Below, piece by piece: positions 1 through 64,000 of a stretch of DNA of 64,000 nt; positions within the stretch are counted from its first letter, which is position 1; every line of letters starts with the position of its first letter. The notes beneath the pieces are model-generated. The model worked only from the letters and a program-made list of their open reading frames with translations. It searched no databases and was not told the origin of the DNA. The DNA is from Candidatus Omnitrophota bacterium (GTDB taxonomy: Bacteria; Omnitrophota; Gorgyraeia; Gygaellales; JBFMHM01): positions 14,730 to 78,729 of the forward strand of contig JBFMHM010000005.1 of assembly GCA_040753015.1 (NCBI GenBank), read 5' to 3'. The position numbers and the translations under genes were made by a program.

Positions 1-296
1 ATATCAATAAAACCAATGTTCTGCCTCTTTAGTTGCTCAAGATGATTCTCATTATCTCGCAAGGCAAGAAGACCTGCATGAATTTTAGGATGCAAAGTTT
101 TAACGCGCCCGTCGAGCATTTCAGGAAAACCCGTGTAATCAGAAATTTCAACCGCTGGTATATTATTCTCTTTTAAAATCTTAGCTGTGCCGCCTGTTGA
201 AATTATCTCTATGCCTTGTGCATTAAGTTCTTTGGCAAATTCCACTATGCCATTTTTATCTGACACACTGATTAAGGCTCTTTTTATTTTAACCAT
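1..296 (-). CDS. purH: Bifunctional AICAR transformylase/IMP cyclohydrolase PurH, N-terminal (MGS-like) portion; the gene runs off the left edge of the window
   Basis: Minus-strand translation from the ATG at 294-296 gives [41 protein letters not shown]...[24 protein letters not shown], the conserved PurH N-terminus. Confidence 0.7.
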
Positions 297-297
297 A

Positions 298-975
298 TTA
301 TTTATTAAATCTAAATATTAAGGAATCTCCGTCGCAAACAATATATTCTTTACCTTCAAGGCGCATAACCGGTTTTAAGTCATGCACAGTAGTTGCTTTT
401 TCAATATCCGGCCAATTTACTACTTCTGCTTTAATAAACCCTCTTTCAATATCTGAATGAATTATGCCTGCAGCAAGAGGCGCAGTTACGCCTTTTTTTA
501 TAAGCCAAGCGCGGGCTTCTTTTTCTCCGGCAGTAAAATAAGAAATATAGCCGCAGGATGCAATAATCTCACCAATCTCTTTAGAAAAATTTTCCTGTTC
601 TTTTAATAAATACACCGGCTTAAGGCTAAGAAGGTTCATATTAGCTAAAAATTGCCTATCTTCTTCGGATAAATCAAGTTCTGAGATAAATTTTTCTTTT
701 TCTAGGCCTTCTTTAAGCTTAATAAAAAGCTCCCTTTTTTCTGGCTGGCTTTCAATATACTTCTCTGTCAATTCTAGGTCTTTAAAAATAAGTTCTAATT
801 TTTCACTTTCTAGACAGACAATTCCATCAGCCTCTATTAAATTATCTTTAATTAAACTAATCGTAATATAGGTCTTTTTTTTGGCTTTATAAAATTCTTC
901 TAACTTATCTAAACGGCTATCCTTAAAAGTTATTTTATCTTTCTCTGGGCTAAACCCAATAATTCCAATTTTCAT
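298..975 (-). CDS. YchF-like protein with a conserved C-terminal (TGS/DUF933-type) domain but a truncated, P-loop-less N-terminus
   Basis: C-terminal [31 protein letters not shown]...[20 protein letters not shown] aligns with the YchF C-terminus. The N-terminal [14 protein letters not shown] lacks the GxxxxGKS/T motif. At 225 aa it is shorter than the ~360 aa YchF. Confidence 0.55.
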
Positions 976-1070
976 ATTTGTCCTTTATTATTATATTTAG
1001 AAAAATATTAAAGAGAGATTATTATTATAGGTAAATTAGGATTTATAGTCAAGCCCAGTTTTATAGTTCT

Positions 1071-2246
1071 TTACTCTAGGTAGGTATAAATTTTACCCTT
1101 ATAATTGCGTAGGACATATTTACCCTTGGCTTGAGACAATAGATAATTTGGAGAAACTGGAATTTTACCGCCGCCGCCTGGGCCGTCAATAACATATGTT
1201 GGTACAGCATACCCTGAAGTAAAACCACGGAGTCTTTCGATAATATTTATCCCTACAGAAACCGGGGTTCTAAAATGGCTAGTCCCTCTGACCGGATCAC
1301 ATTGATAAATATAATAAGGCCTGACGCGGATTTGTAAAAGTTCATGCATTAATTTTCGCATTATATAAGTCCGATCATTGATACCCTTTAAAAGTACTGT
1401 TTGGCTACCTAAAACAAAACCATTATCTGCGAGTAAATTACATGCCTCTTTAGTGCGGCGAGTAACTTCTCTATAATGGTTAAAATGAATGCTTATCCAA
1501 AGCGGTGAGTATTTCTTTAATATTTTAATCAACCCTTCATTAATACGTTGCGGTAAAGATACAGGTGTGCGCGTGCCAATTCTTACAAATTCAACATGAG
1601 GAACACTACGTACTTTCTTTAATATCTCTTCAATAATATTATCCTCCAGCATAAATGGATCGCCGCCGGAAATAAGCACATCTCGTATCTTTTTATTTGA
1701 ACGTATATAATCAATAGCTAGATCTAAAGTTTCTAGGCTTAAAACATCTTCTTTTTTATCTCCAACGAGACGCCTTCGCGTACAATGACGGCAATACATC
1801 GCACAATGCTCGGTAGCCAAAAGCAATACTCTGTCTGGGTAACGATGCACGAGCCCGGGTACAGGGGAATCCCTGTCTTCTGCACAAGGATCTGCCATCT
1901 CACTATGTGTAGTAAAAAATTCTAAACTTGTCGGGACAGCCTGCCTCCTAAATGAACAGTTTGGATCATCCGGGTCCATATAACTTGCCCAATAAGGCGT
2001 GATAGCCATCGACAAGCGCCCCTTTGCATTCTTTAATCCATCTTCTTCTTGAGGAGTGAGATTAATTACCTGCCTTAACTCTTCTACTTTTCTAATACTA
2101 TGTTTAACCTGCCAACGCCAATCTTCCCAATCAAGGGGATTAATATCTTTAAATAACAATATATCTTGATAATCCCCTGGGCGTCTCTTTTGAATTTGCG
2201 GAGCTTCTTGAGAAACTATTTTTTCAACTGTTTCCTGTTTTTGCAA
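1071..2246 (-). CDS. kamA: Lysine 2,3-aminomutase (KamA family radical SAM enzyme)
   Basis: CAMYCRHCTRRR (CxxxCxxC radical-SAM motif in the KamA-specific context) plus the GGDP motif. Length is 391 aa. Confidence 0.8.
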   Translation of the reverse strand: MQKQETVEKIVSQEAPQIQKRRPGDYQDILLFKDINPLDWEDWRWQVKHSIRKVEELRQVINLTPQEEDGLKNAKGRLSMAITPYWASYMDPDDPNCSFRRQAVPTSLEFFTTHSEMADPCAEDRDSPVPGLVHRYPDRVLLLATEHCAMYCRHCTRRRLVGDKKEDVLSLETLDLAIDYIRSNKKIRDVLISGGDPFMLEDNIIEEILKKVRSVPHVEFVRIGTRTPVSLPQRINEGLIKILKKYSPLWISIHFNHYREVTRRTKEACNLLADNGFVLGSQTVLLKGINDRTYIMRKLMHELLQIRVRPYYIYQCDPVRGTSHFRTPVSVGINIIERLRGFTSGYAVPTYVIDGPGGGGKIPVSPNYLLSQAKGKYVLRNYKGKIYTYLE

Positions 2247-3288
2247 CTAACTGCTCCTTTTTTAATCCATATCGTTCTTTCGCCGCTTCTATAATTTTTG
2301 CGATTGTATCGCTAAAAGTTAAACCCATATATTCTGATACGAGTACAAACACATCCTCACAAGATAAGCTCGGCAAAGGATTAATTTCTAAGACAAAAGG
2401 ATTATTATTTTCATCAATCCTAAAATCAACCCTGCCGAAATCCCGGCATTCAACTGCATTATAGGTTAAAAGAGCATACCTCTGCATTGTTTCATTAAGA
2501 ACTTTTGAAAAATCATTATCAAACACATATTCAACATTGTCTTTTTTATACTTTAGATAATCATGTGTATAAAATTTATCTTTTAAATTAGACTGACCAT
2601 CAATTTTTATCTGTGATACCGGCAAAGCTTGTGCTTTATGTTTATTGCCAATAATCCCAACTGTCGCCTCTTTACCTGAAATAAATTCTTCAACTATCGC
2701 GGCCTGCTTATAGTTTATATTTACGTGCCTAATTCTTTTCTTAAGCTCATCAATGCTTGTTACCCTTGCGCTATCAGTTAGGCCTTTAGAAGAACCTTCG
2801 AAACGCGGCTTAACAATCATCGGAAAATTCATCCCTTTGATCTGATTATCAACGCTAGTTAAATCTTCTGCTTGAAAGAATTTTGGCGTCGGGATACCTT
2901 CGGCAACAAGAATTTTTTTTGTTAAGTATTTGTCTAGGGTCAGCCCTAAGGTTAAAGCATCTGCGCCAACAAATGGTATATCTTTTAGCTCAAGCAACAT
3001 GGGAACCTGAGATTCCCTATTCCTTCCTTTTGTCCCTTCACAGATATTAAAAACAAGATCAACGCCGAGGTTATTCAAACTAGAAATAACTCTATTAATA
3101 TTGCCAATTTTTTTAACTTTATAACCCAAAGACTCAATTGTCTTTGCCAAATTATCAATGGTCCCTTCGCTATCAAATTCGGCATTTATATCTTCGGGAT
3201 CGCCGATATTTGGCTTATAATCTGCTTTTAAATCAAAAGTTATTCCAATTGTATCTACCATAATATAAGATTTATAGAAAAAGCTCAT
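2224..3288 (-). CDS. ATP-grasp ligase of the D-alanine--D-alanine ligase family, translationally coupled to kamA
   Basis: Ddl-like N-terminal and ATP-grasp segments. The 3' end overlaps the kamA start by 23 nt. The annotated ATG sits inside a hairpin stem (3281-3306), so an alternative start at 3261 (MVDTIGITF) is possible. Confidence 0.65.
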   Translation of the reverse strand: MSFFYKSYIMVDTIGITFDLKADYKPNIGDPEDINAEFDSEGTIDNLAKTIESLGYKVKKIGNINRVISSLNNLGVDLVFNICEGTKGRNRESQVPMLLELKDIPFVGADALTLGLTLDKYLTKKILVAEGIPTPKFFQAEDLTSVDNQIKGMNFPMIVKPRFEGSSKGLTDSARVTSIDELKKRIRHVNINYKQAAIVEEFISGKEATVGIIGNKHKAQALPVSQIKIDGQSNLKDKFYTHDYLKYKKDNVEYVFDNDFSKVLNETMQRYALLTYNAVECRDFGRVDFRIDENNNPFVLEINPLPSLSCEDVFVLVSEYMGLTFSDTIAKIIEAAKERYGLKKEQLVAKTGNS

Positions 3289-3306
3289 CCCTCTAAAGAT
3301 GAGCTT
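3281..3306 (-). terminator. Terminator-like hairpin between the HAD gene and the ATP-grasp gene
   Basis: aagctcatc-cctctaaa-gatgagctt, a perfect 9-bp stem with a T-rich context on both strands. Confidence 0.5.
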
Positions 3307-3395
3307 TTAAAAATATCTAAAAAATTTTAATTTAATTTTCTCCTTTTATTTTTTTTATCACAACACAAAATTAAAGTCAAGAAAAAAATATAATA

Positions 3396-4028
3396 TTAAT
3401 TAACAAACGGGCTCCTTACATCAATTCCTAAAATATTAATCCTATCAAATATATCCTTTGTATTTTTAAATTGGACTGCGTATAAACCGAGTTTGCCTGC
3501 AGCTTCGATTAAATCTTTCCGATCATCAATATATATTGTCTCGTCTGGCTTAGTCCCCAAAAATGCAAGTGCCCGCTTATAAATCGATGGATGTGGCTTA
3601 ACCATATTCATCTCAAAAGAAAGGATCTTATATGTAAAATCGAAAATAAAATAATATTTTTCCTTTAAATAATCATAATGTAGTTTATTTATATTCGAAA
3701 GCACAAGTATAGGAAATTTTTTATTAAGTTCCTGTGCTAAGGATAAAATTAGAGCGTTCTCTTCACTGAAATAAAAAATTTCGTTCCAAATTTTTACAAA
3801 TTCATCGTAGGAAATTTCACAATTTAATCTTTTTTTAACTTCCATATAAAATTCGAAAGGCATAATTTTACCTTCTTCAAAAGACCTAGTAAGATCAGAA
3901 TCAAAAAAAAGATTATAAATATATTCTGAGTCCATATTTTTTATTAGGGGGGCTATCCGGCTTACTGCGATATTATGATCAAAATTAATCAAAACATTGC
4001 CTAAATCAAAAATAAATCCTTTAACCAT
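3396..4028 (-). CDS. HAD-superfamily hydrolase (subfamily IA-like)
   Basis: N-terminal FIFDLGNVLI HAD motif I and a C-terminal DDR motif. Length is 210 aa. Confidence 0.65.
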   Translation of the reverse strand: MVKGFIFDLGNVLINFDHNIAVSRIAPLIKNMDSEYIYNLFFDSDLTRSFEEGKIMPFEFYMEVKKRLNCEISYDEFVKIWNEIFYFSEENALILSLAQELNKKFPILVLSNINKLHYDYLKEKYYFIFDFTYKILSFEMNMVKPHPSIYKRALAFLGTKPDETIYIDDRKDLIEAAGKLGLYAVQFKNTKDIFDRINILGIDVRSPFVN

Positions 4029-4999
4029 TAATTTCCTCTTGGTTTTTGTTTCTTAAATAAATCTAAAAATCTGTCTTCATATTCTTTATAAATACCCCAT
4101 TTATCTAATTCTTGTTTTAAGATAGTCGCGTTTTTTAAATCTTTTTTTGCTTCTTCAAATAATTGCTCAATTCTTAATTTAACAGATTGCGGTAAATTTG
4201 TATATTGGCCCAGAGTATATTTTAAATGCTCAATTTCTTCGTCGCCTATCGGTGGAGGTGCAGAACCGCCTCCTTTTAAAAAATCAATTAATTGTTCTAT
4301 CTGGCCCTGGATTTCCTGTGCCTGCATTTCCAAGTCTTTTAAGCTAATATTTATTGAAAGCATGCTCATTAAAATTTCTAATATCGCAATAGCGGCCCTT
4401 GGATTCTCGAGTTGTACAGCATACAGAGGTATTTCGCCTAGTAGGCAAACTCCTTTTATCCCTCTTTTTTTAGCCATGCCCAAAAATAAACCATTCATCC
4501 CGCTTACATGCCCCTCTTTCATAAATTTTACATTATACTTTCCAAATATATCAATTAATTCTTTATCTGTAACTGCTGCCCAAACATTCGGCTTTGTTAA
4601 ATGATCTATAGGCAAAGGCATAGCAGCAAAACTAAATATTATTTTTATTTTTAATTGTATTATAAAATCAAGCAGTGCATCACAATAATTATTTGCAAAG
4701 ACTAAATCTGGCTGAGCATTACTAATAAATACTACTAAATCATTTGAACCGGCTTTATTTTTATAGACAAAAAATTTACTGTAAGGCAATTCTGTTAAAT
4801 CTAATAGATCATTTTTTATTGTTACGCCTGTCGGATAAAAGAAACTTTCTGGGTTTAACACAAAAAATTCTTCCATCTTTAGCTTTTCAATTAAATTTAA
4901 AGCAACTTTATAAGCCACATCCCCCATTCCTGGCCAAGCAACTATAAGTATCGGATTTTTAAGTTTTAATCGGGGAAATTTATTTTTGTTTTTATCCAT
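4028..4999 (-). CDS. PAC2 (proteasome assembly chaperone 2)-like family protein with a C-terminal coiled-coil extension
   Basis: N-terminal ILIVAWPGMGDVAYKVA resembles the PAC2-family signature. Its stop overlaps the HAD gene start. Confidence 0.45.
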   Translation of the reverse strand: MDKNKNKFPRLKLKNPILIVAWPGMGDVAYKVALNLIEKLKMEEFFVLNPESFFYPTGVTIKNDLLDLTELPYSKFFVYKNKAGSNDLVVFISNAQPDLVFANNYCDALLDFIIQLKIKIIFSFAAMPLPIDHLTKPNVWAAVTDKELIDIFGKYNVKFMKEGHVSGMNGLFLGMAKKRGIKGVCLLGEIPLYAVQLENPRAAIAILEILMSMLSINISLKDLEMQAQEIQGQIEQLIDFLKGGGSAPPPIGDEEIEHLKYTLGQYTNLPQSVKLRIEQLFEEAKKDLKNATILKQELDKWGIYKEYEDRFLDLFKKQKPRGN

Positions 5000-5048
5000 A
5001 TGTTCTCCAAGATTAATAAAGGCATATCTTGCATTTATACCAAATTTT

Positions 5049-6302
5049 TTAGCGGATGCAAGTAATTTTCTTTATAATTTTATATCCTAAATATATAAAT
5101 AATAACTGCACGAGTATTGCAATCCTATATTTTAATATACCTAAGCTGCCAAATGCCCACACAACAACACCCCAAACAAGGGGCCCGATAATCGCCGAAG
5201 ATTTACCGGTAAGCCCTAACAAACCAAATATTTCTCCAACTTTTTCTTTTGGGCATAGATGTATCGCTAGCGCACGCGTAGAAACCCAAGTCGTACCAAG
5301 CGATATCCCGATTAGAGGCCCAATAAACCAAAAACATAATTTATTAAACGACACTGCGGCAAGGCCTAAACTAAGCATCCAAATTTTTAACATAAATTTT
5401 GTTGCTTTCAAAGAACCAAGCTTGTCTGTAACTACTCCAAATATAATTGAGCCAGCAGCGGCAAATATAGTAGACATAATAAAAAATGTGTGTATTTCAG
5501 AATCACTAAAACCCATTACCTTTTTTGTATATATTGCCATGAAAATAATAACTGTAGAGACAGCGTTAAGGAAAATAAACGAAGCGATTATAAAAGTACG
5601 CAACCCGGGGAAACTTTTAGTATCAATAAATGTCTGTTTAATCCTTAAAAAAGCACTCTTAAAGATACTTAAGTTTAAAAAATCACTTAGATTTATTTTA
5701 TTTTGTTCTCTCTCTTTAACAAATAAAAAGCATGGTAAAGCAAATAAAAAGAAATATATTGCTGTTGGGATAAATGCCGCGCGATAACCATACGATAAAA
5801 CGAAAGGTTTAACTAAAATCATTCCTGTGATCGCCCCAATATATCCTAAACTTACACCTACACCAGAAATTCTGCCCACATCAAAAGACTTAGAGACATC
5901 AAATAATAATGCATTATAAAATATTGCGCCTACTTGGTAGGCAAGATTTGCGACTGAAAAAAATATTAATCCCCAAAGCAGGCTATCTGAAATTCTAATC
6001 ATACCGGTAAATATACAACAAAGAATTGTAAAAAAAACTAAATATGGCATCTTTGACTTTTGTTTATCAGATACCGCTCCTAAAATTGGCTCTAATATTG
6101 CAGCAATAATCATCGAGGTTGAAAGTGCTAAACTATAATAAATGTCCTGTCCGCCTTTTTCTATAACTATCCAAAGAGCAAAATACAAGGTTACTATGTT
6201 CATCGAAAACATAGTATTAGCAAAATCATATAACCCCCAAGAAGCAATTGTCAGAATATTACGTAGGTGAATACCCAAATTATTTTTTATATTATTATTC
6301 AT
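5049..6302 (-). CDS. MFS transporter (UMF1/Atg22-like family)
   Basis: Multiple predicted TM helices and an N-terminal YDFANTMFS motif typical of the UMF1 family. Confidence 0.65.
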   Translation of the reverse strand: MNNNIKNNLGIHLRNILTIASWGLYDFANTMFSMNIVTLYFALWIVIEKGGQDIYYSLALSTSMIIAAILEPILGAVSDKQKSKMPYLVFFTILCCIFTGMIRISDSLLWGLIFFSVANLAYQVGAIFYNALLFDVSKSFDVGRISGVGVSLGYIGAITGMILVKPFVLSYGYRAAFIPTAIYFFLFALPCFLFVKEREQNKINLSDFLNLSIFKSAFLRIKQTFIDTKSFPGLRTFIIASFIFLNAVSTVIIFMAIYTKKVMGFSDSEIHTFFIMSTIFAAAGSIIFGVVTDKLGSLKATKFMLKIWMLSLGLAAVSFNKLCFWFIGPLIGISLGTTWVSTRALAIHLCPKEKVGEIFGLLGLTGKSSAIIGPLVWGVVVWAFGSLGILKYRIAILVQLLFIYLGYKIIKKITCIR

Positions 6303-6362
6303 GCGTATATTATACTATTTTTTTATTGTAAGTCACGCTATTGTGGTATAATTTAAACCGCT

Positions 6363-9044
6363 ATGGATAAAAAAATGTTAATTCATAAAAGATTTCAGGA
6401 TACAACAAACAAATTTCCCGATAAAACTTGCCTACAATATAAAGAAGCTAATCAATACAAAATTATTACATACCGCCAAGTAGAAACCCAAAGTTTAAAG
6501 ATAGCAAATTTCCTAATTATAAATAATATTAATCCTGGTGATACTGCCGTATTAATCTCAGAAAACTGTTATGCCTGGCCAATAATATATTTAGGTATAA
6601 TGTTCAGCGGGGCTACTTGTATACCTGTTGATCCACAGGTAAAAAAAAGAGAAATTGAAAATATATTATTGGACTCCCAAGCAAAGATTATTTTTATTTC
6701 AGAAACTATTTATCAAATTTTTGTCAATTTTCCCGAGCTTGAGAAAAATCTGATTAAAATTATCGTTATAAAAAAGGATGTGAGTAGAGAAAAATATGTT
6801 GGCTTTGAAAAAATTATTCAAGATTATGAAACACAACAAATCCTACCAGAAATAGAACCCTCAAACCTTGCATCTATATTATACACCTCTGGGACAACCT
6901 CAAATCCAAAAGGCGTATGTATTAGCCATTATAATTTCTGCTCTGACGTTGACTGCATTTTAAAAACAAAATTACAAAAACCAAATGATAATTATATTTC
7001 AATACTTCCTCTTTATCACACATATGCATTCACCGCAACATTCTTAGTGCCATTTTTTACCGGCGGTTGCATTACATATATCAATACCCTGAATACCAAA
7101 GAAATAACACAAACAATAAAAGAAACGAATATTACAGTGATGGTTAGCGTACCACAGATGTTTAACCTGATTCATAAAAATATCTTTGATAAAATTTACA
7201 ATCAGGGTTTTTTAAACAGAAATTTAATTTTATTTTTAATAAATATTTGCGGATTTATTAAATTTAATTTCGGTATAAATTTAGGAAAAATTGTTTTTGC
7301 AAAAATTCATAATATGTTAGGCAAAAATTTGCGAATCTTAAATAGCGGCGGAGCAAAACTAGACCAAAAAGTCTATTTAGACTTAAATAAACTTGGTTTT
7401 AATCTTACGAATGGCTACGGCTTAACCGAAACATCCCCTGTTGTTACTTTGCTCAAAACCTCTGAAATTAAACCTGGATCTGTTGGTAAGCCGCTACCAG
7501 GGATAGAAATCAAAATTAATAATCCGGATAAAAGGGGAGTAGGTGAAATTCTAATTAAAGGCCCAAATGTTATGCAAGGGTATTTTAAACGTAAAGACTT
7601 AACTGATGAGGTGATAAAAGACAATTGGTTCTATTCTGGCGACCTTGGTTTTATTGATAAGAATGGTTACCTTTATATTACTGCACGTATTAAAGAAGTT
7701 ATAGTTTTATCTTCGGGAAAGAATATTTATCCCGATGAAATTGAAGAAGTTTTACTACAAAGCCCCTATATAAAAGAGGCCTGCGTATTTTCCTTAGCAG
7801 ATGGGGCAAAAGAAGCTTTGCATGCGGCAATTCTTCCTGATATTGAATATTTTAAAGCTCAAAAAGAAATCAATATTAATCAAAAAATACGTTGGGAACT
7901 AGAAAATCTTTCAAAAAATCTTGCAAATTATAAGCATATTATGAGTTTTTCTATCGAAAAAGACCCTCTACCCCGCACGCATCTGGGGAAAATAAGAAGA
8001 TATATAGTTAAAGAAAATTATATTAAAAGAAAAGTTATCTCTGGACAAGAAAAACAAACTACGCCCCAGCAACTATCAGAAAGCTCAAAAAAAATAATCT
8101 ACTTTTTAAGCCATGAATTAAAAAAACCAGTCGATGTTAACGATCATCTTGAACTCGATTTAGGAATAGATTCTCTAACAAGAGTAGAACTAGTTTTAAA
8201 ACTTGAAAGGTATCTTGGCGCAAGCCTGGATGAAAATTTCATTGCAGACATCTTTACTGTAAATGATTTAATTTCAAAGATAGAGCAATTCAAGAATAAG
8301 GAACCAATAGTTAACAAAGATAAGCAAAAGTTGTCTTGGCAAGATATACTAAATCAAAAACTTGATAAGAATATCCTCGAAAAAATTAAATTAAACCAAT
8401 CTAATATCGAGAAAATATTATTTTTTACTTCAACAAGTCTACTATATTTAATTTTTAAAATTTTCTGGAAGATAGAGATAAAAAATAAAGAGCAACTTCC
8501 AACAAATGGCCCATATATTATTTGCCCAAACCATGCTAGTTTTCTCGACGGATTTGCTATTGGTATTTCTTTACCATATATTATTAGGCAAAAAGCCTTT
8601 TTCTTCGGACTTACTGCCTATTTTGAAAATAAAATTATTTCATGGTCAGATAAATTTTTAAAAGTAATACCTATAGACCCTCTAACAAATTTAACTGGTG
8701 CAATGCAGGCGGCAAGTTTTGTTTTAAAAAATAATAGAATAATGTGTATTTTCCCTGAAGGTGAACGTTCTAGCGACGGAAATGTAAAGAATTTTAAAAA
8801 AGGTGTTGGGATATTAGCAAAAGAGTTAAATGTTGTTTTAGTTCCGGTTTATATCGCGGGAAGTTTTTCTGCTTGGGGACGCGGTAGAAAATTTCCTAGA
8901 AGCCATCCTATTACTGTAATTTTTGGAAAACCAAAGACTTGGCAAGAATTTAAACAAAATAATACAACCCCAGATATTGATGAATATCAAGTAATTGCAA
9001 ATGGTATACGAGATGAAGTAATAAAACTTAAAACGCCTGATTAA
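6363..9044 (+). CDS. Tri-domain fusion: AMP-dependent acyl-CoA/ACP synthetase, phosphopantetheine carrier domain, and 1-acyl-sn-glycerol-3-phosphate acyltransferase (PlsC) domain
   Basis: YTSGTTSNPKG AMP-binding motif. DLGIDSLTRVEL carrier-protein Ser motif. C-terminal PNHASFLDGF (HxxxxD acyltransferase motif) and FPEGERS. Confidence 0.75.
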   Translation: MDKKMLIHKRFQDTTNKFPDKTCLQYKEANQYKIITYRQVETQSLKIANFLIINNINPGDTAVLISENCYAWPIIYLGIMFSGATCIPVDPQVKKREIENILLDSQAKIIFISETIYQIFVNFPELEKNLIKIIVIKKDVSREKYVGFEKIIQDYETQQILPEIEPSNLASILYTSGTTSNPKGVCISHYNFCSDVDCILKTKLQKPNDNYISILPLYHTYAFTATFLVPFFTGGCITYINTLNTKEITQTIKETNITVMVSVPQMFNLIHKNIFDKIYNQGFLNRNLILFLINICGFIKFNFGINLGKIVFAKIHNMLGKNLRILNSGGAKLDQKVYLDLNKLGFNLTNGYGLTETSPVVTLLKTSEIKPGSVGKPLPGIEIKINNPDKRGVGEILIKGPNVMQGYFKRKDLTDEVIKDNWFYSGDLGFIDKNGYLYITARIKEVIVLSSGKNIYPDEIEEVLLQSPYIKEACVFSLADGAKEALHAAILPDIEYFKAQKEININQKIRWELENLSKNLANYKHIMSFSIEKDPLPRTHLGKIRRYIVKENYIKRKVISGQEKQTTPQQLSESSKKIIYFLSHELKKPVDVNDHLELDLGIDSLTRVELVLKLERYLGASLDENFIADIFTVNDLISKIEQFKNKEPIVNKDKQKLSWQDILNQKLDKNILEKIKLNQSNIEKILFFTSTSLLYLIFKIFWKIEIKNKEQLPTNGPYIICPNHASFLDGFAIGISLPYIIRQKAFFFGLTAYFENKIISWSDKFLKVIPIDPLTNLTGAMQAASFVLKNNRIMCIFPEGERSSDGNVKNFKKGVGILAKELNVVLVPVYIAGSFSAWGRGRKFPRSHPITVIFGKPKTWQEFKQNNTTPDIDEYQVIANGIRDEVIKLKTPD

Positions 9045-11877
9045 TGCCTACCCAGGCATGAATTCCTTTTTCAGTCTTATCATCGATTGCTTTTGCAACA
9101 TCTACTCTTAAAGCGACGCGTTCTATAAAACCGCAAATATCAAAATATAACCTAATGCCAAGACCTGCATCTTTTTTAAAACGCATATCATTAAAACTCG
9201 AATACCATGATTTACCTATATCAAAAAAAGTTACAATTTGCAGATTATCAAAATGAACTAAATTGTCTGCTATATATAACCCTAAGTCTTTTATTAAATT
9301 AAACCTGTGTTCGAAACTCATAATTAACATTCGAGATCCTTTTAACTCTTTATAACCATATCCGCGTAAGCCAAATTCGGAACCTGCTTCAAACAAATCC
9401 TTATCGTCGGGAATACCAAAACCATTCTTTAAACGAAAAGCTATTTTCTGGCGGCTGGATAGTCTAAAATATTTATCGAACTCAATTAAGTTTCGATAAA
9501 AATAATCTCTGCCTCCCCAATAATGCCCTGCGGCCTCGAATAAATCTTTTATTTTAAATCCTATTTCAGGATCTAAATAAGGAGCGCTAGTTGAAAAATT
9601 TAAATCAAATCCGGCGAGCGCCTCATGTTTTTGCCTGTAATGAAGGTTACTGACATTATCTAATTTTCTATCACGAAGCATATATAAATTTATATAATTC
9701 TGCTGCTCAAATATCCCGTAACTCGGAGGAAAAAATTTCTTTTTTAAATACACAATGCCGCCCCTAACATCATTATCTTTATTCGGCGGTAAGTCAGTTG
9801 TATTATTATATTCAACACCAAAATCAATATCTTGATTAAATACATGCTCTTTTTTAAATCCAACTCTTGATTTCATACCCTTTTCATGAAAATCATATCC
9901 ACTTGATAAATAAATACTATAATCATAGGGTTTCTGTATTGATGTTTTTATACCGATTCCTGAACCAATAACATCTGGCCCGGTTATCCAATTATAACAA
10001 TCACGCTCTTGGAATATAGGATAATCATAAAGCGGGAAATAAAAAGGAACGAACTTTGTTTCTATACACCTAGGGGTTTTATTATTAACTAAATCTAGGT
10101 CCATTAAATATTTATCAGGATTAATTTGTGCGCGCTCTATTTTATTAATACTGTCAGCATTAAATCTTGTAATTTTATCTATGCCGTCTGTCTTAAAAAT
10201 TTTACTTGTTGAATCTTTATATTTAACTTCAATTTCTAAAGGTTCTATTGCATCCCTTTTATTTCGAACAATCACATTGTCTTTTCCTATATACACTGCA
10301 TAATCGCATTTTTTTTCACTCCTAAGCCACTGGTCAAAATACCAATTATAATCACCATCTGTAACTTTATTTACAATATTAACAAAATCATCGACATTTG
10401 CATTTTTAAATTTATACTTTTCAAAATAATTTTTTATTATTTGGTAAAACTGCTCGCTGCCGATTAAATCGTGGAATTGTCTTAATACTGCCTCGCCCTT
10501 GCTATACGCAAGAGAGAAAATCATACTCGGCTCTCTAAAACTAGAAAGCTCTCCTAACACAGTACGGCTTTGGTCTCTTTTCGCAAGATATAAATATCTA
10601 AAGTCAGATGTATCTATAAAGGTAAAATTCGGGATTAACCAAACAAGACTTTTTGGTAAAACCATAACATTAGCATATTTACCATATTTTTCTTCTAGAT
10701 AGATTAATGTGAAATAAGAATTGAGCGCTTCATCAAGCCAAGTCTCTTTATATTCATCAGAACCAACCATATTAAACCACCACTGGTGGCCGGTTTCATG
10801 GGCAATTAAAAAATCAAAATAGCGGTTCAAGAATTTTGGCAGCTTATAGACCCGCGTATCTATCAAAATCATGCAAGATGTTTCATGGCCACCGCTGCCT
10901 AGATAAACCGGTGCAATACTAAATTCTGGATAGGGATAACCCCCAATTTTTTTGGAATAATTGTCAATAAGATCAGCAGCGCAAGAAGCAGCGAGCCTTG
11001 CGTGATAAAAATCATTTTCTAAATAATAGGATTTAATCTTGATATTGTTTATCTCCTTTTCATATAATTTAAAACGATCACTTACAACCAAGGTAAAATC
11101 TCTTACAGGGCTTGGAGTATTAAAAATAAGTGTCTTCTTATTGGATAGTTGCAACTGACCGTCCAAAATTCCTGTTGATATAACTATTTGCTTATTATCA
11201 ACTGTAAATTTCACCTTGTATAAAGAAGCATCGCTATAATATGGTTGGTGAAATAAATAAAATGGATAGTCATGCCATCCTTTTGAATCATAAACACATA
11301 ATAAAGGATACCAGCGATGTAAAGAAGTTATACCTTCATTAAAACCAAACCTTCCCCAAACATGAGGAATTTTGACTTTAAAATCAATCTCTAAATCAAT
11401 AGTTTCGGATGTATTTAACACTTGAGGTAAATTAATCTTTAGAACTTCTCCATCTTTTTCCATTGAATATGTTAGCGAGCTTTGTTTTGAATATATCTTA
11501 CTGATATCTAGTTTTCCTTCTTGAAAACCCGCGGGAAATAATTCATCTATTTTAAAATAACCGGAATATTTAATAAGATCGTTTCTCTCTTTTTTAGATA
11601 TTTTTTTATTTGGATAAATATGAAAATAAATTATATCTGTAGGTGCGTAATTATTTGTAAATTTAACCTTTTGATGAGCACTAATTATATGCGTCTTAAC
11701 ATCTAATTCAGCATTAATATCATATTTGGGATAAGCAAAGGCAAAATCACAAATTACAAACAGCAAGTAACAGACAAATACCAAAATACAAATTCTAAGC
11801 TTGGTTTTTTTTAATTTGCAATTTGTTTGTGATTTGAAAATTGGAACTTGTAATTTTTTAAGGGGCAGATTTCGCAT
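9028..11877 (-). CDS. M1-family zinc metallopeptidase domain fused to a C-terminal predicted outer-membrane beta-barrel domain
   Basis: IAHETGHQWWFNMV...WLDEALNSY matches the M1 HExxH-x18-E signature. The C-terminal ~400 aa has an alternating pattern and ends in ...GINQAF (aromatic terminal residue). An N-terminal hydrophobic segment is present. Confidence 0.55.
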   Translation of the reverse strand: MRNLPLKKLQVPIFKSQTNCKLKKTKLRICILVFVCYLLFVICDFAFAYPKYDINAELDVKTHIISAHQKVKFTNNYAPTDIIYFHIYPNKKISKKERNDLIKYSGYFKIDELFPAGFQEGKLDISKIYSKQSSLTYSMEKDGEVLKINLPQVLNTSETIDLEIDFKVKIPHVWGRFGFNEGITSLHRWYPLLCVYDSKGWHDYPFYLFHQPYYSDASLYKVKFTVDNKQIVISTGILDGQLQLSNKKTLIFNTPSPVRDFTLVVSDRFKLYEKEINNIKIKSYYLENDFYHARLAASCAADLIDNYSKKIGGYPYPEFSIAPVYLGSGGHETSCMILIDTRVYKLPKFLNRYFDFLIAHETGHQWWFNMVGSDEYKETWLDEALNSYFTLIYLEEKYGKYANVMVLPKSLVWLIPNFTFIDTSDFRYLYLAKRDQSRTVLGELSSFREPSMIFSLAYSKGEAVLRQFHDLIGSEQFYQIIKNYFEKYKFKNANVDDFVNIVNKVTDGDYNWYFDQWLRSEKKCDYAVYIGKDNVIVRNKRDAIEPLEIEVKYKDSTSKIFKTDGIDKITRFNADSINKIERAQINPDKYLMDLDLVNNKTPRCIETKFVPFYFPLYDYPIFQERDCYNWITGPDVIGSGIGIKTSIQKPYDYSIYLSSGYDFHEKGMKSRVGFKKEHVFNQDIDFGVEYNNTTDLPPNKDNDVRGGIVYLKKKFFPPSYGIFEQQNYINLYMLRDRKLDNVSNLHYRQKHEALAGFDLNFSTSAPYLDPEIGFKIKDLFEAAGHYWGGRDYFYRNLIEFDKYFRLSSRQKIAFRLKNGFGIPDDKDLFEAGSEFGLRGYGYKELKGSRMLIMSFEHRFNLIKDLGLYIADNLVHFDNLQIVTFFDIGKSWYSSFNDMRFKKDAGLGIRLYFDICGFIERVALRVDVAKAIDDKTEKGIHAWVGINQAF

Positions 11878-12485
11878 TGTGGCTTAGTTTTTAAGCAAAC
11901 CTCTTTACCTAACTTCACAATTAATGCGTGATATTCATTAAACAGTTTTGTATTCTTTCTTAAATTATCCATAAACAATTTTTGAATTTCTTCATAACTT
12001 GCATCATCTTCAATAAATTTATGGCGCAAAAATATACGTTTTGTATAGGCATCGACGACAAATATTGGGTAATTACCGGCATAAAGCAAAATTGAATCGG
12101 CAGTCTCTGGGCCTATGCCGCTGACATTAAGTAATTCTTTTCGTAAATCATTTAAATCTCTGGAAAACATTCTATTTATATTACCGTTATATTTTTCTTT
12201 TAAATAATACAAAAAGTTCTTTAAGCGTTTAGCCTTTATATTAAAATATCCGCTTGGCCTAATAAGCCCAGCTAAATTTTCTATATTTAGCTGATATAAT
12301 TTATCGAAACTAAGTAGTTTTTCTTTTTTTAAATTATTTATTGCTTTTTCGACATTACCCCAATTGGTATTTTGGGTGAGAATAGCGCCAATTATTATCT
12401 CGAGCCTAGAATTTCCCGGCCACCAGTATTGCGCTTTATATTTTTTGAAAAGTTTTTGGTATACAGATATTAAGGCATTATTCAT
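11811..12485 (-). CDS. HhH-GPD superfamily base-excision DNA glycosylase (endonuclease III-related)
   Basis: WWPGNSRLEIIIGAILTQNTNW and LNVSGIGPETADSILLYA (HhH-GPD). C-terminal Cys cluster CLKTKPQCEICPL. Confidence 0.65.
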   Translation of the reverse strand: MNNALISVYQKLFKKYKAQYWWPGNSRLEIIIGAILTQNTNWGNVEKAINNLKKEKLLSFDKLYQLNIENLAGLIRPSGYFNIKAKRLKNFLYYLKEKYNGNINRMFSRDLNDLRKELLNVSGIGPETADSILLYAGNYPIFVVDAYTKRIFLRHKFIEDDASYEEIQKLFMDNLRKNTKLFNEYHALIVKLGKEVCLKTKPQCEICPLKNYKFQFSNHKQIAN

Positions 12486-14175
12486 CTAGACCGTAAGGAT
12501 TATAATTGTAATATGCAAATATTGTATAGACAGTCGAAGCAACTGAACTCTGGTCAGAAAATATTCCGTCGACATAAGGCATGAATCTGTAAACGCCATT
12601 CGTATTTACTATACTAGAAAGATTATCCATATAAACAAATGCTTTGTCTCTATAAAATTTTGATCGATAAATATCGCGCCTCACTTCAAAGTATTTAGCA
12701 GCCAACTTATATATTAAAACCATTTTGGCAGTATCTTCTACAAAATTTCTAGACGGGTCATTTTTATCTGTAGAAAATATAAACCCTTTTATCGAATAAC
12801 TTTGAGGGTCTAATTTAACATTATAGTTTTTTGTACAGTAAAAATTATCTTCTAACCTGGTTATAATATCGCTTATATTTAATTCATCTATCTTTCTAAA
12901 ATTAAAAGCCATAAGATATTCGAATTGCTCATCTGGATTAACGGGCAGTTTTAAATTTTGCTCTAAGACCCTGTAATGCATATTAAAAATATCATTCCAT
13001 TCTAATTGAAGATATATAGCTAAAACAGCATATAATTTTAATTCAACTTTAGGTTCTGCAGGCTTTTTTAATTCTGTATTAATAATTTTTTCGAGCTTTT
13101 TTTTCACTGTTTCTAAATAAGTATTATCTTTTGTAATATATGTATATTTTAAAGCTGCAATTAACAGATCTAATTGATTTTCTATATTTAAAATATTAAT
13201 ATTATTTGTAAAATAAAATTCAAGTATTTTCTGTGCCTGGTCATAATCTCCAAAGATACTATAAAGCTGGCACATCAAAAAATTATCTTTATACCCTGAA
13301 CCGAGAGATTTGATTTGCCCTGAATCTAAATCTTGCAGAGATTCTAACCATTTATACATTCCCTCTATGTCTGTATTTGTTATTTTTAACTGTTTTTTTT
13401 CTACGGAAAGCAAATCCTCGGTTATCTCGGCTTCCTTAAAATATAGATCTATCATACGAGATTTTATTGAAACAATTTCTCTGTCTACTATCTTAATTTC
13501 ATCTTCAAAAAATTCTTTTTTCTTCGCGTCAGATACAGACTGCAATCTTTCATTTAAATTTTTACCTTTAATAGCGAGTTCTGATAATTTTAGGTCTAAT
13601 TCATCTTTTTCCTTTTTAATTTCTTTAATAGTATTTTTTGCTTTGCGCGATTTATGTAAAATACTAAATAAATCATGTGCCAGGCCCAAATTGCTTTTTA
13701 TAAGTTTAATATTGAAATAAAAGCTAAAGGTGATGCTTGCAAGAAGAATAGCAATTATTCCTAGAGCAAAAATCGGCGTTAATTTTTTTAGATAGGCATA
13801 GTGAATAATCTTTTTGTTATCTGAGGCATGGATTTCTTTGTAACTAACTCCTATTATATATTGATCTAATTCGTCAAGTTTCTTTTTTACCAGCCACCTA
13901 AACTGGCCTTTTGCTTTGATAGGAGTTTTATTAAAAGGTATGAATATCTTGAGATCAAAATCAGGCTGAATTTTTTCAAAAATACCTTTTACAATACCGC
14001 ATGGCTGATTAATAATAAGGCAAATTCCCCCTTTGGATACATTATCTGTAAATGCTTGTTGCCATTCTGTTAAAATATTCTGGTTATGCGGATCGATTAA
14101 CTGTATTTCTACAGGAAAAATCCTATCTAACCTTATAAAATTCCTACGTTCGTGTTCAACCCTAGCTCTTGGCAT
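12478..14175 (-). CDS. PilZ-domain (c-di-GMP binding) protein with one TM helix, a long coiled coil and an uncharacterised C-terminal domain
   Basis: ERRNFIRLD (RxxxR) and DNVSKGGICL (DxSxGG) PilZ motifs. Hydrophobic helix IFALGIIAILLASITFSFYF. A KE-rich coiled-coil region follows. Confidence 0.55.
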   Translation of the reverse strand: MPRARVEHERRNFIRLDRIFPVEIQLIDPHNQNILTEWQQAFTDNVSKGGICLIINQPCGIVKGIFEKIQPDFDLKIFIPFNKTPIKAKGQFRWLVKKKLDELDQYIIGVSYKEIHASDNKKIIHYAYLKKLTPIFALGIIAILLASITFSFYFNIKLIKSNLGLAHDLFSILHKSRKAKNTIKEIKKEKDELDLKLSELAIKGKNLNERLQSVSDAKKKEFFEDEIKIVDREIVSIKSRMIDLYFKEAEITEDLLSVEKKQLKITNTDIEGMYKWLESLQDLDSGQIKSLGSGYKDNFLMCQLYSIFGDYDQAQKILEFYFTNNINILNIENQLDLLIAALKYTYITKDNTYLETVKKKLEKIINTELKKPAEPKVELKLYAVLAIYLQLEWNDIFNMHYRVLEQNLKLPVNPDEQFEYLMAFNFRKIDELNISDIITRLEDNFYCTKNYNVKLDPQSYSIKGFIFSTDKNDPSRNFVEDTAKMVLIYKLAAKYFEVRRDIYRSKFYRDKAFVYMDNLSSIVNTNGVYRFMPYVDGIFSDQSSVASTVYTIFAYYNYNPYGLDE

Positions 14176-16535
14176 TAGATTATTTTTTCTAAAATTATTC
14201 TTTGGTTTATTTGGTCTTTCAAACCCTCTAACAATTTTTTATAAATAGGGTAGTCTTCTATACTTATTTCTTCTGCGGTTATCTTTTGTTTCTGATAAAA
14301 TTCAATTTCATTATTATTTTTAACATAATTATCCTCGAAACTAAACCATTCAGAATCATTTTTAACTGGCTGGGGTAGATATTTACAGGTATAGGACGGG
14401 TCTAACTTAAACTTCATTCTTACCTCTATTGTATTAGGAAAACCTAAATAGAGCGGATAAATCCTTTTTTCCTTAGCAACCTTGCTCAATTCTATTGTAG
14501 CTAGCTCTGGAAGCATTTTTAGATTTCCCGCAGAAATAAGGATTGTTCCTGCATTAAAAGTATATGTTAATGTTATTGGTTTGTCTGGATTATAAAGATC
14601 CTTAATTTCGTAATTAATTAATTTTGCGCCAGTTGCAACTTCCTGGAGTCGCTCATTTAATACCTGTTTTATAACCTCTGGAGGGCTATACCTAAGCCAA
14701 TAACGTTGAAATAAAGCAAATTGCCCAAAAGCTGTAATCTCTCTTTTTCCTTGGGCTTTTCCGTCTTGATCTATAATTATTTCTACGTTATAAATAATCT
14801 TATTTTTATCTGCACCATAAAATGGGGTTTCTTCAATCTCAAAGTAATCATCTTTAAATACAAGTACATTTCTATTTTGATCGTCGAAAGGCAAATCTTC
14901 TAGCGAAGATGTTTCAGCAGTAGGATCTAAAAAATATAGCTTGCCATCAATTTTAACTACAGCTATAGCATGGTTAAATAAAGCAGAAGGAAAGCTCCTT
15001 TCTAAATTTATAAAATCTTTAGTGCTAATCAAAACGGGGTATGCCTCTAAATTAGCTTCCCTTAACATAGTGATAAGTAATACCGCCTGATCTTTACAAT
15101 CACCATATTTATTATTAAAGATGTCTTGGGCTTGATGCGGCTCATAACCAGCTTGGCCATATTCTACCGCAACATAACGTATATTTGCCGAGCAATAATT
15201 AAATATACTTTGGGCCTTTTCAAGATCTGTCAACTTACCTTTTATTAATTCTGTAACTTGTTTTTTAATTTCTGGGCTTGATTTAATTTTATCGAATGAA
15301 AGCCCTGCCCACCAAGCATAGATTTCTTCCCAAGAGTCAAAGCTAGAGATTAGAATAATTGGCGTAATTCTTGATATTGCAGGAGTATCTGCTTCAGAGA
15401 TAATCTGAGGAACATCTCTAAACTCCCAATAATAAATTTTTTCATTAGAAGTAATAGTAACCTTTGGGTCTAACATAAAGTTATTTTTATTATATTTACT
15501 ATTAATATTTTTTGTAAATAAATTATTATTTTTTGGGAAAATTATTTTAAATTTTGCCAGCTTAATAGGATTAGTATTTTCTAATGCATATTCTATATTA
15601 AATTCTTTTTCGGCAATCATCTTGTTCTGCACAATTTTTGCTTTATATTCGATAATAGCGCCAGGGGCTACCTCTGGCATTGAAATTATCCTTGATCGCG
15701 CATTAGAATAAAGAGGGAAATTTAAATAACGAGACACATCGCGAATATTTTTTTCACCTACTAAAACAATATTTCCATCGGGCTTAATTGTGCGTGCATA
15801 CTCAAGTTCAACTTTTTCGTATGTTGAATCGTAGTTAATATTGACCTCAGCAAAATCTTTTTTACCACGGTCATTTAAAATTTTTATTAAAAAATGTTCG
15901 TTGTATATAACTTTATTATCTGGTAAAATTTCGACTGTTTCATCAGCTAAAAGTATAATCGCCCCCGCCTCCGGATGCTCTGCTTGCCCTCGGCTTGATG
16001 TAATTAAATCCCTTATAAAAGAATCTTCTATTCTTGAATTCTTTCCACCTAAATTTATTAATTTGATTCTTTGCTGAGCTAAATTACTGAATTTTTTATC
16101 TTTAATTTTTAAATAGATACCTATTGCTTTTTCGAAGAGATTAAGTTTTTCACAGGTTAAACCAAAGTAATATAGTGATTCGGAATCGGGAACTAGAATA
16201 TTTCTTTCAAATATATTCAGCGCATTCGTATAATCACCTTCTTTGAAATAACTTAAGGCAAGATATTTAGAAGAGAATTTTTGATCTAGGTCCTTAAGCT
16301 GGATTATTGCTTCTTTATAATCTCCGTGTTCATAATACAACTTTCCTAACTCAAAATGCAGATGGGGCAAATTATTTTGAGAAATAGCTTTAATATAATT
16401 TAAAACGGCCCCCTCATAAAAAATCTGGGCATTATCTGCTTGTTTTTTTGCAATGCGAGAATAGTCCTCTCTCTGATTACAGGCAGATAAGAATATAATT
16501 AAAGATAAAAATATAAAAAAATACTTTTTGGCCAT
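14175..16535 (-). CDS. TPR-repeat lipoprotein with a transglutaminase-like cysteine protease domain (DUF3857/transglutaminase-core type)
   Basis: Lipoprotein signal LIIFLSAC. N-terminal TPR-like repeats. YGDCKDQAVLLITMLRE transglutaminase-like Cys motif. Its start overlaps the stop of the PilZ gene. Confidence 0.55.
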   Translation of the reverse strand: MAKKYFFIFLSLIIFLSACNQREDYSRIAKKQADNAQIFYEGAVLNYIKAISQNNLPHLHFELGKLYYEHGDYKEAIIQLKDLDQKFSSKYLALSYFKEGDYTNALNIFERNILVPDSESLYYFGLTCEKLNLFEKAIGIYLKIKDKKFSNLAQQRIKLINLGGKNSRIEDSFIRDLITSSRGQAEHPEAGAIILLADETVEILPDNKVIYNEHFLIKILNDRGKKDFAEVNINYDSTYEKVELEYARTIKPDGNIVLVGEKNIRDVSRYLNFPLYSNARSRIISMPEVAPGAIIEYKAKIVQNKMIAEKEFNIEYALENTNPIKLAKFKIIFPKNNNLFTKNINSKYNKNNFMLDPKVTITSNEKIYYWEFRDVPQIISEADTPAISRITPIILISSFDSWEEIYAWWAGLSFDKIKSSPEIKKQVTELIKGKLTDLEKAQSIFNYCSANIRYVAVEYGQAGYEPHQAQDIFNNKYGDCKDQAVLLITMLREANLEAYPVLISTKDFINLERSFPSALFNHAIAVVKIDGKLYFLDPTAETSSLEDLPFDDQNRNVLVFKDDYFEIEETPFYGADKNKIIYNVEIIIDQDGKAQGKREITAFGQFALFQRYWLRYSPPEVIKQVLNERLQEVATGAKLINYEIKDLYNPDKPITLTYTFNAGTILISAGNLKMLPELATIELSKVAKEKRIYPLYLGFPNTIEVRMKFKLDPSYTCKYLPQPVKNDSEWFSFEDNYVKNNNEIEFYQKQKITAEEISIEDYPIYKKLLEGLKDQINQRIILEKII

Positions 16536-16538
16536 AAA

Positions 16539-17309
16539 CTAATTATAACATTTTTTATAAATTTCTAGTTTATATTTTTCTTGAAAATATCTTGTGAGTT
16601 TTCCCGGAAGACCATAATTAATTTTCTGGTTGCCAACTTTAATAAGAGGCATAATCCCAATTATCGCATTCGTTAAAAATGCCTCATTGGCAGTTAATAG
16701 CATTTGTTTTCTATAACTGCCTTCTTTTACCTTAATTTTATATTTTTTAGCAATTTCTAAAACCACTTTTCTTGTTATCCCCTCTAAACACCCGGAATCT
16801 AAAGATGGAGTAAATAAAAGATTATTTCTTACAAAAAAAATATTTGAACAAGAGCCCTCTGCTAAATAACCCTTTGAATTCAAAAGTATTGCTTCATCAA
16901 ATTTATTTTTTTGTGCAATATTTCTTGCGAGCAAAAAATTCAAATAATTAAGTGATTTAATATTTGCTAATGGGGAATTTTCATTTTGCCTGATCTTAGA
17001 AACCATCGCTGTAAAACATTCCGGATATAATTTTAATTTTGAAATAATAACAGCATGTTTTGTTGTGCTATCAGAATGCCAGCTAATTAATTTTATACGA
17101 AAATTGTTTTTCTTTTGTTTTGCTATAATTTTTTCTATAGATTTCTCAAGCATTTTTTTTGATATTTTATCTAGGCCAATAGCCCTTGTGCCCCTTATCA
17201 AACGTTCTAGATGCTTACTAAAACAAAATATCTTCCTATTATAAACCCTCATTGTTTCGAATACACCTTGACCATATAGAAACCCTTTATCAGTTATCTC
17301 TATTTGCAT
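16539..17309 (-). CDS. pabC: Class IV aminotransferase-fold enzyme, likely aminodeoxychorismate lyase
   Basis: GFLYGQGVFETMRVY start typical of class IV aminotransferases/PabC. It lies adjacent to and overlaps pabB. Confidence 0.6.
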   Translation of the reverse strand: MQIEITDKGFLYGQGVFETMRVYNRKIFCFSKHLERLIRGTRAIGLDKISKKMLEKSIEKIIAKQKKNNFRIKLISWHSDSTTKHAVIISKLKLYPECFTAMVSKIRQNENSPLANIKSLNYLNFLLARNIAQKNKFDEAILLNSKGYLAEGSCSNIFFVRNNLLFTPSLDSGCLEGITRKVVLEIAKKYKIKVKEGSYRKQMLLTANEAFLTNAIIGIMPLIKVGNQKINYGLPGKLTRYFQEKYKLEIYKKCYN

Positions 17310-18655
17310 AAATCTAATGCCTCCATCAGCGCCCTTGCCTTAGTTAGAGTTTCATCATACTCTAACTCTGGGGTAGAATCAGAAACAATACCCCCGCCAA
17401 CTTGAAAATAAAAATTATTTTGCTTTATTAAAAAAGTTCTTATTAAAATATTTAAATCGAGATTGCCGGAAAAACTCAAATAACCAAATGATCCAGTATA
17501 AATAGCCCGCCGCAATGGTTCTATTTCATCAATAATTTCAACTGCCCTAATTTTAGGGCACCCCGTAATTGAACCCCCTGGTAATGTTGCCATAAGCAAA
17601 TCTATATTGTCCTTTTCTTTATGCAACATTGCTCTTACTATCGCGATAGTTTGAAAAACAGTCTTGTATTCTTCCAATTTTCTTTTATTTATAACCCTTA
17701 TTGAATTATAATTGCATACTCTACCTAAATCATTACGGATAAGATCAATAATCATAAGCAGCTCTGCCTGCTCTTTTTTATTTTTAATAAGTTCTTTTTT
17801 AAAAAATAGGTCTTCTTCTTTAGTTCTGCCGCGTGGCCGGGTCCCTTTCATAGGGCATGCTTCGACTATACGGTTATTTACTTTTAAGAATCTTTCTGGA
17901 GAGCCACTAATAATTTTAAAATCGTCGGTATTAAAATATACTCCGAAATCGGTTGGGAATACCCGGCGTAATTTTTTAAATAAACTAAAGCTGTCTGAAT
18001 AAATCTTTCCAGAAAATCTCTGAGAGATATTTACTTGGTAAATATCTCCCTTTGCAATATATTGAAGTGTTTTTTTTATAGCTTTTATGTATTCTACTTT
18101 TGAAAAATTTGACAATAGATGATCAACACTAATTACATCGCTGTTTATTTTGGCTTGTTTATAATTTTTTAAAATTCCTACAATGAAGTTCAAACGTTCT
18201 TTTGCTCTTATCTGCCTAAGATATTCCTTTTTTTCCGGCAGGCCAGTTGATACAATAATCAATTTATTTGTTAGATGATCGCAGGCGATGATAGCATCGT
18301 AAAAACCAAAATAAAAATCTGGTAAATTTAAATCGTCTTTTGCCTTAAATTTAATTTTTTTTTCAATAACTTGCGCTAAATCATAAGCAAAATACCCTAC
18401 TGCCCCACCTAAAAATGGTAAATAATAGTTGCTATTTATTTGATAATCTTTAAGTAAGCACCTTAGCTTAGAAAAAGTATTATCATTTTTAGATTTTAAA
18501 ACATAGAAAGGGTCAAATCCGATAAACGAAAATCTTCCCTTGTCATCAGATTTCAAACTGCTATCCAATAAAAAACAATCTTTGTAATCTTTAAAAAGGC
18601 TATATACATCTAAAATATTATCTTGAAAATCAAAACTTTTATATACAATTTCCAT
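17300..18655 (-). CDS. pabB: Aminodeoxychorismate synthase component I (chorismate-binding enzyme; alternatively anthranilate synthase component I)
   Basis: Chorismate-binding C-terminal motifs PMKGTRPRG, LMIIDLIRNDLGRV and GSFGYLSFSGNLDLNILIRT. Confidence 0.7.
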   Translation of the reverse strand: MEIVYKSFDFQDNILDVYSLFKDYKDCFLLDSSLKSDDKGRFSFIGFDPFYVLKSKNDNTFSKLRCLLKDYQINSNYYLPFLGGAVGYFAYDLAQVIEKKIKFKAKDDLNLPDFYFGFYDAIIACDHLTNKLIIVSTGLPEKKEYLRQIRAKERLNFIVGILKNYKQAKINSDVISVDHLLSNFSKVEYIKAIKKTLQYIAKGDIYQVNISQRFSGKIYSDSFSLFKKLRRVFPTDFGVYFNTDDFKIISGSPERFLKVNNRIVEACPMKGTRPRGRTKEEDLFFKKELIKNKKEQAELLMIIDLIRNDLGRVCNYNSIRVINKRKLEEYKTVFQTIAIVRAMLHKEKDNIDLLMATLPGGSITGCPKIRAVEIIDEIEPLRRAIYTGSFGYLSFSGNLDLNILIRTFLIKQNNFYFQVGGGIVSDSTPELEYDETLTKARALMEALDLCK

Positions 18656-18665
18656 CTAAAATATT

Positions 18666-20033
18666 CTACTCATTTTGGGTTAAAATATAACTGTTAATTA
18701 ATTTATGCGGCCGATAAGACATTTTTACTTTCTCTAAATTACTAATCCCTGAATCATCCATTACATTTATAAATTTATACATGGTTAGTTTTTTACAAAA
18801 TTGCCAAAAAATAAACTGAGCAAGGCCTTTGATCTCTAAATCGGTAATTTCTGCAAAAATACAGAATGTATCTTTGTTTATCGGATAGCCAAAAGAATAT
18901 GCTTTTATTTTACCATTTCCACCCGAGGCGGATCCGCCTTTGGCGTAAATTTTTACAACATAACCATTCATCACAAGTTTAGCAAAATTCTTCATTAAAA
19001 ATTCATGCAGGATAAGATTATCCTTGATCATCATACAATACACATCATCTTTATTGAATTTTAACTGCCTATTACCTGACCAATTTTTATATAAACTAAT
19101 GGCTTCCTTTGTATATTCTTTGTTAAATGGCATAAATTCATAATTATAATTTTTCAAAAAATAATTCAATGCTGACCTTTTAGATTTAAATTTATCGCCT
19201 CTTAATTCAATCATATCCTTTGTGGCATATAAATATTCTTTAAATTTTGGTTTTAAAAAATATTGTGGCCTGTCGGTAGAGACGCAATTAATCATTTCTC
19301 TACAACCAAATCCATCTTCAATATTTTCTATTCTAGATACTGCTTTATTTTTATTAACGCTATTCATAATTTCAAAACACTTTTCTATTGTTCCAATATC
19401 GATTTTTTCCCCTAGCGGAAAAAAATTCATAAAGCAGCTACGGCTATCTTTAAAAAATATGCATAGGTTAGCATTAATAAAACAATAGGTGATATCATAC
19501 AAACATTTCCAAAGAAAAATGTTTTCAAATGAGTAAGCTGAAAGAGTATATTTAGAAATTTTAAGATAGCTATTTATTAATTTCTTATCCCGAATAGAAA
19601 GATTAATTAGTTTAGTATCAATATTAACTTTATCTAAAAAAATTAATTCATCTTTTGGGTATTCTTTAATAAAACCGGGGTTATCGAGAATAAATTTTTT
19701 GTTTTTGCTAGATAACAAGTACTTTACTAGGCCATCTGTATATGATTTTAAATTTAATTTACTAATATTTTCCTCAATGAACAAACATAATTTATGCAAT
19801 GCAATGTAGACTTGATTTTCTCTTTTTGCTAAAACAAAAGGGTATATTTTACAATCAAGCGGCCGTCGTGGATAAATCTTGCATTTATTCGTCTTAATAT
19901 CCAAATGCGGACACACATATAAATCTTTATAAACATTTGGTTTTATTTTATAAGGAAGCCAAACAGTATTTATATCATGAAATCTGCAGCACCCAAGGCA
20001 GGCAAGGCAAAATTTTGAAGAAACAAAGCGCAT
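18666..20033 (-). CDS. Hypothetical protein with an N-terminal YkgJ-type Cys-cluster (CxxCxxCC) domain fused to a large uncharacterised C-terminal domain
   Basis: CLACLGCCRFH...CPHL...CKIYPRRPLDCKIYPF Cys pattern of the UPF0153/YkgJ zinc/iron-chelating domain. The remainder is unassigned. Confidence 0.4.
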   Translation of the reverse strand: MRFVSSKFCLACLGCCRFHDINTVWLPYKIKPNVYKDLYVCPHLDIKTNKCKIYPRRPLDCKIYPFVLAKRENQVYIALHKLCLFIEENISKLNLKSYTDGLVKYLLSSKNKKFILDNPGFIKEYPKDELIFLDKVNIDTKLINLSIRDKKLINSYLKISKYTLSAYSFENIFLWKCLYDITYCFINANLCIFFKDSRSCFMNFFPLGEKIDIGTIEKCFEIMNSVNKNKAVSRIENIEDGFGCREMINCVSTDRPQYFLKPKFKEYLYATKDMIELRGDKFKSKRSALNYFLKNYNYEFMPFNKEYTKEAISLYKNWSGNRQLKFNKDDVYCMMIKDNLILHEFLMKNFAKLVMNGYVVKIYAKGGSASGGNGKIKAYSFGYPINKDTFCIFAEITDLEIKGLAQFIFWQFCKKLTMYKFINVMDDSGISNLEKVKMSYRPHKLINSYILTQNE

Positions 20034-20354
20034 TTATTTTACTACCACGCCTGGTTTAGCTAAACGGCTGGGGCTTATAATACAAACACCCTGTTCGTCA
20101 GATGCAGCTAAAAGCATTCCTTGCGATTCAATACCGCGAATAATCGCCGGCTCTAAATTATCGATTATTACGATTTGTTTGCCGACTAAATCTTGAGGAA
20201 TATAATACTGCTTAATTCCAGCTACAATTTGTTTTGTCTTATCGCCAACATCAATAATTAGGCGGTATAATTTATTGGCCCCTTCGATTTCATAAACTTC
20301 TTTAATAGTCGCGACTTTTAATTCTAATTTCCTGAATTCTTCGTATGTAGCCAT
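20034..20354 (-). CDS. tRNA-binding domain protein (CsaA/Myf-like OB fold)
   Basis: A 106-aa protein. LKVATIKEVYEIEGANKLYRLIIDVG...IVAGI pattern of the MetRS C-terminal/CsaA tRNA-binding domain. Confidence 0.55.
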   Translation of the reverse strand: MATYEEFRKLELKVATIKEVYEIEGANKLYRLIIDVGDKTKQIVAGIKQYYIPQDLVGKQIVIIDNLEPAIIRGIESQGMLLAASDEQGVCIISPSRLAKPGVVVK

Positions 20355-20385
20355 AAATTTGCACCTTAATAATATTTGTTGCTCT

Positions 20386-21051
20386 TTACAGTTTCTCGGG
20401 ATGGTGTTTTACGACTTTTGCCTCTACCATATAGATTATATCTTCAGCGATATTTGTGGCATGATCACAGATACGCTCTAAAAAACGTGCAATCAATAAA
20501 AGCGGCACTGCGCGAGGGCTAACTGTGCCGTCTTTCACCATATAATCTTCGATTAATTCTTTAGAAATTATATTGCGTAGATTATCGGCTTCTGAATCTA
20601 ACAGCAAAACACTTTTAGCAGCCTCGATATCCCTATTTACAAACGAATCAATTGACATTTTAACCATATCTTGCGCGATTCTGGTTAATTTAGGAATATC
20701 TACTAAAGGCTTTAAAAGCGGCTTATCTGCAATTTCAATAACCCGCTCGGAAATATCGACTGCAATGTCGGTGATTCTCTCTAATTCCGCGTTAATCTTC
20801 ATTCCTGTTGTTATAAAACGCAAGTCGCTTGCTAATGGTTGGTGACGGGCAATTAAATCAATGCATTTTTCGTCAATAACAAGTTCGAGTTCATCAACCC
20901 GTTTATCATTATCAATTATTTTTTTGGCTAAAACCTTATCCCTATTTTTTAAGGCTTCGATAGAATTAAATATCGCCTCCTGAGCAAACGCGCCCATTTT
21001 TAAAATATCATTTTTTAAATCGTTTAGCTCTTCATCAAAATGCCTTTGCAT
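20386..21051 (-). CDS. phoU: Phosphate signalling complex protein PhoU
   Basis: Two PhoU repeats. Size and position immediately downstream of pstB. Confidence 0.85.
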   Translation of the reverse strand: MQRHFDEELNDLKNDILKMGAFAQEAIFNSIEALKNRDKVLAKKIIDNDKRVDELELVIDEKCIDLIARHQPLASDLRFITTGMKINAELERITDIAVDISERVIEIADKPLLKPLVDIPKLTRIAQDMVKMSIDSFVNRDIEAAKSVLLLDSEADNLRNIISKELIEDYMVKDGTVSPRAVPLLLIARFLERICDHATNIAEDIIYMVEAKVVKHHPEKL

Positions 21052-21068
21052 AATTGTCCTCCATTATA

Positions 21069-21150
21069 ACCGCTAAAACGCAAAAGTTGCTAAAACGCAA
21101 AGATCAAATTTTGCGGTCTTTGCGGTTACAATTTTAGTGCTTTTGCGGTT
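21069..21150 (-). promoter_or_regulatory. Array of five related 9-mers (2x AAACGCAAA, 3x TTTGCGGTT) in the pstB-phoU intergenic region
   Basis: gctaaaacgcaaa at 21071-83 and 21089-101. ttttgcggt at 21109, tttgcggtt at 21119, ttttgcggtt at 21141. Confidence 0.5.
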
Positions 21151-21154
21151 GCAG

Positions 21155-21910
21155 TTACCCATATCTTCCAGTAATATAATCTTCGGTTTTTTTATCTTTT
21201 GGTTTAGTAAAAATATCGTCTGTCTTGGCAAATTCAACCAGTTCACCTAATAACATAAAACCCGTATCGTCGGAAACACGCGCTGCCTGTTGCATATTAT
21301 GAGTTACTATTATTATAGTATAATTCTTTTTAAGTTCACGCATTAATTCCTCGATGCGGCCTGTTGCCTGTGGGTCTAACGTAGAACACGGCTCATCCAT
21401 CAAAAGTACTTCAGGTTTAACTGCAATTAACCTAGCTATACAAAGTCTTTGCTTCTGTTCTAGAGAAAGCGACAACGCTGATTTATTTAATTTATCCTTT
21501 AGCTCATCCCACAAAAGTACAGATTTCAAACTTTCTTCTACTATTTTATCCATTTTATTTTTACTCGTATAACCTGAATGAACTTTTTCTCCAAAAATTA
21601 TATTTTCATAGATTGATAGCGGGAAAGGATTTGGCCTTTGGAATACCATGCCTACTCTTTTCCGCAGGCTAATTAAATCAGTGTGATTATTTAGTATATT
21701 ATTTTCATCAATAATAATTTCACCGTTCGTACGCACGCCTTCGATTAAATCATTCATTCGGTTAAATACACGAAGCATTGTTGATTTACCACAGCCTGAC
21801 GGGCCAATGATCGCCGTGATGGTTTTTTCTTTAAAATGTGCGCTTACGCTTTTAAGTGCATGAAAATTTCCATACCAGAGGTTTAATTTATTAACTTTAA
21901 TGTCAGCCAT
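21155..21910 (-). CDS. pstB: Phosphate ABC transporter ATP-binding protein PstB (copy 2)
   Basis: Walker [13 protein letters not shown] signature LSLEQKQRL, Walker B LLMDEP. Typical PstB N-terminus. Confidence 0.9.
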
Positions 21911-21913
21911 AAT

Positions 21914-22687
21914 TTATCCAAATTTTCCTATAATATAATCATTTGTCCGAGAATCATTTGGAGCAGTAAATATTTTTTCTGTTTTATCTACTTCAATAAG
22001 CTCCCCACTTAAAAAAAACGCAGTTCTGTCACCTACACGCGCTGCCTGTTTTACATTATTTGTTACTAAAACTATTGTGTATTGTTTTTTTAGCTCTATC
22101 ATTGCCTCTTCTACTTTTGCGGTTGAGATAGGATCGAGCCCCGAGCATGGTTCATCAAACAAAATCACTTCGGGCTCTACTGCTAAAGTCCGTGCAATAC
22201 AAAGCCTCTGTTGTTGGCCTCCCGATAATTTAAAAGCTGACTCATTTAATCTATCTTTTACCTCATCCCAAATGTATGCCTGTTTTAAAGATTTTTCGAC
22301 TATACTTTTTAATACATTTATATTTTTTTGGTCATGCATTCTAACACCATAGGCAATGTTATCAAATATGGATAACGGCAAAGGTAAGGGTAAAGCAAAA
22401 ACCATACCGACCTTTTTACGCACAAGTTCAATATCTAATTTTGTAATATCATTATTGTCTAATTTAACCAATCCCTGCATCCGAAAATTTGAATGTAATT
22501 CATTTAAACGATTAAGCATTCTTAAAAATGTGGTTTTGCCGCTGTTTGATGGGCCAATAACACTTAATATTTCATTTGCCTCAACGCACAAATTTAACGC
22601 CCTTAAGGCATGAATTGCGCCAAACCAAATATTGAGATTTTCTATGCTAATTTTTCCGCCTAAGGGCGGAATTTGATAACTCACCAT
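21914..22687 (-). CDS. pstB: Phosphate ABC transporter ATP-binding protein PstB (copy 1), in tandem with copy 2
   Basis: Walker A GPSNSGKTT, signature LSGGQQQRL, Walker B ILFDEP. Confidence 0.9.
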   Translation of the reverse strand: MVSYQIPPLGGKISIENLNIWFGAIHALRALNLCVEANEILSVIGPSNSGKTTFLRMLNRLNELHSNFRMQGLVKLDNNDITKLDIELVRKKVGMVFALPLPLPLSIFDNIAYGVRMHDQKNINVLKSIVEKSLKQAYIWDEVKDRLNESAFKLSGGQQQRLCIARTLAVEPEVILFDEPCSGLDPISTAKVEEAMIELKKQYTIVLVTNNVKQAARVGDRTAFFLSGELIEVDKTEKIFTAPNDSRTNDYIIGKFG

Positions 22688-23529
22688 TTCTTTTTTTTCC
22701 TAAATTGATAGCGAATAATTATTGCAATCAAATTCATAAATAATACTATTGTAAGCAAAACAAACGCGGTGCCATAACGAATTTTCTCATCAACATTTGG
22801 CACTTGAGTTGAAATTACATATAAGTGGTAAGGCAGCGCCATCGCTTGATCAAATATTGAGTGAGGAAGCTTGGGTAGATAAAATGCTGCTACTGTAAAA
22901 AGAATTGGCGCGGTTTCACCTGCTGCACGACCTAAGCCTAAAATTGTGCCGGTTAATATACCAGGAACTGCATTAGGCAAAACAATGTGCCTTGTTGTTT
23001 GCCACTTGCTTGCGCCAAGAGATAAGCTTACTTCACGAAATGATTGCGGCACACTTTCAAGCGCCTCACGGGAGGCAGTAATAATTATTGGTAAAATCAT
23101 AATTCCAAGTGTAAGCGACCCAGAAAGAATTGATGCACCAAATTTAAAGAACACAACAAAAATTGCCAAACCAAACAATCCATATACGACTGACGGCACG
23201 CCTGATAAATTTATAATCGCAAGTTTAATCAAACGCGTTAAAACATTTTCTCTAGAATATTCGCTTAGATAAATTGCTGACATAACGCCAATAGGAAGAG
23301 CAAATAATATTGCGCCAGTTACTAAATAAATTGTCCCAACAATCGCTGGGAAAATTCCTCCCGCGCGCATACCCTGGCGCGGAATATCAAAAATAAATTG
23401 CCAATTTATTGCCGGTAGGCCTTTTTGTATAATAACAACAATGATTAAGCCTACGGGAATAACTATAAACAAAGTTGCAATCAGTAAAAAGAAAAAAGCA
23501 ATTTTCTGGCTGCGTAAGGAATTTTTCAT
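22681..23529 (-). CDS. pstA: Phosphate ABC transporter permease PstA
   Basis: Polytopic permease with an ABC transmembrane type-1 EAA-like loop, located between pstC and pstB. Confidence 0.85.
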   Translation of the reverse strand: MKNSLRSQKIAFFFLLIATLFIVIPVGLIIVVIIQKGLPAINWQFIFDIPRQGMRAGGIFPAIVGTIYLVTGAILFALPIGVMSAIYLSEYSRENVLTRLIKLAIINLSGVPSVVYGLFGLAIFVVFFKFGASILSGSLTLGIMILPIIITASREALESVPQSFREVSLSLGASKWQTTRHIVLPNAVPGILTGTILGLGRAAGETAPILFTVAAFYLPKLPHSIFDQAMALPYHLYVISTQVPNVDEKIRYGTAFVLLTIVLFMNLIAIIIRYQFRKKKKW

Positions 23530-23531
23530 TT

Positions 23532-24395
23532 TTATTTTCGTTTATGAATAGCTAAATCCGCACCAACATTAATTACAAAACTAATCACAAATAATACAAT
23601 ACCAATCGCAAACAAGGCAAAATAATGCTCGCTTCCTACAACCGTCTCGCCCATTTCTGCAGCAATTGTTGCTGTAAGAGTTCTTACCGGCTGTAAAATA
23701 CTCTGTGGTATAATTGCGGAATTTCCCGTAATCATCATTACTGCCATTGTCTCTCCAATAACCCTACCAATCCCAAGCATAACTGCAGCAACTATGCCGG
23801 AGGACGCGGCCGGAAGCATAACACGCCAGATTGTCTGCCAATGAGTTGCCCCCAACGCAAAAGCACCTTCTTTATAAGACTTTGGCACAGAATAAAGCGC
23901 ATCTTCAGCAATTGAAACAATTGTTGGCATTGCCATAAATGCAAGCATAATTGAACCAGAAAGCGCAGTTAAACCTGTAGGTATATGAAAAATATTTTTT
24001 ACAAGCGGCACGAGTGTTACCATACCAATAAATCCTAAGACAACACTAGGAATTGCCGCTAAAAGCTCGATACCTGCCTTAAGAATTTCTTTTATTCTAC
24101 CAGGTGCAACCTCTGCAATATAGATTGCGCAACCAACACCGATTGGAATAGAAATTATTGCCGCGCCAATTGTAACAATTAGCGAACCCAAAATTAAAGG
24201 TAAAATTCCCAGCTGGGCTGGTTCGGAAATTGGATACCAATTTTTACCGAAGATAAATTGAGATGGCGTAATTATTTTAAATAAAGCAAGGCCCTCTTTT
24301 AATAAAAAAAGAAAAATTAAAATAACAAAAAATATAGAAGCAACTCCGCAAATTGCAATCAGTTTTTCTATAATAAATTCTTTAAATTTTCGCAT
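23532..24395 (-). CDS. pstC: Phosphate ABC transporter permease PstC
   Basis: Polytopic permease adjacent to pstS and pstA. Confidence 0.85.
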   Translation of the reverse strand: MRKFKEFIIEKLIAICGVASIFFVILIFLFLLKEGLALFKIITPSQFIFGKNWYPISEPAQLGILPLILGSLIVTIGAAIISIPIGVGCAIYIAEVAPGRIKEILKAGIELLAAIPSVVLGFIGMVTLVPLVKNIFHIPTGLTALSGSIMLAFMAMPTIVSIAEDALYSVPKSYKEGAFALGATHWQTIWRVMLPAASSGIVAAVMLGIGRVIGETMAVMMITGNSAIIPQSILQPVRTLTATIAAEMGETVVGSEHYFALFAIGIVLFVISFVINVGADLAIHKRK

Positions 24396-24544
24396 TATTT
24401 TTACCTTTTCCCTAATTATCGTAACGCTTAATGAAATTTATATAGTGTTTTTCCGCGCGCAACGATCCGAGCAGGCCCGAAGGGCCATTGGGTTTAATTC
24501 CCCTGATGCGAAGGGATGTAAGCACGGAAAAATACTATAAAATT
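24396..24544 (-). promoter_or_regulatory. Locally GC-rich structured element in the pstS-pstC intercistronic region
   Basis: ttttccgcgcgcaacgatccgagcaggcccgaagggccattgggtttaattcccctgatgcgaagggatgtaagcacggaaaaa with long-range complementarity (ttccgcgc...gcacggaa) and internal GGGCC/GGCCC pairs. Confidence 0.4.
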
Positions 24545-25396
24545 TCATTTTATTGGCACGAAGTCGGTTTTTAACACAATGTCTTGGCCTTCTTTTGAAA
24601 GTATAAAATCAACAAATTTTTTTACATCACCTTTAGGCTCACCATTAGTATATATAAATAATGGCCTAGATATTGGATATTTTCCAGAAACAACATTATC
24701 TATAGTTGGCGCGACATATCCTGATTTTACATTCTTAGCAACCGATATTGGTTTTTGTTTTGAAGATATATAACCCATTCCATAATAACCTATGGCTGCT
24801 GGATTTTGTGATACTTCATCGGCAATCGCCTGAGAAGATGTAAGCATTAAAGCGCTTGGGCTAAATTCCTCTTTTGAACCAGGGTCATTATTTCGCAAAA
24901 CATGTTCTTTAAAATAAACATGGGTGCCAGAGTTTACCTCACGGGATAAAATAACAATCTTTGCATCATTACCACCTACTTCTTTCCAATTTTTAATTTT
25001 ACCGCAAAAAATTCCAGCAAGCTGCTCTATGGTTAAATTATTAACGGGATTTTTAGGATTTACTACAACTGCTAATCCATCTAAGCCAACTTTCATTTCA
25101 TAAGGATCTATGCCTTTTTGTTTAGCCAGATTGATTTCTTTCTGTTTAATATTGCGTGAGCTCATGGCAATATCGCAAGTACCGCTAATTAAGCTTGAAA
25201 TTCCTGTTCCCGAACCTCCGCCGGTTACGGCAATAAAAGAATCCGGGTTTATTTCCATATATTTCTCTGCCCAGGCCTGGCCCAAATTTACCATTGTGTC
25301 AGACCCTTTTATTTGAATAGACCCATCTTTTGCCTTAGCAAAAACGTTACTTGCAAATAAAATTCCAATTACAGTAATAAATATTTTTTTAAACAT
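24545..25396 (-). CDS. pstS: Phosphate-binding periplasmic protein PstS
   Basis: Signal peptide. TGGGSGTGISSL and SREVNSGTHVYF phosphate-binding motifs. Confidence 0.85.
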   Translation of the reverse strand: MFKKIFITVIGILFASNVFAKAKDGSIQIKGSDTMVNLGQAWAEKYMEINPDSFIAVTGGGSGTGISSLISGTCDIAMSSRNIKQKEINLAKQKGIDPYEMKVGLDGLAVVVNPKNPVNNLTIEQLAGIFCGKIKNWKEVGGNDAKIVILSREVNSGTHVYFKEHVLRNNDPGSKEEFSPSALMLTSSQAIADEVSQNPAAIGYYGMGYISSKQKPISVAKNVKSGYVAPTIDNVVSGKYPISRPLFIYTNGEPKGDVKKFVDFILSKEGQDIVLKTDFVPIK

Positions 25397-25497
25397 ATTG
25401 CCTCATTATAGGATGTCTTGATTTTATGTCGAAACAAAAATCTAATTATATTCTACCCTAAATAAATATAAACTTATGTTAAATGTATGTAAAATTT

Positions 25498-26154
25498 TTA
25501 GAATACTAACTTTATCTTTACACCTAACACATTAGACTGCTTCCATTTTTTCCCATCCCTATTGCTTTGCAATAAATAAAACAATTCTCCTTTTAAATTT
25601 TTTGTAAAAGTTGCGCCTGCACCGGTATAAAATCTATTGCGCGTAAATGCCTTGTTGTAAAATACTAAGAATATCTCATCCGCTATAAATGGCTGGATTT
25701 TGAATTTCGTAAATTTCCAAGGGAATTTAACAGTAAATTTATTGCGGTACCTAAAAGTATCTGGTTGATAATCAAAATGCCGATACTCTAAACGATTCCT
25801 ATCCTCTAGACTAAAACCAAATAAATCGTGTTTTAAAATAGCATTTATATGCGGCCGGTTTTCTTGTTTGATTTTTTTTCCTTGTTTCTTTTCATAAACC
25901 TGCCTGTAGTTTATACCTAAATCTAAAAATTTATTCATAGCATAAACATATCCTCCATCATAATGATGATAGAAAAAGTCACTTGCATCATTAGCAAAGC
26001 GAAATTCTTCCTCTAGTGTTATTTTTGAATTTTTATTGATTTTCACTTCTTCTACTTCTGTATTCCAAACCTGGAAATCACCATCATCGTAAGCGTATAC
26101 ATTGCATCCTAACAACAATACAATACCGATTACCATAAAAACTCTTTTACCCAT
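25498..26154 (-). CDS. Small predicted outer-membrane beta-barrel protein (DUF2490-like) directly upstream of pstS
   Basis: Signal peptide, alternating hydrophobic pattern, C-terminal ...IKLVF. Confidence 0.45.
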   Translation of the reverse strand: MGKRVFMVIGIVLLLGCNVYAYDDGDFQVWNTEVEEVKINKNSKITLEEEFRFANDASDFFYHHYDGGYVYAMNKFLDLGINYRQVYEKKQGKKIKQENRPHINAILKHDLFGFSLEDRNRLEYRHFDYQPDTFRYRNKFTVKFPWKFTKFKIQPFIADEIFLVFYNKAFTRNRFYTGAGATFTKNLKGELFYLLQSNRDGKKWKQSNVLGVKIKLVF

Positions 26155-26263
26155 TTAACCTCCTGGTATAATTGTTATTAATTACAAACAAAGTATAAAA
26201 TAACAAGGTTAAATGTGCTTCAAGAAGATGTAAAATATGAGTAAAGTTTATTTTTAGGAAACC

Positions 26264-27568
26264 TTGCCTCTGGTAAAATATATATTGCAATTTAACCGGA
26301 ACTTGGTTAAAATACAAGATATGAAAAAACTAATAAATAGGATTCAGCTTAATCTTTTAAAAACATATTTGCGTAAATTTCCAGTGGTAGCTATAATTGG
26401 AGCCCGCCAAACAGGTAAAACTACGCTCGTAAGAAATCTATTGGACCAAAAAAGAGCGTTCTTTACTTTAGATGACCCAGCAATATTATTAGTTGCTAAT
26501 CAAAATCCTCAATCTTTTTTGGAACAAGCCCCTTATATTACTATTGATGAAGTTCAAAGATGCCCGTCACTACTTTTAGAGATTAAAAGAATTGTTGATC
26601 AAAAAAGGATTCCCGGCCAGTTTATTATCACTGGTTCAAGTAATATTATGATGCTGCCAAAAATTTCTGAAACTTTATCGGGAAGGATTGCTTTTATTGA
26701 ACTTGAACCTCTTACAATATATGAAATATATTCAACATCTCTTAATACGCCAAAAGCCATTGAAATTATAACTTCAAAAACAGGTAATGCTTGTTGGAAA
26801 ATTTTAACGGACTTAAAAATTACTAAGTTGCCATTAGAAAAAATATTATTCAACGGTGGTTATCCTACAGCTTGGCTAGAGGCAAATGACAGCCTGCGGC
26901 AAGAATGGTTTAGATCATATATCAGAACTTATCTTGAGCGCGATGTAAGAGACTTATCAAGAATACAAAAATTATTTGAGTACCAAAAATTTCTTGCTTT
27001 GACTGCTTTTCGCTCTGCACAAATTCTGGAACGTTCTAACCTCGCAAAAGATGCTGGCATTCCTTATACTACCGCAGGGCATTTTTTTGACTTATTAATC
27101 GCGACATTCCAATTATTTTTACTTCCGCCATATTTTAGAAATATCGGCAAGCGTCTAATAAAATCTCCAAAACTTATATGGAACGATACAGGTATCGCTT
27201 CATATCTACAAGGGATAACCTCTTGGCAAGAAGCAATAAGGCTCGGACGAGATTCATTTCTTATGGAAAATAAAATCGCCCTGGAATTAAAAACTCTACT
27301 CTCAGTATATCTGCCATCTAGTAAGTTATTTTACTGGCGGACATCTGCCGGCGCAGAAGTAGATATCTTAATAGAAAATAATAATCGGCTTGTCCCTATT
27401 GAAGTAAAATGGCGCGAAGAAGTTTCCCTAAAAGATATTGTTGGATTAGAAAATTTCTTAAAAGACTTTAAAAATTCGGCATACTTTGGAATAGTGTTAT
27501 ACCGCGGTAAACAGCTTCTAAAACTTAAAGAGAATATATTTCTTGTGCCTTTCGAATGTTTCTTATGA
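26264..27568 (+). CDS. AAA+ ATPase with DUF4143 domain
   Basis: P-loop VVAIIGARQTGKTTL and the conserved architecture of this ATPase family. Confidence 0.7.
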   Translation: MPLVKYILQFNRNLVKIQDMKKLINRIQLNLLKTYLRKFPVVAIIGARQTGKTTLVRNLLDQKRAFFTLDDPAILLVANQNPQSFLEQAPYITIDEVQRCPSLLLEIKRIVDQKRIPGQFIITGSSNIMMLPKISETLSGRIAFIELEPLTIYEIYSTSLNTPKAIEIITSKTGNACWKILTDLKITKLPLEKILFNGGYPTAWLEANDSLRQEWFRSYIRTYLERDVRDLSRIQKLFEYQKFLALTAFRSAQILERSNLAKDAGIPYTTAGHFFDLLIATFQLFLLPPYFRNIGKRLIKSPKLIWNDTGIASYLQGITSWQEAIRLGRDSFLMENKIALELKTLLSVYLPSSKLFYWRTSAGAEVDILIENNNRLVPIEVKWREEVSLKDIVGLENFLKDFKNSAYFGIVLYRGKQLLKLKENIFLVPFECFL

Positions 27569-27640
27569 GCATACCAAACAAAATCCACAATTAGAATGAG
27601 AATTAAAATTTAGTTTAGAACCAGATTAAATTTGCCCAAA

Positions 27641-28114
27641 TTATTGTAGTATAAAGATTAGAAGGATTAGAAAAAATAACCCCACGGCTAAAAATATAGT
27701 TTTTACATCTAATATGTAAGAAATATTTTTTCCTGAGTTTATTTTAGTAATTGACTGCGCATGAATATCTAAATCTCCACCATGTTCAGGGCATGCTCGA
27801 TTAAATTTTCCAGTAATCTCTACTAAATCACCTTTTACTTTATAATTACCTATATAAAGAATGTCTCTAATTAAGTCTTTTTTTATCCATACACCTATTG
27901 CATTTAACCCATCGTTAATACTTAACCAAGCATATTCTTTACGCACCATAATGTCGCCTACCACTTCACCCTCAAAAGCAACTATCTTCCCATCATATTC
28001 TTTGGCGTTAGCAATAAGGTCAATACTCTTCATTGGTTGCTCAGCGTAGCACAATAAAGGCAAAAGTAAAAAGTACAGGTAAAAACTTAAAATGTTTAAA
28101 TTTTTAGTTTCCAT
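27641..28114 (-). CDS. Small signal-peptide protein with a BOF (YgiW-like OB-fold) domain and a C-terminal TM anchor, translationally coupled to trkH
   Basis: The ORF track extends to 28189. The likely start is METKN at about 28114, overlapping the trkH stop (TAATG-type junction). SIDLIANAKEYDGKIVAFEGEVVGDI resembles the BOF/DUF388 signature. The C-terminus is hydrophobic. Confidence 0.5.
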   Translation of the reverse strand: METKNLNILSFYLYFLLLPLLCYAEQPMKSIDLIANAKEYDGKIVAFEGEVVGDIMVRKEYAWLSINDGLNAIGVWIKKDLIRDILYIGNYKVKGDLVEITGKFNRACPEHGGDLDIHAQSITKINSGKNISYILDVKTIFLAVGLFFLILLIFILQ

Positions 28115-29616
28115 TATCTTCCTTTTATAAATGCCGCAAGAAAGCCCGCAAAGGCAAAAACCGATATCAACTCTAAGCGGCCTGCCCACATCTCGATTAT
28201 ATAAGTTATTTTTAATATCGTCGGCATACTTACATCAGTAATCCCGCAAGAAAACCCAACATTAGCTGCGGCAGACGTTGATTCAAAAATGGCTTCTAAA
28301 AAGGGGTAGCCTAACCAAACCCCCACTAAAGCGCCCACTCCATAAATAAAAAAGTACCCTAACGTAATCATTAAAACCGTCCGCACTTGCGCATCCTCAA
28401 TAAACATCGTTCTTATATGATGAAATTTTTGTGATACTACAGCCGTACCAGGAAGTATCATTTTTTTTAAATCTTCTTTTAACGCTTGATAAATAATCCC
28501 AATACGTAACATTTTAATGCCACCGGCTGTAGAACAAGTACAACCGCCTAACGCCATAGCAATAATTAACCCCATTAGAGCAAAATCTCCCCACTCTTTA
28601 ATAAATTGTTGGGCATACACTGTCATATAGCCCGTAGTGCTATGAGCAGAAATAATATGAAAAAAACCTTTTCTAAATAACGTCATTGCTCCAGAGTAAA
28701 CACCAAAATAATTTAAACCAGCCAAAATAATCAATGATACTAACATAATAATAAACAAGAAAGTTCTGGTTTCAATATTTTTCCAAATTTCTTTATAGTT
28801 GCCACGCCAAAATTGATAATGTAAATTAAAATTAAGCGATCCTAAGACCATAAATACTATTACAATAATTTCGAGAAACAAACTATGATAATAAAGAATA
28901 CTTTGTGATTGCGGCGTAAAACCTGCGGTATCAAACCCTGCCATAAAAATACATGCCCCGTGAAAAAAGGCATTTTGCGGTTTTAATCCAATATAAACAC
29001 CAACACATCCTAATATAATTGTACCTAATATTAAATATAGAACACTAACTAACCAGATAAACCGCGCTGTGTGCATAATATTAGGCACTAACTTTTCATC
29101 TCGAGCTTCTCCTGCATATATTTTTAGAGCGCTGCTGCCTTTAACCAAAAAAGAAATTGCAATGATTGCTATTCCTTGGCCACCAATAAAAGGCCCTAGA
29201 TGGCGCCATAAATTATGTGTTTTTGATAAATGATCTAAGTCTTGTACTAGGGTAAGCCCAGTCGTAGTAAACCCTGACATAGTTTCAAAACAAGCATCAA
29301 GAAAAGAATTATAATGCCCGCTTAAAAACAATGGTATTGCTCCTACTGCCATTGCTGCAAGCCAAGAAAGAGAAACTACGACCATAGCCTGAACATTGTT
29401 TAAATCGTGCTTGCTATAACAAACTTTGCTTAAAATTAGGCCTATAATTATTGTAATTTCAGCGCTTACTAAAAAATTTAATGCCGGATTTGGTTCTTTA
29501 AATAAAACTAAACCTAAAATAAAAGGCACAAGCATAGCTATCCCTAGCCCTAATAAAATTTTTCCTAGATAATAACCTATATTTTTAATATCTCTTAATT
29601 GCGGCTTTAGTATCAT
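28114..29616 (-). CDS. trkH: Trk/Ktr-type potassium uptake membrane subunit (TrkH/KtrB)
   Basis: 500-aa polytopic protein with repeated M-P-M pore-like segments and GFTTTG-like selectivity motifs. Confidence 0.8.
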   Translation of the reverse strand: MILKPQLRDIKNIGYYLGKILLGLGIAMLVPFILGLVLFKEPNPALNFLVSAEITIIIGLILSKVCYSKHDLNNVQAMVVVSLSWLAAMAVGAIPLFLSGHYNSFLDACFETMSGFTTTGLTLVQDLDHLSKTHNLWRHLGPFIGGQGIAIIAISFLVKGSSALKIYAGEARDEKLVPNIMHTARFIWLVSVLYLILGTIILGCVGVYIGLKPQNAFFHGACIFMAGFDTAGFTPQSQSILYYHSLFLEIIVIVFMVLGSLNFNLHYQFWRGNYKEIWKNIETRTFLFIIMLVSLIILAGLNYFGVYSGAMTLFRKGFFHIISAHSTTGYMTVYAQQFIKEWGDFALMGLIIAMALGGCTCSTAGGIKMLRIGIIYQALKEDLKKMILPGTAVVSQKFHHIRTMFIEDAQVRTVLMITLGYFFIYGVGALVGVWLGYPFLEAIFESTSAAANVGFSCGITDVSMPTILKITYIIEMWAGRLELISVFAFAGFLAAFIKGR

Positions 29617-29641
29617 TTTAAATATCCCATATTATGAAGAA

Positions 29642-29668
29642 AAGCCAGAGAAATAATTTCTCTGGCTT
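29642..29668 (-). terminator. Rho-independent terminator-like hairpin downstream of the KdpE-like regulator gene
   Basis: Perfect inverted repeat aagccagagaaa-taat-ttctctggctt followed by a T-rich tail on the minus strand. Confidence 0.6.
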
Positions 29669-29753
29669 AGAATATATTCTATATATTTAGGTTACTCTTA
29701 TGTATATACAAAGACAAGTCAAAAAAAGGTCAAAATTTACTTTTTTTAGATAG

Positions 29754-30455
29754 TTAATCTTCGCTTCGGAGACGATAACCAATACCTGGTTCGGTTAATA
29801 TATAGGTTGGCCTATCTGGATTGGGTTCGATTTTACTGCGTAGATTGCTAATAGTTACCCGCAAGAGGTGCAGAATTCCTTCAAAATTTTCACTTTTATT
29901 CCAGATTTGACGCAATATTTGTGTGTGAGTTAACACCTTGCCTGAATTTAAAACAAGTAATTTAAGAATATCGTATTCTGTAGGCGTTAAATCCACTTTA
30001 TTACTATTAATTGTTACAGAATGTCTAGTAACATCCACACAAAGTTTACCCACGCAAATAATCTGTTCTTTATCTTGGGACAAAAGACGCCGTACAACTG
30101 CTCTAAGACGAGCTAAAAGTTCTTGATTAGAAAACGGCTTAGTTAAATAATCATCGGCCCCTGCATCAAGCGCAGAAATCTTATCTGAAACATTTTCTCT
30201 AACAGAAAGAATCACTATAGGCACTTTAGAATGTTTACGGATATTTTTAATCACATTAATTCCATCCATATCCCCTAACCCAAGATCAAGCACAATAGCA
30301 TCCGGATGCACCGATACAGATTTTTCTAGCGCCTCCCTTGCAGTCACAGCTTCAAAAACATTGTATCCAGACGAGGAAAGCGTTATTTTCAAAAATTGCC
30401 TAATCGGCTTTTCATCGTCAACCACAAGTATTCTTAATGTAGATTTTTCTGTCAT
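29754..30455 (-). CDS. OmpR-family response regulator (KdpE-like)
   Basis: REC domain with D at LVVDDE / VLDLGLGDMDG. C-terminal winged helix. Confidence 0.75.
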   Translation of the reverse strand: MTEKSTLRILVVDDEKPIRQFLKITLSSSGYNVFEAVTAREALEKSVSVHPDAIVLDLGLGDMDGINVIKNIRKHSKVPIVILSVRENVSDKISALDAGADDYLTKPFSNQELLARLRAVVRRLLSQDKEQIICVGKLCVDVTRHSVTINSNKVDLTPTEYDILKLLVLNSGKVLTHTQILRQIWNKSENFEGILHLLRVTISNLRSKIEPNPDRPTYILTEPGIGYRLRSED

Positions 30456-31477
30456 GTATTTTTTAAGGGAAGGGTTATAATAAAGGTTGCTCCTAAACCA
30501 GTGTTATTTTTAGCCGTAATCTCTCCGCCATGAGCCTCAATAATCCCTTTACAAATAGAAAGCCCTAAACCAATTCCTGTTATGTTTTTTAATTTTTCAG
30601 CACGGTAAAATTTATCAAAAATATGTTTAAGATCTTCTTGTGAAACTCCAAATCCCTGATCTTTAATTTCAATTTTTACACTATCTCTAACTATAGTCGC
30701 TTTTATATCTATCGGCGTATCCAAAGGTGAATATTTAAGCGCATTATCAATTAAATTACAAAATACCTTCATCATAAAAGAAAAATCCATAGATATTTCT
30801 GGAAAATCATTAGGAATATCTATGTTAATATTTCTAGATCCTATTTTATCCTTTAATTGTTCAAGAGACGCCCCTATAATATCCCTTAATTCGCAAGGTT
30901 TAGGGTTAAGTTTTAATGCCCCTGCTTCCATTTTTGTCATATCCAAAAGATTACTTACAAGATCATTAAGGCGGTTAGCCTCCCCTAATGAATTATATAA
31001 GAGCTCTTTAGAGGTAGCGCTGTTTAATACAGAGCTATCATCTAATAAAGTAGTTAATGACCCGGTAATTGAAGCAAGCGGAGTCCTTAAATCATGAGAT
31101 ATTGAATTCAAAAGTGCAGACTGAAGTTTTTCTGTTTGGCGCTGGATAACCTGTTCTCTTATTTTTGATGCAAGGATACTTACCACAATGCCAACAATTA
31201 AAAAAGCTATAAAAGTAAAAATATATTGAAGATCTCCAACTCCTAACGTTAAATAAGGGTGTACAAGAAAAAAATCAAATGCAAGAACACTCAATATTGA
31301 AGTTACAATGGCTGGCCCTTGCCCAAAACGGATGGCGATAAATACAACAGCAAAAAGATAAAACATTACAAGATTGGTTGGCTCAAGGCTTCTTTTAACA
31401 AGCTCGCCAAAGATAGTAGTAACAAAAATAAGCCCGACACTTATTATGTATGGACAAATCTTAAATTTTTTAGCCAT
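30452..31477 (-). CDS. Sensor histidine kinase resembling the C-terminal (4-TM + kinase) half of KdpD; the N-terminal KdpD/Usp domains are absent
   Basis: N-terminal four hydrophobic helices, then H-box SHDLRTPLASI and HATPase motifs GLGLSICKGIIEAHGG. The gene overlaps the regulator gene. Confidence 0.7.
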   Translation of the reverse strand: MAKKFKICPYIISVGLIFVTTIFGELVKRSLEPTNLVMFYLFAVVFIAIRFGQGPAIVTSILSVLAFDFFLVHPYLTLGVGDLQYIFTFIAFLIVGIVVSILASKIREQVIQRQTEKLQSALLNSISHDLRTPLASITGSLTTLLDDSSVLNSATSKELLYNSLGEANRLNDLVSNLLDMTKMEAGALKLNPKPCELRDIIGASLEQLKDKIGSRNINIDIPNDFPEISMDFSFMMKVFCNLIDNALKYSPLDTPIDIKATIVRDSVKIEIKDQGFGVSQEDLKHIFDKFYRAEKLKNITGIGLGLSICKGIIEAHGGEITAKNNTGLGATFIITLPLKNT

Positions 31478-31503
31478 AGGTTTAGATTTTTTATAAACTC
31501 TAA

Positions 31504-32616
31504 TTAAGAAATTGGCAAGTAAAAGTAAAATTTTGAGCCAAGGCCTTCAGTACTTTCAACGCCAACACTACCGCCGTGCAAGTCAATAATATGCTTTACA
31601 ATAGAAAGCCCTAGGCCTGTTCCGCCAAGCTCGCGCGAACGCGCGCGATCAACACGATAGAAACGTTCAAAAATACGCGGAATGTCTTTTTCGGGAATGC
31701 CTGAACCAGAATCTTCGATTATAATTTTAATTTTATTACCAATTTCTTTACCGGTAATCTTTATAAAACCACTCTCTTTGTTAAATTTAATTGCGTTGTC
31801 AATAAGATTTATTAATACTTGTTCTAATCGCTCTTTATCAGCATTTACAAATAAATCTTCTTTTAACTCATTTATTACCTGTATATTTTTCTTTTCTAAT
31901 CGAGCTTTAAAATCTAATAATATTCTATGGCTAAACTGTTTTAAATTAATAGGCCTAGGATTTAATTTTATCTCTTTAGATTCGAGCCCCGCCAAAGCCA
32001 AAAGGTCATTTATTAAATTATCAAACCTATCTGCCTGCTCTTTAATGATTGTCAAAAATTGTTTGGCATTTTCTTTATCATCAATTGCTCCCTCAAGCAA
32101 TGTTTCGATAAACCCTTTTATAGAGGTAAGTGGCGTGCGAAGTTCATGTGAGACATTTGCCACAAAATCTCTTCTGGTATTTTCAAGTTTTTTTAGTTCA
32201 GTAATATCATGGATTACTAATAAACATCCGTTTATATCATCATTTTCAAATATAGGGGATGCATTAATATGGAAAACTTTTACAAGCGGCCAAATAAGCG
32301 GTAGTTCTTTTGATATAAATTGTTTTTTTTCTAAAACGTCATTAATTAATTCTAAAATATCATTATTAGGTATCGCTTCCAGAAAAAATTTACCAAAAAC
32401 TTTTTCTTGCTCTATATTAAATATTTTCTCTGCGGTAGCATTACAAGAGATTAACTTTACATCTTTATCAAGGATAACTACACCCTCAATCATACTATTT
32501 AAAATAGTATGCGCAGTAAGAGTTTGTTTTTCTAATTCCTTAATTTTTATGTTTGCTTGGTCTATTTTCGCTAATAGTTCATCAATACGCTTTTGAAACC
32601 TTGCCCTAAAAAACAT
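31504..32616 (-). CDS. Soluble PAS-domain sensor histidine kinase (PhoR-like)
   Basis: PAS segment. H-box SHELRTPLTSI. GTGLGLSIVKHIIDLHGG. No TM helix. Confidence 0.7.
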   Translation of the reverse strand: MFFRARFQKRIDELLAKIDQANIKIKELEKQTLTAHTILNSMIEGVVILDKDVKLISCNATAEKIFNIEQEKVFGKFFLEAIPNNDILELINDVLEKKQFISKELPLIWPLVKVFHINASPIFENDDINGCLLVIHDITELKKLENTRRDFVANVSHELRTPLTSIKGFIETLLEGAIDDKENAKQFLTIIKEQADRFDNLINDLLALAGLESKEIKLNPRPINLKQFSHRILLDFKARLEKKNIQVINELKEDLFVNADKERLEQVLINLIDNAIKFNKESGFIKITGKEIGNKIKIIIEDSGSGIPEKDIPRIFERFYRVDRARSRELGGTGLGLSIVKHIIDLHGGSVGVESTEGLGSKFYFYLPIS

Positions 32617-33312
32617 CTATATCTCCATATCAAACCTATAACCATAATTTTTAACTGTCGTTATTCGCTGAGCATAGTTTTTCAGTTTTTTTCGCAGTGT
32701 CCTTATATGAACATCCACTGTACGGGTTTGAATTTCTAACGAATGATCAAAACCCCAAATATTGTTAAGTAGAAAGTCGCGCGACAATACTCTACCATTT
32801 GCTTTTATTAATGTTTTCAATAATTCAAACTCTTTTGAAGTTAATTCAATTTGTTTATCTTTTATGCTTACCTGAATTTTAGAGAAATCGACTAACAAAT
32901 CACCTATTTTAAATATTTCTTTTGGCAACTCTTTTTCCTTGGCGCGCCTAAGGATAGCCTTTATGCGTAAAATAAGCTCGCGGGGGCTAAAAGGTTTGGT
33001 TATATAATCATCGGCGCCAAGCTCAAAGCCAATAACTTTATCCACTTCTTCGCCTTTTGCTGTAAGCATAATAATTGGAGTATGTTTTAATCTTGGATTT
33101 TCTTTTATATTACGGCAGGCCTCGAGGCCTGACATGCCAGGAAGCATAATATCAAGAATAATTAGGTCTATTTTTTGCTTTTCCAAAAGACTTAAGGCGC
33201 CTTCTGCGTCATTTGCTATAAATGAATCGAACCCAGCTTTACCTAAGTTATAATCAATTAATTTAACGATATGTTTATCATCTTCGACAATTAAGATTTT
33301 TTCTTTAGGCAT
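32617..33312 (-). CDS. OmpR-family response regulator (PhoB-like)
   Basis: REC domain plus a winged-helix C-terminus with the PhoB-like ending VWGFD...RTVDVHIRTLRKKL. Confidence 0.75.
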   Translation of the reverse strand: MPKEKILIVEDDKHIVKLIDYNLGKAGFDSFIANDAEGALSLLEKQKIDLIILDIMLPGMSGLEACRNIKENPRLKHTPIIMLTAKGEEVDKVIGFELGADDYITKPFSPRELILRIKAILRRAKEKELPKEIFKIGDLLVDFSKIQVSIKDKQIELTSKEFELLKTLIKANGRVLSRDFLLNNIWGFDHSLEIQTRTVDVHIRTLRKKLKNYAQRITTVKNYGYRFDMEI

Positions 33313-33317
33313 AACTA

Positions 33318-34202
33318 TTAAACGCCAAGAAACAACTTGAGCATTGCGCTGTATTTAGCACTAGTCTCATCAACAATTTCCTTGGGTAGTTCTGGGGCAG
33401 GAGGAGTTTTATTCCAATCTAATGTCTCTAAATAATCACGCACAAATTGCTTATCAAAACTTGCCTGAGGAGCACCAGGTTTATATTCACTAATCGGCCA
33501 GAAGCGCGAAGAATCAGGCGTAAGAACTTCATCGATAAGAATTATTTCGTTATCATAAATACCAAATTCGAATTTCGTATCGGCAATAATTATTCCGTGT
33601 TTCTCGGCATAAGAACCTGCTTTCTTATAAATGGCTAAACTTAATTCTCTTAATCTACCTGTGGTATCTTTACCTATTTTACTTTCAACATACTCGGAAG
33701 AAACATTAATATCATGCCCCACTTCTTCTTTAGTTGAAGGAGTAAAAATAGCTTCGGGCAATTTATCGGATTCTTTAAGCCCAGATGGCAATTTTATTCC
33801 GCAGATACTTTGAGTTTTCTGATATTCTTTCCATCCTGAACCAGACAAATATCCTCTCACAATACATTCTACAGGAATAGAGTTAGCTTTTTTAACCAGC
33901 ATCGAACGATCACGTAATATTTCCTTATATTTTTCTACCTCTTTTGGGTATTCATCTATATTTGCAGTAATTAGATGGTTAGGGACAATATCACGGGTCA
34001 GCTCAAACCAAAACAAGCTTAAACGCGTTAAAATTTCACCTTTTTTAGGAATACAGGTAGGCAGCACTACGTCAAAACAGGATATTCTATCGGTAGAAAT
34101 AACTAAGAGTTTATCATCTAAATCATATACATCGCGAACTTTACCACGACGAAAAAACTTTAAATCTTTAAAATCTGTTTTTGCTACTGTATTTACCTGC
34201 AT
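33318..34202 (-). CDS. purC: Phosphoribosylaminoimidazole-succinocarboxamide (SAICAR) synthase, long form
   Basis: GKVRDVYDL motif and overall SAICAR synthetase pattern. Length is 294 aa. Confidence 0.85.
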
Positions 34203-35977
34203 TTATTTTTTAATTTAAGCTTTAGCGCATTAAATTCATTCCATAATTCATCTGGTAAATCCTTACTAAATTGCTTAAAAAAATCACTTATTCTTGCGAG
34301 CTCCTCAAGCCAATCTTTTTTGTCTATAGTAAAAAGCTTTTCTAAAACTTTGCCTGATAAGTCTAAGCCGGTCATATCAATATCTTCGAAATTAGGAATA
34401 TATCCTATAGGGGTTTCTTGAGCACTAACCTTATTGTTGCAACGATCTATTATCCATTCTAAAATCCTTAGGTTATCTCCGTAACCTGGCCATAAAAATT
34501 TTCCCTGATTATCGGTTTTAAACCAATTAACATGAAAAATTTTTGGAGCCCTTTTCATACGCTTACCCATATTTAACCAATGAGAAAAATACTCTGCCAT
34601 GTTATAACCGCAAAAAGGAAGCATTGCCATCGGATCTCTGCGAACCTCGCCAATTTTTCCTACTTGAGCTGCGGTCCTTTCTGATGCCATAGTAGCACCA
34701 ACAAATACTCCATGCTGCCAATTAAATGCTTCATAAACTAGAGGCGCAAGATGTGCGCGCCTGCCACCAAAAACAATTGCTGAAATTGGAACTCCATGAT
34801 GCTGCTCGAGCCTAAAAGTTGATGATGGACATTGCTTTATTGGTGTAGTGAAACGACTATTTGGATGAGCGCCTAAGATTTTTTTGCCGTCTTTATCTAG
34901 TGCGCCCGGATACCATGGCCTTCCTTGCCAATCAGTGCCACTTTGCGGCACTTCCCCATCTGCACCCTCCCACCAAACAGTACCATCTGGCTTTAATAGA
35001 ACATTTGTATAAATTGTATTTTTTTGAATAGTTTTAACCATATTGGGGTTTGATTTTGAATTAGTCCCTGGCGCTACCCCAAAAAAACCAGTCTCAGGAT
35101 TAATTGCCCAAAGAGAACCATCAGAATCTATACGCATCCAGGCAATATCATCACCTACAGTCCATATACGATAACCTTTTCTCTTTAATCCTTCTGGAGG
35201 AACAAGCATAGCTAGATTTGTTTTTCCACAAGCACTAGGAAAAGCTGCGGCAACATATTCTATATGGCCATTGGGCTCTTCTATGCCCATAATGAGCATA
35301 TGTTCTGCAAGCCAATGCTCACGTTTACCTTGAAAACTCGCAATACGCAAAGATAAGCATTTTTTACCAAGTAATACGTTGCCTCCGTAACCTGATCCTA
35401 CACTCCAGATTGTGTTATCTTCAGGGAAATGTAGAATCAATCTTTTATCAATATCTAGTTCTGCTTTAGAATGCAGACATTTAGTAAAATTCGTGTTCTT
35501 TTTGATTTGTTCCAATACGCTTGAACCAACGCGTGTCATAATTAACATATTTAAAACAACATAACGTGAATCTGTTAATTCTACACCAACCCTAGAAAAC
35601 TCTGAACCTATAGGCCCCATCGAGAAAGGAATTACATACATCGTACGCCCCTTCATTGCACCTTTGAAAATCGCCCGTGCCTTTTTATATGCAAGGGACG
35701 GTTTCATCCAGTTATTATTTGGGCCTGCAGTATGTTTTTTCTTTGTACAAATATAGGTAAGATGTTCTGTGCGAGCAACATCGTTGACAGCAGTACGGTG
35801 CAAAAAGCAACCAGGTAATTTTTTTTGATTTAAAGGGATGAGCTCACCGGTTGTAATTGCTTCTTGCTGAAGTTGATTTTTTTGTTCATCTGAACCATCA
35901 ATCCATACAGCATTATCCGGTTGGCATAATTTTTGACAAGCATTAACCCATTTTTTTAACTCATTGAATTTTTTCAT
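34193..35977 (-). CDS. pckG: Phosphoenolpyruvate carboxykinase (GTP)
   Basis: 594 aa. Kinase-1a-like motif [14 protein letters not shown] and the PEPCK-GTP family pattern. Confidence 0.9.
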
Positions 35978-35989
35978 TGCAATTGTGTA

Positions 35990-36068
35990 TGGCGGGGGCG
36001 ACGGGATTTGGACCCGCGATCTTCAGATCGACAATCTGACGCGTTAAACCAGGCTACGCTACGCCCCC
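35990..36068 (-). tRNA. tRNA-Asp (anticodon GUC)
   Basis: Manual cloverleaf: acceptor GGGGGCG/CGCCCCC, D arm GCGT...ACGC, anticodon stem TCAGA/TCTGA with loop TTGTCGA, T arm GCGGG-TCCAAAT-CCCGT, 3' GCCA encoded. Confidence 0.85.
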
Positions 36069-36086
36069 ATAAATACAGAGATAAGA

Positions 36087-36173
36087 TACAAGAATTAAGA
36101 TTTAAGAAAATCTTAAAACAAGATCTATGAAACAAAACTACAAGAATTAAGATTTAAGAAAATCTTAAAACAA
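36087..36173. repeat. Two perfect 35-bp direct repeats (tacaagaattaagatttaagaaaatcttaaaacaa), each containing a hairpin, immediately flanking the four-helix-bundle gene
   Basis: Copies at 36087-36121 and 36139-36173, identical by inspection. Each has the internal inverted repeat ttaagattt/aaatcttaa. Confidence 0.85.
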
Positions 36174-36200
36174 AACCGCCAAACATAAGAACTAAAAAAT

Positions 36201-36566
36201 TCATAAATCAGTTTTTAAAGTAAGTACTATTTTACTTAAAATTTTAATAACTTCAATATTTTCTTTTTCAATGCCTAATAACGGTTCGCTATTCGAAATT
36301 ATCTTGGCATCTTTAAAAATCTGTAGCCAATTATCAAATTCATAACTCGAATTGAGTGCAATCGTAAAATAAGATTCCTTATGTCTAATACTTGAAGCAC
36401 TATTACCTTCGGCAATGTTTGCTCCAATCGAAGTTGCTGCACCTAAACATTGATCAATAATTTTTGAATATTTTTGACTACAGTTATTCAGTAAATTAAT
36501 TATTAAAAGAGCATTTTTATGAGCCTTCTGCCAAACTATTAATTTTCGATATTGCGGCACATTCAT
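36201..36566 (-). CDS. Four-helix-bundle protein (TIGR02436-type; the family found inside 23S rRNA intervening sequences)
   Basis: LIVWQKAHKNALLI...QCLGAATSIGANIAEGNSASS...ESYFTIALNSSYEFDNWLQIF matches the family signature (S-I-x-A-N-I-A-E-G). Confidence 0.75.
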   Translation of the reverse strand: MNVPQYRKLIVWQKAHKNALLIINLLNNCSQKYSKIIDQCLGAATSIGANIAEGNSASSIRHKESYFTIALNSSYEFDNWLQIFKDAKIISNSEPLLGIEKENIEVIKILSKIVLTLKTDL

Positions 36567-36579
36567 AATCTAAGTTTTA

Positions 36580-36670
36580 AGATTTTTGTTTTCTTAAATC
36601 TTACTTCTTAACTTTTGAGTTTAAAAGTTTTTGATTTTATCTTAATTCTTAAATCTTATTTCTTAATTCT
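36580..36670. repeat. Hairpin-rich repeat block related in inverted orientation to the 36087-36173 repeats, on the other side of the four-helix-bundle gene
   Basis: Contains taagattt...aaatctta hairpins and agaattaaga / agatttaagaa segments, the reverse complement of motifs in 36087-36173. Confidence 0.6.
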
Positions 36671-36677
36671 GTATTAA

Positions 36678-36751
36678 TGGGCGCTAGAGGACTCGAACCC
36701 CTGACCCTCTCGGTGTAAACGAGATGCTCTAACCAACTGAGCTAAGCGCCC
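36678..36751 (-). tRNA. tRNA-Val (anticodon UAC)
   Basis: Manual cloverleaf: acceptor GGGCGCT/AGCGCCC, D arm GCTC-AGTTGGTTA-GAGC, anticodon stem TCTCG/CGAGA with loop TTTACAC, T arm AGGGG-TTCGAGT-CCTCT, discriminator A. CCA is not encoded. Confidence 0.85.
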
Positions 36752-36995
36752 TAACATCTACACTTTCATTTAAAAACTTTCTACCAACTCCGCTTTTAAG
36801 AAAATTTTCTCTTTTTCGCGCTTCTGTAATGTTTAAATATTGCTCTTTATAAATTAATTCGAAAGGACCATTTTCTTTAGTCCATTTATTAGAACCATAA
36901 TTATGTTGTTTAAGTCTATCTTCCGGTAAATTCTTAGTACTGCTTATATATCTCTTACCGTTACGTAAACTTTTTAAGACATAAACATAATACAT
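36729..36995 (-). CDS. Small GIY-YIG nuclease-domain protein; its 3' end overlaps the tRNA-Val gene
   Basis: YYVYVLKSLRNGKRYISSTKNLPEDRLKQHN...GPFELIY...EARKRENFLKSGVGRKFL, the GIY-YIG motif pattern. Confidence 0.7.
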   Translation of the reverse strand: MYYVYVLKSLRNGKRYISSTKNLPEDRLKQHNYGSNKWTKENGPFELIYKEQYLNITEARKRENFLKSGVGRKFLNESVDVRALSSVG

Positions 36996-37014
36996 GCTCT
37001 AACCTCCACCGGAG

Positions 37015-37034
37015 GCGGATCAGCCTCAGGCTGA
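37015..37034. repeat. Small palindromic dispersed repeat, copy A (core gcggatcagcctcaggctga)
   Basis: Core hairpin tcagcct-c-aggctga. The same 20-nt core recurs at 56292-56311 and 58666-58685. Confidence 0.75.
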
Positions 37035-37051
37035 AACTGAGCTAAGCGCCC
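37035..37051 (-). other. 17-nt duplicate of the tRNA-Val 5' end (GGGCGCTTAGCTCAGTT), an orphan fragment upstream of the GIY-YIG gene
   Basis: aactgagctaagcgccc is identical at 36735-36751 (inside the intact tRNA-Val) and 37035-37051. Confidence 0.7.
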
Positions 37052-37090
37052 CGATAGAACAGATGAAAGATTTAAAACAAATAATGAATT

Positions 37091-37531
37091 CTACGCTAAT
37101 TTACCTAAAACGCCTAAGGTAAATGCCATAACAAAAAGTGCGACTGTCTCAATAACGCCTAATACAACTATATAATTACCAAAACCTTTATTTGTTTCAC
37201 CCATAGCATCACTTGCCGCAGCAGCACATTTACCCTGCCAAAGCGCAGACATACCAATAGCTAAACCAGCAAAAATACCTAAACCCCAAAAATATTGCCC
37301 TTTCGCGGCAAGTTCGGCAATTTTATTCATTACGATCATTCCATAAATTGTCTGAGTAAGAGGCGCTCCAACAAAGGCAATTAACATAAAAGATGCTGTT
37401 TTATTTTGAGAAAAGCTTTTCTTCCAAGCGCCAATAGCTGCCATGCCAGCTATACCCGCACCCCAAGCTGAACCAATACCAGACAAAGCAAGCACAGCAA
37501 TCAAACCTAAATCCTTGAATTGCGCAAGCAT
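37091..37531 (-). CDS. ntpK: V-type ATPase proteolipid subunit K
   Basis: 146 aa, four hydrophobic helices, Gly-rich GIGSAWGAGIAG pattern. Confidence 0.8.
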   Translation of the reverse strand: MLAQFKDLGLIAVLALSGIGSAWGAGIAGMAAIGAWKKSFSQNKTASFMLIAFVGAPLTQTIYGMIVMNKIAELAAKGQYFWGLGIFAGLAIGMSALWQGKCAAAASDAMGETNKGFGNYIVVLGVIETVALFVMAFTLGVLGKLA

Positions 37532-37534
37532 TTT

Positions 37535-39376
37535 TTAATCCTCCTTTAAGGGCCTGTAACTAAAACCTAGCCATTTAATATCTGCGTGGCTACAAAACTC
37601 TAAAACATTCAGCCGTATACCATGAACTAAAACCGACATCGGCCCAAGTATTAAATTTAAACCATGCCCAACTATCAAAATAAATACCGCAACAATCAGA
37701 TTAATAATATTCGCCTGCCAGTTAATACTACTAGCCATTAAATTAAATGTGTCAGCAACAGCTACACTAGCAAGCCCAACCGCAAAAAGACGCACATAAG
37801 ATACTACATCGGTAAAGTTGTTCATAATTGTAAGTGCAAGATTACCTAACCCGGCGCCAATCGCCTTCAAGATATTCTTCTGTGGGCTTGTAAACAGAAC
37901 TACAAAGATTACGCCGGATAACAACATCCATTTTGCTGCTGCTGGAAATGAATCTCCTAAAATAAGCGCCTTTGCCAAAAAGAATACTACCCAAAGGACT
38001 AAAATCCAACCAATGTCAACTAAAGCCGCCAAAGAAGGAAGTTTAATTATTGCTCTCCACAAGTGAGCCAGGCTTAAATGCAAAGCACCTAAAAAGAAAC
38101 AAAAAGTTTGCAATACGTTTGTATTGTTTAATGCCGGAGCAAGTGGTTTTATTGTCTTGGGCAGCCAACTCTGGCCAAAAAATGTGCCTGTCAATAACCC
38201 CCATATAATAGCGCAACCTATCAAAATATAAAAGAGAAAAAATATTTGTTTTTCATTCTTATTAAATTTCCTCTTTTTCTGTATCGAAAATGTAATTAAT
38301 AAATAAACTAATCCATAGCCAGCGTCGCCAATAATCATTCCGAAAAATATGCTAAAGAATATTAAAAATATCCTGCTAATATCTAACTCATGATACCCTG
38401 GCACAATCTCAACTAGTTTAAATACAGGCTCAATAATAGAAACCCACTTAGGGTTACGCACTAAAGTCGGAATAACATCTTCATCTGTTGGATCATTAAT
38501 CAAAATTGCCCATTTTTTAATCTTTGCACGTTCAGTTATTTTATTAGTTAAATCAGACGGCACAAACCCAACAAAATAAGAAAAAACCTCTTTCTTACCA
38601 CTTGCGCAAAGCACCTTCTGGAATTCAAGCTCTTTTTCAAGCCGAGATTTTACTTTTAAAAAATACTCATTAAAACAAGTATATTTATGCAAATCCGCTC
38701 TTAATAAACTTATTGTTTTTGCATCCTCGTCTTTTCTTTCAATCATCGCAGAGAGACGCATCTGCGGCAAGGAAACTTCTTTAAAAGGCACATCAATATT
38801 TTCCTGCCTGCTCGCCTCGCGGCGAAGCCGAGGGCCATCAGGCATGGCTGTTGCGATAACTAAACAATTAACTATGGCTGCTTTGGTTGAAATTTTTTCT
38901 ATAATTAAATTGGAGGGGAATTTATTTAATTCATTAGCCGGAACTTGATATAACTTTACAAAAATATTTTTCTTAGCTAAAGAGTGGATTTGTTCTATGT
39001 CAAAATCTCCCCATAAACGCCACTGGTCAATTTTATGTAAAAGCTGCTTTGAGTATTCCTCAAGATGGTCAATTCTTTTCCAAGAATCAATAATATGCCT
39101 TGCGCTTATTTTCCAATCAGTAATTTCTCTTTCCAGGTGTATTGCCTTACAATTCTCATACACCTCAAACTCTGCCAATACTTCTAATGCTTGATTTATT
39201 AGGCTTAAATCTGCTTCTAGACTTGTAATATTACTCGAACTTACAACATTTTGCATCTCAACATGTAAAACTCCTAGCCCCCTTAAATTTATTAATGCAT
39301 CTTCTTTATCTTTATCCTGCACAATAATTGCTACTTTTTTCATTGGCACAATCATTCGTCGCTTTTCGCTCCTCAA
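37535..39376 (-). CDS. ntpI: V-type ATPase subunit I (membrane a-subunit homologue)
   Basis: 613 aa, hydrophilic N-terminal half plus a polytopic C-terminal half. Operon position between D and K. Confidence 0.8.
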   Translation of the reverse strand: MRSEKRRMIVPMKKVAIIVQDKDKEDALINLRGLGVLHVEMQNVVSSSNITSLEADLSLINQALEVLAEFEVYENCKAIHLEREITDWKISARHIIDSWKRIDHLEEYSKQLLHKIDQWRLWGDFDIEQIHSLAKKNIFVKLYQVPANELNKFPSNLIIEKISTKAAIVNCLVIATAMPDGPRLRREASRQENIDVPFKEVSLPQMRLSAMIERKDEDAKTISLLRADLHKYTCFNEYFLKVKSRLEKELEFQKVLCASGKKEVFSYFVGFVPSDLTNKITERAKIKKWAILINDPTDEDVIPTLVRNPKWVSIIEPVFKLVEIVPGYHELDISRIFLIFFSIFFGMIIGDAGYGLVYLLITFSIQKKRKFNKNEKQIFFLFYILIGCAIIWGLLTGTFFGQSWLPKTIKPLAPALNNTNVLQTFCFFLGALHLSLAHLWRAIIKLPSLAALVDIGWILVLWVVFFLAKALILGDSFPAAAKWMLLSGVIFVVLFTSPQKNILKAIGAGLGNLALTIMNNFTDVVSYVRLFAVGLASVAVADTFNLMASSINWQANIINLIVAVFILIVGHGLNLILGPMSVLVHGIRLNVLEFCSHADIKWLGFSYRPLKED

Positions 39377-39399
39377 AATAAAAAATTAAAATGCAACAA

Positions 39400-40008
39400 T
39401 CAAAAACCCAATACTTCTTCTAATTCAATCTTACTTTTAGTAATTTTACTACGGCCTACAGCGTTAGCCATTTGATCACCTAAATAAATTTTGATTATCC
39501 GTATCGTCTCCAAACATTGAGGAATCTTAACTTTTTCAAATAAATTTACGCGCTGAGTAGTAATGCGCATCTCCTGGCGTAACACTTCAACTCCTTTTTT
39601 AATAAATCTTAATTCTTCTTCTAGGCAAACCGTTGCTTTTATCGCTAAAATAGCATAGTCTACCCAAAGCGGAGCTAAAAATAAATCATACTCAATTGGT
39701 TTAAACTCACAGCTTTTTAAACAGGCAATATCAACGCCGGCGACATTTTTTGTATAGGTAATATTTTTCTCTAATTGGATAAATTTTTTTATATCAAAGT
39801 TGTCTGTAAAAATACCACTATACATCAAAACCTCTTTTTTCTTTTGAGCAAGCCTATGCTCTCTTTCTTCCAAAAGAGAAAGTTGCGCTAAAATTTCCAT
39901 CTGCAGTTGCTGCTTTTTTAATTGCAAAGTGGGCAGGTAACGCTCATATTGCCTTAAAGCGTCTTTTTGTTTTTTTAATTCGCCTTTAGTAAGCTTAATC
40001 TTTGCCAT
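39400..40008 (-). CDS. ntpD: V-type ATPase subunit D
   Basis: N-terminal KLTKGELKKQKDALRQYERYLPTLQLKKQQL matches the subunit D consensus. Length is 202 aa. Confidence 0.7.
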   Translation of the reverse strand: MAKIKLTKGELKKQKDALRQYERYLPTLQLKKQQLQMEILAQLSLLEEREHRLAQKKKEVLMYSGIFTDNFDIKKFIQLEKNITYTKNVAGVDIACLKSCEFKPIEYDLFLAPLWVDYAILAIKATVCLEEELRFIKKGVEVLRQEMRITTQRVNLFEKVKIPQCLETIRIIKIYLGDQMANAVGRSKITKSKIELEEVLGF

Positions 40009-40038
40009 TTGAGTAAATTATACCCATAAAATCAGTAC

Positions 40039-40980
40039 CTACCTTTTACGCTCTCTATTATCTTGGTAGGTTTTTACTGCCTCAAAGCTCGTCAACCAAT
40101 TTCTGCCTTCTTTATAAGCTTCAATCTTTCCTTGACGACAAAGTAAATTTAAATATTTTTCTGAATAGGGTGTAGTCTTTGCAATCACTGATAACAACAT
40201 AAATTTACCTTTACTGTCTTTTGCGCCAACTAGAGTTTTTAAGTAAAGATTAATTGAACGCTCAACTGCCTGTGCTATAAATCTTACAAATTGAATATAA
40301 TTTCCTTTATCAGCTTTTTCTAAACTATCATAATATTTTTTACGATCATTTTTTAAAATAACAATTAATGGATAGCCTTTTTGCATAAGTAATAAATTCA
40401 TTACTAAGCGGGCAGTACGCCCATTGCCATCGAAAAATGGGTGTATAAAAACAAGCTTGTGGTGGACTATTGTAGCTAACTCTATCGGGTGTAGCTTATT
40501 TTTATTTACTCTTATCCATTCTAATAAATCCTTCATTAATATAGGCACTTCAAATGCGTCTGGCGGCCTATGAGATGAACCAGTAATAATAACATTGCCC
40601 TTGCGATATACCCCAGCTTCTTTTGGCTCTGTATCTTTTATAACCAATTGCTGAAGGTTACGAATTAATATTTCAGAAAAAGTAGCTCGCTTCCCATGCT
40701 CAATTAATTCGTACAAATAATTAAGTGCTTCGTAATGATCTTTTGCCTCAAGGTGATCCTTTAAAGATTTACCCTTAATAGTAATACCTTCGTTAATAAT
40801 TAAATAGGTCTCTTTAAGTGTAAGCTTATTACCTTCAATCGCATTAGAATTATAAGTCATTTCAATAGCAAACTGCTCTCTAAGCTTTGCTACTTGCTCA
40901 GGAGATAAAGGGCGCAGCTTCTGCAACTCTTTGAGTTTTGAATCTACACGCTCTCTTAAATGATCCTCTAAATATTTCAT
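40039..40980 (-). CDS. Fic/Doc family protein (AMPylation-type fold) with a C-terminal winged-helix-like region
   Basis: Canonical Fic motif HPFFDGNGRTARL. Confidence 0.85.
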   Translation of the reverse strand: MKYLEDHLRERVDSKLKELQKLRPLSPEQVAKLREQFAIEMTYNSNAIEGNKLTLKETYLIINEGITIKGKSLKDHLEAKDHYEALNYLYELIEHGKRATFSEILIRNLQQLVIKDTEPKEAGVYRKGNVIITGSSHRPPDAFEVPILMKDLLEWIRVNKNKLHPIELATIVHHKLVFIHPFFDGNGRTARLVMNLLLMQKGYPLIVILKNDRKKYYDSLEKADKGNYIQFVRFIAQAVERSINLYLKTLVGAKDSKGKFMLLSVIAKTTPYSEKYLNLLCRQGKIEAYKEGRNWLTSFEAVKTYQDNRERKR

Positions 40981-41088
40981 TTTCTTAATATGGTATGGCT
41001 TACTTTTTCATAGTATACCATATTAGCATATTTGTGCAATAAATTTTATTTCCTCGGAAAAATCTGTTGCAGCTGTGCTTGTGGGATG

Positions 41089-41122
41089 TTTGCGGTAAGT
41101 ACTATTAGGATATCGCGTAGAT
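41089..41122. repeat. 34-bp direct repeat, copy 1 (tttgcggtaagtactattaggatatcgcgtagat); it begins a diverged duplicate of the 3' end of the giant gene
   Basis: Identical 34-mer at 41909-41942. In the giant gene's frame the copy-1 region reads ...NLRDILIVLTANIPQAQLQQIFPRK*, against the giant's C-terminus ...HLRDILIVLTANLSQIQLRQIFLRKN*. Confidence 0.8.
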
Positions 41123-41143
41123 TTAGATCGACAGAATAATAAT

Positions 41144-41497
41144 TTATGCTCTATTCTCTTGATTTATAATTTGTTGAACATCTTTCTGAAGAGCTGGAAT
41201 TTTTTTAACAACAACATCCCAGACAATATCATAATCTACACCAAAATAATCATGTATTAATACATCTCGCATACCAGCGATTGCCTTCCACTCTATATTG
41301 GGATATTTATGTTTTAATTCGTCGGGGATCTTTTTTGTAGCTTCTCCAATAATTTCTATACTACGGACAAAAGCCCTCTGTAATGTTTCATTGCAAATAA
41401 ATTTATCCCTATCTAATTCAATTGACTTATCTGTAAGATACTTTGTTTCTTCTAAAATATGAAATAGATATTCAATTCCGGGAAATGACATATTCAA
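41144..41497 (-). CDS. HepT-like HEPN-domain toxin (DUF86)
   Basis: Rx4-6H HEPN motif [10 protein letters not shown]. The gene overlaps the upstream mntA-like gene. Confidence 0.7.
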
Positions 41498-41777
41498 CTT
41501 CTCTCATAATATTTGGTTTAATATAAGGGCTCAATGATTCATTGGTTACTAATTCAATACGTTGCTTAAGTAAATCCTCTAATAAAAAAGAAAGATGCAC
41601 AAAATTATCAAATGTTTTTTTATCACGATAAAATTCTACCAACAGATCTATATCGCTCTGAACAGTTTGTTCTTTTCGCACAAACGATCCAAATAAACCA
41701 AGCTTTTTTACACCAAAAGTCTTAATTTTATCTTGATTATCTCTGATAATCGATAAAACATCTTCTTTGCCAAACAT
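41472..41777 (-). CDS. MntA-like nucleotidyltransferase antitoxin
   Basis: [23 protein letters not shown] minimal nucleotidyltransferase motif (GS...DxD). Confidence 0.8.
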
Positions 41778-41862
41778 AATATTTCACCTCTTTTAAGATT
41801 CATTATAATCTTTATTTGAAAAAATTAAAGATATTTTTTAATTTGGTTTTTTTATTCAAAAA

Positions 41863-44800
41863 CTAATTCTTCCTCAAAAAAATCTGGCGTAACTGAATTT
41901 GTGATAAATTTGCGGTAAGTACTATTAGGATATCGCGTAGATGTAGGTTAGTGGGAATATATTGTTCCTCTTCTTGGCGCAATATTTTTGCGATAGAAGA
42001 AATTGTTTTCTGCTTATCTGTAAGATTCACTTCAATTATATTCGTAACATCCGCGCTGGTTAAATTATCAATTGCCTGCGTCACAATTGGCAAATTTGTA
42101 AAATCTATACCACCTAATGGTGAGCCTGTCGAACCATCAATTCCGCCTGGCTCTTCGGGTGCATTAGCTACGGTTGTATCTCTTTTCGGCAAAGTGATTG
42201 TGTAAACTAAACTATTTTCGGCTTCGTCGTAAACTACATTTACGCCTCCTCCGTGCATTTGAATAATTTGCCATAATAAATCCATGCCAAGCCCTTTGCC
42301 TGCGTCTTCATCAGAATAATCTGTAATTTCGCCAGTTTGTTCTTTTGTTAAAAACATATTTTGCCGGTTAAAATGCGAGTTAGTTTCAGTTAATCGTCTA
42401 AGTTCTACACTTGGCGCAACTTTTTTGCATTTTACAGTTAACGTGTATCCAGAGCCGCTTTCTTCTAAACTAATTTCTGGCTTTTCACTGCCATGTTTTA
42501 TAGTATTACTAAAAATCCTTGATGTAGCAAAACTAAATAAATCTAGATCAGCATAAATATTTTGACTGCTTAAATCATCTGAATAAACAACATCTTTTCT
42601 TTCTACTCTGCGCCCACCTGTATGATATGAACTTAAATTATTAAATACAGAATCAAATAATCCACCTAAAGGAATTTTAGTTTTTTCAACTTCGTCACTG
42701 AATAACTTCTTTAAAAACGATAAACTTGTTCTTAATTGCTGGCTTTTGGTTTGCATTTTCTCATACTCTGCAATAAATCTTGTATCATTTATGTGAGATT
42801 CGCGCTCTGTTTCAATAATAGCTTCGATTTTATCGCAAGTATCTACTAAGCCATCAATTGCTTTGATTATTTCGGCTTTATACTCTGCTAAATACTCGAC
42901 AACATTTTTATCAATTAACATTGCATGTTTAATGGCGAGAAAATAGTCGTAGTAATTGTTAAATTTTTCTATAAGGGGATTTCTATCATCCCATTTCGAA
43001 TAATCTACTCTTAGAACAAGAGTATCATATTCTGCACGTAAAACAGCCATAATATGCGCAATTGGCATTTGGCCATGTCCTAATACAATGCGTAGACCAT
43101 AAAACACGCGCTCAAAGTCTAATTGTTCCTGGCTATAACTTTCACCAGATTGTAAATAAGCAATTATGCGTCTTAAACCTTGATTATATTGTTCTTTTAA
43201 ACTACCGGAAAGATGCTTTTCCTTGACATATTCAATCAATTCAGTAACTGTTGTTGGCTTATCCTCCTCACCACAAACACCCTCTCGTATTAGCCTTTCT
43301 CGCTCTTCTTCACTAAATCCAGCGGCTTTTAAAATATGGGCTTTTTGCCTAATTTCTTCTGGCGTGTATGCCTTATCTGGGTTGGGATGTTTAGCAGGCC
43401 TGCCATCTGGGTCAATTACATAACAATGCCCTTTCTCTTTACCAACCAAATGCGCTTTGACAATTGCATCAAGTTCTGTATCGCTGACCGTTCTACCTAA
43501 AACTTCCTCCGCGCGGAGTTTCAAGGACAAGCGTTCTAAGGTATTTATAACTTCATTTCCTACAATCACCCTCGATGTATACATTTTTCCTTCAAGATCT
43601 TGGAAGTAATCATGAAGATGGACCATGGTATCCGTTCTTGGATGTATCTCGTTTCCTAATAAACATGCATATAATTCATTAAGTATAAGATCTATGTTAT
43701 TTGGATTATATCCACCCACTGTATTCATAATTCTGATAAGCTTATATTGTTCATCAGGATCTACCTTATCCCATATTGTTTTGACACCATCTCTTATAAA
43801 AGGCTCAGTAAAATAAAGGCCATGGCGAAACTCATGGCGTACTACTTGCCCTCGCTCAGGAGAATCTTGAGCAACTGAGATAATAGCAATTGTTTTTGAG
43901 TGGCTAGGGACATATTTGCCATTCGTATATTTCATAAAACCGAATCGCAATAAGTCATCTTTTATTTTTAATTCTGTATCATTTAAAACAATGCCTTTCT
44001 TTTTAGCTTGCGTATAGAATTTACAGATATCCTCAATTCTAAAATCATACCCTATACCTTTTTTTTCTTCACCTTTATCATATGCCTCTTTTAAGCGTCG
44101 ATCATCTAATACGTTGCCTGCATTCGTATCTGATTCGGTAAAAACAGACAGCCTAAAAAAGGCATCATCTTGAAGGCCTGTTGTTGCAAATTCAATATGA
44201 AATATATCTTCATCGCTGACCTGATAAAATTTATATTTGTGATCTATTGGTAAACTAAGTTTCTCCAACTCAGCGACACGTATACTTTCAATTCCATCTG
44301 GTTTTGTAATGTCTGAAGTTAGAGCAACTTCTACTCTTTGTGATACTCTTTGCTCTTCGGCTAATACTGGTTTATTTCCAATACTAATTCCCAAAAATAA
44401 CGCTAGAGGAATTAAAAAACTTCGCCATCTTCCAATCTCAAATAATCTTGAAGTAGAAACCGACGTAGCGCTTGGCATATTCGCATAACGCGTCGTTCCA
44501 TAACGTAAATTATACGCAATAGAACAAATCTCCTCTCTCGTCAATCGCTCTAATGGTTCCTTTTCTTCAAACCATACTGCTAATTGTTCTTCTTTTCTCA
44601 TATCAGAAACTCTATCATCAGAATCAAAAATAAAACCGCCACCGAGCCTTTTATTGATTTCTTGAAAAAAACCATAACCCTCATTCACTACCTTATCTGA
44701 ATCATAAAAAACACCGTGCATACCTATAATAATGTTAACTAAAGCATAATATGGCGTAATTTCGGCTTCGGCGTAACGCGAGGTACCTTCAGAATTAGAA

Positions 44801-47800
44801 ACTCCTAACAATTCCCTCCGTTTGTGTTCTATTTCATGTTCTCGAGTCGAACGAATTATACTATCAGTAATCTCATCTATATCCTTCTCGCCAAATTCTC
44901 GTAAAAACATTTGAAAAATCTGCCAATTCAACGTAGATGAATTAGTTGAAAAGTTTCGGAATCTTCTTCTAGACATAAAATCATCTTTGTTTGTTATTAT
45001 TTCTTTAATATTTTGAGCATGCTCTCTACAAGCAGAAACATTAATAATTACAGCGTTTTCATTTGTGATGCACAGACCAAGCAGACGCCATTGATAAAAT
45101 GGCTCTAGAAAAACTACCCCTATTTTTCTCTTCTCTAATTTTACTAGTTCACAGTCAATAACGCTTCCTATTGTTACAATGTATCTACGATATGCACTAC
45201 GTGATAATATTCTCTCTACTACAGCTATATCTTTCTCCCCACAAACGCCTGTTCGAATTAGTTTATCTCCCTCTTCCATAGTAAAACGCTTATCTCGCAT
45301 AAGTATAGTTAATATAGCTTTAAGGTCTGCGCGTCTAAAAGCTTTGGCTTTTTCGGGATTTCTGGCAGGATTATCGTCTGAACCAATTACATAACTACGC
45401 CCTCTTCTTATGCCTTCTTCGTGCGCTTCTATAATTGCATCAAGCTGTTCCTCAGTAACACCGTCTTTCCATTTTACTGGGTCAAGTTCTTGTAATGCCT
45501 TGTTGGCTGCCTCTCGAAGGCCTTGACGTTCTGCGGTAGAAACTGTAGTAAGAGTTGCCGCGGATTGTCGCCCTGCTACCGCCACTACTCCATCGCCTGT
45601 TTGTAAATCGGCAGAATATACAGTTGAAAATACCATTAAACCTGTTAGGTCTCCTGAATAACTCTGACGCAATCCTCCTAACTTACTATATTCTCTATTC
45701 AACATAACACCTAAATCAGAAATAATTGCTCTTCTTGAATACATTCTTATTCCCATATCATAATCTCTTAGATCTTCCGCTGGTTTTTCTCTCCCATAAA
45801 ACCAACCTTGTTTATATAATGATAGTGCATATGATCCCTGAGTGATTTCTAATAAACCACAATCTACGCTTTTACCCCCCAGACTAGGAGCAATAAACCC
45901 TAAAGCATCCGGTTTCATTATTTTTTTATAATTTGATGTGACGCTATTTATATTCGTAACCGCGGGACTCAACCAAAAAACAACATCATATTCTACGCTA
46001 TGATCTTCGGCAAATTCATCATCCAATAATCTAGAAATACCGGTTATCCTATCATCACTAAGCTCTGTTAACTCAGAGTCAACGCAAGTAATATGTATAT
46101 TTGGATACTGCTCTTTTAATAAATCTCTTATTACTCTTCCTTCCAGTAAAGTAGGGCCGCAGCCAATAACCGCAATATTTAATTTTCTTTCTTTATCACT
46201 GCCAAATCTAGCTTTGATCAAATCAATAAGATTAGCCTCTATTGGCTTTGCGCTAAGCATCACTCTAACAGCTTGCCATTCACTTAAGGTAGAAAGATAT
46301 TGTTCAAAACCAGATGGATTTTTCATTCCTGCATTTGTTTCAATAAATCCTCTAACCACTCTTCCCAATACAGTATTAGATTTATCTTCATCTGGTTGCG
46401 CTATAGGATTAACCTGCCAATCTTTACCTCTGTTAAAGAATTGTTGGGTTAGTCCTATGGCGGCATAGTGGTCTAAATATTGGTCTGGAATATTTTCTAA
46501 AGCTTCGTGTAGGATATATTCATCAATTAAATCTTTTGGCAAGCCGGCTTGGCCTTCTTGGCTAAACAAATACCAAATTAAATTTACAGCTAAAGCACAA
46601 TTTGAGCCAAGGAAGTAGCGGTTAGAGAATTCTGCTCTTGCATTAAACCAGTTAAAATACTCGGGTGGAGAACGTAAACAAGCAAACACTCTTTTAACTT
46701 GCTCTGCTGGAATGTTACGAGCTTCAAGCAAGCGCCTTAATTCAGCTTCACGGCTAATTATTCTAGCAGCTCGTTTATTTACCAATCCAACTACAGATTG
46801 GCCTGCTGCTTTTACAGTCTCAGAGTCCTGCCTAATATCCGCCTCAATTTGTATTATCTCCTCTGCGCTGTATCCGCGGGCAATTTGACCAGAACCTTCA
46901 TCTTTACTATGTACCACCACCTGATCTCCACTCACGCTTACTCTTTTAAGATAATCTGCACCTTCTGGCACAAGACTGTCGCCTGCAGGCAAACAGGTTA
47001 CAGAACTACCGGTTATCGGATCAACTGCGCGCTCTCCAACTTGCGGTATTTGACTAATGTTAAATACCGCTCCTCCACTAGTATATGTGCGGATAATTTT
47101 AGCTTTTGCTGTGGGGATAACTTCTTTTATATTGTATTCGCCTTCTTTGAAGGATTTTTCGTATTGGCGATAGTAGGCATCTATTGACCAGGGAGTTTTT
47201 GAAGTGAGATTGGTTAAATCACCAGAATCTATTTTTAATTTATCTTTATGTCTTTCTTTAAACCACTGGGCAATGATTAGAGAATAATAGACTTGCCTTA
47301 AAGCAGCGTAACGTTTTGATGAATTAATTTCTTTGTTAAGTTTTGGGATGATTAGTTCTTTAATAAGCTGTGCAGAATAATCGTTCAAGATTTTATCATT
47401 TTGGTTGCTATCAAACTCCCCCTTTATCCCCCTCTTTGGCAAAGAGGGGGCCTGGGGGAGTTGTCGGTGTTCTGCTTCTAACATCACCTTCATTGTTGCT
47501 TTGTAAACATAGCAAGAACCTTTATTTTCAGCAATAATTATCTCATCAGGAACAATCCATGGGCGAAGAAGAGTGGGGATTTTAATTTTTGTTGCGCCTT
47601 GTTGTAACTCTTTTGCCTTTATAAATAGCTTATTCCAATATTCTTTACCTTCTTTTGTTTTAGGTGAGGTTAATTTAGCTGTATCTTGTTTTAACTGAAC
47701 GTCGGCTTCAAGAAGAATTCTACCAACATCAGTTTGAGCTAATCGTTCGTCAATAACATTATTTTGTTCATTAGGCCCTAAACCAGAGCTCACTTCGTTC

Positions 47801-48132
47801 GCACGATTCAGGGCAGGTCTTAAGTTTACCCAAAATGTTTTATTGGGAAGAGCTAAACCTACGAAAAAATAATTTAAGAGATTTTTTGTTTCGGATTGAA
47901 TTTGTTTATTGCTAGGATTATTGATACTGCCTTTATCTAAAAACAGCTTAAAGTTGTTGGTATCTGGAAGATAAGAAAGATAGCGCAAATGAATTGGGCG
48001 GAATGGTTGCCCCGAAAAACCCGTAAAGGCTTCACCTACGGGCCCCGGGGTTAACGTGTTTTGAAAACCATAACATAAGTTGTTAAAACAAAAAATCCCT
48101 GCTAATAATAAAGTAAATATCTTTTTAATCAT
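41863..48132 (-). CDS. Giant (2089 aa) multi-domain protein of unknown family. It has an N-terminal signal peptide, a second signal-peptide/TM-like segment near residue 1235, an internally duplicated ~80-aa module, an HExxH motif and a degenerate GHKL-ATPase-like C-terminus
   Basis: Single uninterrupted ORF. N-terminal MIKKIFTLLLAGIFCFNNLCYG. Internal MPSATSVSTSRLFEIGRWRSFLIPLALFLGISIG. Module copies around TEEQLDAIIEAHEEGIRRGRSYVIGSDDNPA...LIRTGVCGEKD and SDTELDAIVKAHLVGKEKGHCYVIDPDGRPA...LIREGVCGEED. VVRHEFRHG. C-terminal IFSNTIKHG...DAGKGLGMDLLWQIIQMHGGGVNVVYDEAENSLVYTITLP. Confidence 0.5.
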   Translation of the reverse strand: MIKKIFTLLLAGIFCFNNLCYGFQNTLTPGPVGEAFTGFSGQPFRPIHLRYLSYLPDTNNFKLFLDKGSINNPSNKQIQSETKNLLNYFFVGLALPNKTFWVNLRPALNRANEVSSGLGPNEQNNVIDERLAQTDVGRILLEADVQLKQDTAKLTSPKTKEGKEYWNKLFIKAKELQQGATKIKIPTLLRPWIVPDEIIIAENKGSCYVYKATMKVMLEAEHRQLPQAPSLPKRGIKGEFDSNQNDKILNDYSAQLIKELIIPKLNKEINSSKRYAALRQVYYSLIIAQWFKERHKDKLKIDSGDLTNLTSKTPWSIDAYYRQYEKSFKEGEYNIKEVIPTAKAKIIRTYTSGGAVFNISQIPQVGERAVDPITGSSVTCLPAGDSLVPEGADYLKRVSVSGDQVVVHSKDEGSGQIARGYSAEEIIQIEADIRQDSETVKAAGQSVVGLVNKRAARIISREAELRRLLEARNIPAEQVKRVFACLRSPPEYFNWFNARAEFSNRYFLGSNCALAVNLIWYLFSQEGQAGLPKDLIDEYILHEALENIPDQYLDHYAAIGLTQQFFNRGKDWQVNPIAQPDEDKSNTVLGRVVRGFIETNAGMKNPSGFEQYLSTLSEWQAVRVMLSAKPIEANLIDLIKARFGSDKERKLNIAVIGCGPTLLEGRVIRDLLKEQYPNIHITCVDSELTELSDDRITGISRLLDDEFAEDHSVEYDVVFWLSPAVTNINSVTSNYKKIMKPDALGFIAPSLGGKSVDCGLLEITQGSYALSLYKQGWFYGREKPAEDLRDYDMGIRMYSRRAIISDLGVMLNREYSKLGGLRQSYSGDLTGLMVFSTVYSADLQTGDGVVAVAGRQSAATLTTVSTAERQGLREAANKALQELDPVKWKDGVTEEQLDAIIEAHEEGIRRGRSYVIGSDDNPARNPEKAKAFRRADLKAILTILMRDKRFTMEEGDKLIRTGVCGEKDIAVVERILSRSAYRRYIVTIGSVIDCELVKLEKRKIGVVFLEPFYQWRLLGLCITNENAVIINVSACREHAQNIKEIITNKDDFMSRRRFRNFSTNSSTLNWQIFQMFLREFGEKDIDEITDSIIRSTREHEIEHKRRELLGVSNSEGTSRYAEAEITPYYALVNIIIGMHGVFYDSDKVVNEGYGFFQEINKRLGGGFIFDSDDRVSDMRKEEQLAVWFEEKEPLERLTREEICSIAYNLRYGTTRYANMPSATSVSTSRLFEIGRWRSFLIPLALFLGISIGNKPVLAEEQRVSQRVEVALTSDITKPDGIESIRVAELEKLSLPIDHKYKFYQVSDEDIFHIEFATTGLQDDAFFRLSVFTESDTNAGNVLDDRRLKEAYDKGEEKKGIGYDFRIEDICKFYTQAKKKGIVLNDTELKIKDDLLRFGFMKYTNGKYVPSHSKTIAIISVAQDSPERGQVVRHEFRHGLYFTEPFIRDGVKTIWDKVDPDEQYKLIRIMNTVGGYNPNNIDLILNELYACLLGNEIHPRTDTMVHLHDYFQDLEGKMYTSRVIVGNEVINTLERLSLKLRAEEVLGRTVSDTELDAIVKAHLVGKEKGHCYVIDPDGRPAKHPNPDKAYTPEEIRQKAHILKAAGFSEEERERLIREGVCGEEDKPTTVTELIEYVKEKHLSGSLKEQYNQGLRRIIAYLQSGESYSQEQLDFERVFYGLRIVLGHGQMPIAHIMAVLRAEYDTLVLRVDYSKWDDRNPLIEKFNNYYDYFLAIKHAMLIDKNVVEYLAEYKAEIIKAIDGLVDTCDKIEAIIETERESHINDTRFIAEYEKMQTKSQQLRTSLSFLKKLFSDEVEKTKIPLGGLFDSVFNNLSSYHTGGRRVERKDVVYSDDLSSQNIYADLDLFSFATSRIFSNTIKHGSEKPEISLEESGSGYTLTVKCKKVAPSVELRRLTETNSHFNRQNMFLTKEQTGEITDYSDEDAGKGLGMDLLWQIIQMHGGGVNVVYDEAENSLVYTITLPKRDTTVANAPEEPGGIDGSTGSPLGGIDFTNLPIVTQAIDNLTSADVTNIIEVNLTDKQKTISSIAKILRQEEEQYIPTNLHLRDILIVLTANLSQIQLRQIFLRKN
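41909..41942. repeat. 34-bp direct repeat, copy 2, lying inside the last ~25 codons of the giant gene
   Basis: Identical to 41089-41122. Confidence 0.8.
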
Positions 48133-48198
48133 ATATAATAAGTATGCACTATGATAGGGGCAAATTCAAGGGTTTTGGGGCGAAAAATGTAAGCGCTT

Positions 48199-49011
48199 TC
48201 AGGATGTAGTTTTAACAAGCAATAGAATATTTTCTTTCGAGAATACTTCTAAATCTTTTTGTGTCTCAAGAAAATTTTCAATATCTTTTTTTACTTTATT
48301 CCAATCAGTATTTTCAATAGCCTTATATAAACAATCACGCCAGTTTTGCTCATTAGGAAATTCACCGCTATAACCAGTTTGCGTCAGAGAATTTTTAAGC
48401 AGAGCAAAATTAGGAGCTAGGCCTTTCCATTTAGACAAATACCAACCAATATCAAAAAAATCTCTACCCTTAGTATATTTTCTACTAAAAACAGCATGAA
48501 GCTTCCCGGCAAACAACGAAGAAAGGTCGTAAGATAAAAACATAATTGGGAAATATTTATTAATAATATCTTTCTTAGTAATTGCGCCTTTAGGAGGATT
48601 TGTATCTATATCAATCTTGATTGAGAATTTCTGGCTTTTAAGCGGAGAAATTCTTGCCTCATACAAGAGTTCCTCAAACTTTAGAAAAGCGCTATGGACT
48701 GTTTTTTGATCATTAAAGGAAACGGAAATTTTATACCCGGCTAGCACAAATTCCGATTTAATTTTCTCAATCAAATTAACAAAAGAATATTCTTTCTCTT
48801 TTTGTTCCAGAGAAAAATCTAGATCTTCTGAAAAACGCGGTAAATCATATAAAAACCGTAAAGCAGTCCCTCCTAAAAAAGCAGAATAACGAAAAAAACC
48901 TGCGTCATTTAGAATCTTTAAGGTATAGGCTTGAACATATTCCCGCATTGTATTCAGCTTCGCGCTTAGGCCTTCTTGTTTGGCAGCTAATTCTAAAGCA
49001 AATTCTTTCAT
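48199..49011 (-). CDS. AbiEii/AbiGii-family nucleotidyltransferase toxin (DUF1814)
   Basis: GGTALRFLYDLPRFSEDLDF signature. The gene overlaps the upstream AbiEi-like gene. Confidence 0.8.
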   Translation of the reverse strand: MKEFALELAAKQEGLSAKLNTMREYVQAYTLKILNDAGFFRYSAFLGGTALRFLYDLPRFSEDLDFSLEQKEKEYSFVNLIEKIKSEFVLAGYKISVSFNDQKTVHSAFLKFEELLYEARISPLKSQKFSIKIDIDTNPPKGAITKKDIINKYFPIMFLSYDLSSLFAGKLHAVFSRKYTKGRDFFDIGWYLSKWKGLAPNFALLKNSLTQTGYSGEFPNEQNWRDCLYKAIENTDWNKVKKDIENFLETQKDLEVFSKENILLLVKTTS

Positions 49012-49646
49012 AATAGTTTTTCTTTTTTAATTTCTAACTCGATATATTCTTTAATCATTTTTGCATCCCGTAAAATTCCCGGCTTATTAAATCTTTTTGC
49101 AAAAACAAATAGTTTTTCTAAATTAATTTTTTCAAGATTTTCTAATCTCAGTTCTTCAATGTAATCAAAAGAAACCTTAACTTCTCTTAGGTAAAAAAAA
49201 TCGAGCAAGGCTTTCTCGGGACAAGCAATGAAACCTGTTTGTTTATTTACTGTTACCGATTCATAGCCCCAAAATAAACTTTGTTTTATATGTCGGTAAT
49301 CAAAGATTCCTAACTTTGAAACAAACTTATAAGGCCGCTTTGTTGTAATACAGGTATAAATGCTAACAGCCTCAGGGATTAGATTATGGAATTCCAAAGC
49401 CTTTTCTAAACTAACATAAGAAGGACTTTTAACAATTGAAGCAAGATATGGTTCATAAATATCCAACTTTCTGTATGGCTTTGCTAAAATATAAATCCCT
49501 CTTCTAATTTGTATGAGTTTTCCTGATTTTCTCCAGCGATCAAGCTGCACCTTAACCGAACTAGGATTAACTACTCCAACAAGCAGCATTTCGCTATCGA
49601 TTACGGGTAAATTATCTGTGAGCTTAACAAATTCTTCCCATTTCAT
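49008..49646 (-). CDS. AbiEi-like antitoxin/transcriptional regulator (type IV TA, COG5340-like)
   Basis: 212 aa. Position immediately upstream of and overlapping the AbiEii gene. N-terminal wHTH-like segment. Confidence 0.6.
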   Translation of the reverse strand: MKWEEFVKLTDNLPVIDSEMLLVGVVNPSSVKVQLDRWRKSGKLIQIRRGIYILAKPYRKLDIYEPYLASIVKSPSYVSLEKALEFHNLIPEAVSIYTCITTKRPYKFVSKLGIFDYRHIKQSLFWGYESVTVNKQTGFIACPEKALLDFFYLREVKVSFDYIEELRLENLEKINLEKLFVFAKRFNKPGILRDAKMIKEYIELEIKKEKLL

Positions 49647-49697
49647 GGCAATATGTTAACATATTTGTTAACTTAATGCAATAAAAATTATTTAATT

Positions 49698-50987
49698 TTA
49701 TGGCCAGAATTTTTCAATCATCGATTTTTTGATGCCGGTTTCTTCGGGTAAGAAACATTTAGATAGAATTTGCCATCCCAGGTCGAGCGCTTTCTCTAAA
49801 GGAATGTTTACTTTTAAAGACATCATTTTATCCTCAAAAAGTTTTCCATAAGCAAGAAGCTTTTTGTCCCACTCACTCATTTGAAAACCCATTGCCTGTT
49901 TTTCCAGTGTTTGACGGTAACTGGCAAACAACTGAATCATTGTGTCCATTATAGTTCGGTGATCTTCGCGAGTTTTACCATTGACCTGTTGTTTTAAACG
50001 CGACAACGACCCAAATGGTTCGATTACAGAATTTTTAAGATAAAATTGTCCTTCAGTAATATAACCCGTATTATCGGGAACTGGATGCGTAATATCGTCA
50101 CCCGGCATCGTGGTTACAGCAAGAATTGTAATTGAACCAGCCCCTTCAAAATCAACCGCCTTTTCATAACGAAAAGCCATCTGGCTATAAAGATCACCAG
50201 GATAGCCTCTATTGGAAGGAATTTGCTCCATTGTAATTGAAACTTCTTTTAGCCCGTCGCAAAAATTTGTCATATCAGTTAATAGTACTAAAACTCTTTT
50301 CCCAGAGAGAGCAAACTGTTCAGCAACGGCTAAACTAATATCTGGCACAAGCAAGCATTCAACAATTGGGTCGCTAGCTGTATGGATAAAAAATATCGAA
50401 CGTGGAAGCGCTCCATATTCTTCTAGTGTATCTCGAAAGAAAAGATAATCATCGTGCTTTAAGCCCATTCCACCAAGGATAATAATATCTACCTCTGCTT
50501 GAATAGCAATCCTCGCTAAAAGCTCATTATATGGCTCACCAGCAATAGAAAATATAGGTAATTTTTGTGATTCTACGAAGGAATTAAAAACATCAATCAT
50601 AGGTATACCTGTACGAATCATTTTATTAGGAATAATCCTTTTAACTGGGTTAACAGATGGCCCGCCAATATCAACTAGATTTTCTTCAAGTTCTGGGCCT
50701 TTATCTATAGCGTTGCCTGCGCCGTTGAAAATCCTGCCTAAAAGATTATTTCCTGTAGATATTCTCATAGGGTGCCCTAAAAATTTTACTTTATCTCCAG
50801 TTGAAACACCGCGGGAACCGCTAAAAATTTGTAACGATACTCTTTTTTCTTCAATTCTAATCACTTGCGCCAAAGAAATCCCTTGCTTTGTATAAACTTG
50901 GGCAATTTCTGAATATCCTATTTGCTCTGCTTCAACCGTTATAACATCTCCGGCAATTTGAATAATATTTGTATAAATTTTATGCAC
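49698..50987 (-). CDS. ntpB: V-type ATPase subunit B (non-catalytic)
   Basis: 429 aa with the A/B-fold pattern and no canonical P-loop. Conserved [14 protein letters not shown]-type region. Confidence 0.85.
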
Positions 50988-52734
50988 CAGCTTTTTCTCC
51001 CTGTAAAATTTGCTTTTGCTTTACTAATAATAATATCTCTGTTTCAATTTTTTTAAATTCTTGGCCTTCAAAGATAGCAGAATTTAATCCTCGAAATAAC
51101 TGCCTAAGCTGTTGAAAAAAATGTAAAGCGCTTTGTTTATCGCTAAAATTAAACTTGTTTTCTAAAATATTGTTATATATAAAATCAAAAGCATATTTTT
51201 GCCGTGTTTGGTCAGTTGCTTCGTCTACTTTATCAAATGCATTTTGCTGCAAATAAACAAAATCAAAAAATTCTCCTTTTAAATAATCAATATAATCAGT
51301 CAAAGATGTACCTTCTTCGCCAATAACTTTCATCATCTCAAGTATATTGAAACTTCTTTTTAAAAGCTCGCGCCCTGCTTCCACTTTTTCTTTGTCGATA
51401 AAACTATTATATTTTGACCAGCTAATTAGCGGGTCAATCGCAGGGTATCGCCTGGCATCCGATCGTTCACGAGATAACCCATGAAATGCCCCCACTACCT
51501 TTAATGTTGCTTGTGTAACTGGTTCTTCAAAATTGCCTCCTGCAGGGCTGACTGCTCCGCCAATTGTTATAGAACCAGTAGTGCCATCGTATAATCTTAC
51601 CAGGCCTGCGCGTTCATAAAAAGAGGCAATTCGTGATTCTAGATATGCTGGAAACGCTTCTTCACCGGGAATTTCTTCCAGCCGCCCCGACATTTCCCTC
51701 ATTGCCTGTGCCCAACGGCTGGTTGAATCTGCTAAAAGCAAAACATTTAAACCCATCTGCCGATAATATTCAGCAATCGTTACTGCCGTATACACGCTAC
51801 TTTCCCGTGCTGCAACCGGCATTGAGCTGGTATTACAAATTATAATTGTCCGGTCAATTAAGGGACGATTTGTTTTTGGGTCAATTAACTCTGGAAAAGT
51901 TTTTAGAGTCTCTACGACTTCGCCTGCGCGCTCGCCACAAGCAGCAATTACCACAACATCCGCCTCCGCATGCCTAGAGGTTAATTGTTGCAAAACAGTT
52001 TTCCCTGCACCAAACGGTCCAGGCACACAATAAGTTCCGCCTAAAGCAACCGGAAAAAGTGAATCAATTAAGCGCATTTTTGTAACTAATGGTTTTGTTG
52101 GCCTTAACTTCTCTTGATAACAAGAAATTGGGATTTTTACCGGCCATCTTTGGACAAGAAAAATATCATGAATTTTCCCCTCTTCATCACGAAGCTCGGC
52201 AAGAACATGCGTTGAATTATAACTTCCTGAGTTTACAATTTTAGTAACTTCTAAAATACCTTTTAAACTAAACGGTGCCAAAATATAATGCTTAAATATT
52301 TTTTCCGGAACAAAACCAATCTTTTCTCCTGGCCGTACCCTATCTCCAACTTTGACTTGTGGCGTAAATTCCCATTTCGCCTGGGAATCTAATGCATTAA
52401 AATATAACCCGCGTTTTAGAAAAAATCCACATTCTTTTGCAATTAAGGGCAAAGGGTTTTGCAGACCATCAAATATTTGCCCCAAGAGCCCTGGGCCAAG
52501 CTCAACAGAAAGAAGCTCTTTGGAAAATTCAACTTCATCGCCAACCTTCAAATTAACTGTACTCTCGAAAACTTGCATCTGCGCTAAATTTCCCCGTATA
52601 CGAATAACTTCTGCCTTTAAACGTTCTTTACCGTGAATAATATAAGCAACTTCGTTTTGAATAACAAAACTATCAAAACTAACAGTAACCATATTACTAT
52701 TAATTCTCAATATTCGGCCAATTCGCTTTTCCAT
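50980..52734 (-). CDS. ntpA: V-type ATPase catalytic subunit A
   Basis: 584 aa. P-loop GPFGAGKTV. The non-homologous insert region is typical of A subunits. Confidence 0.9.
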
Positions 52735-53252
52735 AATACCTCTTCTAATATTTTTTCTTTATCTGCTTTAAAAACATTATCCCAACGTTCTAAAATATTT
52801 AATTTATAGGCATAAATTATCAAGTAATCTAAATCAAAATAATGCCCAAAGCTTAATTCATCTAAATAACTCCAGCGCGCTTCATCTAATATTTTTTCTG
52901 CATCTAATACATGAGGGTTCCTCTGTGCGCTAAGGGCAATATGAACAATTGCTGGCCCAGCATATACATCGGGGCGCAAATATTGCAGAGCATCAATCTT
53001 AATCCGCGCCGCACGCAATTTGACTAATTCATTCCTTAAAACTGTTTCGAAATCTAAAATTTTTTTTATTATTCCTTGTGTGCTATATTCATTTAAATTA
53101 TCTACCTTTGGTAAATTTTTTAAAATATCTAGATCTTTTGGGCTTAAGACATTCTCTGCCTTAGCGATAAATTCATCAAAGGTAAAAGGTAATTTTGCTT
53201 GAAATAATAAAGTTGGCAGACTCGAAATAAAATAAACATAATTTGCATTCAT
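52707..53252 (-). CDS. DUF2764-family protein that stands in for subunit C in Bacteroidota/Chlamydia-type V-ATPase operons
   Basis: N-terminal YVYFISSLPTLLF motif. Conserved operon position between subunits E and A. Confidence 0.55.
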   Translation of the reverse strand: MNANYVYFISSLPTLLFQAKLPFTFDEFIAKAENVLSPKDLDILKNLPKVDNLNEYSTQGIIKKILDFETVLRNELVKLRAARIKIDALQYLRPDVYAGPAIVHIALSAQRNPHVLDAEKILDEARWSYLDELSFGHYFDLDYLIIYAYKLNILERWDNVFKADKEKILEEVLWKSELAEY

Positions 53253-53253
53253 C

Positions 53254-53862
53254 TTATTTAACAGTTTCCTTTAATATTTCGTTTAACTTTGGCTTTAAGT
53301 ATGTTCCAATATATTCTGCAATAGCCTTATCACTAAAATCATAATGTGATTTATTCGCATCAAAGCTTATTAAAAAACCGCCCTTTATATCGCTAGAAGT
53401 TTTTAGAATAATTTGTTTTTTTGTTTCTTCTTTTAATTTAGAAAGAAGCACCCTTTCCAAAATATGCAAATCTTCTTTACTTAAATCAATAACAACATCT
53501 TTATCTTCTTTGCCCTTATATTCTTTTATTAAACCAGAAATAATTTTAACCATTGTTTCTGTTGAAAGCGCTTTATGTACTTCGTGGATAGTAATTTTAT
53601 CAAGCATACTGTTAATTTCTTTTCTTAAACTAATTAGCATATCCCGCGCTGCCTGATTGATTAATTCTTTTTCTTTTTGAGACATTTTTTCAATTCTATC
53701 TTTAGCCTCATTAAGTAAATTTTGGCTTTTTATCTTCGCATCACTTATAATTTCCTCGGCTTTTCTCAAAGCGTTATTCTCGATATCTTTTGCTTTTTTT
53801 TCTGCCGCTAAAACACCTTCTTGATTAATTTTTTCAATTAAATCATCAATATTTTGTGTCAT
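53254..53862 (-). CDS. ntpE: V-type ATPase subunit E
   Basis: 202 aa. Charged coiled-coil N-terminus and globular C-terminus. First gene of the V-ATPase block. Confidence 0.65.
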   Translation of the reverse strand: MTQNIDDLIEKINQEGVLAAEKKAKDIENNALRKAEEIISDAKIKSQNLLNEAKDRIEKMSQKEKELINQAARDMLISLRKEINSMLDKITIHEVHKALSTETMVKIISGLIKEYKGKEDKDVVIDLSKEDLHILERVLLSKLKEETKKQIILKTSSDIKGGFLISFDANKSHYDFSDKAIAEYIGTYLKPKLNEILKETVK

Positions 53863-53869
53863 AACTTCC

Positions 53870-54532
53870 TCACTTTATTTCATCTAAAATTTTTTGTGCT
53901 GCTAACGATGGATTTTTTGCCTCTAATATTGGCCGCCCAACTACAATAAAATCACTGCCAGCATTAACAGCATCTTTGGGCGTGGCAACTCGTTTTTGAT
54001 CATTTGTCTTTGTGTCTTTCGGGCGAATTCCCGGATTAACCACGATAAAATTTTTGCCAAGTTTATTTTTTAAAACTTGTGTTTCTTTGACAGAACAAAC
54101 CACGCCATCAAGGCCAACTGTTTTTGCCTGTTTTGCTAAACTTAAAACTTTTGTCTTTGCTGCTTTTTGGCTAGTTAAAACTGTAACACCGATTAAAAGC
54201 GGCCGATAGGTTAAAGGCAAAGGCTTTATTGCCTTAATTGCTGCTAATAACATATCTTGCCCACCTGCAATATGCAAAGTAAGCATTTTTACTTTTAATG
54301 CACAAGCGGCCTCCACTGCATTTGCTACGGTATTTGGAATATCAAACAATTTTAAATCTAAAAAAACCTTTGCTTCTTTTCTATTAATATAATCGATTAT
54401 TTTGGGCCCGGCAATTGTAAAAAGCTGCAAACCAACTTTAAAAATTTTTACATTAGGGCAAAGCTGATTTACAATTTTTTTTGCCTTATCAAAACTATCT
54501 ACATCAAGAGCAACAATTAATTCTGGTTTCAA
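53870..54532 (-). CDS. pyrF: Orotidine 5'-phosphate decarboxylase
   Basis: LIVALDV...KVG, DLKLFDIPNTV and catalytic Lys motifs. Confidence 0.8.
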   Translation of the reverse strand: MKPELIVALDVDSFDKAKKIVNQLCPNVKIFKVGLQLFTIAGPKIIDYINRKEAKVFLDLKLFDIPNTVANAVEAACALKVKMLTLHIAGGQDMLLAAIKAIKPLPLTYRPLLIGVTVLTSQKAAKTKVLSLAKQAKTVGLDGVVCSVKETQVLKNKLGKNFIVVNPGIRPKDTKTNDQKRVATPKDAVNAGSDFIVVGRPILEAKNPSLAAQKILDEIK

Positions 54533-55446
54533 ATTTTTAAGCTCCCGACTAAATTATTTATGTCGTTAATTTTTTTATTTCTTAGGTAATTTTTAATCTC
54601 ATCGATGATTTCGCCGGTTATGTTAGGATTTACAAAGTTTGCCGTTCCAACTTGTATTGCCTGAGCACCTGCAATAATAAACTCTAGGGCATCTGAATAA
54701 TTCATTATACCACCAACCCCGATCACAGGAATCTTGATTTTTTGGCTAACTTGCCAAACCATCCGAAGGGCAATAGGTTTTATTGCCGGGCCGCTTAGCC
54801 CACCAGTAATATTTCCTAATAATGGTTTTTGTGTTTCAATATTTACGCCCATTGCCAAAAAAGTATTTATAAGGCTTACACTATCTGCACCTGCATCTTG
54901 AGCAGCAATTGCAATTTGAGTAACATCTGTTACATTGGGAGTTAATTTTGCGATTAATGTCTTTTTATAAACATTACGCACGCCAAAAACACAATCATAG
55001 GTTAGACTTTCATCTTGCGAGATAAGTGTTTGTTTCTCTTTAATATTTGGACAGGATAAATTTAATTCTACTGCGGATATTTCTTCTACATCATTAATAA
55101 TCTCTGCTAACTTTACATAATCCTCCAAATTATTTCCAGCAATACTAACAATTATAGGAACACCTAGTGTCTTTAAAAATGGCAGCTTATCTTTTAAAAA
55201 ACAATCTATCCCGTCGTTTTGCAAGCCAATAGAATTAATTATGCCGGAAGAAGTTTCAACCAGCCTTTGCTGTAAATTGCCTGTGCGAGGCTTTATTGTA
55301 ATTGTCTTTGTAATAATTGCACCGAGTTTTTTTAGATTGGTTAATCCTTTAAATTCCTTGGCATAACCAAATGTGCCAGAAGCAACCATAATCGGATTTT
55401 CTAATCTAAGCTGTCCAATTTTTACAGAAAGGCTTGTTTTTTGCAT
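54529..55446 (-). CDS. pyrD: Dihydroorotate dehydrogenase catalytic subunit (class 1B-like)
   Basis: NPIMVASGTFGY, NLSCPN and GVGGI motifs. Confidence 0.85.
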   Translation of the reverse strand: MQKTSLSVKIGQLRLENPIMVASGTFGYAKEFKGLTNLKKLGAIITKTITIKPRTGNLQQRLVETSSGIINSIGLQNDGIDCFLKDKLPFLKTLGVPIIVSIAGNNLEDYVKLAEIINDVEEISAVELNLSCPNIKEKQTLISQDESLTYDCVFGVRNVYKKTLIAKLTPNVTDVTQIAIAAQDAGADSVSLINTFLAMGVNIETQKPLLGNITGGLSGPAIKPIALRMVWQVSQKIKIPVIGVGGIMNYSDALEFIIAGAQAIQVGTANFVNPNITGEIIDEIKNYLRNKKINDINNLVGSLKI

Positions 55447-55805
55447 TATTTTCCTAGTATCATTTTAACTGCAACAAACAACAAAAATACACCAAACATT
55501 TTTTTAAGTATGGGCTCCGGCACTTTTTGAATAAGATGAGCTCCTATCAAGCCCCCGATAAAAAATCCAACACATACAAAACCAGCAATATTTAATTTTA
55601 TATTGCCTGCATAATAATAACGTAATGCTGCTAAAAGGCCTATTGGCGGCACCATAATTGCCAGAGTTGTCCCTTGTGCTTGATGTTGAGTAAGGCCTAA
55701 AAAATAAACAAGCGCGGGAATTAAGATTGTCCCGCCACCAATACCAAACATCCCGCCAAAAATCCCAGCAATTAATCCTAAAACTATATAAATTACCCAA
55801 TTCAT
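55446..55805 (-). CDS. Small TauE/SafE (DUF81)-like membrane protein, half-size at 119 aa
   Basis: GIGGGTILIPALVYFLG motif and four predicted helices. Confidence 0.45.
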   Translation of the reverse strand: MNWVIYIVLGLIAGIFGGMFGIGGGTILIPALVYFLGLTQHQAQGTTLAIMVPPIGLLAALRYYYAGNIKLNIAGFVCVGFFIGGLIGAHLIQKVPEPILKKMFGVFLLFVAVKMILGK

Positions 55806-55806
55806 T

Positions 55807-56631
55807 TTATCCCTCCCAAATCAACTCTTTTATATCAAATACCGGGCCGTCGTGACAAATACGTTTTTGCCCTTTTGTTGTATTAATTACACAGGCAAGG
55901 CACGCACCAATACCACAGCCCATACCCTCATCTAAAGAAACTTGGCAATTAAGATTATTTACAGCAGCTATTTTCTGCAATGATTTAAGCATCGCATCTG
56001 GGCCACAGGCATAAATTCGATTGGCCGGTAAAAATTCTTTTAATAAATCTGTAACGCGGCCTTTAAACCCAAGGGTTCCATCGTCGGTAGCAATTCTTAC
56101 GTCGCAGCCTAAATTTTTAAACTCTTTCATACACAATACTTCATTTTTAGTTTTTGCCCCGATTAACACTATTGGCGTTTGTTTCATCTTTTGCGCCAAG
56201 AATACAAGCGGCGCAACACCAATCCCACCTGCGATTAGAATTGGTAATTGGTTATTGGGATTTGCTTTGTCATTGGTAATTTCCGCCTGAGGCGGATCAG
56301 CCTTTGGCTGAGGTGATTGGTAATTAAATCCTTTTCCAAGCGGCCCAATTACATCTAAAATATCACCGCTTGAGCTTTCGGATAAAATTTTTGTCCCACG
56401 GCCAACAAGCTCATAAAGTATTTCGATCTTACCACCTAAAATACGATGGATGCTTAAAGGCCTCCTTAACAATGGATCAAAACTTGAATTAATCTTTATA
56501 TGTAAAAATTGCCCCGGCTGGGCTAGCTTTGCGATAACAGAAGAATCTAAAATAAGTTTATAATAATTATTACAAACCCTAGTATTATCGATGATTTTTA
56601 TTTTTTTGTTTATTATATTATGTGAGTGCAT
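55807..56631 (-). CDS. pyrK: Dihydroorotate dehydrogenase electron-transfer subunit PyrK, carrying an in-frame low-complexity insertion
   Basis: FAD/NAD-binding fold. C-terminal 2Fe-2S Cys cluster CGIGACLACV...C. Extra segment SPQPKADPPQAEITNDKANPNNQ encoded by the palindromic repeat at 56292-56311 plus ATTGG repeats. Confidence 0.8.
   Translation of the reverse strand: MHSHNIINKKIKIIDNTRVCNNYYKLILDSSVIAKLAQPGQFLHIKINSSFDPLLRRPLSIHRILGGKIEILYELVGRGTKILSESSSGDILDVIGPLGKGFNYQSPQPKADPPQAEITNDKANPNNQLPILIAGGIGVAPLVFLAQKMKQTPIVLIGAKTKNEVLCMKEFKNLGCDVRIATDDGTLGFKGRVTDLLKEFLPANRIYACGPDAMLKSLQKIAAVNNLNCQVSLDEGMGCGIGACLACVINTTKGQKRICHDGPVFDIKELIWEG
56292..56311. repeat. Small palindromic dispersed repeat, copy B (gcggatcagcctttggctga), inside the pyrK coding sequence
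   Basis: Same 20-nt core as 37015-37034 and 58666-58685. Flanked by attggtaatt direct repeats at 56272-56281 and 56316-56325. Confidence 0.75.
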
Positions 56632-57181
56632 AAATTTTAAGGCCTACAAGGCTAATGACGATTGGAACAAATGAAGATATCTCCTTCTTCACCCAGATTA
56701 ATTTCAAGGGTAAATAGTTTTTTATATTGTGGCTGATAATATAATTCATTCTAGGAAATATTCTCGGCGTATTTTTTTTATAATCTTCATATTCTCTGTC
56801 AAATTTTTCAATAAGGATTTTTTCTTCTTGTTTTATAAGTGTTAGATAACGAATGGTAAAAAAGGCTAAGAAGGCAAAAAATACCCAAAATTTAAATAAA
56901 AACAGCACAATCCCTGCCCCCATTAAAAGAATACCTAGATACATAGGATTTCTAACTAACGAGTATGGGCCATCTTTTATTAATTCATGGCCTCCTCTGG
57001 AATATTCTGCCTTATACCCACGCGATGAAATTCTAATTAATTGCCCTAATAACAAAAGCGATACCCCAAGAATTTCTAAAAAACCTATGTCGCTTGCCCT
57101 TAAGAATATACTTTTAAAAATTATTATTAATGCAATACATAAGAATATTATTGTACCGTTAATTTTAATTCGATTTTTCAC
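56618..57181 (-). CDS. Isoprenylcysteine carboxyl methyltransferase (ICMT/phospholipid methyltransferase)-family membrane protein
   Basis: VRNPMYLGILLMGAGI motif and multiple TM helices. Confidence 0.5.
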   Translation of the reverse strand: MKNRIKINGTIIFLCIALIIIFKSIFLRASDIGFLEILGVSLLLLGQLIRISSRGYKAEYSRGGHELIKDGPYSLVRNPMYLGILLMGAGIVLFLFKFWVFFAFLAFFTIRYLTLIKQEEKILIEKFDREYEDYKKNTPRIFPRMNYIISHNIKNYLPLKLIWVKKEISSFVPIVISLVGLKIYALT

Positions 57182-57189
57182 TATAATAC

Positions 57190-57720
57190 CTATGACTGCG
57201 ATTGCCTCATTTTAACCAGATTATCAATCTCTTGGTTAGTTTCTTGAACAATTTTATCTCCTTCTGCATCGAGCCGCTTCTGAACAGCTTCATTTGTAAG
57301 CGTCGAAGGATCAAGTTTTTTAATTAATAACTCAAGCGCTTCAATATTGAGTTGATGATATTTTTTAAGAGAATCAGGAGGGTTTAATGTATTCAGGTTT
57401 GAAATCAGGCCCTGAATGTCCATTTTTAATTTTGCAAACATTGCGTCTACGTTTATCTTACTCTTATTCCCATTTGCCGCATCCTGGACTACCGAATCTA
57501 AATAATTTTCTAAATCTTTATTATTAACCATAAACTCTTCCATCTTTATCTGGGCTAGCATAAAATAATTATTTTCCTCGGAAGTAAGATATTGCTTAAT
57601 ATCTTCCATCATGTAAGCATCTTTAGGCTTATCTTCATTGTTTAAATCCTGAGCTTGCGCATAAATATTAAAAACTAATAATGAAACCATCAAACTTATA
57701 AATACTATTTTTTTAAACAT
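57190..57720 (-). CDS. Hypothetical secreted protein
   Basis: Signal peptide MFKKIVFISLMVSLLVFNIYAQA. No recognisable motifs. Confidence 0.4.
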   Translation of the reverse strand: MFKKIVFISLMVSLLVFNIYAQAQDLNNEDKPKDAYMMEDIKQYLTSEENNYFMLAQIKMEEFMVNNKDLENYLDSVVQDAANGNKSKINVDAMFAKLKMDIQGLISNLNTLNPPDSLKKYHQLNIEALELLIKKLDPSTLTNEAVQKRLDAEGDKIVQETNQEIDNLVKMRQSQS

Positions 57721-57757
57721 TTTTCTCCTCTCTGCAATTTTTGCGTTTTAGCGGTTA

Positions 57758-58558
57758 CTACTTTTGGCATCTAGGGCAAAAATATGTCCCTCTTCCCCCA
57801 AGAGAAATTCTTTGTATGGGTGTTTTACAAATTAAACATGGTTTTTTATACCTGTCATAAACTTTATGATATTGAACATAATTCCCTGGTTTTCCGCTTA
57901 GTTTCACATATTGATCAACTGACGAACCTCCGTGCTTTATCGCTTCAGACAGCACCACTTTTATTTCTTTAAATAAAACCTCCTTTTCTTTCTCTGATAA
58001 ACTTATTGCCTGTCTTGCAGGGTGAATTTTTGCACCAAACAATGCCTCAGCAGCATAAAGATTACCTATGCCAGAAACCAATTTTTGATCCATTAACAAA
58101 GGCTTAATTTTCGTTTTTCTATTATCTATTATTTCTTTAAATTGGCCTGTCGTTAAATCAAAAGGTTCTGGCCCAAGCTCTTTAACAAATTTTAAATTGT
58201 GCCAATCATCAATTAATCTCAATTCACCTAAAAGACGCGAATCATTGAAATCAAGCAATTTACCATCAGACAGCCTAAAACTAACACGGGATTTTATTAA
58301 ATTTCCCGGATAAACTAATTGGCCAGTCATCCTTAAATGAATTGCTAAACACTTGCCACTAGATAGCTCTAAAATTAAGAGTTTCCCGCGGCGAATAATA
58401 TTGTTTATTTTAACATTCTTTAAATACTTTACAAAATCTTCTTTTTTGGGCTGCTTGATAACCTTGGAATTATTTATAATAATATCCGTTATTTTTTTGC
58501 CCAAAATACTAGCTTCCAGCCCCTTTTTAATCGTTTCGACTTCTGGTAATTCTGGCAT
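57758..58558 (-). CDS. mutM: Formamidopyrimidine-DNA glycosylase (Fpg/MutM)
   Basis: Start assigned to MPELPEVETI (catalytic Pro2). The ORF-track extension to 58603 lacks support. C-terminal zinc finger CLICKTPIQRISLGGRGTYFCPRCQ. Confidence 0.8.
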   Translation of the reverse strand: MPELPEVETIKKGLEASILGKKITDIIINNSKVIKQPKKEDFVKYLKNVKINNIIRRGKLLILELSSGKCLAIHLRMTGQLVYPGNLIKSRVSFRLSDGKLLDFNDSRLLGELRLIDDWHNLKFVKELGPEPFDLTTGQFKEIIDNRKTKIKPLLMDQKLVSGIGNLYAAEALFGAKIHPARQAISLSEKEKEVLFKEIKVVLSEAIKHGGSSVDQYVKLSGKPGNYVQYHKVYDRYKKPCLICKTPIQRISLGGRGTYFCPRCQK

Positions 58559-58574
58559 AATCTTCCTTTTTTTA

Positions 58575-58646
58575 TGCGCCTGGCTGGAGTCGAACCAGCA
58601 CACCTGGCTCCGGAGGCCAGTGCCCTATCCATTGGGCGACAGGCGC
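58575..58646 (-). tRNA. tRNA-Arg (anticodon CCG)
   Basis: Manual cloverleaf: acceptor GCGCCTG/CAGGCGC, D arm GCCC-AATGGATA-GGGC, anticodon stem CTGGC/GCCAG with loop CTCCGGA, T arm GCTGG-TTCGACT-CCAGC, discriminator A. Confidence 0.8.
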
Positions 58647-58665
58647 GTAAAAATTTCCGCCAAAT

Positions 58666-58685
58666 GCGGATCAGCCTCTGGCTGA
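58666..58685. repeat. Small palindromic dispersed repeat, copy C (gcggatcagcctctggctga)
   Basis: Same 20-nt core as copies A and B. Lies between tRNA-Arg and the PHP nuclease gene. Confidence 0.75.
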
Positions 58686-58696
58686 AAAATTTTCCA

Positions 58697-59944
58697 TTAA
58701 AATAAATTTAGTTGTTCTTCTTTATTTGTTTTATTTTTTAATTTCTCTTGAATAAGGACTTGTATCTTGCCATATTCTCCGTCGTAACCTGGTTGTAGTT
58801 TAACAAGGCCAGCTCGTACAGCAATTATTGCTTTAGCTTGTTTTTCTGGTAAATTTTCTATTAAGTCTTCTTCACTTGCTTTAAGCAAGCAATTAAATTC
58901 TGTATGAAATTTTGCAATCGTATTGAAATATTCTTTTTCAACTGTTTTCGATTGCGGCGCAACATCTAAAACATCAGCAATAATTTCTTCTAAAGGAATT
59001 AAGTTTTTATAAGGAATAGAATTGTGGGGTATAAATCCTTCTGGCCTATCAGCAAGTTGATCCACTCTATTCATTACGCCAATTGTTAAAAGCCTCCCAC
59101 ACTTTGGGCAGATATTTTTGTGTTTTTTTGCCTCTTGCGGCGAAAAACACACTCCGCAATTTCTATGCCCATCAAAATGATATTTCCCTTCTTCAGGAAA
59201 AAATTCAATTGTATATAAGAAGCGTTTTTTATCCTTTGTTTTAAGCACATCCCTGATTGTCTTATAATTAAGTTCGCAGTCAAAGACATTTGCCTCACGG
59301 CCAATTTTTGCCGGGCTATGCGAATCAGAATTGCTGATTAGGGTGATCTTATCTAAAGCTGAAAGCCGCCAATTCATTTGCGGGTCGCTGCTAAGCCCCG
59401 TCTCGATAGAAAATATTTTTGGTGTCAGCTCTTCAAAACAATCTTCTAGCCTATCAAATCCTGACATTGAACCAAATACACTAAACCAAGGCGTCCAGGC
59501 ATGGCCGGGTATAACCATACAATTTTCATCGATATCAAAAACTAGCTTTGCTAGATTTTTTGCATCCATGCCAATTATCGGACGGCCATCACTAGTTAAA
59601 TTTGCGCCATATCTAATTAAGGCCTGGTTTATTTTTTCAACTATCTTAAAGCTAGGTGCAAAAATAATATTGTGAATTCGATAGGTTTTCCCGCGCTTGG
59701 AATAAATTGAGCTAATTTCAGCAGTTAGAATAAAATTTACGTTATTATAGGTAAACAGGCCATTATCCAGCGGCTCTAATTTTGATTTTAACTCTTGTAG
59801 CCAGAGATGGTGCGTAAAATCACCTGTGCCGATTAGTTGGATGCCTTTGATATTTGCCCATTTGGCAATATTTTCAATATCCATATCGCGGCTGGTTGCC
59901 CGCGAATATTTTGAGTGTATATGAAAATCAGCTATAAATTCCAT
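58697..59944 (-). CDS. PHP-domain protein of the endonuclease Q-like (TIGR00375) family, with a Cys4 zinc finger
   Basis: N-terminal ADFHIHSKYS PHP motif, further His/Asp metal ligands, CGVCF...CPKCG zinc-finger. Confidence 0.55.
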   Translation of the reverse strand: MEFIADFHIHSKYSRATSRDMDIENIAKWANIKGIQLIGTGDFTHHLWLQELKSKLEPLDNGLFTYNNVNFILTAEISSIYSKRGKTYRIHNIIFAPSFKIVEKINQALIRYGANLTSDGRPIIGMDAKNLAKLVFDIDENCMVIPGHAWTPWFSVFGSMSGFDRLEDCFEELTPKIFSIETGLSSDPQMNWRLSALDKITLISNSDSHSPAKIGREANVFDCELNYKTIRDVLKTKDKKRFLYTIEFFPEEGKYHFDGHRNCGVCFSPQEAKKHKNICPKCGRLLTIGVMNRVDQLADRPEGFIPHNSIPYKNLIPLEEIIADVLDVAPQSKTVEKEYFNTIAKFHTEFNCLLKASEEDLIENLPEKQAKAIIAVRAGLVKLQPGYDGEYGKIQVLIQEKLKNKTNKEEQLNLF

Positions 59945-61233
59945 TGATAAGCAACTTTTCCGTGATAGATAGTATAAATAACCGCACCTTTTACCTTTCT
60001 ACCGATAAAAGGCGAGTTTTTAGATTTTGAAACAATTTTTTCTTTAGCCAGAATAAATTCTTTATCTGCATCAATAATAACTATATCTGCGTTACTGCCA
60101 ACGCTCAAACTACCTGCCTCTATTCCTAAAATATTTGCTGGGTTTACAGCTATTTTATTAACTAACTCTAGCCAAGACAATATTTTCTTATCAATTAATT
60201 CCATAATACTTACTGCCAAACCAGACTCAAGCCCAATTTTTCCAAATTCTGCGCGGTCAAACTCAATATCTTTCTCATTTTCCGTGTGCGGTGCGTGATC
60301 AGAAGCAATTGTATCGATTATCCCATCTTTTAGGCCTTGTTTTATTGCGCTAATATCGTCTTTAGTGCGCAGCGGCGGATTTATTTTCATATTTGTGTCA
60401 TAATCAATAATATCGTCTTCGGATAAGGCAAAATAATGCGGAGCAGTTTCACAAGTACATCTTACGCCTGCTTTTTTTGCTTTTCTTATAACATCAACTG
60501 ATTCTGCGCAGCTAACATGGGCAATATGAATTGCTGTATTAGTTTTTTTAGCTAATTCGATATTGCGTTTCACGCGCAAAAATTCACTTTCTTTTGATAT
60601 GCCGCGTAAGCCTAAGCGTGTTGCAACAATACCGCGGTTAACTACGCCATTTCTCGATAAACTTTTGTCTTCGCAGTGGGAGATTAAAATGATTTTATTT
60701 TTCTTTGCCAACTTTAGTGCCTGTAAAAATAAATTTTCATCGTCAACATCTGAACCATCATCAGAAATTGCAACAACTCCTGCCTCTGCAAACCTCTTTA
60801 TATCAACTAACTCTTGGCCCTGGCGGTTTTTTGTAATCGCGCCACAAATATAAACATCGCACCCTGCATCCTTTTTAATAATATTTTTTAAAAGCTTGAT
60901 ACTTTCTAAAGAATCTATGGCTGGGGTAGTATTAGGCATACTCACAACACCAGTTACTCCGCCTTTTAATGCAGCAAGTGTACCAGTATAAACGGTTTCT
61001 TTGTCTTCACGCCCCGGCTCTCGTAAATGCACATGCATATCAACTGCACCTGGAGCAACGATTAAACCGCTAGCATTAATTTCTTTATCAGCTTTGATTT
61101 TTATATCTTTTGCAACCTTAGATATTTTTTCTCCATCAATTAAAATATCTAATACTTCGTCAATATTATTCGCCGGGTCAACTACACGTCCATTCTTTAT
61201 TAATAGTTTCATATTAAATTTCCAATTCACCAA
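59932..61233 (-). CDS. pyrC: Dihydroorotase (multimeric type)
   Basis: DMHVHLREPG metal-binding motif and the amidohydrolase family pattern. Confidence 0.85.
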   Translation of the reverse strand: MVNWKFNMKLLIKNGRVVDPANNIDEVLDILIDGEKISKVAKDIKIKADKEINASGLIVAPGAVDMHVHLREPGREDKETVYTGTLAALKGGVTGVVSMPNTTPAIDSLESIKLLKNIIKKDAGCDVYICGAITKNRQGQELVDIKRFAEAGVVAISDDGSDVDDENLFLQALKLAKKNKIILISHCEDKSLSRNGVVNRGIVATRLGLRGISKESEFLRVKRNIELAKKTNTAIHIAHVSCAESVDVIRKAKKAGVRCTCETAPHYFALSEDDIIDYDTNMKINPPLRTKDDISAIKQGLKDGIIDTIASDHAPHTENEKDIEFDRAEFGKIGLESGLAVSIMELIDKKILSWLELVNKIAVNPANILGIEAGSLSVGSNADIVIIDADKEFILAKEKIVSKSKNSPFIGRKVKGAVIYTIYHGKVAYQWNL

Positions 61234-61332
61234 TTACCCAAGCCCAAATAAATGTCCAATTATCCAATTTCAATATTTTTGGACAATTGGTTATTGGGAT
61301 TTTATTTGACATTGGGATTTGGTCATTTGTCA

Positions 61333-62259
61333 TTATTTTTCTCTTCCTTGAGACACTAAAAAAAGTACTGCCATTCTAACAGCAATGCCATTTGTAACCT
61401 GTTCCAAAATTACAGAATTTTTCCCATCAGCTATTTCGCTTGAAATTTCAATGCCTCTATTTAAAGGCCCGGGATGCATTACAATAATATCTTTCTTTGC
61501 TTTTTCTAACCTTTCTTTTGTAATGCCGTAATTTTTAAAATATTCCATTTGCTTGGGAAACGCCCCCTCCCCATCGCGCTCAAATTGCATGCGCAGGGCA
61601 TTTACAGCATCAGCATTTTTAAGCGATTTCTCAAGGTCATGCGAAACTTTAACACCAAGCTCTTCAATTGCCGGAGGGATTAACATCTCTGGAGCGCACA
61701 CTGTAACATTTGCGCCCAGCTTGGTTAGGCCCCAAATATTTGAACGGGCAACCCGTGAATGAGCAATATCGCCGACAATTGTTACATTTAGCCCAGAAAT
61801 CTTTCCTAATTTTTCTTTTAAAGTAAAAATATCAAGCAAAGCTTGTGTAGGATGCTCGTGCCAACCATCGCCAGCATTTACCACGCTAATTTTTAGATGC
61901 TTAGCCAAGAGTACTGGCGCACCAGAATAATTGTGACGCATAACAATGATATCAGCATTAAGTGCTTGAATATTTAGGCCGGTATCAATTAAGGTTTCGC
62001 CTTTTTTAACAGACGACGTTTCTGTTTCAATATTAATCACATCTGCAGAAAGGCGTTTTGCGGCAATTTCAAATGATACTCGCGTGCGCGTTGAAGGCTC
62101 ATAAAATAAATTTACAACTGTTTTTCCCCTAAGTGCCGGAACCTTCTTAATTTCTCTGGTTGTAACTTCTTTGAAGGATTCCGCTGTTGTAAGAATCAAT
62201 TCAATTTCTTCTTTGGTTAAATTTTCCAGCCCCAACAAATCTTTTTTTGTCCAAATCAT
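61333..62259 (-). CDS. pyrB: Aspartate carbamoyltransferase catalytic subunit
   Basis: STRTR carbamoyl-phosphate motif. HPTQAL and HPGP motifs. Confidence 0.9.
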
Positions 62260-62792
62260 TTTTCTGTTATCACCACTTCGTCTTTACCATCAATTTCTGC
62301 TAAGCGTACTTCAACATTTTCTTTAAGTGAGGTTGGAATATTTTTTCCAACGAAATCTGCACGAATAGGAAGCTCTCGATGCCCTCGGTCAACTAAAACT
62401 GCAAGTTGAATTGACTTTGGACGGCCAAAGTCAATCAACTCATCCAACGCACACCTAATTGTCCGCCCAGTATAGAGAACATCATCAACTAAAATCACGG
62501 TTCTTTCGAAAATATCAAAATTGATCTCTGTTTTTTGTACAACTGGCTGGGCTGAAACTAGACTTAAATCATCGCGGTACAAAGTTATGTCTAGGCTGCC
62601 TATTTGCGGCCGAAGCCCTTTGATATTTTTTATGCAGTCTGCCAAACGGTTTGCTAAGTGCACACCTCTTCGCTGAATACCGATAATCACTAAATCACTG
62701 CTGGTATTTTTCTCGAGTATTTCATGGGCAATCCGCATAAGAGATCTTTCAATTGCCTCTTTGTCTATTATTTTTGCTTTCTCTTGAAACAT
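62256..62792 (-). CDS. pyrR: Bifunctional pyrimidine operon regulator / uracil phosphoribosyltransferase PyrR
   Basis: PRTase motif [12 protein letters not shown]. Size and position upstream of pyrB. Confidence 0.85.
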
Positions 62793-62798
62793 AATTAA

Positions 62799-64000
62799 TT
62801 ATTCTTGAATTAGCTTATCTAAATCTGATAGACACGAATTAATATTTACAGCTAACGCACTGTTAGTCAGCGGCGTGTCTAAATCAACTAAAGAAATAAT
62901 TTTTCCGGGCTTAATGTTTAATTTAGAAAATATTTTCTTAAAGCTATCTACTGCCTTTGCCATATTTATTGTAGGGGTCTTAGTAAGTTTTATTTCAAAT
63001 GGAAAAATCTCTAAATTTTTTTCAATAATTAAATCTATTTCTAAATTATTAGGTGTCCTAAGATAAAATAAATTTGGCCTTACACCACGATTAAAAAATA
63101 ATTTAACCACTTCTTGAACAACAAAGTTTTCAAACAACGCGCCGCTCATCGGCCCGGAAAATAATTGCTCTTTATGCTTTATTGTAGTTAAATAACACAC
63201 TAACCCCGTGTCTAAGAAATACACTTTCGGGCTTTTGGTAATGCGCTTACCAAGATTAGAATAATATGGCGGTAAAATATAGATGAGCTGGCTTGCTTCT
63301 AATATAGAAAGCCATTTTTTAATTGTGTTGACGCTTATGCCTAAATCATTTGAAAAATTGCTCAGATTTAAAATTTGTGCTGTGCGCGCGGCTAAAAGAT
63401 ACAAAAATTGTTGAAATTCTCTTAAGCTCCTAACATTATAAACCGAGCGGATATCTCTTTCTAGATAAGTTTGGATATAGCTCCCATACCAATTAGAAGG
63501 ATCGATATTCTTATGAATAGCAATTTCCGGAAATGACCCTCGCAGGCAAGCATGAATAAAGCTTGTTCTAGTATCATTGATTTTATCTTTTAACAATGTT
63601 ATGGATTTTTTCTCTTCCAGGCTAAATGGCAATAGGTTAAATAAAACAATTCTTCCTGCGAGGCTGTCGCCTAAATTTTTAATTAACTGGAATTGTTGAG
63701 AGCCGGTAATAATAAATCGTCCATTTCGATGGCGATCTTGATCAATTAAAATTTTCAAATAAGAAAGAAGCTGCGGCACATACTGAATTTCATCAAAAAT
63801 TATATGCTCTCCGGCATTTTCAATAAATAACTTCGGATCATTGATTGCCTTCTCCCGCGTTAATGGATCATCAAAAGAAATAATTGAATGGGTTCTGCCA
63901 AATATATTTTTAAGTAAGGTTGACTTCCCTGACTGTCTAGGGCCGCATAATGCCAAAGAGGGAAAATGCTTAATTTGTTTTTTTATGATTTCGGCTATTT
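62799..64000 (-). CDS. AAA+ ATPase with DUF4143 domain (second paralogue); N-terminus runs off the right edge of the window
   Basis: P-loop CGPRQSGKSTLL. The reading frame stays open to the window end (...KIAEIIKKQIKHFPSLALCGPRQSGKS). Confidence 0.65.
   Translation of the reverse strand, partial: IAEIIKKQIKHFPSLALCGPRQSGKSTLLKNIFGRTHSIISFDDPLTREKAINDPKLFIENAGEHIIFDEIQYVPQLLSYLKILIDQDRHRNGRFIITGSQQFQLIKNLGDSLAGRIVLFNLLPFSLEEKKSITLLKDKINDTRTSFIHACLRGSFPEIAIHKNIDPSNWYGSYIQTYLERDIRSVYNVRSLREFQQFLYLLAARTAQILNLSNFSNDLGISVNTIKKWLSILEASQLIYILPPYYSNLGKRITKSPKVYFLDTGLVCYLTTIKHKEQLFSGPMSGALFENFVVQEVVKLFFNRGVRPNLFYLRTPNNLEIDLIIEKNLEIFPFEIKLTKTPTINMAKAVDSFKKIFSKLNIKPGKIISLVDLDTPLTNSALAVNINSCLSDLDKLIQE

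Follow-up and report, generated by a model that had tools for sequence, protein, structure and literature searches.

A gene for a lysine 2,3-aminomutase (KamA) that overlaps one for an ATP-grasp enzyme resembling D-alanine-D-alanine ligase (Ddl) raises the question of what the two proteins make together. Such a locus lies in the 64,000-nucleotide stretch of Candidatus Omnitrophota DNA analysed here (the window; contig JBFMHM010000005.1). The four ORFs from kamA to the PAC2-family gene are all present on the minus strand (Table 1), and they are transcribed in the order PAC2, HAD, ligase, kamA. The HAD and PAC2 genes therefore lie upstream of the pair, so that the first-pass annotation, which had them following it in the same orientation, was right about the orientation but not the position. 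The PAC2 stop codon overlaps the HAD start by one base. Between the HAD gene and the ligase gene there are 107 nt if the longest ligase ORF is used (2224..3288, 354 aa) and 134 nt if the ligase begins, as is probable, at 3261. Homology suggests that the true ligase start is probably this second ATG (MVDTIGITFDLK...); ligase relatives of ~329 aa start at an aligned MKTVGLTYDLK. The proposed 23-nt overlap of ligase and kamA is real, as both ends can be read in the sequence: the ligase gene ends in ...VAKTGNS-TGA with its stop codon at 2226-2224, and kamA starts with the TTG at 2246-2244, with a Shine-Dalgarno sequence (AAGGAG, 2259-2254) 7 nt upstream. The two genes overlap or abut in relatives too, by 11 nt in L001 and by 4 nt in L003.

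Table 1. Features of the kamA-ligase locus and its neighbours, in window coordinates.
Feature	Position	Strand	Basis
kamA: short-form lysine 2,3-aminomutase, radical SAM, PLP-dependent, 391 aa, TTG start	1071..2246	-	Pfam, NCBIfam, and PDB 2A5H matches
graspA: predicted Ddl-fold ATP-grasp amide ligase	2224..3261 (longest ORF from 3288)	-	Pfam Dala_Dala_lig_C, AF2 fold, residues
Ligase/kamA overlap, 23 nt, translational coupling	2224..2246	-	Read from the sequence
HAD-IA hydrolase; Omnitrophota-conserved neighbour, probably outside the module	3396..4028	-	Pfam Hydrolase/HAD_2
PAC2-family protein; Omnitrophota-conserved neighbour, probably outside the module	4028..4999	-	PF09754
MFS / Atg22-like transporter; membership uncertain	5049..6302	-	Pfam MFS_1 and ATG22

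Several lines of evidence support the earlier view that this KamA is a bona fide enzyme, and they place it in the lysine type. The protein, which contains HCAMYCRHCTRRR, matches the Pfam domains Radical_SAM and LAM_C, passes the NCBIfam KamA subfamily model (TIGR00238; 360.6 against a cut-off of 199.2), and matches PDB 2A5H at 1.2e-145. Its best NCBIfam model is AblA (TIGR03820), with 514.7 bits against a cut-off of 525.4; it falls just short of this equivalog cut-off, as the protein covers no more than model positions 6-360 of 417. The CxxxCxxC motif (CAMYCRHC, residues 148-155) aligns with C125/C129/C132 of 2A5H and is kept in 74/74 relatives. R157, D317, D354, and K361, which correspond to R134, D293, D330, and K337 of 2A5H, are kept in 73-74 of the 74. 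We take Lys337 to be the PLP-binding residue, Arg134 to contact the alpha-carboxylate, and Asp293 and Asp330 to contact the epsilon-ammonium group of lysine. That Arg134 is conserved along with Asp293/Asp330 speaks for L-lysine in its free form, blocked at neither end, and this is most likely the substrate on which KamA acts.

KamAs of this kind make up a short subfamily of their own, in which the last ~55 residues and the zinc site are missing and scores fall just below the AblA cut-off. The window protein stops at the equivalent of 2A5H residue 367, so that the C-terminal Cys cluster and inter-subunit zinc site are absent, and the zinc ligand Cys268 is replaced by Arg (R, K, S, T, or D in relatives). 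This short form, together with a Gln at the Asp293 position of one fused member (L089), could indicate that the short KamA uses another amino acid, or that the ligase first builds a lysine dipeptide which KamA then isomerises. Given that the three substrate-contacting residues are almost always kept, and that the competing aminomutase models score lower and far under their cut-offs, we regard either variant as very unlikely. The glutamate 2,3-aminomutase model (TIGR04368) gave 455.2 against 650, and both Asp residues are kept rather than replaced by Lys/Asn; the arginine-aminomutase model scored below AblA and far under its cut-off. Pfam assignments revealed no lysine fermentation genes (kamDE, kdd, kce, kal) in positions 1-22.7 kb of the window or in related loci.

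The partner of KamA has the fold of Ddl. It matches Dala_Dala_lig_C in Pfam (3.6e-34), and the top PDB folds returned by Foldseek for its AF2 model (pLDDT 95.2) are all Ddl enzymes (TM 0.75-0.86, 20-24% identity). The catalytic and ATP/Mg residues of Ddl (K97, K144, E180, E187, R255, D257, E270, and N272) are kept, and the ATP/Mg/catalytic residues are invariant across the ligase family. In contrast, the D-Ala site is changed: with a residue mapping at ~22% identity that is approximate for the N-terminal domain and the 281/282 loop, the Glu15 motif GGxSxE becomes PxDxxAEFD, H63 becomes E84, K215/Y216 become L/K, M259 becomes R290, and an invariant Asp occupies the loop where Ddl has Ser281/Leu282. 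All NCBIfam Ddl models score below cut-off (best 175.4 against 243 for NF002378; equivalog models 73-119 against cut-offs of 310-1015), and apart from the general Ddl C-terminal domain no NCBIfam or Pfam membership was found for the protein. A neighbour-joining tree places E. coli DdlB far outside the family as an outgroup, and within the family the HMM scores assign the window ligase to the A type (466 against 253 bits). The failed cut-offs, the ~22% identity to solved Ddl structures, and the altered D-Ala-site residues all indicate that this is not a cell-wall Ddl. Judged by its residues, the ligase is probably an active enzyme, but not a Ddl.

The shared fold and catalytic core would nevertheless suit a cell-envelope role, in which the ligases would be functional Ddl variants making a beta-lysine or D-amino-acid dipeptide for the peptidoglycan stem or cross-bridge. 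Some neighbours point the same way: an S66 LD-carboxypeptidase-like gene follows one KamA-ligase fusion, a DapE/ArgE-family M20 gene lies upstream of the module in 37/50 Omnitrophota loci, and more distant ligase-family members pair with amino-acid racemase-type genes (Ala_racemase_N) in place of kamA. However, neither mur nor dcw genes adjoin the module in any locus examined, and the D-Ala-binding residues are not conserved. The cassette also occurs in Methyloceanibacter, an alphaproteobacterium that is expected to carry a canonical ddl, and beta-lysine is not known to occur in peptidoglycan. We therefore consider an envelope role quite unlikely. A neighbour assigned to 'Mur_ligase' is FolC and not a cell-wall Mur enzyme.

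The linkage of the two genes extends throughout the phylum. Among 64 non-redundant Omnitrophota loci, which were retrieved with a ligase-only query and kept if the downstream sequence was long enough, kamA lies directly downstream of a ligase gene in every one. The arrangement is ligaseA-ligaseB-kamA in 63 of these; the remaining locus has ligaseA-kamA, as does the window, which lacks the second, paralogous ligase. The window's lineage has just a single ligase. The pair also occurs well outside this phylum. We found kamA-ligase-ligase operons with start/stop overlaps in contigs of 37-75% GC, including that of Methyloceanibacter; kamA and ligase are direct neighbours in L087, and in an Elusimicrobiota contig (L085) they lie no more than 4 kb apart. 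Three of the 150 best family representatives carry KamA and ligase in one polypeptide, and both domain orders are represented (KamA-ligase in P0247 and P0250, ligase-KamA in P0222).

Older annotations call these ligases D-alanine-D-alanine ligase, which would allow an ordinary ddl to have come to lie beside kamA by accident. Adjacency in 64/64 loci, fusion in both orders, presence in several phyla, and failure at every Ddl cut-off effectively refute this explanation. The coupling of KamA and ligase is far beyond chance and is functional. The neighbourhood survey that had been proposed showed the pair to be syntenic throughout the phylum, present in other phyla, and at times fused, and neither of the two outcomes named beforehand as speaking against the pairing, lack of conservation and clustering with cell-wall Ddl enzymes, occurred.

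The PAC2 and HAD genes show a different pattern. The PAC2 protein scores 132.5 bits for PF09754 (gathering threshold 25.8) and has PbaA/3VR0 and Rv2125 among its PDB relatives; it is below the cut-off for the NCBIfam proteasome-chaperone models (108.6 against 200). Both proteins could be working parts of the pathway, the HAD enzyme perhaps dephosphorylating an intermediate and PAC2 perhaps serving as a scaffold. The common strand, the one-base PAC2/HAD overlap, and the short gap to the ligase gene are consistent with this idea, as is an upstream M20-PAC2-HAD group in about 75% of Omnitrophota loci. Yet within 8 kb upstream HAD is found in 38/50 and PAC2 in 37/50 Omnitrophota loci, leaving 12-13 of the 50 without one, and the two genes lie anywhere from 0.3 to 7.5 kb from the ligase, separated from it by unrelated genes. 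Homologues of both are absent from all ~90 related, module-bearing loci outside the main Omnitrophota set. These observations speak against the earlier inclusion of HAD and PAC2 in the system, and their participation is improbable; they are probably neighbours conserved within Omnitrophota only and lie outside the module. As for the adjoining MFS / Atg22-like protein, it could be a product exporter or the partner of a divergent Aas-like gene.

Around the module, Omnitrophota loci carry housekeeping and translation genes, namely an EF-G paralogue (32/50 loci), a YchF-like gene (45/50), purH, folC, and mnmE. Such a context would fit a protein-modifying or cell-envelope role as well. It is the phylum-wide housekeeping locus, with EF-G and YchF beside it, that suggests a post-translational modification in which the ligase attaches beta-lysine to a protein, e.g. 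a translation factor or ribosomal protein, by analogy with EpmB/EpmA on EF-P or RimK on S6. Protein-modifying ATP-grasp enzymes do exist, RimK with its tailing of ribosomal protein S6 being one. Nevertheless, we regard such a modification as unlikely. This KamA scores as the AblA type, with far more bits for that model than for EpmB (TIGR03821; 233.4 against a cut-off of 369.3), and the gene lists for the module's surroundings in the window and related loci include neither epmA nor efp. The ligase falls in the Ddl branch, and enzymes of that branch have small-molecule substrates. No related locus beyond the main Omnitrophota set has EF-G or YchF as a neighbour. Nor was a conserved small ORF seen that might be the substrate.

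Accessory genes at other loci also suggest a small molecule. Outside Omnitrophota, a GNAT or deacetylase-GNAT gene often comes last in kamA-ligase-ligase operons, although co-occurrence figures from the 80 metagenome loci are biased because these were picked with a fusion query. The GNATs of these lineages are RimI-like and match no AblB model, and no GNAT was found in the window up to ~22.7 kb or in the Omnitrophota loci. Peptidases of families S58, S66, and M20 adjoin family members. MFS genes that are not orthologous stand by the module in L023, L030, and L069 (between kamA and ychF_C), and in L090 an MFS gene lies between a KamA-ligase fusion and the second ligase. The recurrence of MFS, peptidase, GNAT or deacetylase-GNAT, and racemase-type partners hints at a small-molecule product rather than a modified protein.

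Taking the sequence evidence together, we somewhat favour a biosynthetic module of two genes whose product is a small amide containing beta-lysine, either a dipeptide or a pseudopeptide. The short-form radical-SAM/PLP KamA would convert free L-lysine to beta-lysine, and the ligase would form an acyl-phosphate with ATP and couple beta-lysine with another amino acid or with an amine. We prefer beta-lysine as the amine acceptor in this step, because the invariant Asp at the position of Ddl Ser281/Leu282, in the second-substrate loop, would suit a cationic side chain. We infer, rather than observe, that the ligase uses beta-lysine, that ligation runs in this direction, and that a free small molecule results. 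Since most Omnitrophota have a second paralogous ligase, the product there is probably one residue longer. Candidate physiological roles include a cytoplasmic solute, a polyamine-like cation, and an exported compound.

No description of this pathway or its product was found in family libraries or the accessible literature, in agreement with the initial impression that it is not a described pathway. One close parallel in logic is AblA/AblB, which makes N-epsilon-acetyl-beta-lysine in methanogens (yodP-kamA in Bacillus). There, too, a LAM-type KamA supplies beta-lysine that the product of the next gene derivatises; AblA is the best model for the window KamA, and the wider operons often finish with a GNAT. 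In the window, however, the derivatising enzyme is an ATP-grasp ligase instead of an acetyltransferase, and KamA lacks the C-terminal domain and zinc site. EpmB/EpmA likewise combines a KamA-family aminomutase with an ATP-dependent enzyme forming a beta-lysyl amide, but its ligase is a LysRS paralogue that works via an adenylate, whereas the window's ATP-grasp enzyme would use an acyl-phosphate. Ddl and its Van variants (EC 6.3.2.4) share with the window ligase the three-domain fold and an identical ATP/Mg/acyl-phosphate residue set; the ligase differs in its low identity, its failed cut-offs, the loss of GGxSxE/His63/Lys215/Tyr216/Ser281/Leu282, and a context free of cell-wall genes.

Among stand-alone ATP-grasp enzymes, L-amino-acid ligases and dipeptide-solute synthases such as BacD/YwfE, RizA, TabS, MysD, and Ngg build small peptides, and the unusual amino acids that go into them are provided by genes nearby. 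Ngg, which acts in NAGGN synthesis, consists of a GNAT and an ATP-grasp domain and makes an acetylated dipeptide solute. None of these enzymes is known to have a KamA partner or to use beta-lysine. A further parallel is the neg cluster of Kitasatospora purpeofusca: the negamycin pathway uses the lysine 2,3-aminomutase KamA2 for its beta-lysine-derived unit (10.1101/2025.07.31.667836), and neg is counted among the KinJ-homologue clusters that are said to contain a gene for an ATP-grasp superfamily member (10.1101/2025.05.27.656397). Negamycin, however, is an antibiotic made by a specialised actinomycete pathway that includes hydroxylation, methylation, and formation of an N-N bond, whereas the module in the window is minimal, occurs in several phyla, and occupies a housekeeping locus in Omnitrophota. 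The recurrent pairing of KamA and ligase, at times in a single fused protein, across many bacterial groups thus points to an undescribed small beta-lysine product.

The 23-nt overlap between the ligase and kamA genes described in the first-pass annotation is real: the ligase ends ...VAKTGNS-TGA at 2226-2224, and the TTG start codon of kamA at 2246 lies 7 nt past an AAGGAG Shine-Dalgarno sequence. The ligase itself probably begins at the second ATG (3261) because relatives of ~329 aa begin there. A protein identical to this ligase is recorded from a Candidatus Omnitrophota MAG. Promoter and terminator scans gave counts at chance level; a promoter-like site (11/12) at 1052-1024 lies ahead of the YchF-like gene.

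Genes of the region under study and other features observed in the window
Feature	Coordinates	Strand	Remarks
PAC2-family protein	4999..4028	minus	first in transcription order of four genes
HAD-IA hydrolase	4028..3396	minus	second; start overlaps PAC2 stop
Ddl-like ATP-grasp protein	3288..2224	minus	third in transcription order
KamA-family radical-SAM protein	2246..1071	minus	fourth in transcription order
YchF-like protein	975..298	minus	downstream of kamA; 225 aa; C-terminal domain only (YchF-GTPase_C, profile positions 270-367 of 368); N-terminus without P-loop
MFS/Atg22-like transporter	6302..5049	minus	upstream of PAC2, same strand
Aas-like protein	6363-9044	plus	893 aa; AMP-binding, carrier (PP-binding) and acyltransferase domains, in reverse order to E. 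coli Aas
Peptidase_M1-Omp85 protein	9028-11877	minus	949 aa; Peptidase_M1 domain and Omp85-type outer-membrane barrel
LPG_synthase_C fusion	18666-20033	minus	CxxCxxCC zinc/iron-chelating domain fused to LPG_synthase_C (aminoacyl-phosphatidylglycerol synthase-like)
TrkH	28114-29616		
PEPCK	34193-35977		
ORF	37535-39376	minus	613 aa; no Pfam match at E <= 1e-5
ORF	41863-48132	minus	2089 aa; no Pfam match at E <= 1e-5
V/A-type ATPase subunits A and B	49698-52734	minus	

When a genome collection was scanned with only the ligase as query, 80 loci were returned, nearly all labelled as Omnitrophota or as PVC MAGs that are apparently mislabelled. After removal of duplicates, 64 loci had at least 2.3 kb visible downstream of the ligase, and kamA was present there in all of them. 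The suspected kamA/ATP-grasp pair is therefore conserved across the Omnitrophota set, and it also occurs beyond the phylum. In 63 of the 64 loci the order is ligaseA-ligaseB-kamA (median gaps of 7 and 42 nt), ligaseA being the family type of the window ligase and ligaseB a paralogue with ~39% identity to it; only locus L081 has the window-like order ligaseA-kamA. The window ligase is A-type both by identity (55-58% to A versus 37-40% to B) and by HMM score (466 versus 253 bits), and ligaseB was not found elsewhere in the window. In the tree, single-ligase lineages (the window, L081, L087 and the Elusimicrobiota locus L085) form the base of the A clade.

The HAD and PAC2 genes, originally grouped with this pair, probably do not belong to it. 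Of 50 Omnitrophota loci, 37-38 have them upstream, together with a DapE/ArgE-family M20 gene, at distances of 0.3-7.5 kb with unrelated genes intervening; in ~90 loci outside the main Omnitrophota set none of the three was found, and the EF-G paralogue and the YchF-like gene were likewise absent. PAC2, HAD and M20 were rejected as pathway members on this distribution, and we read all of these neighbours as phylum-level synteny of a housekeeping locus. The YchF-like gene lies downstream of kamA in 45/50 Omnitrophota loci. Between HAD and ligaseA, 24/50 loci encode a ~245-aa protein (e.g., L003 7064-7801) that is absent from the window; its precomputed assignment is PF27030 'AbpE_bact', and it scores 257 bits against a cut-off of 271 for NCBIfam PRK04334 'hypothetical protein'. 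In the window, the M20 position holds an insertion of the Peptidase_M1-Omp85, Aas-like and MFS genes; the edge of L087 shows the Peptidase_M1-Omp85 architecture as well. MFS genes, though non-orthologous, are found next to the module repeatedly (L023, L030, L069, L090), a weak hint that its product is transported. The window MFS gene is ambiguous, as it may instead be the partner of the divergent Aas-like gene in a lysophospholipid-recycling pair.

Assignment of the KamA as a lysine-type enzyme is supported by the ranking of NCBIfam models. Among the specific aminomutase models, the AblA-type lysine 2,3-aminomutase model gave the best score (514.7 bits, cut-off 525.4), above those for glutamate 2,3-aminomutase (455 bits, cut-off 650), arginine 2,3-aminomutase (395 bits, cut-off 600) and EpmB (233 bits, cut-off 369); the general KamA subfamily model (TIGR00238) was passed (360.6 bits, cut-off 199.2). 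The protein covers no more than positions 6-360 of the 417 in the AblA model, and for this reason it falls just short of the cut-off. It matches the Clostridium LAM structure 2A5H at 1.2e-145 and keeps the cluster cysteines, Arg134, Asp293, Asp330 and the PLP lysine Lys337, whereas Arg stands in place of the zinc ligand Cys268 and there is no C-terminal Cys cluster. Related KamAs display the same residue pattern in 73-74 of 74 cases. In LAM, Asp293 and Asp330 hold the epsilon-ammonium group of the substrate and Arg134 its carboxylate. Given that these three residues are kept, we infer a short-form enzyme acting on free L-lysine. Protein beta-lysylation, as in EF-P modification, is a possible alternative role for the module. 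However, the KamA is not of the EpmB type, and among the loci compared EF-G and YchF neighbour the module in Omnitrophota only.

The ligase is separated from the cell-wall Ddl enzymes. All NCBIfam Ddl models score far under cut-off (best 175.4 versus 243), and solved Ddl structures match only residues ~68-339 (~1e-26). The AlphaFold model, built from an alignment of 98 homologues, is confident (pLDDT 95.2), and its nearest solved folds are all Ddl (TM 0.75-0.86) at identities of only 20-24%. Residues were mapped onto E. coli DdlB, the sequence of which was confirmed against 2DLN/1IOV. The set associated with ATP, Mg and acyl-phosphate (K97, K144, E180, E187, R255, D257, E270, N272) is invariant. 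In contrast, features of the D-Ala site are changed: PxDxxAEFD occupies the place of the Ddl GGxSxE15 motif, Glu stands in for His63 and Arg for Met259, and no Lys215/Tyr216 pair is retained. An invariant Asp lies within the Ser281/Leu282 loop, which is the second-substrate-binding loop of Ddl. An NJ tree places DdlB far outside the entire ligase family, as an outgroup. Given the invariant ATP/Mg set, the altered D-Ala site and the failed Ddl cut-offs, this protein is, as judged from its sequence, an active amide ligase of the Ddl fold and, by the tests applied, not a D-Ala-D-Ala ligase. Thousands of database entries in this family called 'D-alanine-D-alanine ligase' are probably mis-annotated.

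Searched exhaustively, 1.84 billion cluster representatives gave 738 relatives at E <= 1e-30, the best 150 of which include 36 tandem double ligases and three KamA fusions. Both domain orders occur among the fusions (KamA-ligase in P0247 and P0250, ligase-KamA in P0222), indicating independent events. The fusion is followed by an MFS transporter and a second ligase at L090 and by an S66 peptidase at L088, and is preceded by an aminotransferase at L089. Just upstream of the L088 fusion, a 66-aa ORF (7164-7364) with a weak LysW-type zinc-ribbon match may hint at an amino-group carrier protein. A metagenome contig scan with a fusion query returned 80 loci (37-75% GC). In this set, which the query biases towards loci with both families, the main layout was kamA followed by two ligases, G1 and G2 (47 of the 49 loci with enough sequence). 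A small RimI-like GNAT is the next gene in 26 of 43 such loci; in the Methyloceanibacter-type group it is an HDAC-like deacetylase fused to a GNAT (757-772 aa). In Methyloceanibacter, the four module genes abut with start/stop overlaps and are flanked by guaB and guaA. The fourth gene of L173 (9481-11754) and L145 (10177-12468), ~760 aa, has an N-terminal ~260 aa without domain assignment and joins the seemingly opposed deacetylase and acetyltransferase activities in one chain. The KamAs of these operons have the same short C-terminus and near-miss AblA score.

Within the ligases, G2 branches as its own clade, while a single supergroup takes in A, B and G1; simple orthology of the fused double ligases and G1/G2 with types A and B was rejected. 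Distant relatives (~37% identity) adjoin Ala_racemase_N genes or stand alone, and the wider family therefore looks like a set of non-standard amino acid ligases, each paired with a substrate-making enzyme. On plasmids, the search for annotated carriers yielded nothing closer than ATP-grasp genes at 33-37% identity, and these lack a kamA. Locus L086 (8001-11432) encodes two Ddl-like ligases in tandem in one 724-aa protein and, immediately after it, a Peptidase_S58 (DmpA/beta-aminopeptidase family) protein, with no kamA nearby.

The full-text literature covered, on links of KamA-type aminomutases and beta-lysine to ATP-grasp or Ddl enzymes and to Omnitrophota, does not describe the module; this coverage excludes the 2009 survey of ATP-grasp amidoligases (Iyer et al.), which may touch on such a gene neighbourhood. 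Nor is there a curated Pfam or NCBIfam family (June 2026 release) that names these ligases beyond 'Ddl C-terminal domain', in agreement with the initial impression that this is not a described pathway. The closest parallel is negamycin biosynthesis, in which a lysine 2,3-aminomutase takes part; the negamycin cluster reportedly also codes for an ATP-grasp enzyme. We would class the module with known systems in which an ATP-grasp enzyme makes small peptides from an amino acid that a dedicated enzyme has modified.

These comparisons show strong evolutionary coupling between a predicted lysine-type aminomutase and an apparently catalytically intact ATP-grasp ligase. This much of the original proposal that the pair ligates beta-lysine stands; the beta-lysine-containing amide is what we infer from it. 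KamA would convert free lysine to beta-lysine, and the ligase would form an acyl-phosphate and then the amide. As for the acceptor, the invariant Asp of the second-substrate loop points to beta-lysine or some other cationic amine. Where present, a second ligase could add one further residue, and the GNAT or deacetylase could cap or uncap the free amine. A role in peptidoglycan and a different order of action are also possible, but these, like protein beta-lysylation, agree less well with the partner genes and the residue patterns than does synthesis of a beta-lysine peptide.

Beta-lysine is otherwise known to be acetylated to an osmolyte, attached to EF-P, or used in fermentation or antibiotic assembly. 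If true, a conserved KamA/ATP-grasp cassette would provide a fourth, ribosome-independent route to beta-amino-acid peptides. We see an even chance of a widespread unrecognised pathway in which a short KamA and a single or paired Ddl-fold ligase, in some cases joined by a GNAT or deacetylase, make a new class of beta-lysine peptides or, alternatively, attach beta-lysine to a cellular macromolecule in a new, ATP-grasp-based way. The product could serve as a solute, polyamine surrogate or secreted effector. The module families also occur in culturable Alphaproteobacteria, and since Methyloceanibacter, a genus with cultured species, carries such an operon, the hypothesis is directly testable. Finally, Omnitrophota are very small cells of a phylum without cultivated members, and since the module seems to belong to their core functions, its product may bear on their physiology.

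Follow-up and report, generated by a model that had tools for sequence, protein, structure and literature searches.

A 121-aa four-helix-bundle (4HB) gene of the PF05635/TIGR02436 family, enclosed by inverted arrays of heptamers, was found in the spacer between tRNA-Val and tRNA-Asp of an Omnitrophota genome. We lean towards reading it as a cassette of the rRNA intervening sequence (IVS) type that resides in this Omnitrophota tRNA spacer, its flanking stem probably allowing excision by RNase III. Taken so, the locus shows an IVS-type cassette in a tRNA operon, kept under purifying selection and with empty sites in relatives.

Locus layout and heptamer arms

In the window, which is the whole stretch of 64,000 nucleotides that was analysed, tRNA-Val, the 4HB ORF and tRNA-Asp are all located on the minus strand with the ORF between both tRNAs (Table 1), in agreement with an earlier note on this DNA that had placed a TIGR02436-type ORF there. 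The flanks between the ORF and the tRNAs are 111 nt at the 5' side and 132 nt at the 3' side (RNA sense), and the G+C content of the region is 25%. Every gene between 29.7 and 41 kb is encoded on the same strand (V-ATPase D/I/K, tRNAs, PEPCK, SAICAR synthetase and two-component regulators). A Fic gene was also found among the neighbours of the cassette within +/-6 kb. From tRNA-Val to the ATG of the 4HB gene, the sequence contains nothing that resembles a promoter or a terminator. Rfam searches in gathering and E-value modes revealed tRNAs only; no rRNA was found in the 64-kb window, and the arms were covered by no known RNA family.

Table 1. Features of the tRNA-Val/tRNA-Asp spacer, with positions in the window and sequences in RNA sense
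Feature	Position	Strand	Description	Evidence
tRNA-Val(UAC)	36678-36751	-	directly upstream of the cassette (transcriptional sense); CCA not encoded	ARAGORN; Rfam 69.3 bits
Outer 5' arm	36624-36675	-	purine-rich heptamers AATACAGA-ATT-AAGAAAT-AAGATTT-AAGAATT-AAGATAA..., 2-6 nt past tRNA-Val	pairs with 36072-36126; TRF 4.4 copies
Inner 5' arm	36574-36617	-	second module ..TAAGAAGTAAGATTTAAGAAA..ATCTTAAAAC, end 7 nt before ATG	pairs with 36133-36171 in three helices (6, 14 and 10 bp)
4HB gene, 121 aa, PF05635/TIGR02436	36201-36566	-		ORF call, profile HMMs, AF2/Foldseek, dN/dS
Promoter-like TTGAAG-16-TAAAAT	36229-36256	-	spans codons IEVIKILSKI within the ORF's 3' end	sequence match
Inner 3' arm	36133-36171	-	contains second 35-bp direct repeat (36139-36173)	
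Outer 3' arm	36072-36126	-	pyrimidine-rich heptamers ending TCTGTATT 3 nt before tRNA-Asp; contains first 35-bp direct repeat (36087-36121)	
tRNA-Asp(GUC)	35990/35993-36068	-	directly downstream of the cassette	ARAGORN; Rfam 65.6 bits

In RNA sense the 5' flank starts with TTAATA-CAGAATT-AAGAAAT-AAGATTT-AAGAATT-AAGATAA, and the 3' flank ends with ...TCTTAAT-TCTTGTA-TCTTATC-TCTG-TATTTAT, which is complementary to that start. Therefore, the arms are heptamer arrays with the core AAGA/TCTT (AAGAnnn / nnnTCTT). The period of 7 was detected independently by TRF, which reported AAGAATT at 36090-36108 and 36142-36160 and 4.4 copies of TCTTAAT at 36640-36670. Each flank comprises two modules, the outer arms pairing with each other and the inner arms likewise. 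Over 56 nt, 79% of the positions in 36063-36118 are complementary to 36629-36684, so that terminal inverted repeats, as in MITE/IS-type transposons, are present; inverted copies of the repeat motifs on the far side of the ORF, which the earlier note had pointed out, occupy 36574-36675.

The minus strand of 36069-36677 folded as RNA with -140.1 kcal/mol, compared with -104.1 +/- 5.1 for shuffled sequences (z = -7.0), and 80 long-range pairs were predicted around the ORF with a mean pair probability of 0.87. The flanks thus pair stably in the fold, and the long-range, IVS-like stem that had been proposed for this tRNA locus was recovered. A 27-mer from the direct repeat had two matches in the window and none in 100 shuffles; the short motif TTAAGATTTAAGAA, with two mismatches allowed, had 10 matches window-wide against 5.9 expected and is not enriched. 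The cassette itself is present in one copy in the 64-kb window.

The two 35-bp direct repeats described in the earlier note are 100% identical. As both flanks have two modules, these repeats reflect a 3' arm that is locally doubled, and the 5' side is doubled to match. A hairpin had also been proposed within each repeat. The palindromes TTAAGATTT-AAGA-AAATCTTAA do exist, at 36095-36116 and 36147-36168 with 9-bp arms, but in the minimum-energy fold the local hairpins give way to the long-range pairing, and such small repeat-internal hairpins are absent from the relatives. The hairpin is a by-product of the doubled arm, an alternative local pairing, and not a feature of the family.

Protein, relatives and family-wide pattern

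The 4HB protein matched PF05635 with E 7e-21 (74.8 bits, cut-off 33.8) and TIGR02436 with E 4e-22 (78.6 bits, cut-off 24). The AF2 model of the monomer consists of four long helices (pLDDT 95.1), and in Foldseek comparison it resembled XCC0516 (2GSC, pentameric; TM 0.84-0.91), BT_0352 (2RLD; TM 0.78-0.87, with a sequence match of E 8e-10) and bAvd 4DWL (TM 0.78/0.85, identity 9-11%); for bAvd 4DWL together with the DGR ribonucleoprotein 8UB7 the TM was about 0.75-0.85. The structures 2GSC, 2RLD and 4DWL are all pentamers. An exact-protein look-up gave no match; in a homology search the protein was 100% identical to one of a Candidatus Omnitrophota MAG and headed a clade of ~65 proteins with 55-75% identity, mostly from Omnitrophota. 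The median pairwise dN/dS of the orthologues was 0.17; the ORF is under purifying selection and functional. No transposase, recombinase or nuclease domain was found in the 121-aa protein by profile searches, PADLOC and PHROGs, the last two giving no match at all.

Scanning genomes and metagenome contigs, we collected 160 loci, 154 of them with both flanks. The order tRNA-Val, 4HB, tRNA-Asp on one strand was found in the window and at 16 further loci, with the orthologous gene in the same orientation, and two further partial, truncated loci showed tRNA-Asp only. A paralogous arrangement places a 4HB gene between tRNA-Tyr and tRNA-Gly (L008), and in one Oscillospiraceae locus (L024) the cassette abuts tRNA-Leu. 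V-ATPase I/K genes lie upstream in eight of the Val-Asp loci, so the slot is syntenic. All compact loci have CAGA and TAAGRnn heptamers ~6 nt past tRNA-Val, and in all of them the 3' flank ends in the complement followed by TCTG, 6-8 nt before tRNA-Asp. The register of the heptamers is likewise conserved.

Arm duplexes were computed on flanks trimmed of tRNA, since flanks of 100 nt are contaminated by tRNA sequence in compact loci. In an ungapped, base-anchored alignment of 12 loci, 84.5% of the cells pair, against 36-52% after a shift of the partner by 1-3 columns; 13 of the 29 pairs changed on both sides, and none of 500 shuffles reached the observed values. When all arms were duplexed with one another, pairing was also better between cognate than between non-cognate arms (permutation p < 1e-4). 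Within the aligned heptamers four positions (AAGA/TCTT) are invariant, and the other three are variable and often mismatched. Across the aligned Val-Asp sequences, the arms are conserved and covarying. The 16 other Val-Asp loci have the same base-anchored covarying stem, which relates the repeat to other four-helix-bundle loci, a relation on which the earlier reading had been made to depend. At two close loci (L005 and L083, dS 0.014), the 5' arm alone has gained or lost one heptamer; the number of heptamers changes quickly.

In four Omnitrophota loci with the same V-ATPase-tRNA synteny (L161-L164), whose AtpK is 79-85% identical to that of the window, the Val-Asp spacer is 54-104 nt long and contains no ORF and no heptamers. 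With these empty spacers in syntenic relatives, the cassette was gained or lost as a unit. This part of the earlier suggestion of a mobile element stands; a new insertion is not what we found, because the kept V-ATPase synteny and the saturated dS make the cassette a long-term resident. The divergence of 4HB was not correlated with that of the host AtpK (rho 0.28, p = 0.21), and as it does not track AtpK, vertical descent with losses and site-specific spread are not separable.

The promoter-like site at the ORF end might be linked with this long residence. Of 17 Omnitrophota cassettes, 12 have such a site among the final 120 nt of the ORF, compared with 4.3 +/- 1.6 in synonymous-codon shuffles, most commonly as TTGAAG-16-TA[AC]AAT over the codons IEVIKIL. 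Two of the four empty spacers have a promoter-like TTGCAA/TTGAAA-17-TACAAT just upstream of tRNA-Asp, and the cassette-bearing loci have no room for a spacer promoter before tRNA-Asp. The site of the window may drive tRNA-Asp independently; given that such a site is conserved in the ORF end, tRNA-Asp could be expressed without read-through or processing. These ORF-end sites look like a local adaptation of a long-resident cassette. No enrichment was seen in the wider PF05635 family (16 sites against 19.3 expected), and an internal promoter as a general trait of PF05635 was rejected; it is confined to the Omnitrophota clade of the tRNA slot.

Turning to the family, a flanking inverted repeat with z >= 5 was found at 70 of 154 PF05635 loci from many phyla, and at 1 of 217 control positions taken 1.3 kb away with the same test. 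Period 7 was present in 65 of these 70 inverted-repeat loci, with heptamers that vary from lineage to lineage (GGGAATT, GGAAAGT, TGAACAA, CAGTCAA, GAGGTCG and others). Purines usually predominate in the sense 5' arm (mean 0.68), and the paired arm has a median of 33 nt, lengths ranging from 18 to 60 nt and more. None of 40 inverted-repeat loci checked was located in rRNA. Neighbouring long ORFs are mostly co-oriented, upstream in 49 of 53 and downstream in 40 of 49 cases, with gaps of tens of nucleotides. Finished plasmids of Nostoc and Aulosira contain perfect examples, annotated solely as hypothetical proteins. Judging from the loci surveyed, inverted heptamer arrays are a hallmark of the PF05635 family, almost always outside rRNA and in co-oriented gene strings. 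Neither 4HB cassettes in tRNA spacers nor inverted heptamer arrays as a trait of the family were described in the publications found by our literature searches.

Two further measures were considered and set aside. Heptamer distance and protein distance were significantly correlated (Mantel rho 0.22), and this value was dropped as evidence of recognition as it is confounded by shared descent. A count of G-U pairs on RNAduplex structures gave a sense-strand bias of 61 to 30, which partly reflects the folding algorithm; the alignment-based wobble count was 70 to 65 for the family and 18 to 8 for Omnitrophota (p = 0.076, a trend). Because the alignment-based count fails to confirm the bias, wobble pairs were set aside as evidence at the RNA level. 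In these alignments the wobble count does not separate selection at the RNA level from selection at the DNA level.

Proposed mechanism and alternative explanations

A promoterless 4HB ORF with inverted heptamer arrays on both sides would be a resident cassette in a tRNA transcription unit. Read-through from the tRNA-Val side would transcribe the cassette, and in the precursor the arms would pair into a stem of ~30-100 bp, extending from a few nt past tRNA-Val to a few nt before tRNA-Asp. By analogy with 23S rRNA IVSs, RNase III would cut this stem. The cleavage would separate the tRNAs from a panhandle mRNA for the 4HB protein, and RNase P and 3'-end trimming would finish the tRNAs; as the excision would free the tRNAs, the insertion would be harmless to the host operon. 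Both the co-transcription and the RNase III cleavage are predicted from the sequence arrangement. More speculatively, the 4HB protein, a putative pentameric RNA-binding barrel by homology with Avd, might bind the periodic stem of its own cassette. The locus is not strictly an rRNA IVS because it lies in a tRNA-Val/tRNA-Asp spacer with no rRNA; it has every other testable feature of an IVS, and most likely works like one. The main weak point of the excision model is that functions at the RNA and at the DNA level are not told apart by the sequence alone. Another point against it is the stem itself, which is periodically mismatched at 1-3 of each 7 positions and is not an ideal substrate for RNase III. 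In addition to the pairing, the invariant AAGA core points to a candidate sequence-specific reader.

It is possible, if rather unlikely, that the stem mainly serves as a docking or regulatory platform for its own protein and not as an RNase III site, with the barrel binding ~5 heptamers and autoregulating translation or shielding the duplex. The period of 7 nt is kept across phyla as the sequence changes, the mismatched positions recur periodically, and the median arm of 33 nt corresponds to ~4.7 heptamers, the perfect repeat of the window being 35 nt or 5 x 7. The modelled fold matches the pentameric 2GSC, 2RLD and Avd, and in the Avd ribonucleoprotein five protomers all grip one stem-loop through flipped-out bases (10.1101/2023.10.23.563531). 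Moreover, the 5' arm reaches the ATG in most loci, and translational autoregulation is conceivable since the inner end of the 5' arm holds both the Shine-Dalgarno region and the AUG. However, the arm lengths vary widely, the correlation of heptamers with the protein is also expected from shared descent, and such a platform does not conflict with the RNase III model, so that both could hold. An unlikely explanation is a mobile element acting at the DNA level, in which the arrays would be terminal inverted repeats of reiterated protein sites, bound for movement by the 4HB protein or a trans-acting enzyme, and the RNA pairing would be incidental. It accords with the presence and absence at a syntenic site, with cassettes whose surroundings are many and unrelated, conjugative and mobilizable plasmids among them, with the missing sense-strand wobble bias in the alignment-based count, with an AAGA core conserved beyond the needs of pairing, with heptamer similarity that tracks protein similarity, and with the uncoupling of 4HB from AtpK divergence. 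On the other hand, the small protein has no domain of a transposase, recombinase or nuclease, and there is a single copy within the window. There is also no direct target-site duplication: the outside sequences (TTAATA... / ...TATTTAT) are complementary and pair to within 2-3 nt of both tRNAs. The strong orientation bias relative to the neighbours and the constant purine-rich sense 5' arm also disagree with a DNA element, and in the one relative studied experimentally, the Coxiella IVS, the arms act as RNA (PMC4990558).

Two other explanations deserve far less weight. The fold resembles bAvd, and PF05635 is the commonest accessory domain near the reverse transcriptases of diversity-generating retroelements (DGR; PMC10053308), so the gene might be taken for the Avd gene of a DGR. 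This is very improbable: within +/-6 kb there is no reverse transcriptase and no pair of template and variable repeats, a Pfam scan of the neighbours at 29.7-41 kb revealed no DGR reverse transcriptase, the sole repeats are the heptamer arms, the neighbours encode V-ATPase subunits, PEPCK, SAICAR synthetase, two-component regulators and Fic, and the identity to Avd is just 9-11%. The DGR reading was rejected for this locus because of the lack of a reverse transcriptase, barring an enzyme encoded elsewhere in the genome that would use the gene in trans. Chance low-complexity repeats in an AT-rich spacer, with the ORF as a decaying passenger, are next to impossible. The low G+C content and the lack of enrichment of TTAAGATTTAAGAA would fit such repeats, but this reading was refuted by the fold (z = -7), by the 27-mer that was never matched in 100 shuffles, by the conservation and covariation across 12-17 loci, by the dN/dS of 0.17 and by the control positions, where such flanks occurred once in 217.

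Beyond the excision model for this locus, the inverted heptamer layout, which recurs in the relatives and around PF05635 genes generally, suggests that these are insertable gene cassettes which also occur outside rRNA. We might further speculate, as a doubtful but wider proposal, that PF05635 genes with inverted heptamer arrays are widespread self-recognising cassettes which colonise any transcription unit, including rRNA helices, tRNA spacers and protein operons. The pentamer would bind ~5 heptamers in the stem of its own cassette, as Avd does with its stem-loop, and the RNP would control excision and perhaps spread; rRNA IVSs would be the special case noticed first. Cyanobacterial STRR repeats and similar heptamer arrays could be footprints of PF05635 cassettes.

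Comparison with known systems

Knowledge of rRNA IVSs and of their 'S23p' ORFs dates back to the early 1990s. ORF-containing IVSs in 23S rRNA occur in Leptospira, Coxiella burnetii, Brucella and Xanthomonas. The Coxiella 23S IVS has a terminal stem of 28 bp, in the middle of which RNase III was shown experimentally to cut; it contains two to three tandem GACAGAT heptamers, in strain-variable copy number, before the ATG of S23p, and its ORF is decaying and probably untranslated (PMC4990558). Genes of the 23S_rRNA_IVP type were also described inside cas operons by Zhang and Ye (PMC3936711), and insertions in the rRNA of CPR carry the 23S_rRNA_IVP domain as well (PMC11270868). The cassette shares with rRNA IVSs the PF05635/TIGR02436 protein, the ORF within complementary termini that may form a long stem, and the location inside a stable-RNA transcription unit; with the Coxiella IVS it shares tandem heptamers before the ATG in variable copy number, here between L005 and L083. 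Unlike the IVSs, its host site is a tRNA-tRNA spacer and not a helix of 23S or 16S rRNA, its ORF is under purifying selection whereas that of Coxiella is decaying, and the promoter-like site in the ORF end seems adapted to the downstream tRNA. Excision by RNase III is shown for IVSs and predicted for the cassette.

bAvd of the Bordetella phage DGR (4DWL; RNP 8UB7) has the same four-helix-bundle fold. In contrast, the cassette protein is only distantly similar in sequence, and neither RT nor TR/VR is near the cassette; Avd is not known to be flanked by heptamer arrays. The homologues of bAvd are positively charged pentameric barrels binding structured RNA, and in the DGR RNP all five Avd protomers touch one RNA stem-loop via flipped-out bases (10.1101/2023.10.23.563531). 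This Avd-RNA structure may serve, by analogy, as a structural precedent for how an imperfect stem with a regular period could be read by a pentamer, and it offers a concrete hypothesis for the 4HB protein, namely a pentamer that binds a stem with a period of 7 nt.

In the processing stems of rRNA operons, sequences flanking a gene pair into a substrate for RNase III, and tRNAs are released from the same precursor. The predicted stem of the cassette is similar, as long-range pairing around a gene in a stable-RNA precursor would place the mature ends of its neighbours close to each other; what the operon stems enclose is the rRNA itself, whereas the stem of the cassette encloses a protein-coding passenger. 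The Correia elements of Neisseria are non-coding and multi-copy, with target duplications, in contrast to a cassette with a conserved protein and heptamer arms that is single copy in the window. Like the cassette, they are inverted repeats in transcription units; they may act as substrates of RNase III and may bring outward promoters with them (PMC2649163). Compared with these systems, the locus would show how a protein gene can occupy a stable-RNA operon harmlessly, and the pattern of the family would turn rRNA IVSs into one instance of where a general cassette can land.

A GIY-YIG ORF at tRNA-Val and broken tRNA-like sequences

In the window, a GIY-YIG ORF lies directly 5′ of tRNA-Val, and its final codons and stop fall within the 5′ part of the tRNA. 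A second copy of the first 28 nucleotides of the tRNA stands at its other end, split after nucleotide 17 by a 30-nt insert composed of two 15-nt GC-rich hairpins. The ORF and the partial copy together look like a homing-type insertion in a tRNA gene, in which the intact tRNA-Val appears to have been regained through duplication of its 5′ part. In other Omnitrophota (comparison loci L004, L009 and L091), tblastn again placed GIY-YIG homologues beside these tRNA loci. In L004, a tRNA-Asp-like 5′ fragment (GGGGACGTGGTGTAGCC) is followed by the GIY-YIG gene, which has the cassette of the four-helix-bundle (4HB) gene on one side and an intact tRNA-Asp on the other.

Three comparison loci contained tRNA-like sequences broken by hairpins. 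There are four inserts in the tRNA-Val(TAC)-like gene of L003. L009 carries a 160-nt repeat three times in tandem, and every copy holds a tRNA-Asp-like unit of 89 nt whose score is just 31 bits. These sequences of L003, L004 and L009 could be pseudogenes, or tRNAs requiring unusual processing.

Features of the window and of the comparison loci (L-numbers; coordinates per locus)
Feature	Location	Strand	Remarks
GIY-YIG ORF, 88 aa	window 36729-36995	minus	PF01541, E 1e-12; weak PHROG homing-endonuclease match
Second copy of tRNA-Val nt 1-28, exact	window 37051-36994	minus	just 5′ of GIY-YIG ATG
Promoter-like site TTGAAG-16-TA[AC]AAT	window 36229-36256	minus	within conserved IEVIKIL codons, end of 4HB ORF
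Fic/DOC-family gene	window 40039-40980	minus	PF02661, E 4e-22
GIY-YIG homologue	L004 3364-3806		tblastn
GIY-YIG homologue	L009 4145-4393		tblastn
GIY-YIG homologue	L091 1371-1562		tblastn
tRNA-like sequences, several GC-rich hairpin insertions in D- and T-loops	L003 2621-2990
tRNA-like sequences, same type	L004 2758-2990
tRNA-like sequences, same type	L009 3493-3901
Paralogous 4HB cassette	L008 173-1079		54% identity; tRNA-Tyr/tRNA-Gly spacer
Cyanobacterial 4HB gene and arrays	L165 1330-1870		Nostoc sp. HK-01 plasmid1
Cyanobacterial 4HB gene and arrays	L166 1296-1795		Aulosira laxa plasmid2

A promoter-like site in the 4HB ORF

The promoter-like site has homologous sites in L001, L002, L005, L081-L083 and L085. 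It was enriched among the Omnitrophota cassettes (12 of 17, against 4.3 ± 1.6 in synonymous-codon shuffles), and it is similar to the promoter-like spacer sites 5′ of tRNA-Asp in the cassette-free relatives L162 and L163. In the wider neighbourhood, the Fic/DOC-family gene lies directly 5′ of the V-ATPase D subunit gene as part of the same co-oriented gene string.

Other 4HB cassettes and their heptamer arrays

The flanks of the paralogous cassette in L008 are long and complex, containing AGCTAAG heptamers and GC-rich hairpins, with several copies of the unit TCTATAATCTGCATTTATG 3′ of the cassette. Perfect inverted heptamer arrays flank the cyanobacterial 4HB genes (L165, L166, L156, L117 and L069): GAGGTCG x4 opposite CGACCTC-type units, AAATTCA x4 opposite TTTTGAA x5, and CAGTCAA arrays. 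The metagenome contig L117 also showed a group II intron domain-5/6 match at 1484-1562 (RF00029, 51.6 bits), about 440 nt 5′ of its heptamer-flanked 4HB gene (match 2001-2336). The cyanobacterial arrays are presumably similar to the STRR repeats, heptanucleotide units found in heterocystous cyanobacteria, the origin of which is not known to have been explained.

Between the near-identical cassettes of L005 and L083 (dS 0.014), the 3′ flanks are identical and the 5′ arms differ by exactly one heptamer (AGTAAAG), which is evidence of a slippage-type change in copy number. Heptamer copy-number change is likewise seen among Coxiella strains.

Follow-up and report, generated by a model that had tools for sequence, protein, structure and literature searches.

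The window analyzed here, a stretch of 64,000 nucleotides from an Omnitrophota genome, contains a V-type ATPase operon of the PVC type, pyrD-pyrF-E-DUF2764-A-B-D-I-K, in which the contiguity of subunits B and D is broken. The gene order on the minus strand is E-DUF2764-A-B, abiEi-abiEii, a gene for a 2089-aa protein, mntA-hepT, fic and D-I-K (Table 1). The block located between B and D covers 9.6 kb and is made up of defense and toxin-antitoxin (TA) genes and one very long membrane protein. The gene complement expected for the PVC/Bacteroidota-type operon (E-DUF2764-A-B-D-I-K) is complete. All seven genes of the two operon halves (49698..53862 and 37091..40008) are intact, full length and co-oriented, with 95-100% tblastn coverage when compared with 151 related loci. 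The junction gaps, originally given as roughly 50 and 30 nt, are 51 nt from the stop of B to the ATG of abiEi and 30 nt from the stop of fic to the ATG of D, and the left boundary of the inserted block lies at most about 13 nt from the stop codon of B. In all five small inserted proteins the catalytic motifs are intact.

Table 1. Features of the V-ATPase locus and of the block inserted between subunits B and D (nucleotide positions refer to the window; aa positions refer to the 2089-aa protein)
Feature	Position	Strand	Matches and remarks
V-ATPase E	53862-53254	-	NCBIfam V-type subunit E 7.7e-40
DUF2764 (C-like subunit)	53252-52707	-	Pfam/NCBIfam
V-ATPase A	52734-50980	-	Pfam/NCBIfam
V-ATPase B	50987-49698	-	Pfam/NCBIfam
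Predicted abiE promoter/operator	49647..49685	-	TTGCAT -35-like box and imperfect palindrome GTTAAC-AAATAT-GTTAAC directly before abiEi ATG
abiEi, type IV antitoxin/transcriptional regulator, 212 aa	49008..49646	-	PADLOC AbiEi 1.1e-51, full length
abiEii, DUF1814 nucleotidyltransferase toxin, 270 aa	48199..49011	-	Pfam PF08843 1.1e-23; PADLOC 8e-71, full length
Gene of the 2089-aa long protein	41863..48132	-	Family end modules
Long protein, hydrophobic N-terminal segment	aa 5-23
Long protein, conserved family N-terminal module	aa ~44-354
Long protein, two 77-aa internal repeats	aa ~892-968 and 1549-1624
Long protein, one internal hydrophobic helix	aa 1239-1257
Long protein, weak GHKL-ATPase-like region	aa ~1780-1985
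Long protein, conserved family C-terminal module	aa ~2000-2089
Direct repeat copy 2, functional 3' end of the long gene	41851..41946	-	34-nt exact core 41909-41942
mntA, MNT-type nucleotidyltransferase antitoxin, 101 aa	41472..41777	-	Pfam NTP_transf_2 1.2e-13; PADLOC PDC-S09 9.6e-36
hepT, HEPN RNase toxin	41144..41497	-	Pfam HepT-like 8.8e-27
Direct repeat copy 1, orphan C-terminal tail of the long family, YYSVDLNLRDILIVLTANIPQAQLQQIFPRK then stop	41031..41141	-	34-nt exact core 41089-41122
ACAAATATGCTAA	41023..41035	-	13-mer of the abiE operator, 43 nt upstream of fic ATG
fic, Fic-domain protein, 313 aa	40039..40980	-	Pfam Fic 4.3e-22; PADLOC SoFic 7.9e-38
V-ATPase D	40008-39400	-	Pfam/NCBIfam
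V-ATPase I	39376-37535	-	Pfam/NCBIfam
V-ATPase K	37531-37091	-	Pfam/NCBIfam

The B/D junction in relatives and the composition of the block

We compared the locus with 151 related loci that contain both B and D, 76 of them from genomes and 75 from metagenomes. B and D were adjacent in 151/151, with a median gap of ~31 nt and a maximum of ~1.3 kb, and homologues of any of the six inserted genes between B and D were found in none (0/151). The original prediction that the two genes are normally contiguous, and that they are interrupted here exactly at their junction by co-oriented non-ATPase genes, was borne out. Since the six genes are absent from this position in the relatives, the 9.6-kb block appears to be a lineage-specific insertion, as judged against relatives no closer than 85% identity in B. 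The best identities among the nearest relatives found were 85% for B and 65% for D, the latter coming from the metagenome scan.

The B/D spacer is the most length-variable one of the operon, being longer than 150 nt in 18 of the 151 loci versus 2-4 for the other ATPase junctions. One of the inserts found there contains an ORF that by eye reads as 23S-rRNA-IVP-like (L062), two contain ORFs that by eye read as GxxExxY-like (L040 and L044) and another contains a 438-aa ORF with a hydrophobic, signal-like N-terminal start (L009). Judging from these ORFs, B/D seems to be invaded by small selfish ORFs in other PVC lineages.

The pyrK/pyrD junction, located upstream of the operon, is likewise repeatedly invaded in related lineages. 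A 119-aa TauE-like ORF found between pyrK and pyrD was ruled out as a gene fragment, being kept in 16 relatives at 55-76% identity.

The central gene of the block had been described as GC-richer than the genes that flank it. This is weakly true for the small neighbors (0.368 versus 0.29-0.335), but ATPase A and B have values of 0.383 and 0.375, and in GC3 the long gene (0.263) is no different from the window average (0.267, sd 0.032). A foreign composition of the block was rejected, each of the six genes staying inside the window range in GC, GC3 and codon log-likelihood, so the compositional anomaly that the original prediction had anticipated is not there. The block has no integrase or transposase domain detectable with Pfam or NCBIfam and no tRNA or Rfam/ncRNA element, and a search for repeats, direct or inverted, at its two ends gave only short, chance-level matches. 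Among the marks of a classical genomic island, we found the absence from the same site in relatives, and found neither a mobility gene, target or repeats nor a deviant composition. The block does not have the look of a mobile island imported recently and in one piece. Its parts look separately acquired, because abiE has its own conserved promoter/operator and a tail duplication brackets mntA-hepT.

Defense and toxin-antitoxin modules

At least three modules of the block matched models of known systems (AbiE, MntA/HepT as PDC-S09 and a SoFic-like Fic), in agreement with the defense and TA content predicted for it. The abiEi and abiEii genes are bicistronic in this order and overlap by 4 nt. AbiEi scored under the curated cut-offs (NCBIfam TAA_AbiEi 31.6 versus 150 bits; Pfam AbiEi_4 23.3 versus 25) and is 66% identical to its partner in the Saganbacteria locus L164. 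In AbiEii the nucleotidyltransferase (NTase) motif reads by eye as GGTALR...DLDF. Homologues of abiEii are found in several phyla at 60-77% identity; the identity to a Saganbacteria protein (76%) is above that of V-ATPase D in the closest relative found (65%), which points to horizontal movement of abiE.

The overlapping bicistronic arrangement, the DUF1814 NTase toxin and the wHTH-type antitoxin are as in AbiE type IV TA/abortive infection systems (PMC3985639), and the putative toxin, antitoxin and phage-defense roles of the pair are assigned by this homology and by the motifs. The promoters of AbiE systems contain inverted repeats that are bound by AbiEi for autoregulation (PMC7319586), and in the window an imperfect palindrome overlaps the putative promoter just upstream of abiEi. 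The core of this promoter/operator region, TTGCATTA..TTA.CA.ATATGTTAA, recurs without change in two other abiE modules, those of L164 and of the Omnitrophota locus L166, and the hairpin of the palindrome (z = -2.2) is the sole unusual fold among the spacers. However, this operator, putative and proposed from conservation, is unrelated in sequence to the Streptococcus operator that has been studied.

In type VII TA systems, HepT is neutralized by oligo-AMPylation catalyzed by MntA. The pair in the window has the overlapping genes in the order mntA-hepT, the GSx..DxD motif of MntA (GSFVR...DID) and the Rx4HxY motif of HepT (RDVLIHDY). The likely start of hepT is the ATG at 41491, which gives a protein of 115 aa, equal to the NCBI protein P0331, and overlaps mntA. 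The pair differs from the type in that both proteins are under the NCBIfam equivalog cut-offs (43.1 bits for MntA_antitoxin and 40.5 for HepT, versus 60), its role being predicted from sequence, and in that the cassette is bracketed by the duplicated tail of the neighboring gene. The duplication has 96 nt, with an exact core of 34 nt, and its orphan copy starts 3 nt past the stop of hepT. Identity between the two copies was 37/38 at the core versus 35/53 at the tail (Fisher p = 1.7e-4). Such a duplication indicates at least one separate event. Elsewhere, an mntA/hepT pair is found upstream of guaB (L168).

In the Fic protein the catalytic motif reads HPFFDGNGR, and near the N-terminus there is an inhibitory-helix motif, SNAIEG, of the class II type. 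The fold, the HPFxDGNGR motif and the N-terminal inhibitory motif are shared with SoFic, a single-gene Fic defense system (PMC12249575), and the PADLOC match to SoFic extends over residues 10-250. However, the protein has 313 aa versus the 361 positions of the model, and its NCBIfam ProtAdlyltaseSoFic score is 41 versus a cut-off of 550 bits. No small partner ORF was seen adjoining fic. The 13-mer of the abiE operator has 2 matches in the window versus 0.03 expected, for a pattern that was chosen post hoc, the only copy besides that in the operator being the one upstream of fic.

No terminator-like site was found on the coding strand in any spacer, and a promoter scan gave 71 sites versus 64 ± 7 in shuffled sequence, i.e. 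no excess. All the inserted genes are co-oriented and terminator-like sites are missing from the spacers, so that read-through from the ATPase and block promoters probably keeps D-I-K expressed. Together with the shortness of the spacers, these features are indirect evidence that the block may be co-transcribed with the ATPase genes.

The long protein and its family

The 2089-aa protein belongs to a very large and uncharacterised family, mainly of Omnitrophota, whose members are conserved at both termini and vary in between. The N-terminal module (~310 aa, ending in RSYFSGG) comes directly after the hydrophobic leader, has 50-60% identity to >100 proteins and contains 76 invariant columns. It matches 7276 cluster representatives, and in the 150 best of them its position is N-terminal. 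The C-terminal module, which starts with GGIDF..LPIVTQ, was found in the window protein and in 35/119 homologues, always terminal. For the defining module of the family there is no Pfam model and no known fold was detectable. Outside the end modules, comparison with Pfam and PDB gave only weak GHKL/HATPase_c-like signals, all sub-threshold, and for the middle of the protein (aa ~450-1950) homologues were almost entirely lacking in the 119 best database matches.

Omnitrophota are also the source of the Archaeovorins, which are defined by a coding sequence of >20 kb with adjacent secretion/pilus loci (bioRxiv 10.1101/2023.11.21.568195; PMC10066038). Like these giant proteins, the one described here is long, membrane-associated and poorly annotated, and members of its family carry HEAT, HATPase_c, radical SAM, PEP-utilising, GGDEF and HAD domains, matching by description the published domain list. 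Unlike them, it has 2089 aa (a 6.3-kb gene) and not >20-40 thousand, and its gene is flanked by TA and ATPase genes, without secretion/pilus genes.

Other members of the family also adjoin TA genes or small selfish ORFs. In another population, inverted repeats of ~650 nt enclose a block consisting of NTase/HEPN genes and a long-family gene, and this block is present in both orientations. On one contig a relative of the long gene sits just after phage tail genes. That the family is generally phage-borne was ruled out: members were found on only 2 of 2.9 million viral contigs, both with one and the same tail-gene context.

Probable stepwise assembly of the block at a permissive junction

We consider it likely that the block is a composite, built stepwise from independent defense/addiction modules at the permissive B/D junction, and not one mobile island. 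The abiEi/abiEii pair, a type IV TA/abortive-infection module, would have arrived with its own autoregulated promoter/operator. A second module would be the 2089-aa member of the mainly Omnitrophota family of long membrane proteins, at the tail of whose gene the mntA/hepT type VII cassette would have been inserted as a third, and the fourth would be an auto-inhibited SoFic-like Fic AMP-transferase. The two TA pairs and Fic may work as addiction or abortive-infection defense modules, while the long protein may be a variable protein of the envelope whose GHKL-like ATPase part lies inside the cell. These functions are predicted from homology and motifs. None of the inserted modules would be functionally linked to the ATPase, and B/D would have been used as the site because no other junction of the operon is as tolerant.

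The six genes are co-oriented and tightly packed, AbiE recurs elsewhere together with NTase/HEPN and with Fic, and there is the long-gene relative next to phage tail genes, all of which would agree with a pre-assembled mobile defense island inserted in one step and mobilised in trans or by a recombinase lost since. Even the uniform composition fits if the donor had a similar one, e.g. another Omnitrophota genome or its phage. However, we regard this origin as unlikely, since besides the missing integrase, transposase, terminal repeats and tRNA target, the duplication around mntA-hepT points to at least one separate event, the middle of the long protein is almost without homologue among the best matches, the gene combination was repeated in none of the context loci inspected and family members are so scarce on viral contigs. 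Very unlikely, in our opinion, is a functional integration of the inserted genes with the ATPase, for example by a dependence of D-I-K on AbiEi-regulated promoters that would couple energy conservation to the defense state. None of the 151 relatives needs the inserted genes, and elsewhere the same modules adjoin unrelated housekeeping genes. The short distance from fic to D with no terminator between them does speak for such a link, as does the recurrence of the operator 13-mer upstream of fic, which hints at a shared regulator in the block, although that pattern was selected post hoc.

The window comes from a metagenome-assembled genome, in which a chimeric contig might falsely place accessory genes inside an operon. 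Here, such an artefact would require two independent false joins that restore operon order and strand at both sides. In addition, B and D are full length with their ends intact, the composition is uniform across both junctions and the left junction, ~13 nt from the stop of B, is followed by a complete abiE promoter. An assembly error is therefore extremely improbable.

Defense islands and TA islets accumulate at permissive intergenic hotspots. The stepwise composite that we favor has in common with them the clustering of unrelated defense/TA modules, the absence from relatives and components with close homologues across phyla. Comparable islets were found between housekeeping genes in L164 (abiE-HEAT-NTase/HEPN) and in L166 (abiE-abiE-Fic). 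In contrast, the block in the window is inside a conserved bioenergetic operon and not between operons or beside an integrase or tRNA, mobility genes are missing from it and its largest gene is not among the recognised defense genes. Overall, the insertion is real, but as accessory insertions at tolerant spots go it is a fairly ordinary one. It is a clear case of a defense/addiction block of 9.6 kb being tolerated at one specific junction by a bioenergetic operon that is highly conserved, and it bears on how far operon architecture constrains the accretion of accessory genes in uncultured bacteria with small genomes. The long-protein family, and the association and recombination of TA cassettes with its genes that are hinted at here, may matter more than the island.

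An exact core of 34 nt followed by diverged tails at both sides of mntA-hepT is what a circular TA cassette with a replacement tail would leave on integration by a single crossover, with the long ORF kept intact. This leads to the idea that in Omnitrophota long-family genes and small TA cassettes may form dynamic units in which the 3' tail of the long gene, being conserved, acts as a recombination landing pad. In neither of the two closest HepT contexts does mntA/hepT lie downstream of a long-family gene, neither the viral collection nor the 161 loci searched contain the 34-nt core, and no other orphan tail of the family was found in the 2.07 Mb of DNA examined. Because these searches gave no support, we hold the idea to be of low probability. 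If it were general, it would represent a new mechanism of cassette capture and variation in a family with thousands of members. The block with ~650-nt inverted repeats in the other population fits it.

Position of the block within the V-ATPase operon

We have mapped the ORFs of the block and of the V-ATPase operon and found them in one continuous minus-strand series, with identities from Pfam, NCBIfam and PADLOC that agree with the coordinates and genes originally predicted. The spacers at the junctions of the block with B and D are 51 and 30 nt long. Compared with relatives, each of the seven ATPase genes is full length, and nothing is missing from the C-terminal end of B or the N-terminal end of D.

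Coordinates of the operon and block genes, and of ORFs found between B and D in other PVC lineages
Feature	Locus	Coordinates	Strand	Remarks
V-ATPase E	window	53862-53254	minus	
DUF2764	window	53252-52707	minus	C-like subunit
V-ATPase A	window	52734-50980	minus	
V-ATPase B	window	50987-49698	minus	
abiEi	window	49646-49008	minus	
abiEii	window	49011-48199	minus	
long gene	window	48132-41863	minus	2089-aa ORF
mntA	window	41777-41472	minus	
hepT	window	41497-41144	minus	
fic	window	40980-40039	minus	
V-ATPase D	window	40008-39400	minus	
V-ATPase I	window	39376-37535	minus	
V-ATPase K	window	37531-37091	minus	
B-D insert	L062	11285-11800		129-aa ORF, 23S-rRNA-IVP-like by eye
B-D insert	L040	11288-11740		ORF GxxExxY-like by eye; 132-135 aa (L040, L044)
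B-D insert	L044	1572-2026		ORF GxxExxY-like by eye; 132-135 aa (L040, L044)
B-D insert	L009	11288-12598		438-aa ORF, hydrophobic signal-like N-terminal start

Related operons were collected with subunit B (one genome per species; 80 loci, mainly from Omnitrophota and others of the PVC group, identity up to 85%) and with subunit D in metagenomes (80 further loci, identity up to 65%). The expectation that B and D are normally adjacent was borne out: D came directly after B in 151 of the 151 loci carrying both genes, with homologues of the six block genes between them in none. The gap had a median of ~31 nt, exceeded 300 nt in seven loci and reached ~1.3 kb at most. The order pyrD-pyrF-E-DUF2764-A-B-D-I-K was kept in the Omnitrophota relatives. 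Neither search returned a close relative, the best identities being 85% for B (genomes) and 65% for D (metagenomes). Since B and D are adjacent elsewhere and the ATPase genes are intact, the block is an insertion specific to its lineage in an otherwise intact operon.

The B-D spacer was also the most variable within the operon, longer than 150 nt in 18 of the 151 loci versus 2-4 at E-DUF2764, DUF2764-A, A-B, D-I and I-K, and small, unrelated inserts of independent origin occupy it in other PVC lineages (see table). This boundary has the genes of the A3B3 head on one side and those of the stalk and membrane on the other, and we infer a stoichiometric "punctuation" point there. At the neighbouring pyrK-pyrD junction, inserts of 0.36-2.7 kb were found in about half of 43 loci. 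Accretion inside operons thus seems to be common in Omnitrophota.

Several minor features emerged from the same loci. The B-D spacers of many relatives (L088, L103, L112, L087, L095, L133 and others) contain GC-rich palindromic sequences (GGGACTGTCCC...GGGACAGTCCC type), possibly REP-like elements or else attenuator hairpins. A 119-aa ORF between pyrK and pyrD in the window (55446-55805) has a match to the TauE/SafE model that is limited to the C-terminal half of that model; it is not a gene fragment, being found in the same place with 55-76% identity in 16 relatives. Four loci deposited as Methanobacteriota, Methanoregulaceae, Methanomicrobiales and Methanoregula MAGs (L017, L025, L026, L029) have a V-ATPase operon of Omnitrophota type, in which B shares 80-82% identity with that of the window, and are probably Omnitrophota contigs binned with methanogens. 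Some Omnitrophota have been reported as predators of archaea, so co-abundance may be behind it.

Composition and separate modules of the block

The original prediction was of a defence or conflict island. An operon split by an inserted block of conflict genes is indeed what we found, but a single island of foreign composition is unsupported. GC was 0.29-0.37 in the island genes versus 0.340 ± 0.033 in the other 52 ORFs of the window, GC3 0.20-0.27 versus 0.267 ± 0.032, and codon log-likelihood -0.85 to -1.02 versus -0.98 ± 0.06, none of them a mark of recent foreign origin. The central gene, thought to be GC-richer, is so against its small neighbours and at codon positions 1 and 2 only, but its GC equals that of ATPase A and B. 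No integrase or transposase domain was detected in the block (Pfam, NCBIfam), nor any tRNA or Rfam element inside it, and direct or inverted repeats at its ends were at chance level. With the composition of the window, these hallmarks absent and modules that look separate, we favour, with fair confidence, a stepwise accretion, in which modules for TA/defence would have gathered, along with a hypervariable gene for a long protein, at a permissive B-D junction.

The abiE module is the first of these. The 40 nt upstream of abiEi contain the imperfect palindrome GTTAAC-AAATAT-GTTAAC (fold z = -2.2) as well as a TTGCAT box, and the core TTGCATTA..TTA.CA.ATATGTTAA is invariant before the abiE pairs of two other loci, one from Saganbacteria (L164) and one also from Omnitrophota (L166). 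AbiE is an autoregulated system (PMC3985639, PMC7319586), and the invariance at three loci suggests that the module moves together with its own putative promoter/operator, as expected of such a system. The left boundary of the block lies no more than ~13 nt from the stop codon of B. Homologues of AbiEii 60-77% identical were found in Saganbacteria, Elusimicrobia, Planctomycetes and Omnitrophota, exceeding the 65% of subunit D in its closest relative found, which points to horizontal mobility. Small islets resembling the block are set among housekeeping genes at other loci: L164 has abiE-HEAT-NTase/HEPN between priA and coaBC, and L166 has abiE-abiE-Fic with a porin gene on one side and a GH57 gene on the other.

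A 96-nt direct repeat flanks the pair mntA-hepT on both sides. One of its copies forms the genuine 3' end of the long gene; the other copy starts 3 nt past the hepT stop and codes for an orphan tail, YYSVDLNLRDILIVLTANIPQAQLQQIFPRK*. Their 34-nt exact core has no further occurrence in the window. Identity along the copies is uneven (37/38 in the core versus 35/53 in the tail, p = 1.7e-4), which speaks for recombination. A circular cassette with mntA-hepT may have integrated at the tail of the long gene by a single crossover, or else a second long-family gene may have been deleted and its remnant partly converted; on both options this event is separate from the remainder of the block. Another mntA-hepT pair was found upstream of guaB in L168, again beside a housekeeping gene.

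The predicted abortive-infection, toxin-antitoxin and Fic genes are present, with PADLOC matches for AbiEi (1e-51), AbiEii (8e-71), Fic (SoFic, 8e-38) and MntA (PDC-S09, 1e-35). Their motifs are intact: GGTALR...DLDF in AbiEii (an NTase motif, read by eye), GSFVR...DID in MntA, RDVLIHDY in HepT, and HPFFDGNGR in Fic, together with an inhibitory SNAIEG motif in its N-terminal part. The small proteins look functional. SoFic, MntA and HepT score under the NCBIfam equivalog cut-offs, and the assignments are best taken at the family level, not as equivalogs. In the abiE operator, the 13-mer ACAAATATGYTAA is a sequence with just two copies in the window, both upstream of starts, at 49656-49668 (abiEi) and 41023-41035 (fic). 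The second is 43 nt from the fic start (0.03 matches expected in 64 kb, for a pattern picked post hoc), and that fic is co-regulated through AbiEi is a speculative possibility.

The family of the long protein

The 2089-aa protein has a hydrophobic N-terminal leader (aa 5-23), one internal hydrophobic helix (aa 1239-1257), two internal repeats of 77 aa (42% identical) and sub-threshold GHKL/HATPase_c-like signals near aa 1780-1985. Among its 119 best homologues, aa ~44-390 are common to all and the last ~90 aa to about a third, the middle being essentially unique. The N-terminal module, for which there is no Pfam model, has 76 invariant columns in an alignment of 40 sequences. It matches 7276 cluster representatives, 3316 of them at E ≤ 1e-30, and the 150 best matches are all N-terminal, in proteins of 410-7391 aa. 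The enzyme domains of the family are very diverse (GNAT, methyltransferase, HATPase_c, GGDEF, HEAT, kinase, radical SAM, HAD, PEP-utilising), an assortment that resembles the domain list reported for the Archaeovorin-type giant proteins of Omnitrophota.

Other members also have small selfish or TA genes as neighbours. One (L081) is flanked by PDDEXK_5 and 23S-rRNA-IVP ORFs, another (L174) adjoins an NTase/HEPN pair, and one lineage is placed just after phage tail genes; only 2 viral contigs carried a member. The L174 unit (3163-9308; also L175 and L176), HEPN-NTase plus the long-family gene P0022, has ~650-nt inverted repeats at its ends that are 80-97% complementary. The same study provides a second sample in which its DNA, 100% identical, is assembled the other way round with respect to the CSD-MFS flank, so that it looks like an inversion polymorphism. 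The more novel leads are this uncharacterised family and the association, apparently through recombination, of its genes with TA cassettes.

Expression and surroundings of the split operon

All block genes are co-oriented with the operon and no spacer has a terminator-like site on the coding strand, which makes read-through into D-I-K, with help from island promoters, plausible. The total of terminator-like sites equals the shuffled expectation, spacer folds are ordinary except for the abiE palindrome, and the promoter scan was not above background.

The other 45 ORFs scanned are mainly housekeeping (PEPCK, pyr and pur genes, Pst/PhoU, two-component systems, ABC transporters), and the window has its main defence cluster in the block. 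Outside it, the PADLOC candidate PDC-S01 is matched (best E 5e-112) by two genes for AAA_14/DUF4143 ATPases, which are candidates for further accessory or defence genes; one of the two, at 26264-27568, lies on the plus strand, as does just one other gene of the window. Directly downstream of K (36201-36995) there are a GIY-YIG ORF (36995-36729), a tRNA-Val (36751-36678) overlapped by the last 23 nt of that ORF, a 23S-rRNA-IVP ORF (36566-36201) and a tRNA-Asp. The IVP ORF is also kept after K in two related loci (L006 and L027).

Follow-up and report, generated by a model that had tools for sequence, protein, structure and literature searches.

Background

In the window analysed here, a stretch of 64,000 nucleotides from a Candidatus Omnitrophota bacterium, a predicted toxin-antitoxin (TA) pair lies between two versions of the 3' end of one large gene. 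Only one of the two versions is attached to the gene; the other lies isolated behind the TA pair and is referred to as the orphan. How did a second gene end come to lie there, and in what order were the end and the TA pair brought together? Most likely, the locus is a scar left by recombination among members of a protein family that has not been described so far. According to the explanation favoured here, which we hold with about even confidence, another family member supplied a fragment composed of a gene end and a TA pair, which recombined through homology in the C-terminal domain (CTD) and displaced the native end of the gene. The coordinates of the features are compiled in Table 1.

Table 1. 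Features of the locus (positions refer to the window)
Feature	Position	Strand	Remarks
fic	40039..40980	-	Fic/SoFic-like; directly downstream of the orphan
Orphan version (v1)	41031..41141	-	stop codon at 41046-41048, plus ~15 nt beyond the stop
Core, copy 1 (34 bp)	41089..41122	-	in the orphan fragment
hepT	41144..41497	-	HEPN RNase toxin (predicted); annotated product 115 aa, ATG at 41491
mntA	41472..41777	-	MNT nucleotidyltransferase antitoxin (predicted), 101 aa; GS-x10-DxD motif
Gene-attached version (v2)	41851..41961	-	stop codon at 41863-41865, plus ~12 nt beyond the stop
Large family gene	41863..48132	-	2089 aa; MEW5758843.1, annotated 'hypothetical protein'
C-terminal domain (CTD)	~41866..42126	-	motifs GGIDF..PIVTQ ... 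ILRQEEE ... LRDILVVLE ... IFLG
Core, copy 2 (34 bp)	41909..41942	-	in the large gene; codons LRDILIVLTAN
AbiEii	48199-49011	-	pairs with AbiEi; upstream of the large gene
AbiEi	49008-49646	-	upstream of the large gene

Architecture of the repeat

The core of the repeat is a perfect 34-bp direct repeat (TTTGCGGTAAGTACTATTAGGATATCGCGTAGAT) present in exactly two copies within the window; no third copy was found there at up to three mismatches, and none in 100 shuffles. Ungapped extension of the 34-mer leads to a repeat of 96 nt with 77 % identity (41031-41126 versus 41851-41946; spacing 820), which brackets mntA and hepT, and identity drops steeply on either side of the core. When the 116 columns of the alignment with its 82 matches were shuffled, an identical run of 34 nt was reached in 3 out of 200,000 cases. 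The initial annotation, which had reported the perfect repeat and a TA pair bracketed by two versions of one gene end, is thereby borne out.

Copy 2 of the core is in frame with the large gene on the minus strand, the open reading frame of which terminates in YIPTNLHLRDILIVLTANLSQIQLRQIFLRKN before the stop codon. The gene-attached version comprises the final ~31-32 codons of the gene (YIPTNLH-LRDILIVLTAN-LSQIQLRQIFLRKN, then stop) and the orphan version 31 codons (YYSVDLN-LRDILIVLTAN-IPQAQLQQIFPRK, then stop); as a gene terminus, the latter would read LRDILIVLTANIPQAQLQQIFPRK followed by the stop codon. The two match on the protein level over 31 residues (tblastn, E 4.7e-8), and the orphan is likewise recognized by the hidden Markov model (HMM) of the CTD end (E 4.7e-8). 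It sets in 3 nt past the hepT stop codon, the 21 nt between this stop codon and the core being unique sequence. The orphan lacks a start codon, is preceded by an in-frame TAG three codons upstream, carries no annotation in the source record and is untranslated. A displaced C-terminal end, one of two options considered initially, is the reading favoured here.

What distinguishes the two ends is a tail of 14 residues, belonging to a helical domain that is conserved. Also as described before, the orphan has its own stop codon and is the GC-richer version: GC of the tip following the core, a comparison resting on 43-46 nt, amounts to 0.44 in v1 versus 0.30 in v2, with values of 0.30 for the TA pair and 0.37 for the body of the large gene.

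Toxin-antitoxin pair and genomic island

The genes mntA and hepT are co-oriented and overlapping, the antitoxin gene being the first. MntA matched PF01909 (1.2e-13), PF18765 (1.7e-11) and the PADLOC profile PDC-S09 (9.6e-36), and HepT matched PF01934 over the full profile length (8.8e-27), contains the Rx4H motif (RDVLIH) and has 4291 homologues at E<=1e-10. Judged by both folds, both motifs and the gene order, mntA-hepT is a predicted type VII MNT/HEPN pair. Neutralization of HepT toxicity by MntA-catalysed adenylylation is described as established for the Shewanella pair (PMC7641770).

The locus forms a ~9.7-kb island of six genes flanked by the V-ATPase genes atpB (49698-50987) and atpD (39400-40008); the metagenome-assembled genome it belongs to contains MEW5758839-MEW5758847 (locus tags AB1755_052xx). 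The 65-nt gap between the orphan and fic contains hexamers resembling promoter elements and an inverted repeat of 9 nt (ATATGGTAT..ATACCATAT). An RNA element was rejected: searching Rfam up to E = 1 gave nothing except one chance match elsewhere, and no terminator was found between the genes. The surroundings of the HepT relatives with 70-73 % identity (P0021 and P0014) contain only unrelated short repeats; neither a CTD gene nor a comparable bracket was found around these two hepT genes.

The large gene and its protein family

The large gene had initially been termed giant; its product of 2089 aa contrasts with the >10,000 aa for which this term is used in Omnitrophota. The protein starts with a sequence resembling a signal peptide, continues with the conserved N-domain (~380 aa) and a variable middle that weakly matches HATPase_c, and ends in the CTD, corresponding to the usual order in the family (conserved ~380-aa N-domain, variable middle, CTD of ~130 codons). 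No toxin-domain Pfam match was obtained for it. The N-domain (residues 1-400) shares 44-56 % identity with 42 of the fetched loci and also matches L001 and L002; the scan of genome contigs for the large gene retrieved only two N-domain homologues (~50 % identity), and the C-terminal 345 aa gave no match above 36 % identity.

At its extreme C-terminus, the window protein contains the CTD motif set (GGIDF-x3-PIVTQ ... ILRQEEE ... LRDILVVLE ... IFLG) with an internal deletion of ~36 residues, and it matched the HMMs of the CTD head (1.3e-13) and of the CTD end (2.5e-21). Four helices are predicted for the CTD and are also present in its AF2 model (pLDDT 77.5), the duplicated segment representing helices 3 and 4, i.e. 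the last two. No PDB fold match to this model was obtained at E<=0.001, and no Pfam or NCBIfam model was found for the CTD family. Overall, the family comprises at least 1152 representative clusters in which the CTD is always located at the extreme C-terminus, and these ~130 codons are the only conserved sequence near the 3' end. As a described family, the combination of N-domain, variable middle and CTD is absent from databases, and no CTD family member was found in viral contigs.

Family genes are often arrayed in tandem, with three consecutive genes in L083 and tandem copies also in L049, L066 and L081; most tandem pairs are directly adjacent, and in L073 a two-gene module sits between two tandem family genes. 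TA modules are located directly 3' of family genes in L089 (HEPN and MNT), L091 (MNT) and L062 (Phd and ParE). The tandem paralogues of L083, which belong to one genome, share 79 % identity in their 3' ends, with 60 nt beyond the stop codon included in the comparison; uninterrupted identity extends over 34 and 33 nt.

Divergence of the two ends and recurrence of the layout

The 34 nt of the core are free of differences and the enclosing 11-codon block has a single one, at the 35th base. Outside of the core, pS reaches ~0.66 and pN 0.31, the resulting pN/pS of 0.47 being only marginally below 1.

The layout recurs in L068, an unrelated groundwater contig from a different study and assembly. Here, a family gene is followed by ORFs of 86 and 84 aa and by an orphan CTD end, the spacing being 812. 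The 86-aa ORF, first gene of this module, received no assignment from Pfam, NCBIfam, PADLOC or PDB, and the 84-aa ORF has a weak sub-threshold match to CopG/BrnA antitoxins. The orphan CTD end is intact (~56-61 codons) and matches the CTD-end HMM (4.6e-24) better than the gene's own end does. Across 43 codons, the two ends of L068 differ with a pS of 0.685 and a pN of 0.10; differences are overwhelmingly synonymous and identical runs do not exceed 15 nt.

The near-saturated pS in the window and the mostly synonymous differences in L068 imply that the respective ends had long evolved apart as working gene ends. Insertion of a cassette with duplication of the target gene end in situ, the other option considered initially, is rejected, since v1 and v2 are deeply divergent outside of the core, with synonymous sites near saturation and pN below pS; the values for L068 speak against it as well.

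For the survey of genomic contexts, 80 loci were fetched out of at least 1152 CTD representatives. These provided 84 CTD gene ends, 62 of which had 1 kb or more of downstream sequence; orphan ends were present only in the window, L068 and L069. The latter was rejected as a third case, since an IS630-family insertion (HTH_32 and DDE_3) splits its CTD end. The orphans of the window and L068 each lie behind a two-gene module, and the link between TA modules and the formation of orphans thus rests on n = 2. None of the 84 gene ends is directly followed by an orphan without a module, and larger remnants (fragments of the N-domain or the CTD head) were absent from the surveyed loci.

Search for an empty site, a donor and a recombination site

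Neither an empty site nor a donor was found. Exact look-up of the large protein, HepT, MntA, AtpA and P0011 returned no encoding contig, and, among ~15 billion proteins, all proteins of the window that were tested form singleton clusters at 90 % identity; the closest homologues of the large gene are ~50 % identical, in the N-domain only. As for the junctions themselves, the gene body joined to the v1 tip (empty site or deletion product) would read ...CCCACTAACCTACAT + core + CATCCCACAAGCACAGCTG, and hepT joined to the v2 tip (excised circle) would read ...GAGCATAAATTATTATTCTGTCGATCTAAAT + core + TTTATCACAAATTCAG.

The core is absent from 91 other loci and has no further copy in the window, so that a widespread intergenic motif unrelated to the gene, a possibility raised initially, is rejected. 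No attC-like single-strand hairpin was detected on either strand of either copy (z 0.74, -0.32, 0.00 and 0.22 versus shuffles), and no GTTRRRY/RYYYAAC boxes were recognized by eye in the repeat sequence. None of the six genes of the island and none of 20 ORFs tested in its flanks encodes an integrase, transposase or resolvase, and recombinase domains were found in none of the 28 scanned ORFs, all six island genes included.

Origin of the orphan end

From the anatomy of the locus we infer the donor, the order of events and the mechanism. The donor would have been a DNA fragment carrying the CTD end of another family member with mntA-hepT just downstream. This fragment would have recombined with the recipient gene via the CTD-coding sequence as homologous anchor, and its far end would have been fixed by an illegitimate join located 7 codons upstream of the core. 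A single crossover of a circular intermediate in the 34-bp identical patch may have had the same effect. As a result, an intact gene would end in the incoming AT-rich v2, with the TA pair behind it, whereas the final 31 codons of the recipient itself (v1) would persist, untranslated, as a remnant immediately before fic. The 34-bp identity may mark the point of crossover or, alternatively, stem from a short tract of later gene conversion. A dedicated recombinase would not be required, and once in place, retention of the TA pair may be favoured by its addiction property.

Several observations count for this displacement. In the window as well as in L068, the two ends had long been separate, working gene ends, and the only orphans of the survey besides the IS630 split of L069 are these two, each behind a two-gene module. 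The tip of v2 equals the TA pair in GC content and that of v1 is nearer to the gene body, the layout recurs with a different payload in L068, the island is devoid of a recombinase and the repeat of a hairpin. Family genes directly followed by TA modules (cf. L089, L091 and L062) demonstrate that suitable donors exist. Both orphans (31 and ~56-61 codons) are shorter than the CTD, as expected with the latter as anchor and a second join that has to be 3' of it.

A serious contender, in our view possible but unlikely to be correct, is that the orphan is what a deletion left of a tandem paralogue. Ancestrally, the order would then have been large gene, mntA-hepT, second family gene and fic, and one deletion would have extended from just after the hepT stop codon to the last 31 codons of the second gene, with the 34-bp identity as a gene-conversion tract between paralogous ends. 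Tandem family genes are frequent, the module between the tandem genes of L073 attests to the existence of the proposed ancestral state, and deletion remnants of genes are common in bacteria. In addition, 3'-end identity and identical runs in L083 match the pattern of the window, and a mosaic is therefore equally expected from a neighbouring paralogue. The right endpoint of such a deletion would, however, be free within a multi-kb gene, yet both orphans are intact and shorter than 61 codons; larger remnants were not seen, and module-free orphans are absent although most tandem pairs are adjacent, all of these counter-arguments resting on small numbers.

It is improbable that the orphan is kept for a function, be it as silent donor for gene conversion of the large gene's tail, as part of the fic promoter or operator, or, together with the other copy, as a switch by which the TA pair would be deleted and the v1 end regained. 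Mosaic identity would suit ongoing conversion between family ends, the orphan adjoins the promoter region of fic, and direct repeats of 34 bp at a distance of 820 bp can support RecA-dependent deletion. The variable tip is, however, a helical tail of just 14 residues without sign of diversifying selection, neither an Rfam match nor a conserved structure was obtained, and each locus has a single orphan rather than an array.

Site-specific recombination has very little probability. In this scenario, the core would be an att or attC site, and an integrase from another part of the genome would have moved mntA-hepT as a cassette of 820 bp that brought along a replacement 3' end. It would account for the steep drop in identity next to the core and for a gene kept intact by a replacement end, as at icd; moreover, the size is that of integron cassettes, and chromosomal integrons often carry TA pairs as cassettes. 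Recombination of the integron or att type, which the initial annotation had advised to look for, is nevertheless at odds with the lack of folds better than shuffles, of recognizable boxes and of recombinase genes in the island or among the flanking ORFs tested, with a core occurring twice in the window and in none of the 91 other loci, with the short identical runs in L068 and with the absence of the CTD family from viral contigs.

An assembly artefact, i.e. two strain variants joined in tandem at the shared 34-mer, would be conceivable for a metagenome-assembled genome and is hardly credible here: the junction between hepT and orphan is not at the edge of the 34-mer, the 21 intervening nt are unique so that some real molecule must have hepT immediately followed by a fragment of a CTD end, 34 nt is less than the final k-mers usual in metagenome assemblers, and L068, from a separate study and assembly, repeats the layout without a run exceeding 15 nt.

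Comparison with known systems

The locus resembles rhs and cdiA loci in the succession of a large gene for a secreted protein, small genes and a promoter-less fragment repeating the last conserved stretch with a different tip. For orphans of rhs/cdiA, the accepted origin is the arrival of a module by recombination in the conserved stretch, whereby the previous end is displaced; recombination between the repeats can swap ends. In the present family, by contrast, the CTD itself is conserved and variability resides in the middle. The tip consists of 14 residues of a conserved four-helix domain (at least 1152 clusters) and not of a toxin domain, the pair behind the gene is an autonomous MntA/HepT (another TA-like pair in L068) and not a cognate immunity gene, and a single orphan, not an array, is followed by fic and not by a small immunity gene. 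The analogy to C-terminal cassette exchange in polymorphic toxin loci, drawn initially, is thus valid for the topology and fails for the tip and for the TA pair.

Integration of phage 21 and e14 at icd of E. coli likewise keeps the gene intact by providing another end, and a pseudogene fragment at the far junction is all that remains of the original one. The replacement 3' end differs mostly synonymously, and a short identical core is surrounded by diverged flanking homology. In contrast to icd, the island encodes no integrase, the whole insert measures 820 bp with only mntA and hepT between the repeats, and the neighbours of the repeats are the large gene and fic rather than a tyrosine or serine recombinase gene beside an att site; L068 does without a long identical core. 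TA cassettes of integrons share the ~0.8-kb unit, the TA pair with its own promoter and the bracket of direct repeats; here, however, the repeats are coding sequence without attC-like hairpin or GTTRRRY box by eye, and intI is missing in the island and the other ORFs tested (28 ORFs).

The mechanism proposed here is homology-facilitated illegitimate recombination, in which foreign DNA is acquired beside a conserved anchor in the absence of a dedicated recombinase. The process combines one homologous anchor with one illegitimate join and has been described for naturally transformable bacteria; to our knowledge, it has been demonstrated experimentally only in Acinetobacter, Streptococcus and Pseudomonas.

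Implications

The orphan-end layout is real and recurs elsewhere, yet it varies a known theme only modestly. Both rhs/cdi loci and insertions driven by integrases are known to contain displaced or orphan gene ends; here, such a scar occurs in an undescribed family, with an autonomous TA pair as payload and no recombinase. If the favoured displacement by a recombining fragment is true, TA and defence modules of uncultured bacteria would have a simple route of spreading along conserved gene ends that leaves the target gene intact.

With its conserved N-domain and CTD around an unrelated middle, its tandem arrays and its mosaic identity, the family looks like a recombination-driven system of variable surface or secreted proteins in Omnitrophota and other uncultured lineages. 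We suggest, as a tentative and rather doubtful extension, that the CTD-coding 3' ends may act as portable landing pads. Small modules such as TA pairs and defence genes would be copied behind other family genes of the same or another genome by CTD-anchored homologous recombination without a recombinase of their own, orphan ends would remain as scars, and the repeats would allow the module to loop out. In that case, the locus would represent a counterpart of the cassette traffic of integrons that works without a recombinase and is linked to a family of secreted proteins with tandem genes and a variable middle.

Two versions of one gene end around mntA-hepT

The 34-mer TTTGCGGTAAGTACTATTAGGATATCGCGTAGAT is present in two copies in the window (Table); no third copy was found there at up to three mismatches, and shuffled sequences contained none. 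By ungapped extension the repeat grows to 96 nt at 77 % identity and a spacing of 820 nt. Copy 2 lies within the final 32 codons of a 2089-aa ORF (the large gene; protein end YIPTNLHLRDILIVLTANLSQIQLRQIFLRKN followed by the stop). Copy 1 translates in the same register, with a tblastn alignment of 31 residues, and belongs to an untranslated second version of this gene end, here termed the orphan. Homology sets in 3 nt past the hepT stop, and the orphan frame has no start codon and is closed by a TAG within the hepT end. The large gene, mntA-hepT, fic and the orphan are all encoded on the minus strand; the source record leaves the orphan unannotated, its protein accessions passing without a gap from fic to the large gene by way of hepT and mntA. 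The initial annotation had described the toxin-antitoxin (TA) pair as bracketed by two versions of the gene end, which the 34-mer, its extension and the reading frame all confirm. The feature is genuine, has solid statistics behind it and is found more than once.

Features and their coordinates in the window and in other loci
Feature	Locus	Position	Strand	Description
V-ATPase island (9.7 kb)	window	40008-49698	operon strand	AbiEi/AbiEii, large family gene, MntA/HepT, SoFic-like Fic
Large gene	window	41863-48132	minus	2089-aa ORF
N-domain of large gene	window	46990-48132	minus	
CTD of large gene	window	41866-42126	minus	
34-mer, copies 1 and 2	window	41089-41122; 41909-41942		perfect direct repeat
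Extended repeat	window	41031-41126; 41851-41946		96 nt
Inverted repeat	window	40981-41045		upstream of fic
Palindrome	window	about 49655-49672		ahead of abiEi
TACAAGAATTAAGATTTAAGAAAATCTTAAAACAA repeat	window	36087-36121; 36139-36173		perfect, 35 nt, spacing 52
Second repeat	L068	3145-3205; 4234-4294		61 nt, 79 % identity
IS630-family element	L069	4417-5610		in CTD-coding end of 1035-aa family gene
Tandem family genes	L083	5097-12680 and beyond		three genes, two complete
Direct repeat	L003	3117-3137; 3639-3659		perfect, 21 nt
Direct repeat	L007	3483-3506; 4733-4756		24 nt, 92 %

Genomic context

The genes between the repeats encode MntA (PF01909) and HepT (PF01934), both with catalytic motifs, and the pair is an ordinary member of its kind. 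The next gene downstream of the orphan, fic, codes for a SoFic-like Fic protein, and an AbiEi/AbiEii pair is located upstream of the large gene. Together these six genes form an island at which a V-type ATPase operon (E-like, C-like, A, B ... D, I, K) is broken between subunits B and D; no repeats of at least 20 nt were found to flank it. Upstream of fic, an inverted repeat with perfect 9-nt arms (ATATGGTAT N17 ATACCATAT) overlaps the -10-like hexamer TATACT; the Fic protein carries an HTH, and the repeat may serve as its operator. A palindrome resembling it, GTTAACAAATATGTTAAC, stands ahead of abiEi. Elsewhere in the window, the interval separating the PEPCK gene from a gene for a 23S-rRNA-IVS-protein-like product holds the direct repeat TACAAGAATTAAGATTTAAGAAAATCTTAAAACAA, which contains an internal inverted repeat.

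The undescribed family of the large gene

Over its final ~90 residues the large protein matches the C-terminal ends of proteins that are otherwise unrelated, among them a histidine kinase, a DnaJ protein and a PrmA-like methyltransferase. The alignment delimits a C-terminal domain (CTD) of ~130 residues (GGIDF-x3-PIVTQ ... ERIKEY ... ILRQEEE ... LRDILVVLE ... IFLG) for which Pfam and NCBIfam hold no model. Searched with a profile, 1.84 billion representatives yielded at least 1152 proteins at E<=1e-3 (282 at E<=1e-30), and nearly all of the 150 best matches have at most a few residues left after the CTD. The AlphaFold2 model has four helices (pLDDT 77.5), the third and fourth of which are covered by the repeat; the predicted fold found no match in the PDB. 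The N-terminal domain (~380 residues) was found again in 42 fetched loci at 44-56 % identity.

Family members, surveyed in loci L012-L091, have a signal-peptide-like start and unrelated middles of 0.1-3 kb-aa, and their genes often stand in tandem with mosaic identity at both ends. Since the two complete genes of the L083 array share N-domain (78 % aa identity) and CTD (86 %) and have unrelated middles, the large gene is a member of an undescribed family whose ends are conserved and whose middle varies. The window stems from an NCBI metagenome-assembled genome named Candidatus Omnitrophota; two publications on Omnitrophota giant genes mention neither the CTD nor orphan ends.

Recurrence of orphan ends

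CTD head and CTD end were each modelled by HMM and searched for in six-frame translations of 80 metagenomic CTD loci and the window. These contain 84 CTD gene ends, 62 of them with 1 kb or more of downstream sequence, and fragments having the end but not the head occurred in three places only: the window, L068 and L069. L069 was rejected as a third case; there an IS630-family element (HTH_32 and DDE_3 ORFs) splits the CTD end, leaving its last ~23 codons 1.2 kb downstream.

On the groundwater contig L068, a two-ORF module (86 aa and an overlapping 84 aa, the latter with weak, sub-threshold CopG/BrnA antitoxin matches) comes after a family gene of 766 aa, and behind the module stands an intact orphan CTD end of about 56-61 codons (HMM E 4.6e-24). 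The direct repeat measures 130 nt (78 % identity, spacing 812). With pS of 0.685 far above pN of 0.10 (43 codons) and a longest identical run of 15 nt, both copies must have been working gene ends until recently, and a long core is evidently not needed. Just downstream of this orphan a second direct repeat, with conserved arms TTGCTTCGTCGC ... GCTCCTCGCAAT and of weak hairpin propensity (z about -1), brackets a DUF6922 and AbiEii pair; adjoining L068 modules are therefore each bracketed by their own repeat.

TA modules also stand directly 3' of family genes without an orphan (HEPN+MNT in L089, MNT in L091, Phd+ParE in L062), and L073 carries a two-gene module between two tandem family genes. 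Around the closest HepT homologues, short direct repeats unrelated to the CTD (L003, L007) enclose either a nearby 143-aa gene or the TA pair together with a 126-aa gene. One 28.6-kb metagenome contig (Ga0194126_10002705; L015 and L016) bears the CTD locus twice, once at each end and in opposite directions, which may be a palindromic assembly artefact.

Divergence and origin of the two ends

For the core's 20 flanking codons, Nei-Gojobori counts give pS 0.66 and pN 0.31, and pS reaches 0.78 in the 14 codons 3' of the core. The core has zero differences; its enclosing 11-codon block (~9.7 synonymous sites) is changed solely at the 35th base, and when the match vector was shuffled 200,000 times, 3 shuffles contained an identical run of at least 34. 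High flanking pS beside a change-free core points to anciently diverged homologues with one recently exchanged or recombined patch. In-situ target-site duplication at insertion, one of two origins envisaged in the initial annotation, is excluded by these pS values.

The other origin, a displaced end, is favoured, at roughly even probability, in the form of a homology-anchored acquisition. A fragment comprising CTD end and TA pair from another family member would recombine through the recipient's CTD, its far end joining within the recipient's CTD end and displacing the native one; alternatively, a circle would enter by a single crossover in the identical patch, with the same displacement. Such acquisition would explain why both orphans lie behind a two-gene module and none directly after a gene, why their length stays below that of the CTD (the second join has to fall 3' of the anchor), and why the gene-attached tip equals the TA pair in GC content (0.30 each) and the orphan tip differs (0.44).

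That the orphan is instead the relic of a deleted tandem paralogue is the other history left, and the less likely of the two. Tandem arrays are frequent in the family, and the first two L083 genes have 3' ends whose 79 % identity continues for 60 nt beyond the stop, across a conserved terminator-like hairpin, and includes unbroken matches of 34 and 33 nt. The pattern suggests gene conversion, and the mosaic in the window is normal for paralogues subject to it; short, intact, module-linked orphans, of which only two cases are known, are however not predicted by a relic.

Little speaks for site-specific recombination: on both strands the two copies fold no better than shuffled sequence, no recombinase was found among the six island genes or 20 other ORFs tested, and L068 has the same layout without the core. 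The integron or att-type junction raised in the initial annotation thus found no backing, and neither did a widespread motif, as the core occurs only twice in the window and in none of 91 other loci. An assembly artefact is unlikely, given that the hepT/orphan junction lies off the edge of the shared 34-mer and that L068, with identical runs of only 15 nt, was assembled independently.

The locus shares its topology with rhs/cdiA orphan modules and with icd/e14-type insertions carrying a replacement end, but has neither the variable toxin tip and immunity gene of the former nor the integrase of the latter; integron TA cassettes are alike in size and cargo, whereas the window repeats are without attC structure. 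Tested for membership in each of these systems, it lacks defining features. At 90 % identity, each protein tested from the window forms a cluster of its own among about 15 billion proteins, and protein look-ups and scans found no close relative.

The orphan is best described as a displaced or relic gene end arising from recombination within an undescribed family, with the TA pair as cargo. The more promising lead is the family itself, whose conserved ends may be a route along which TA and defence modules spread.
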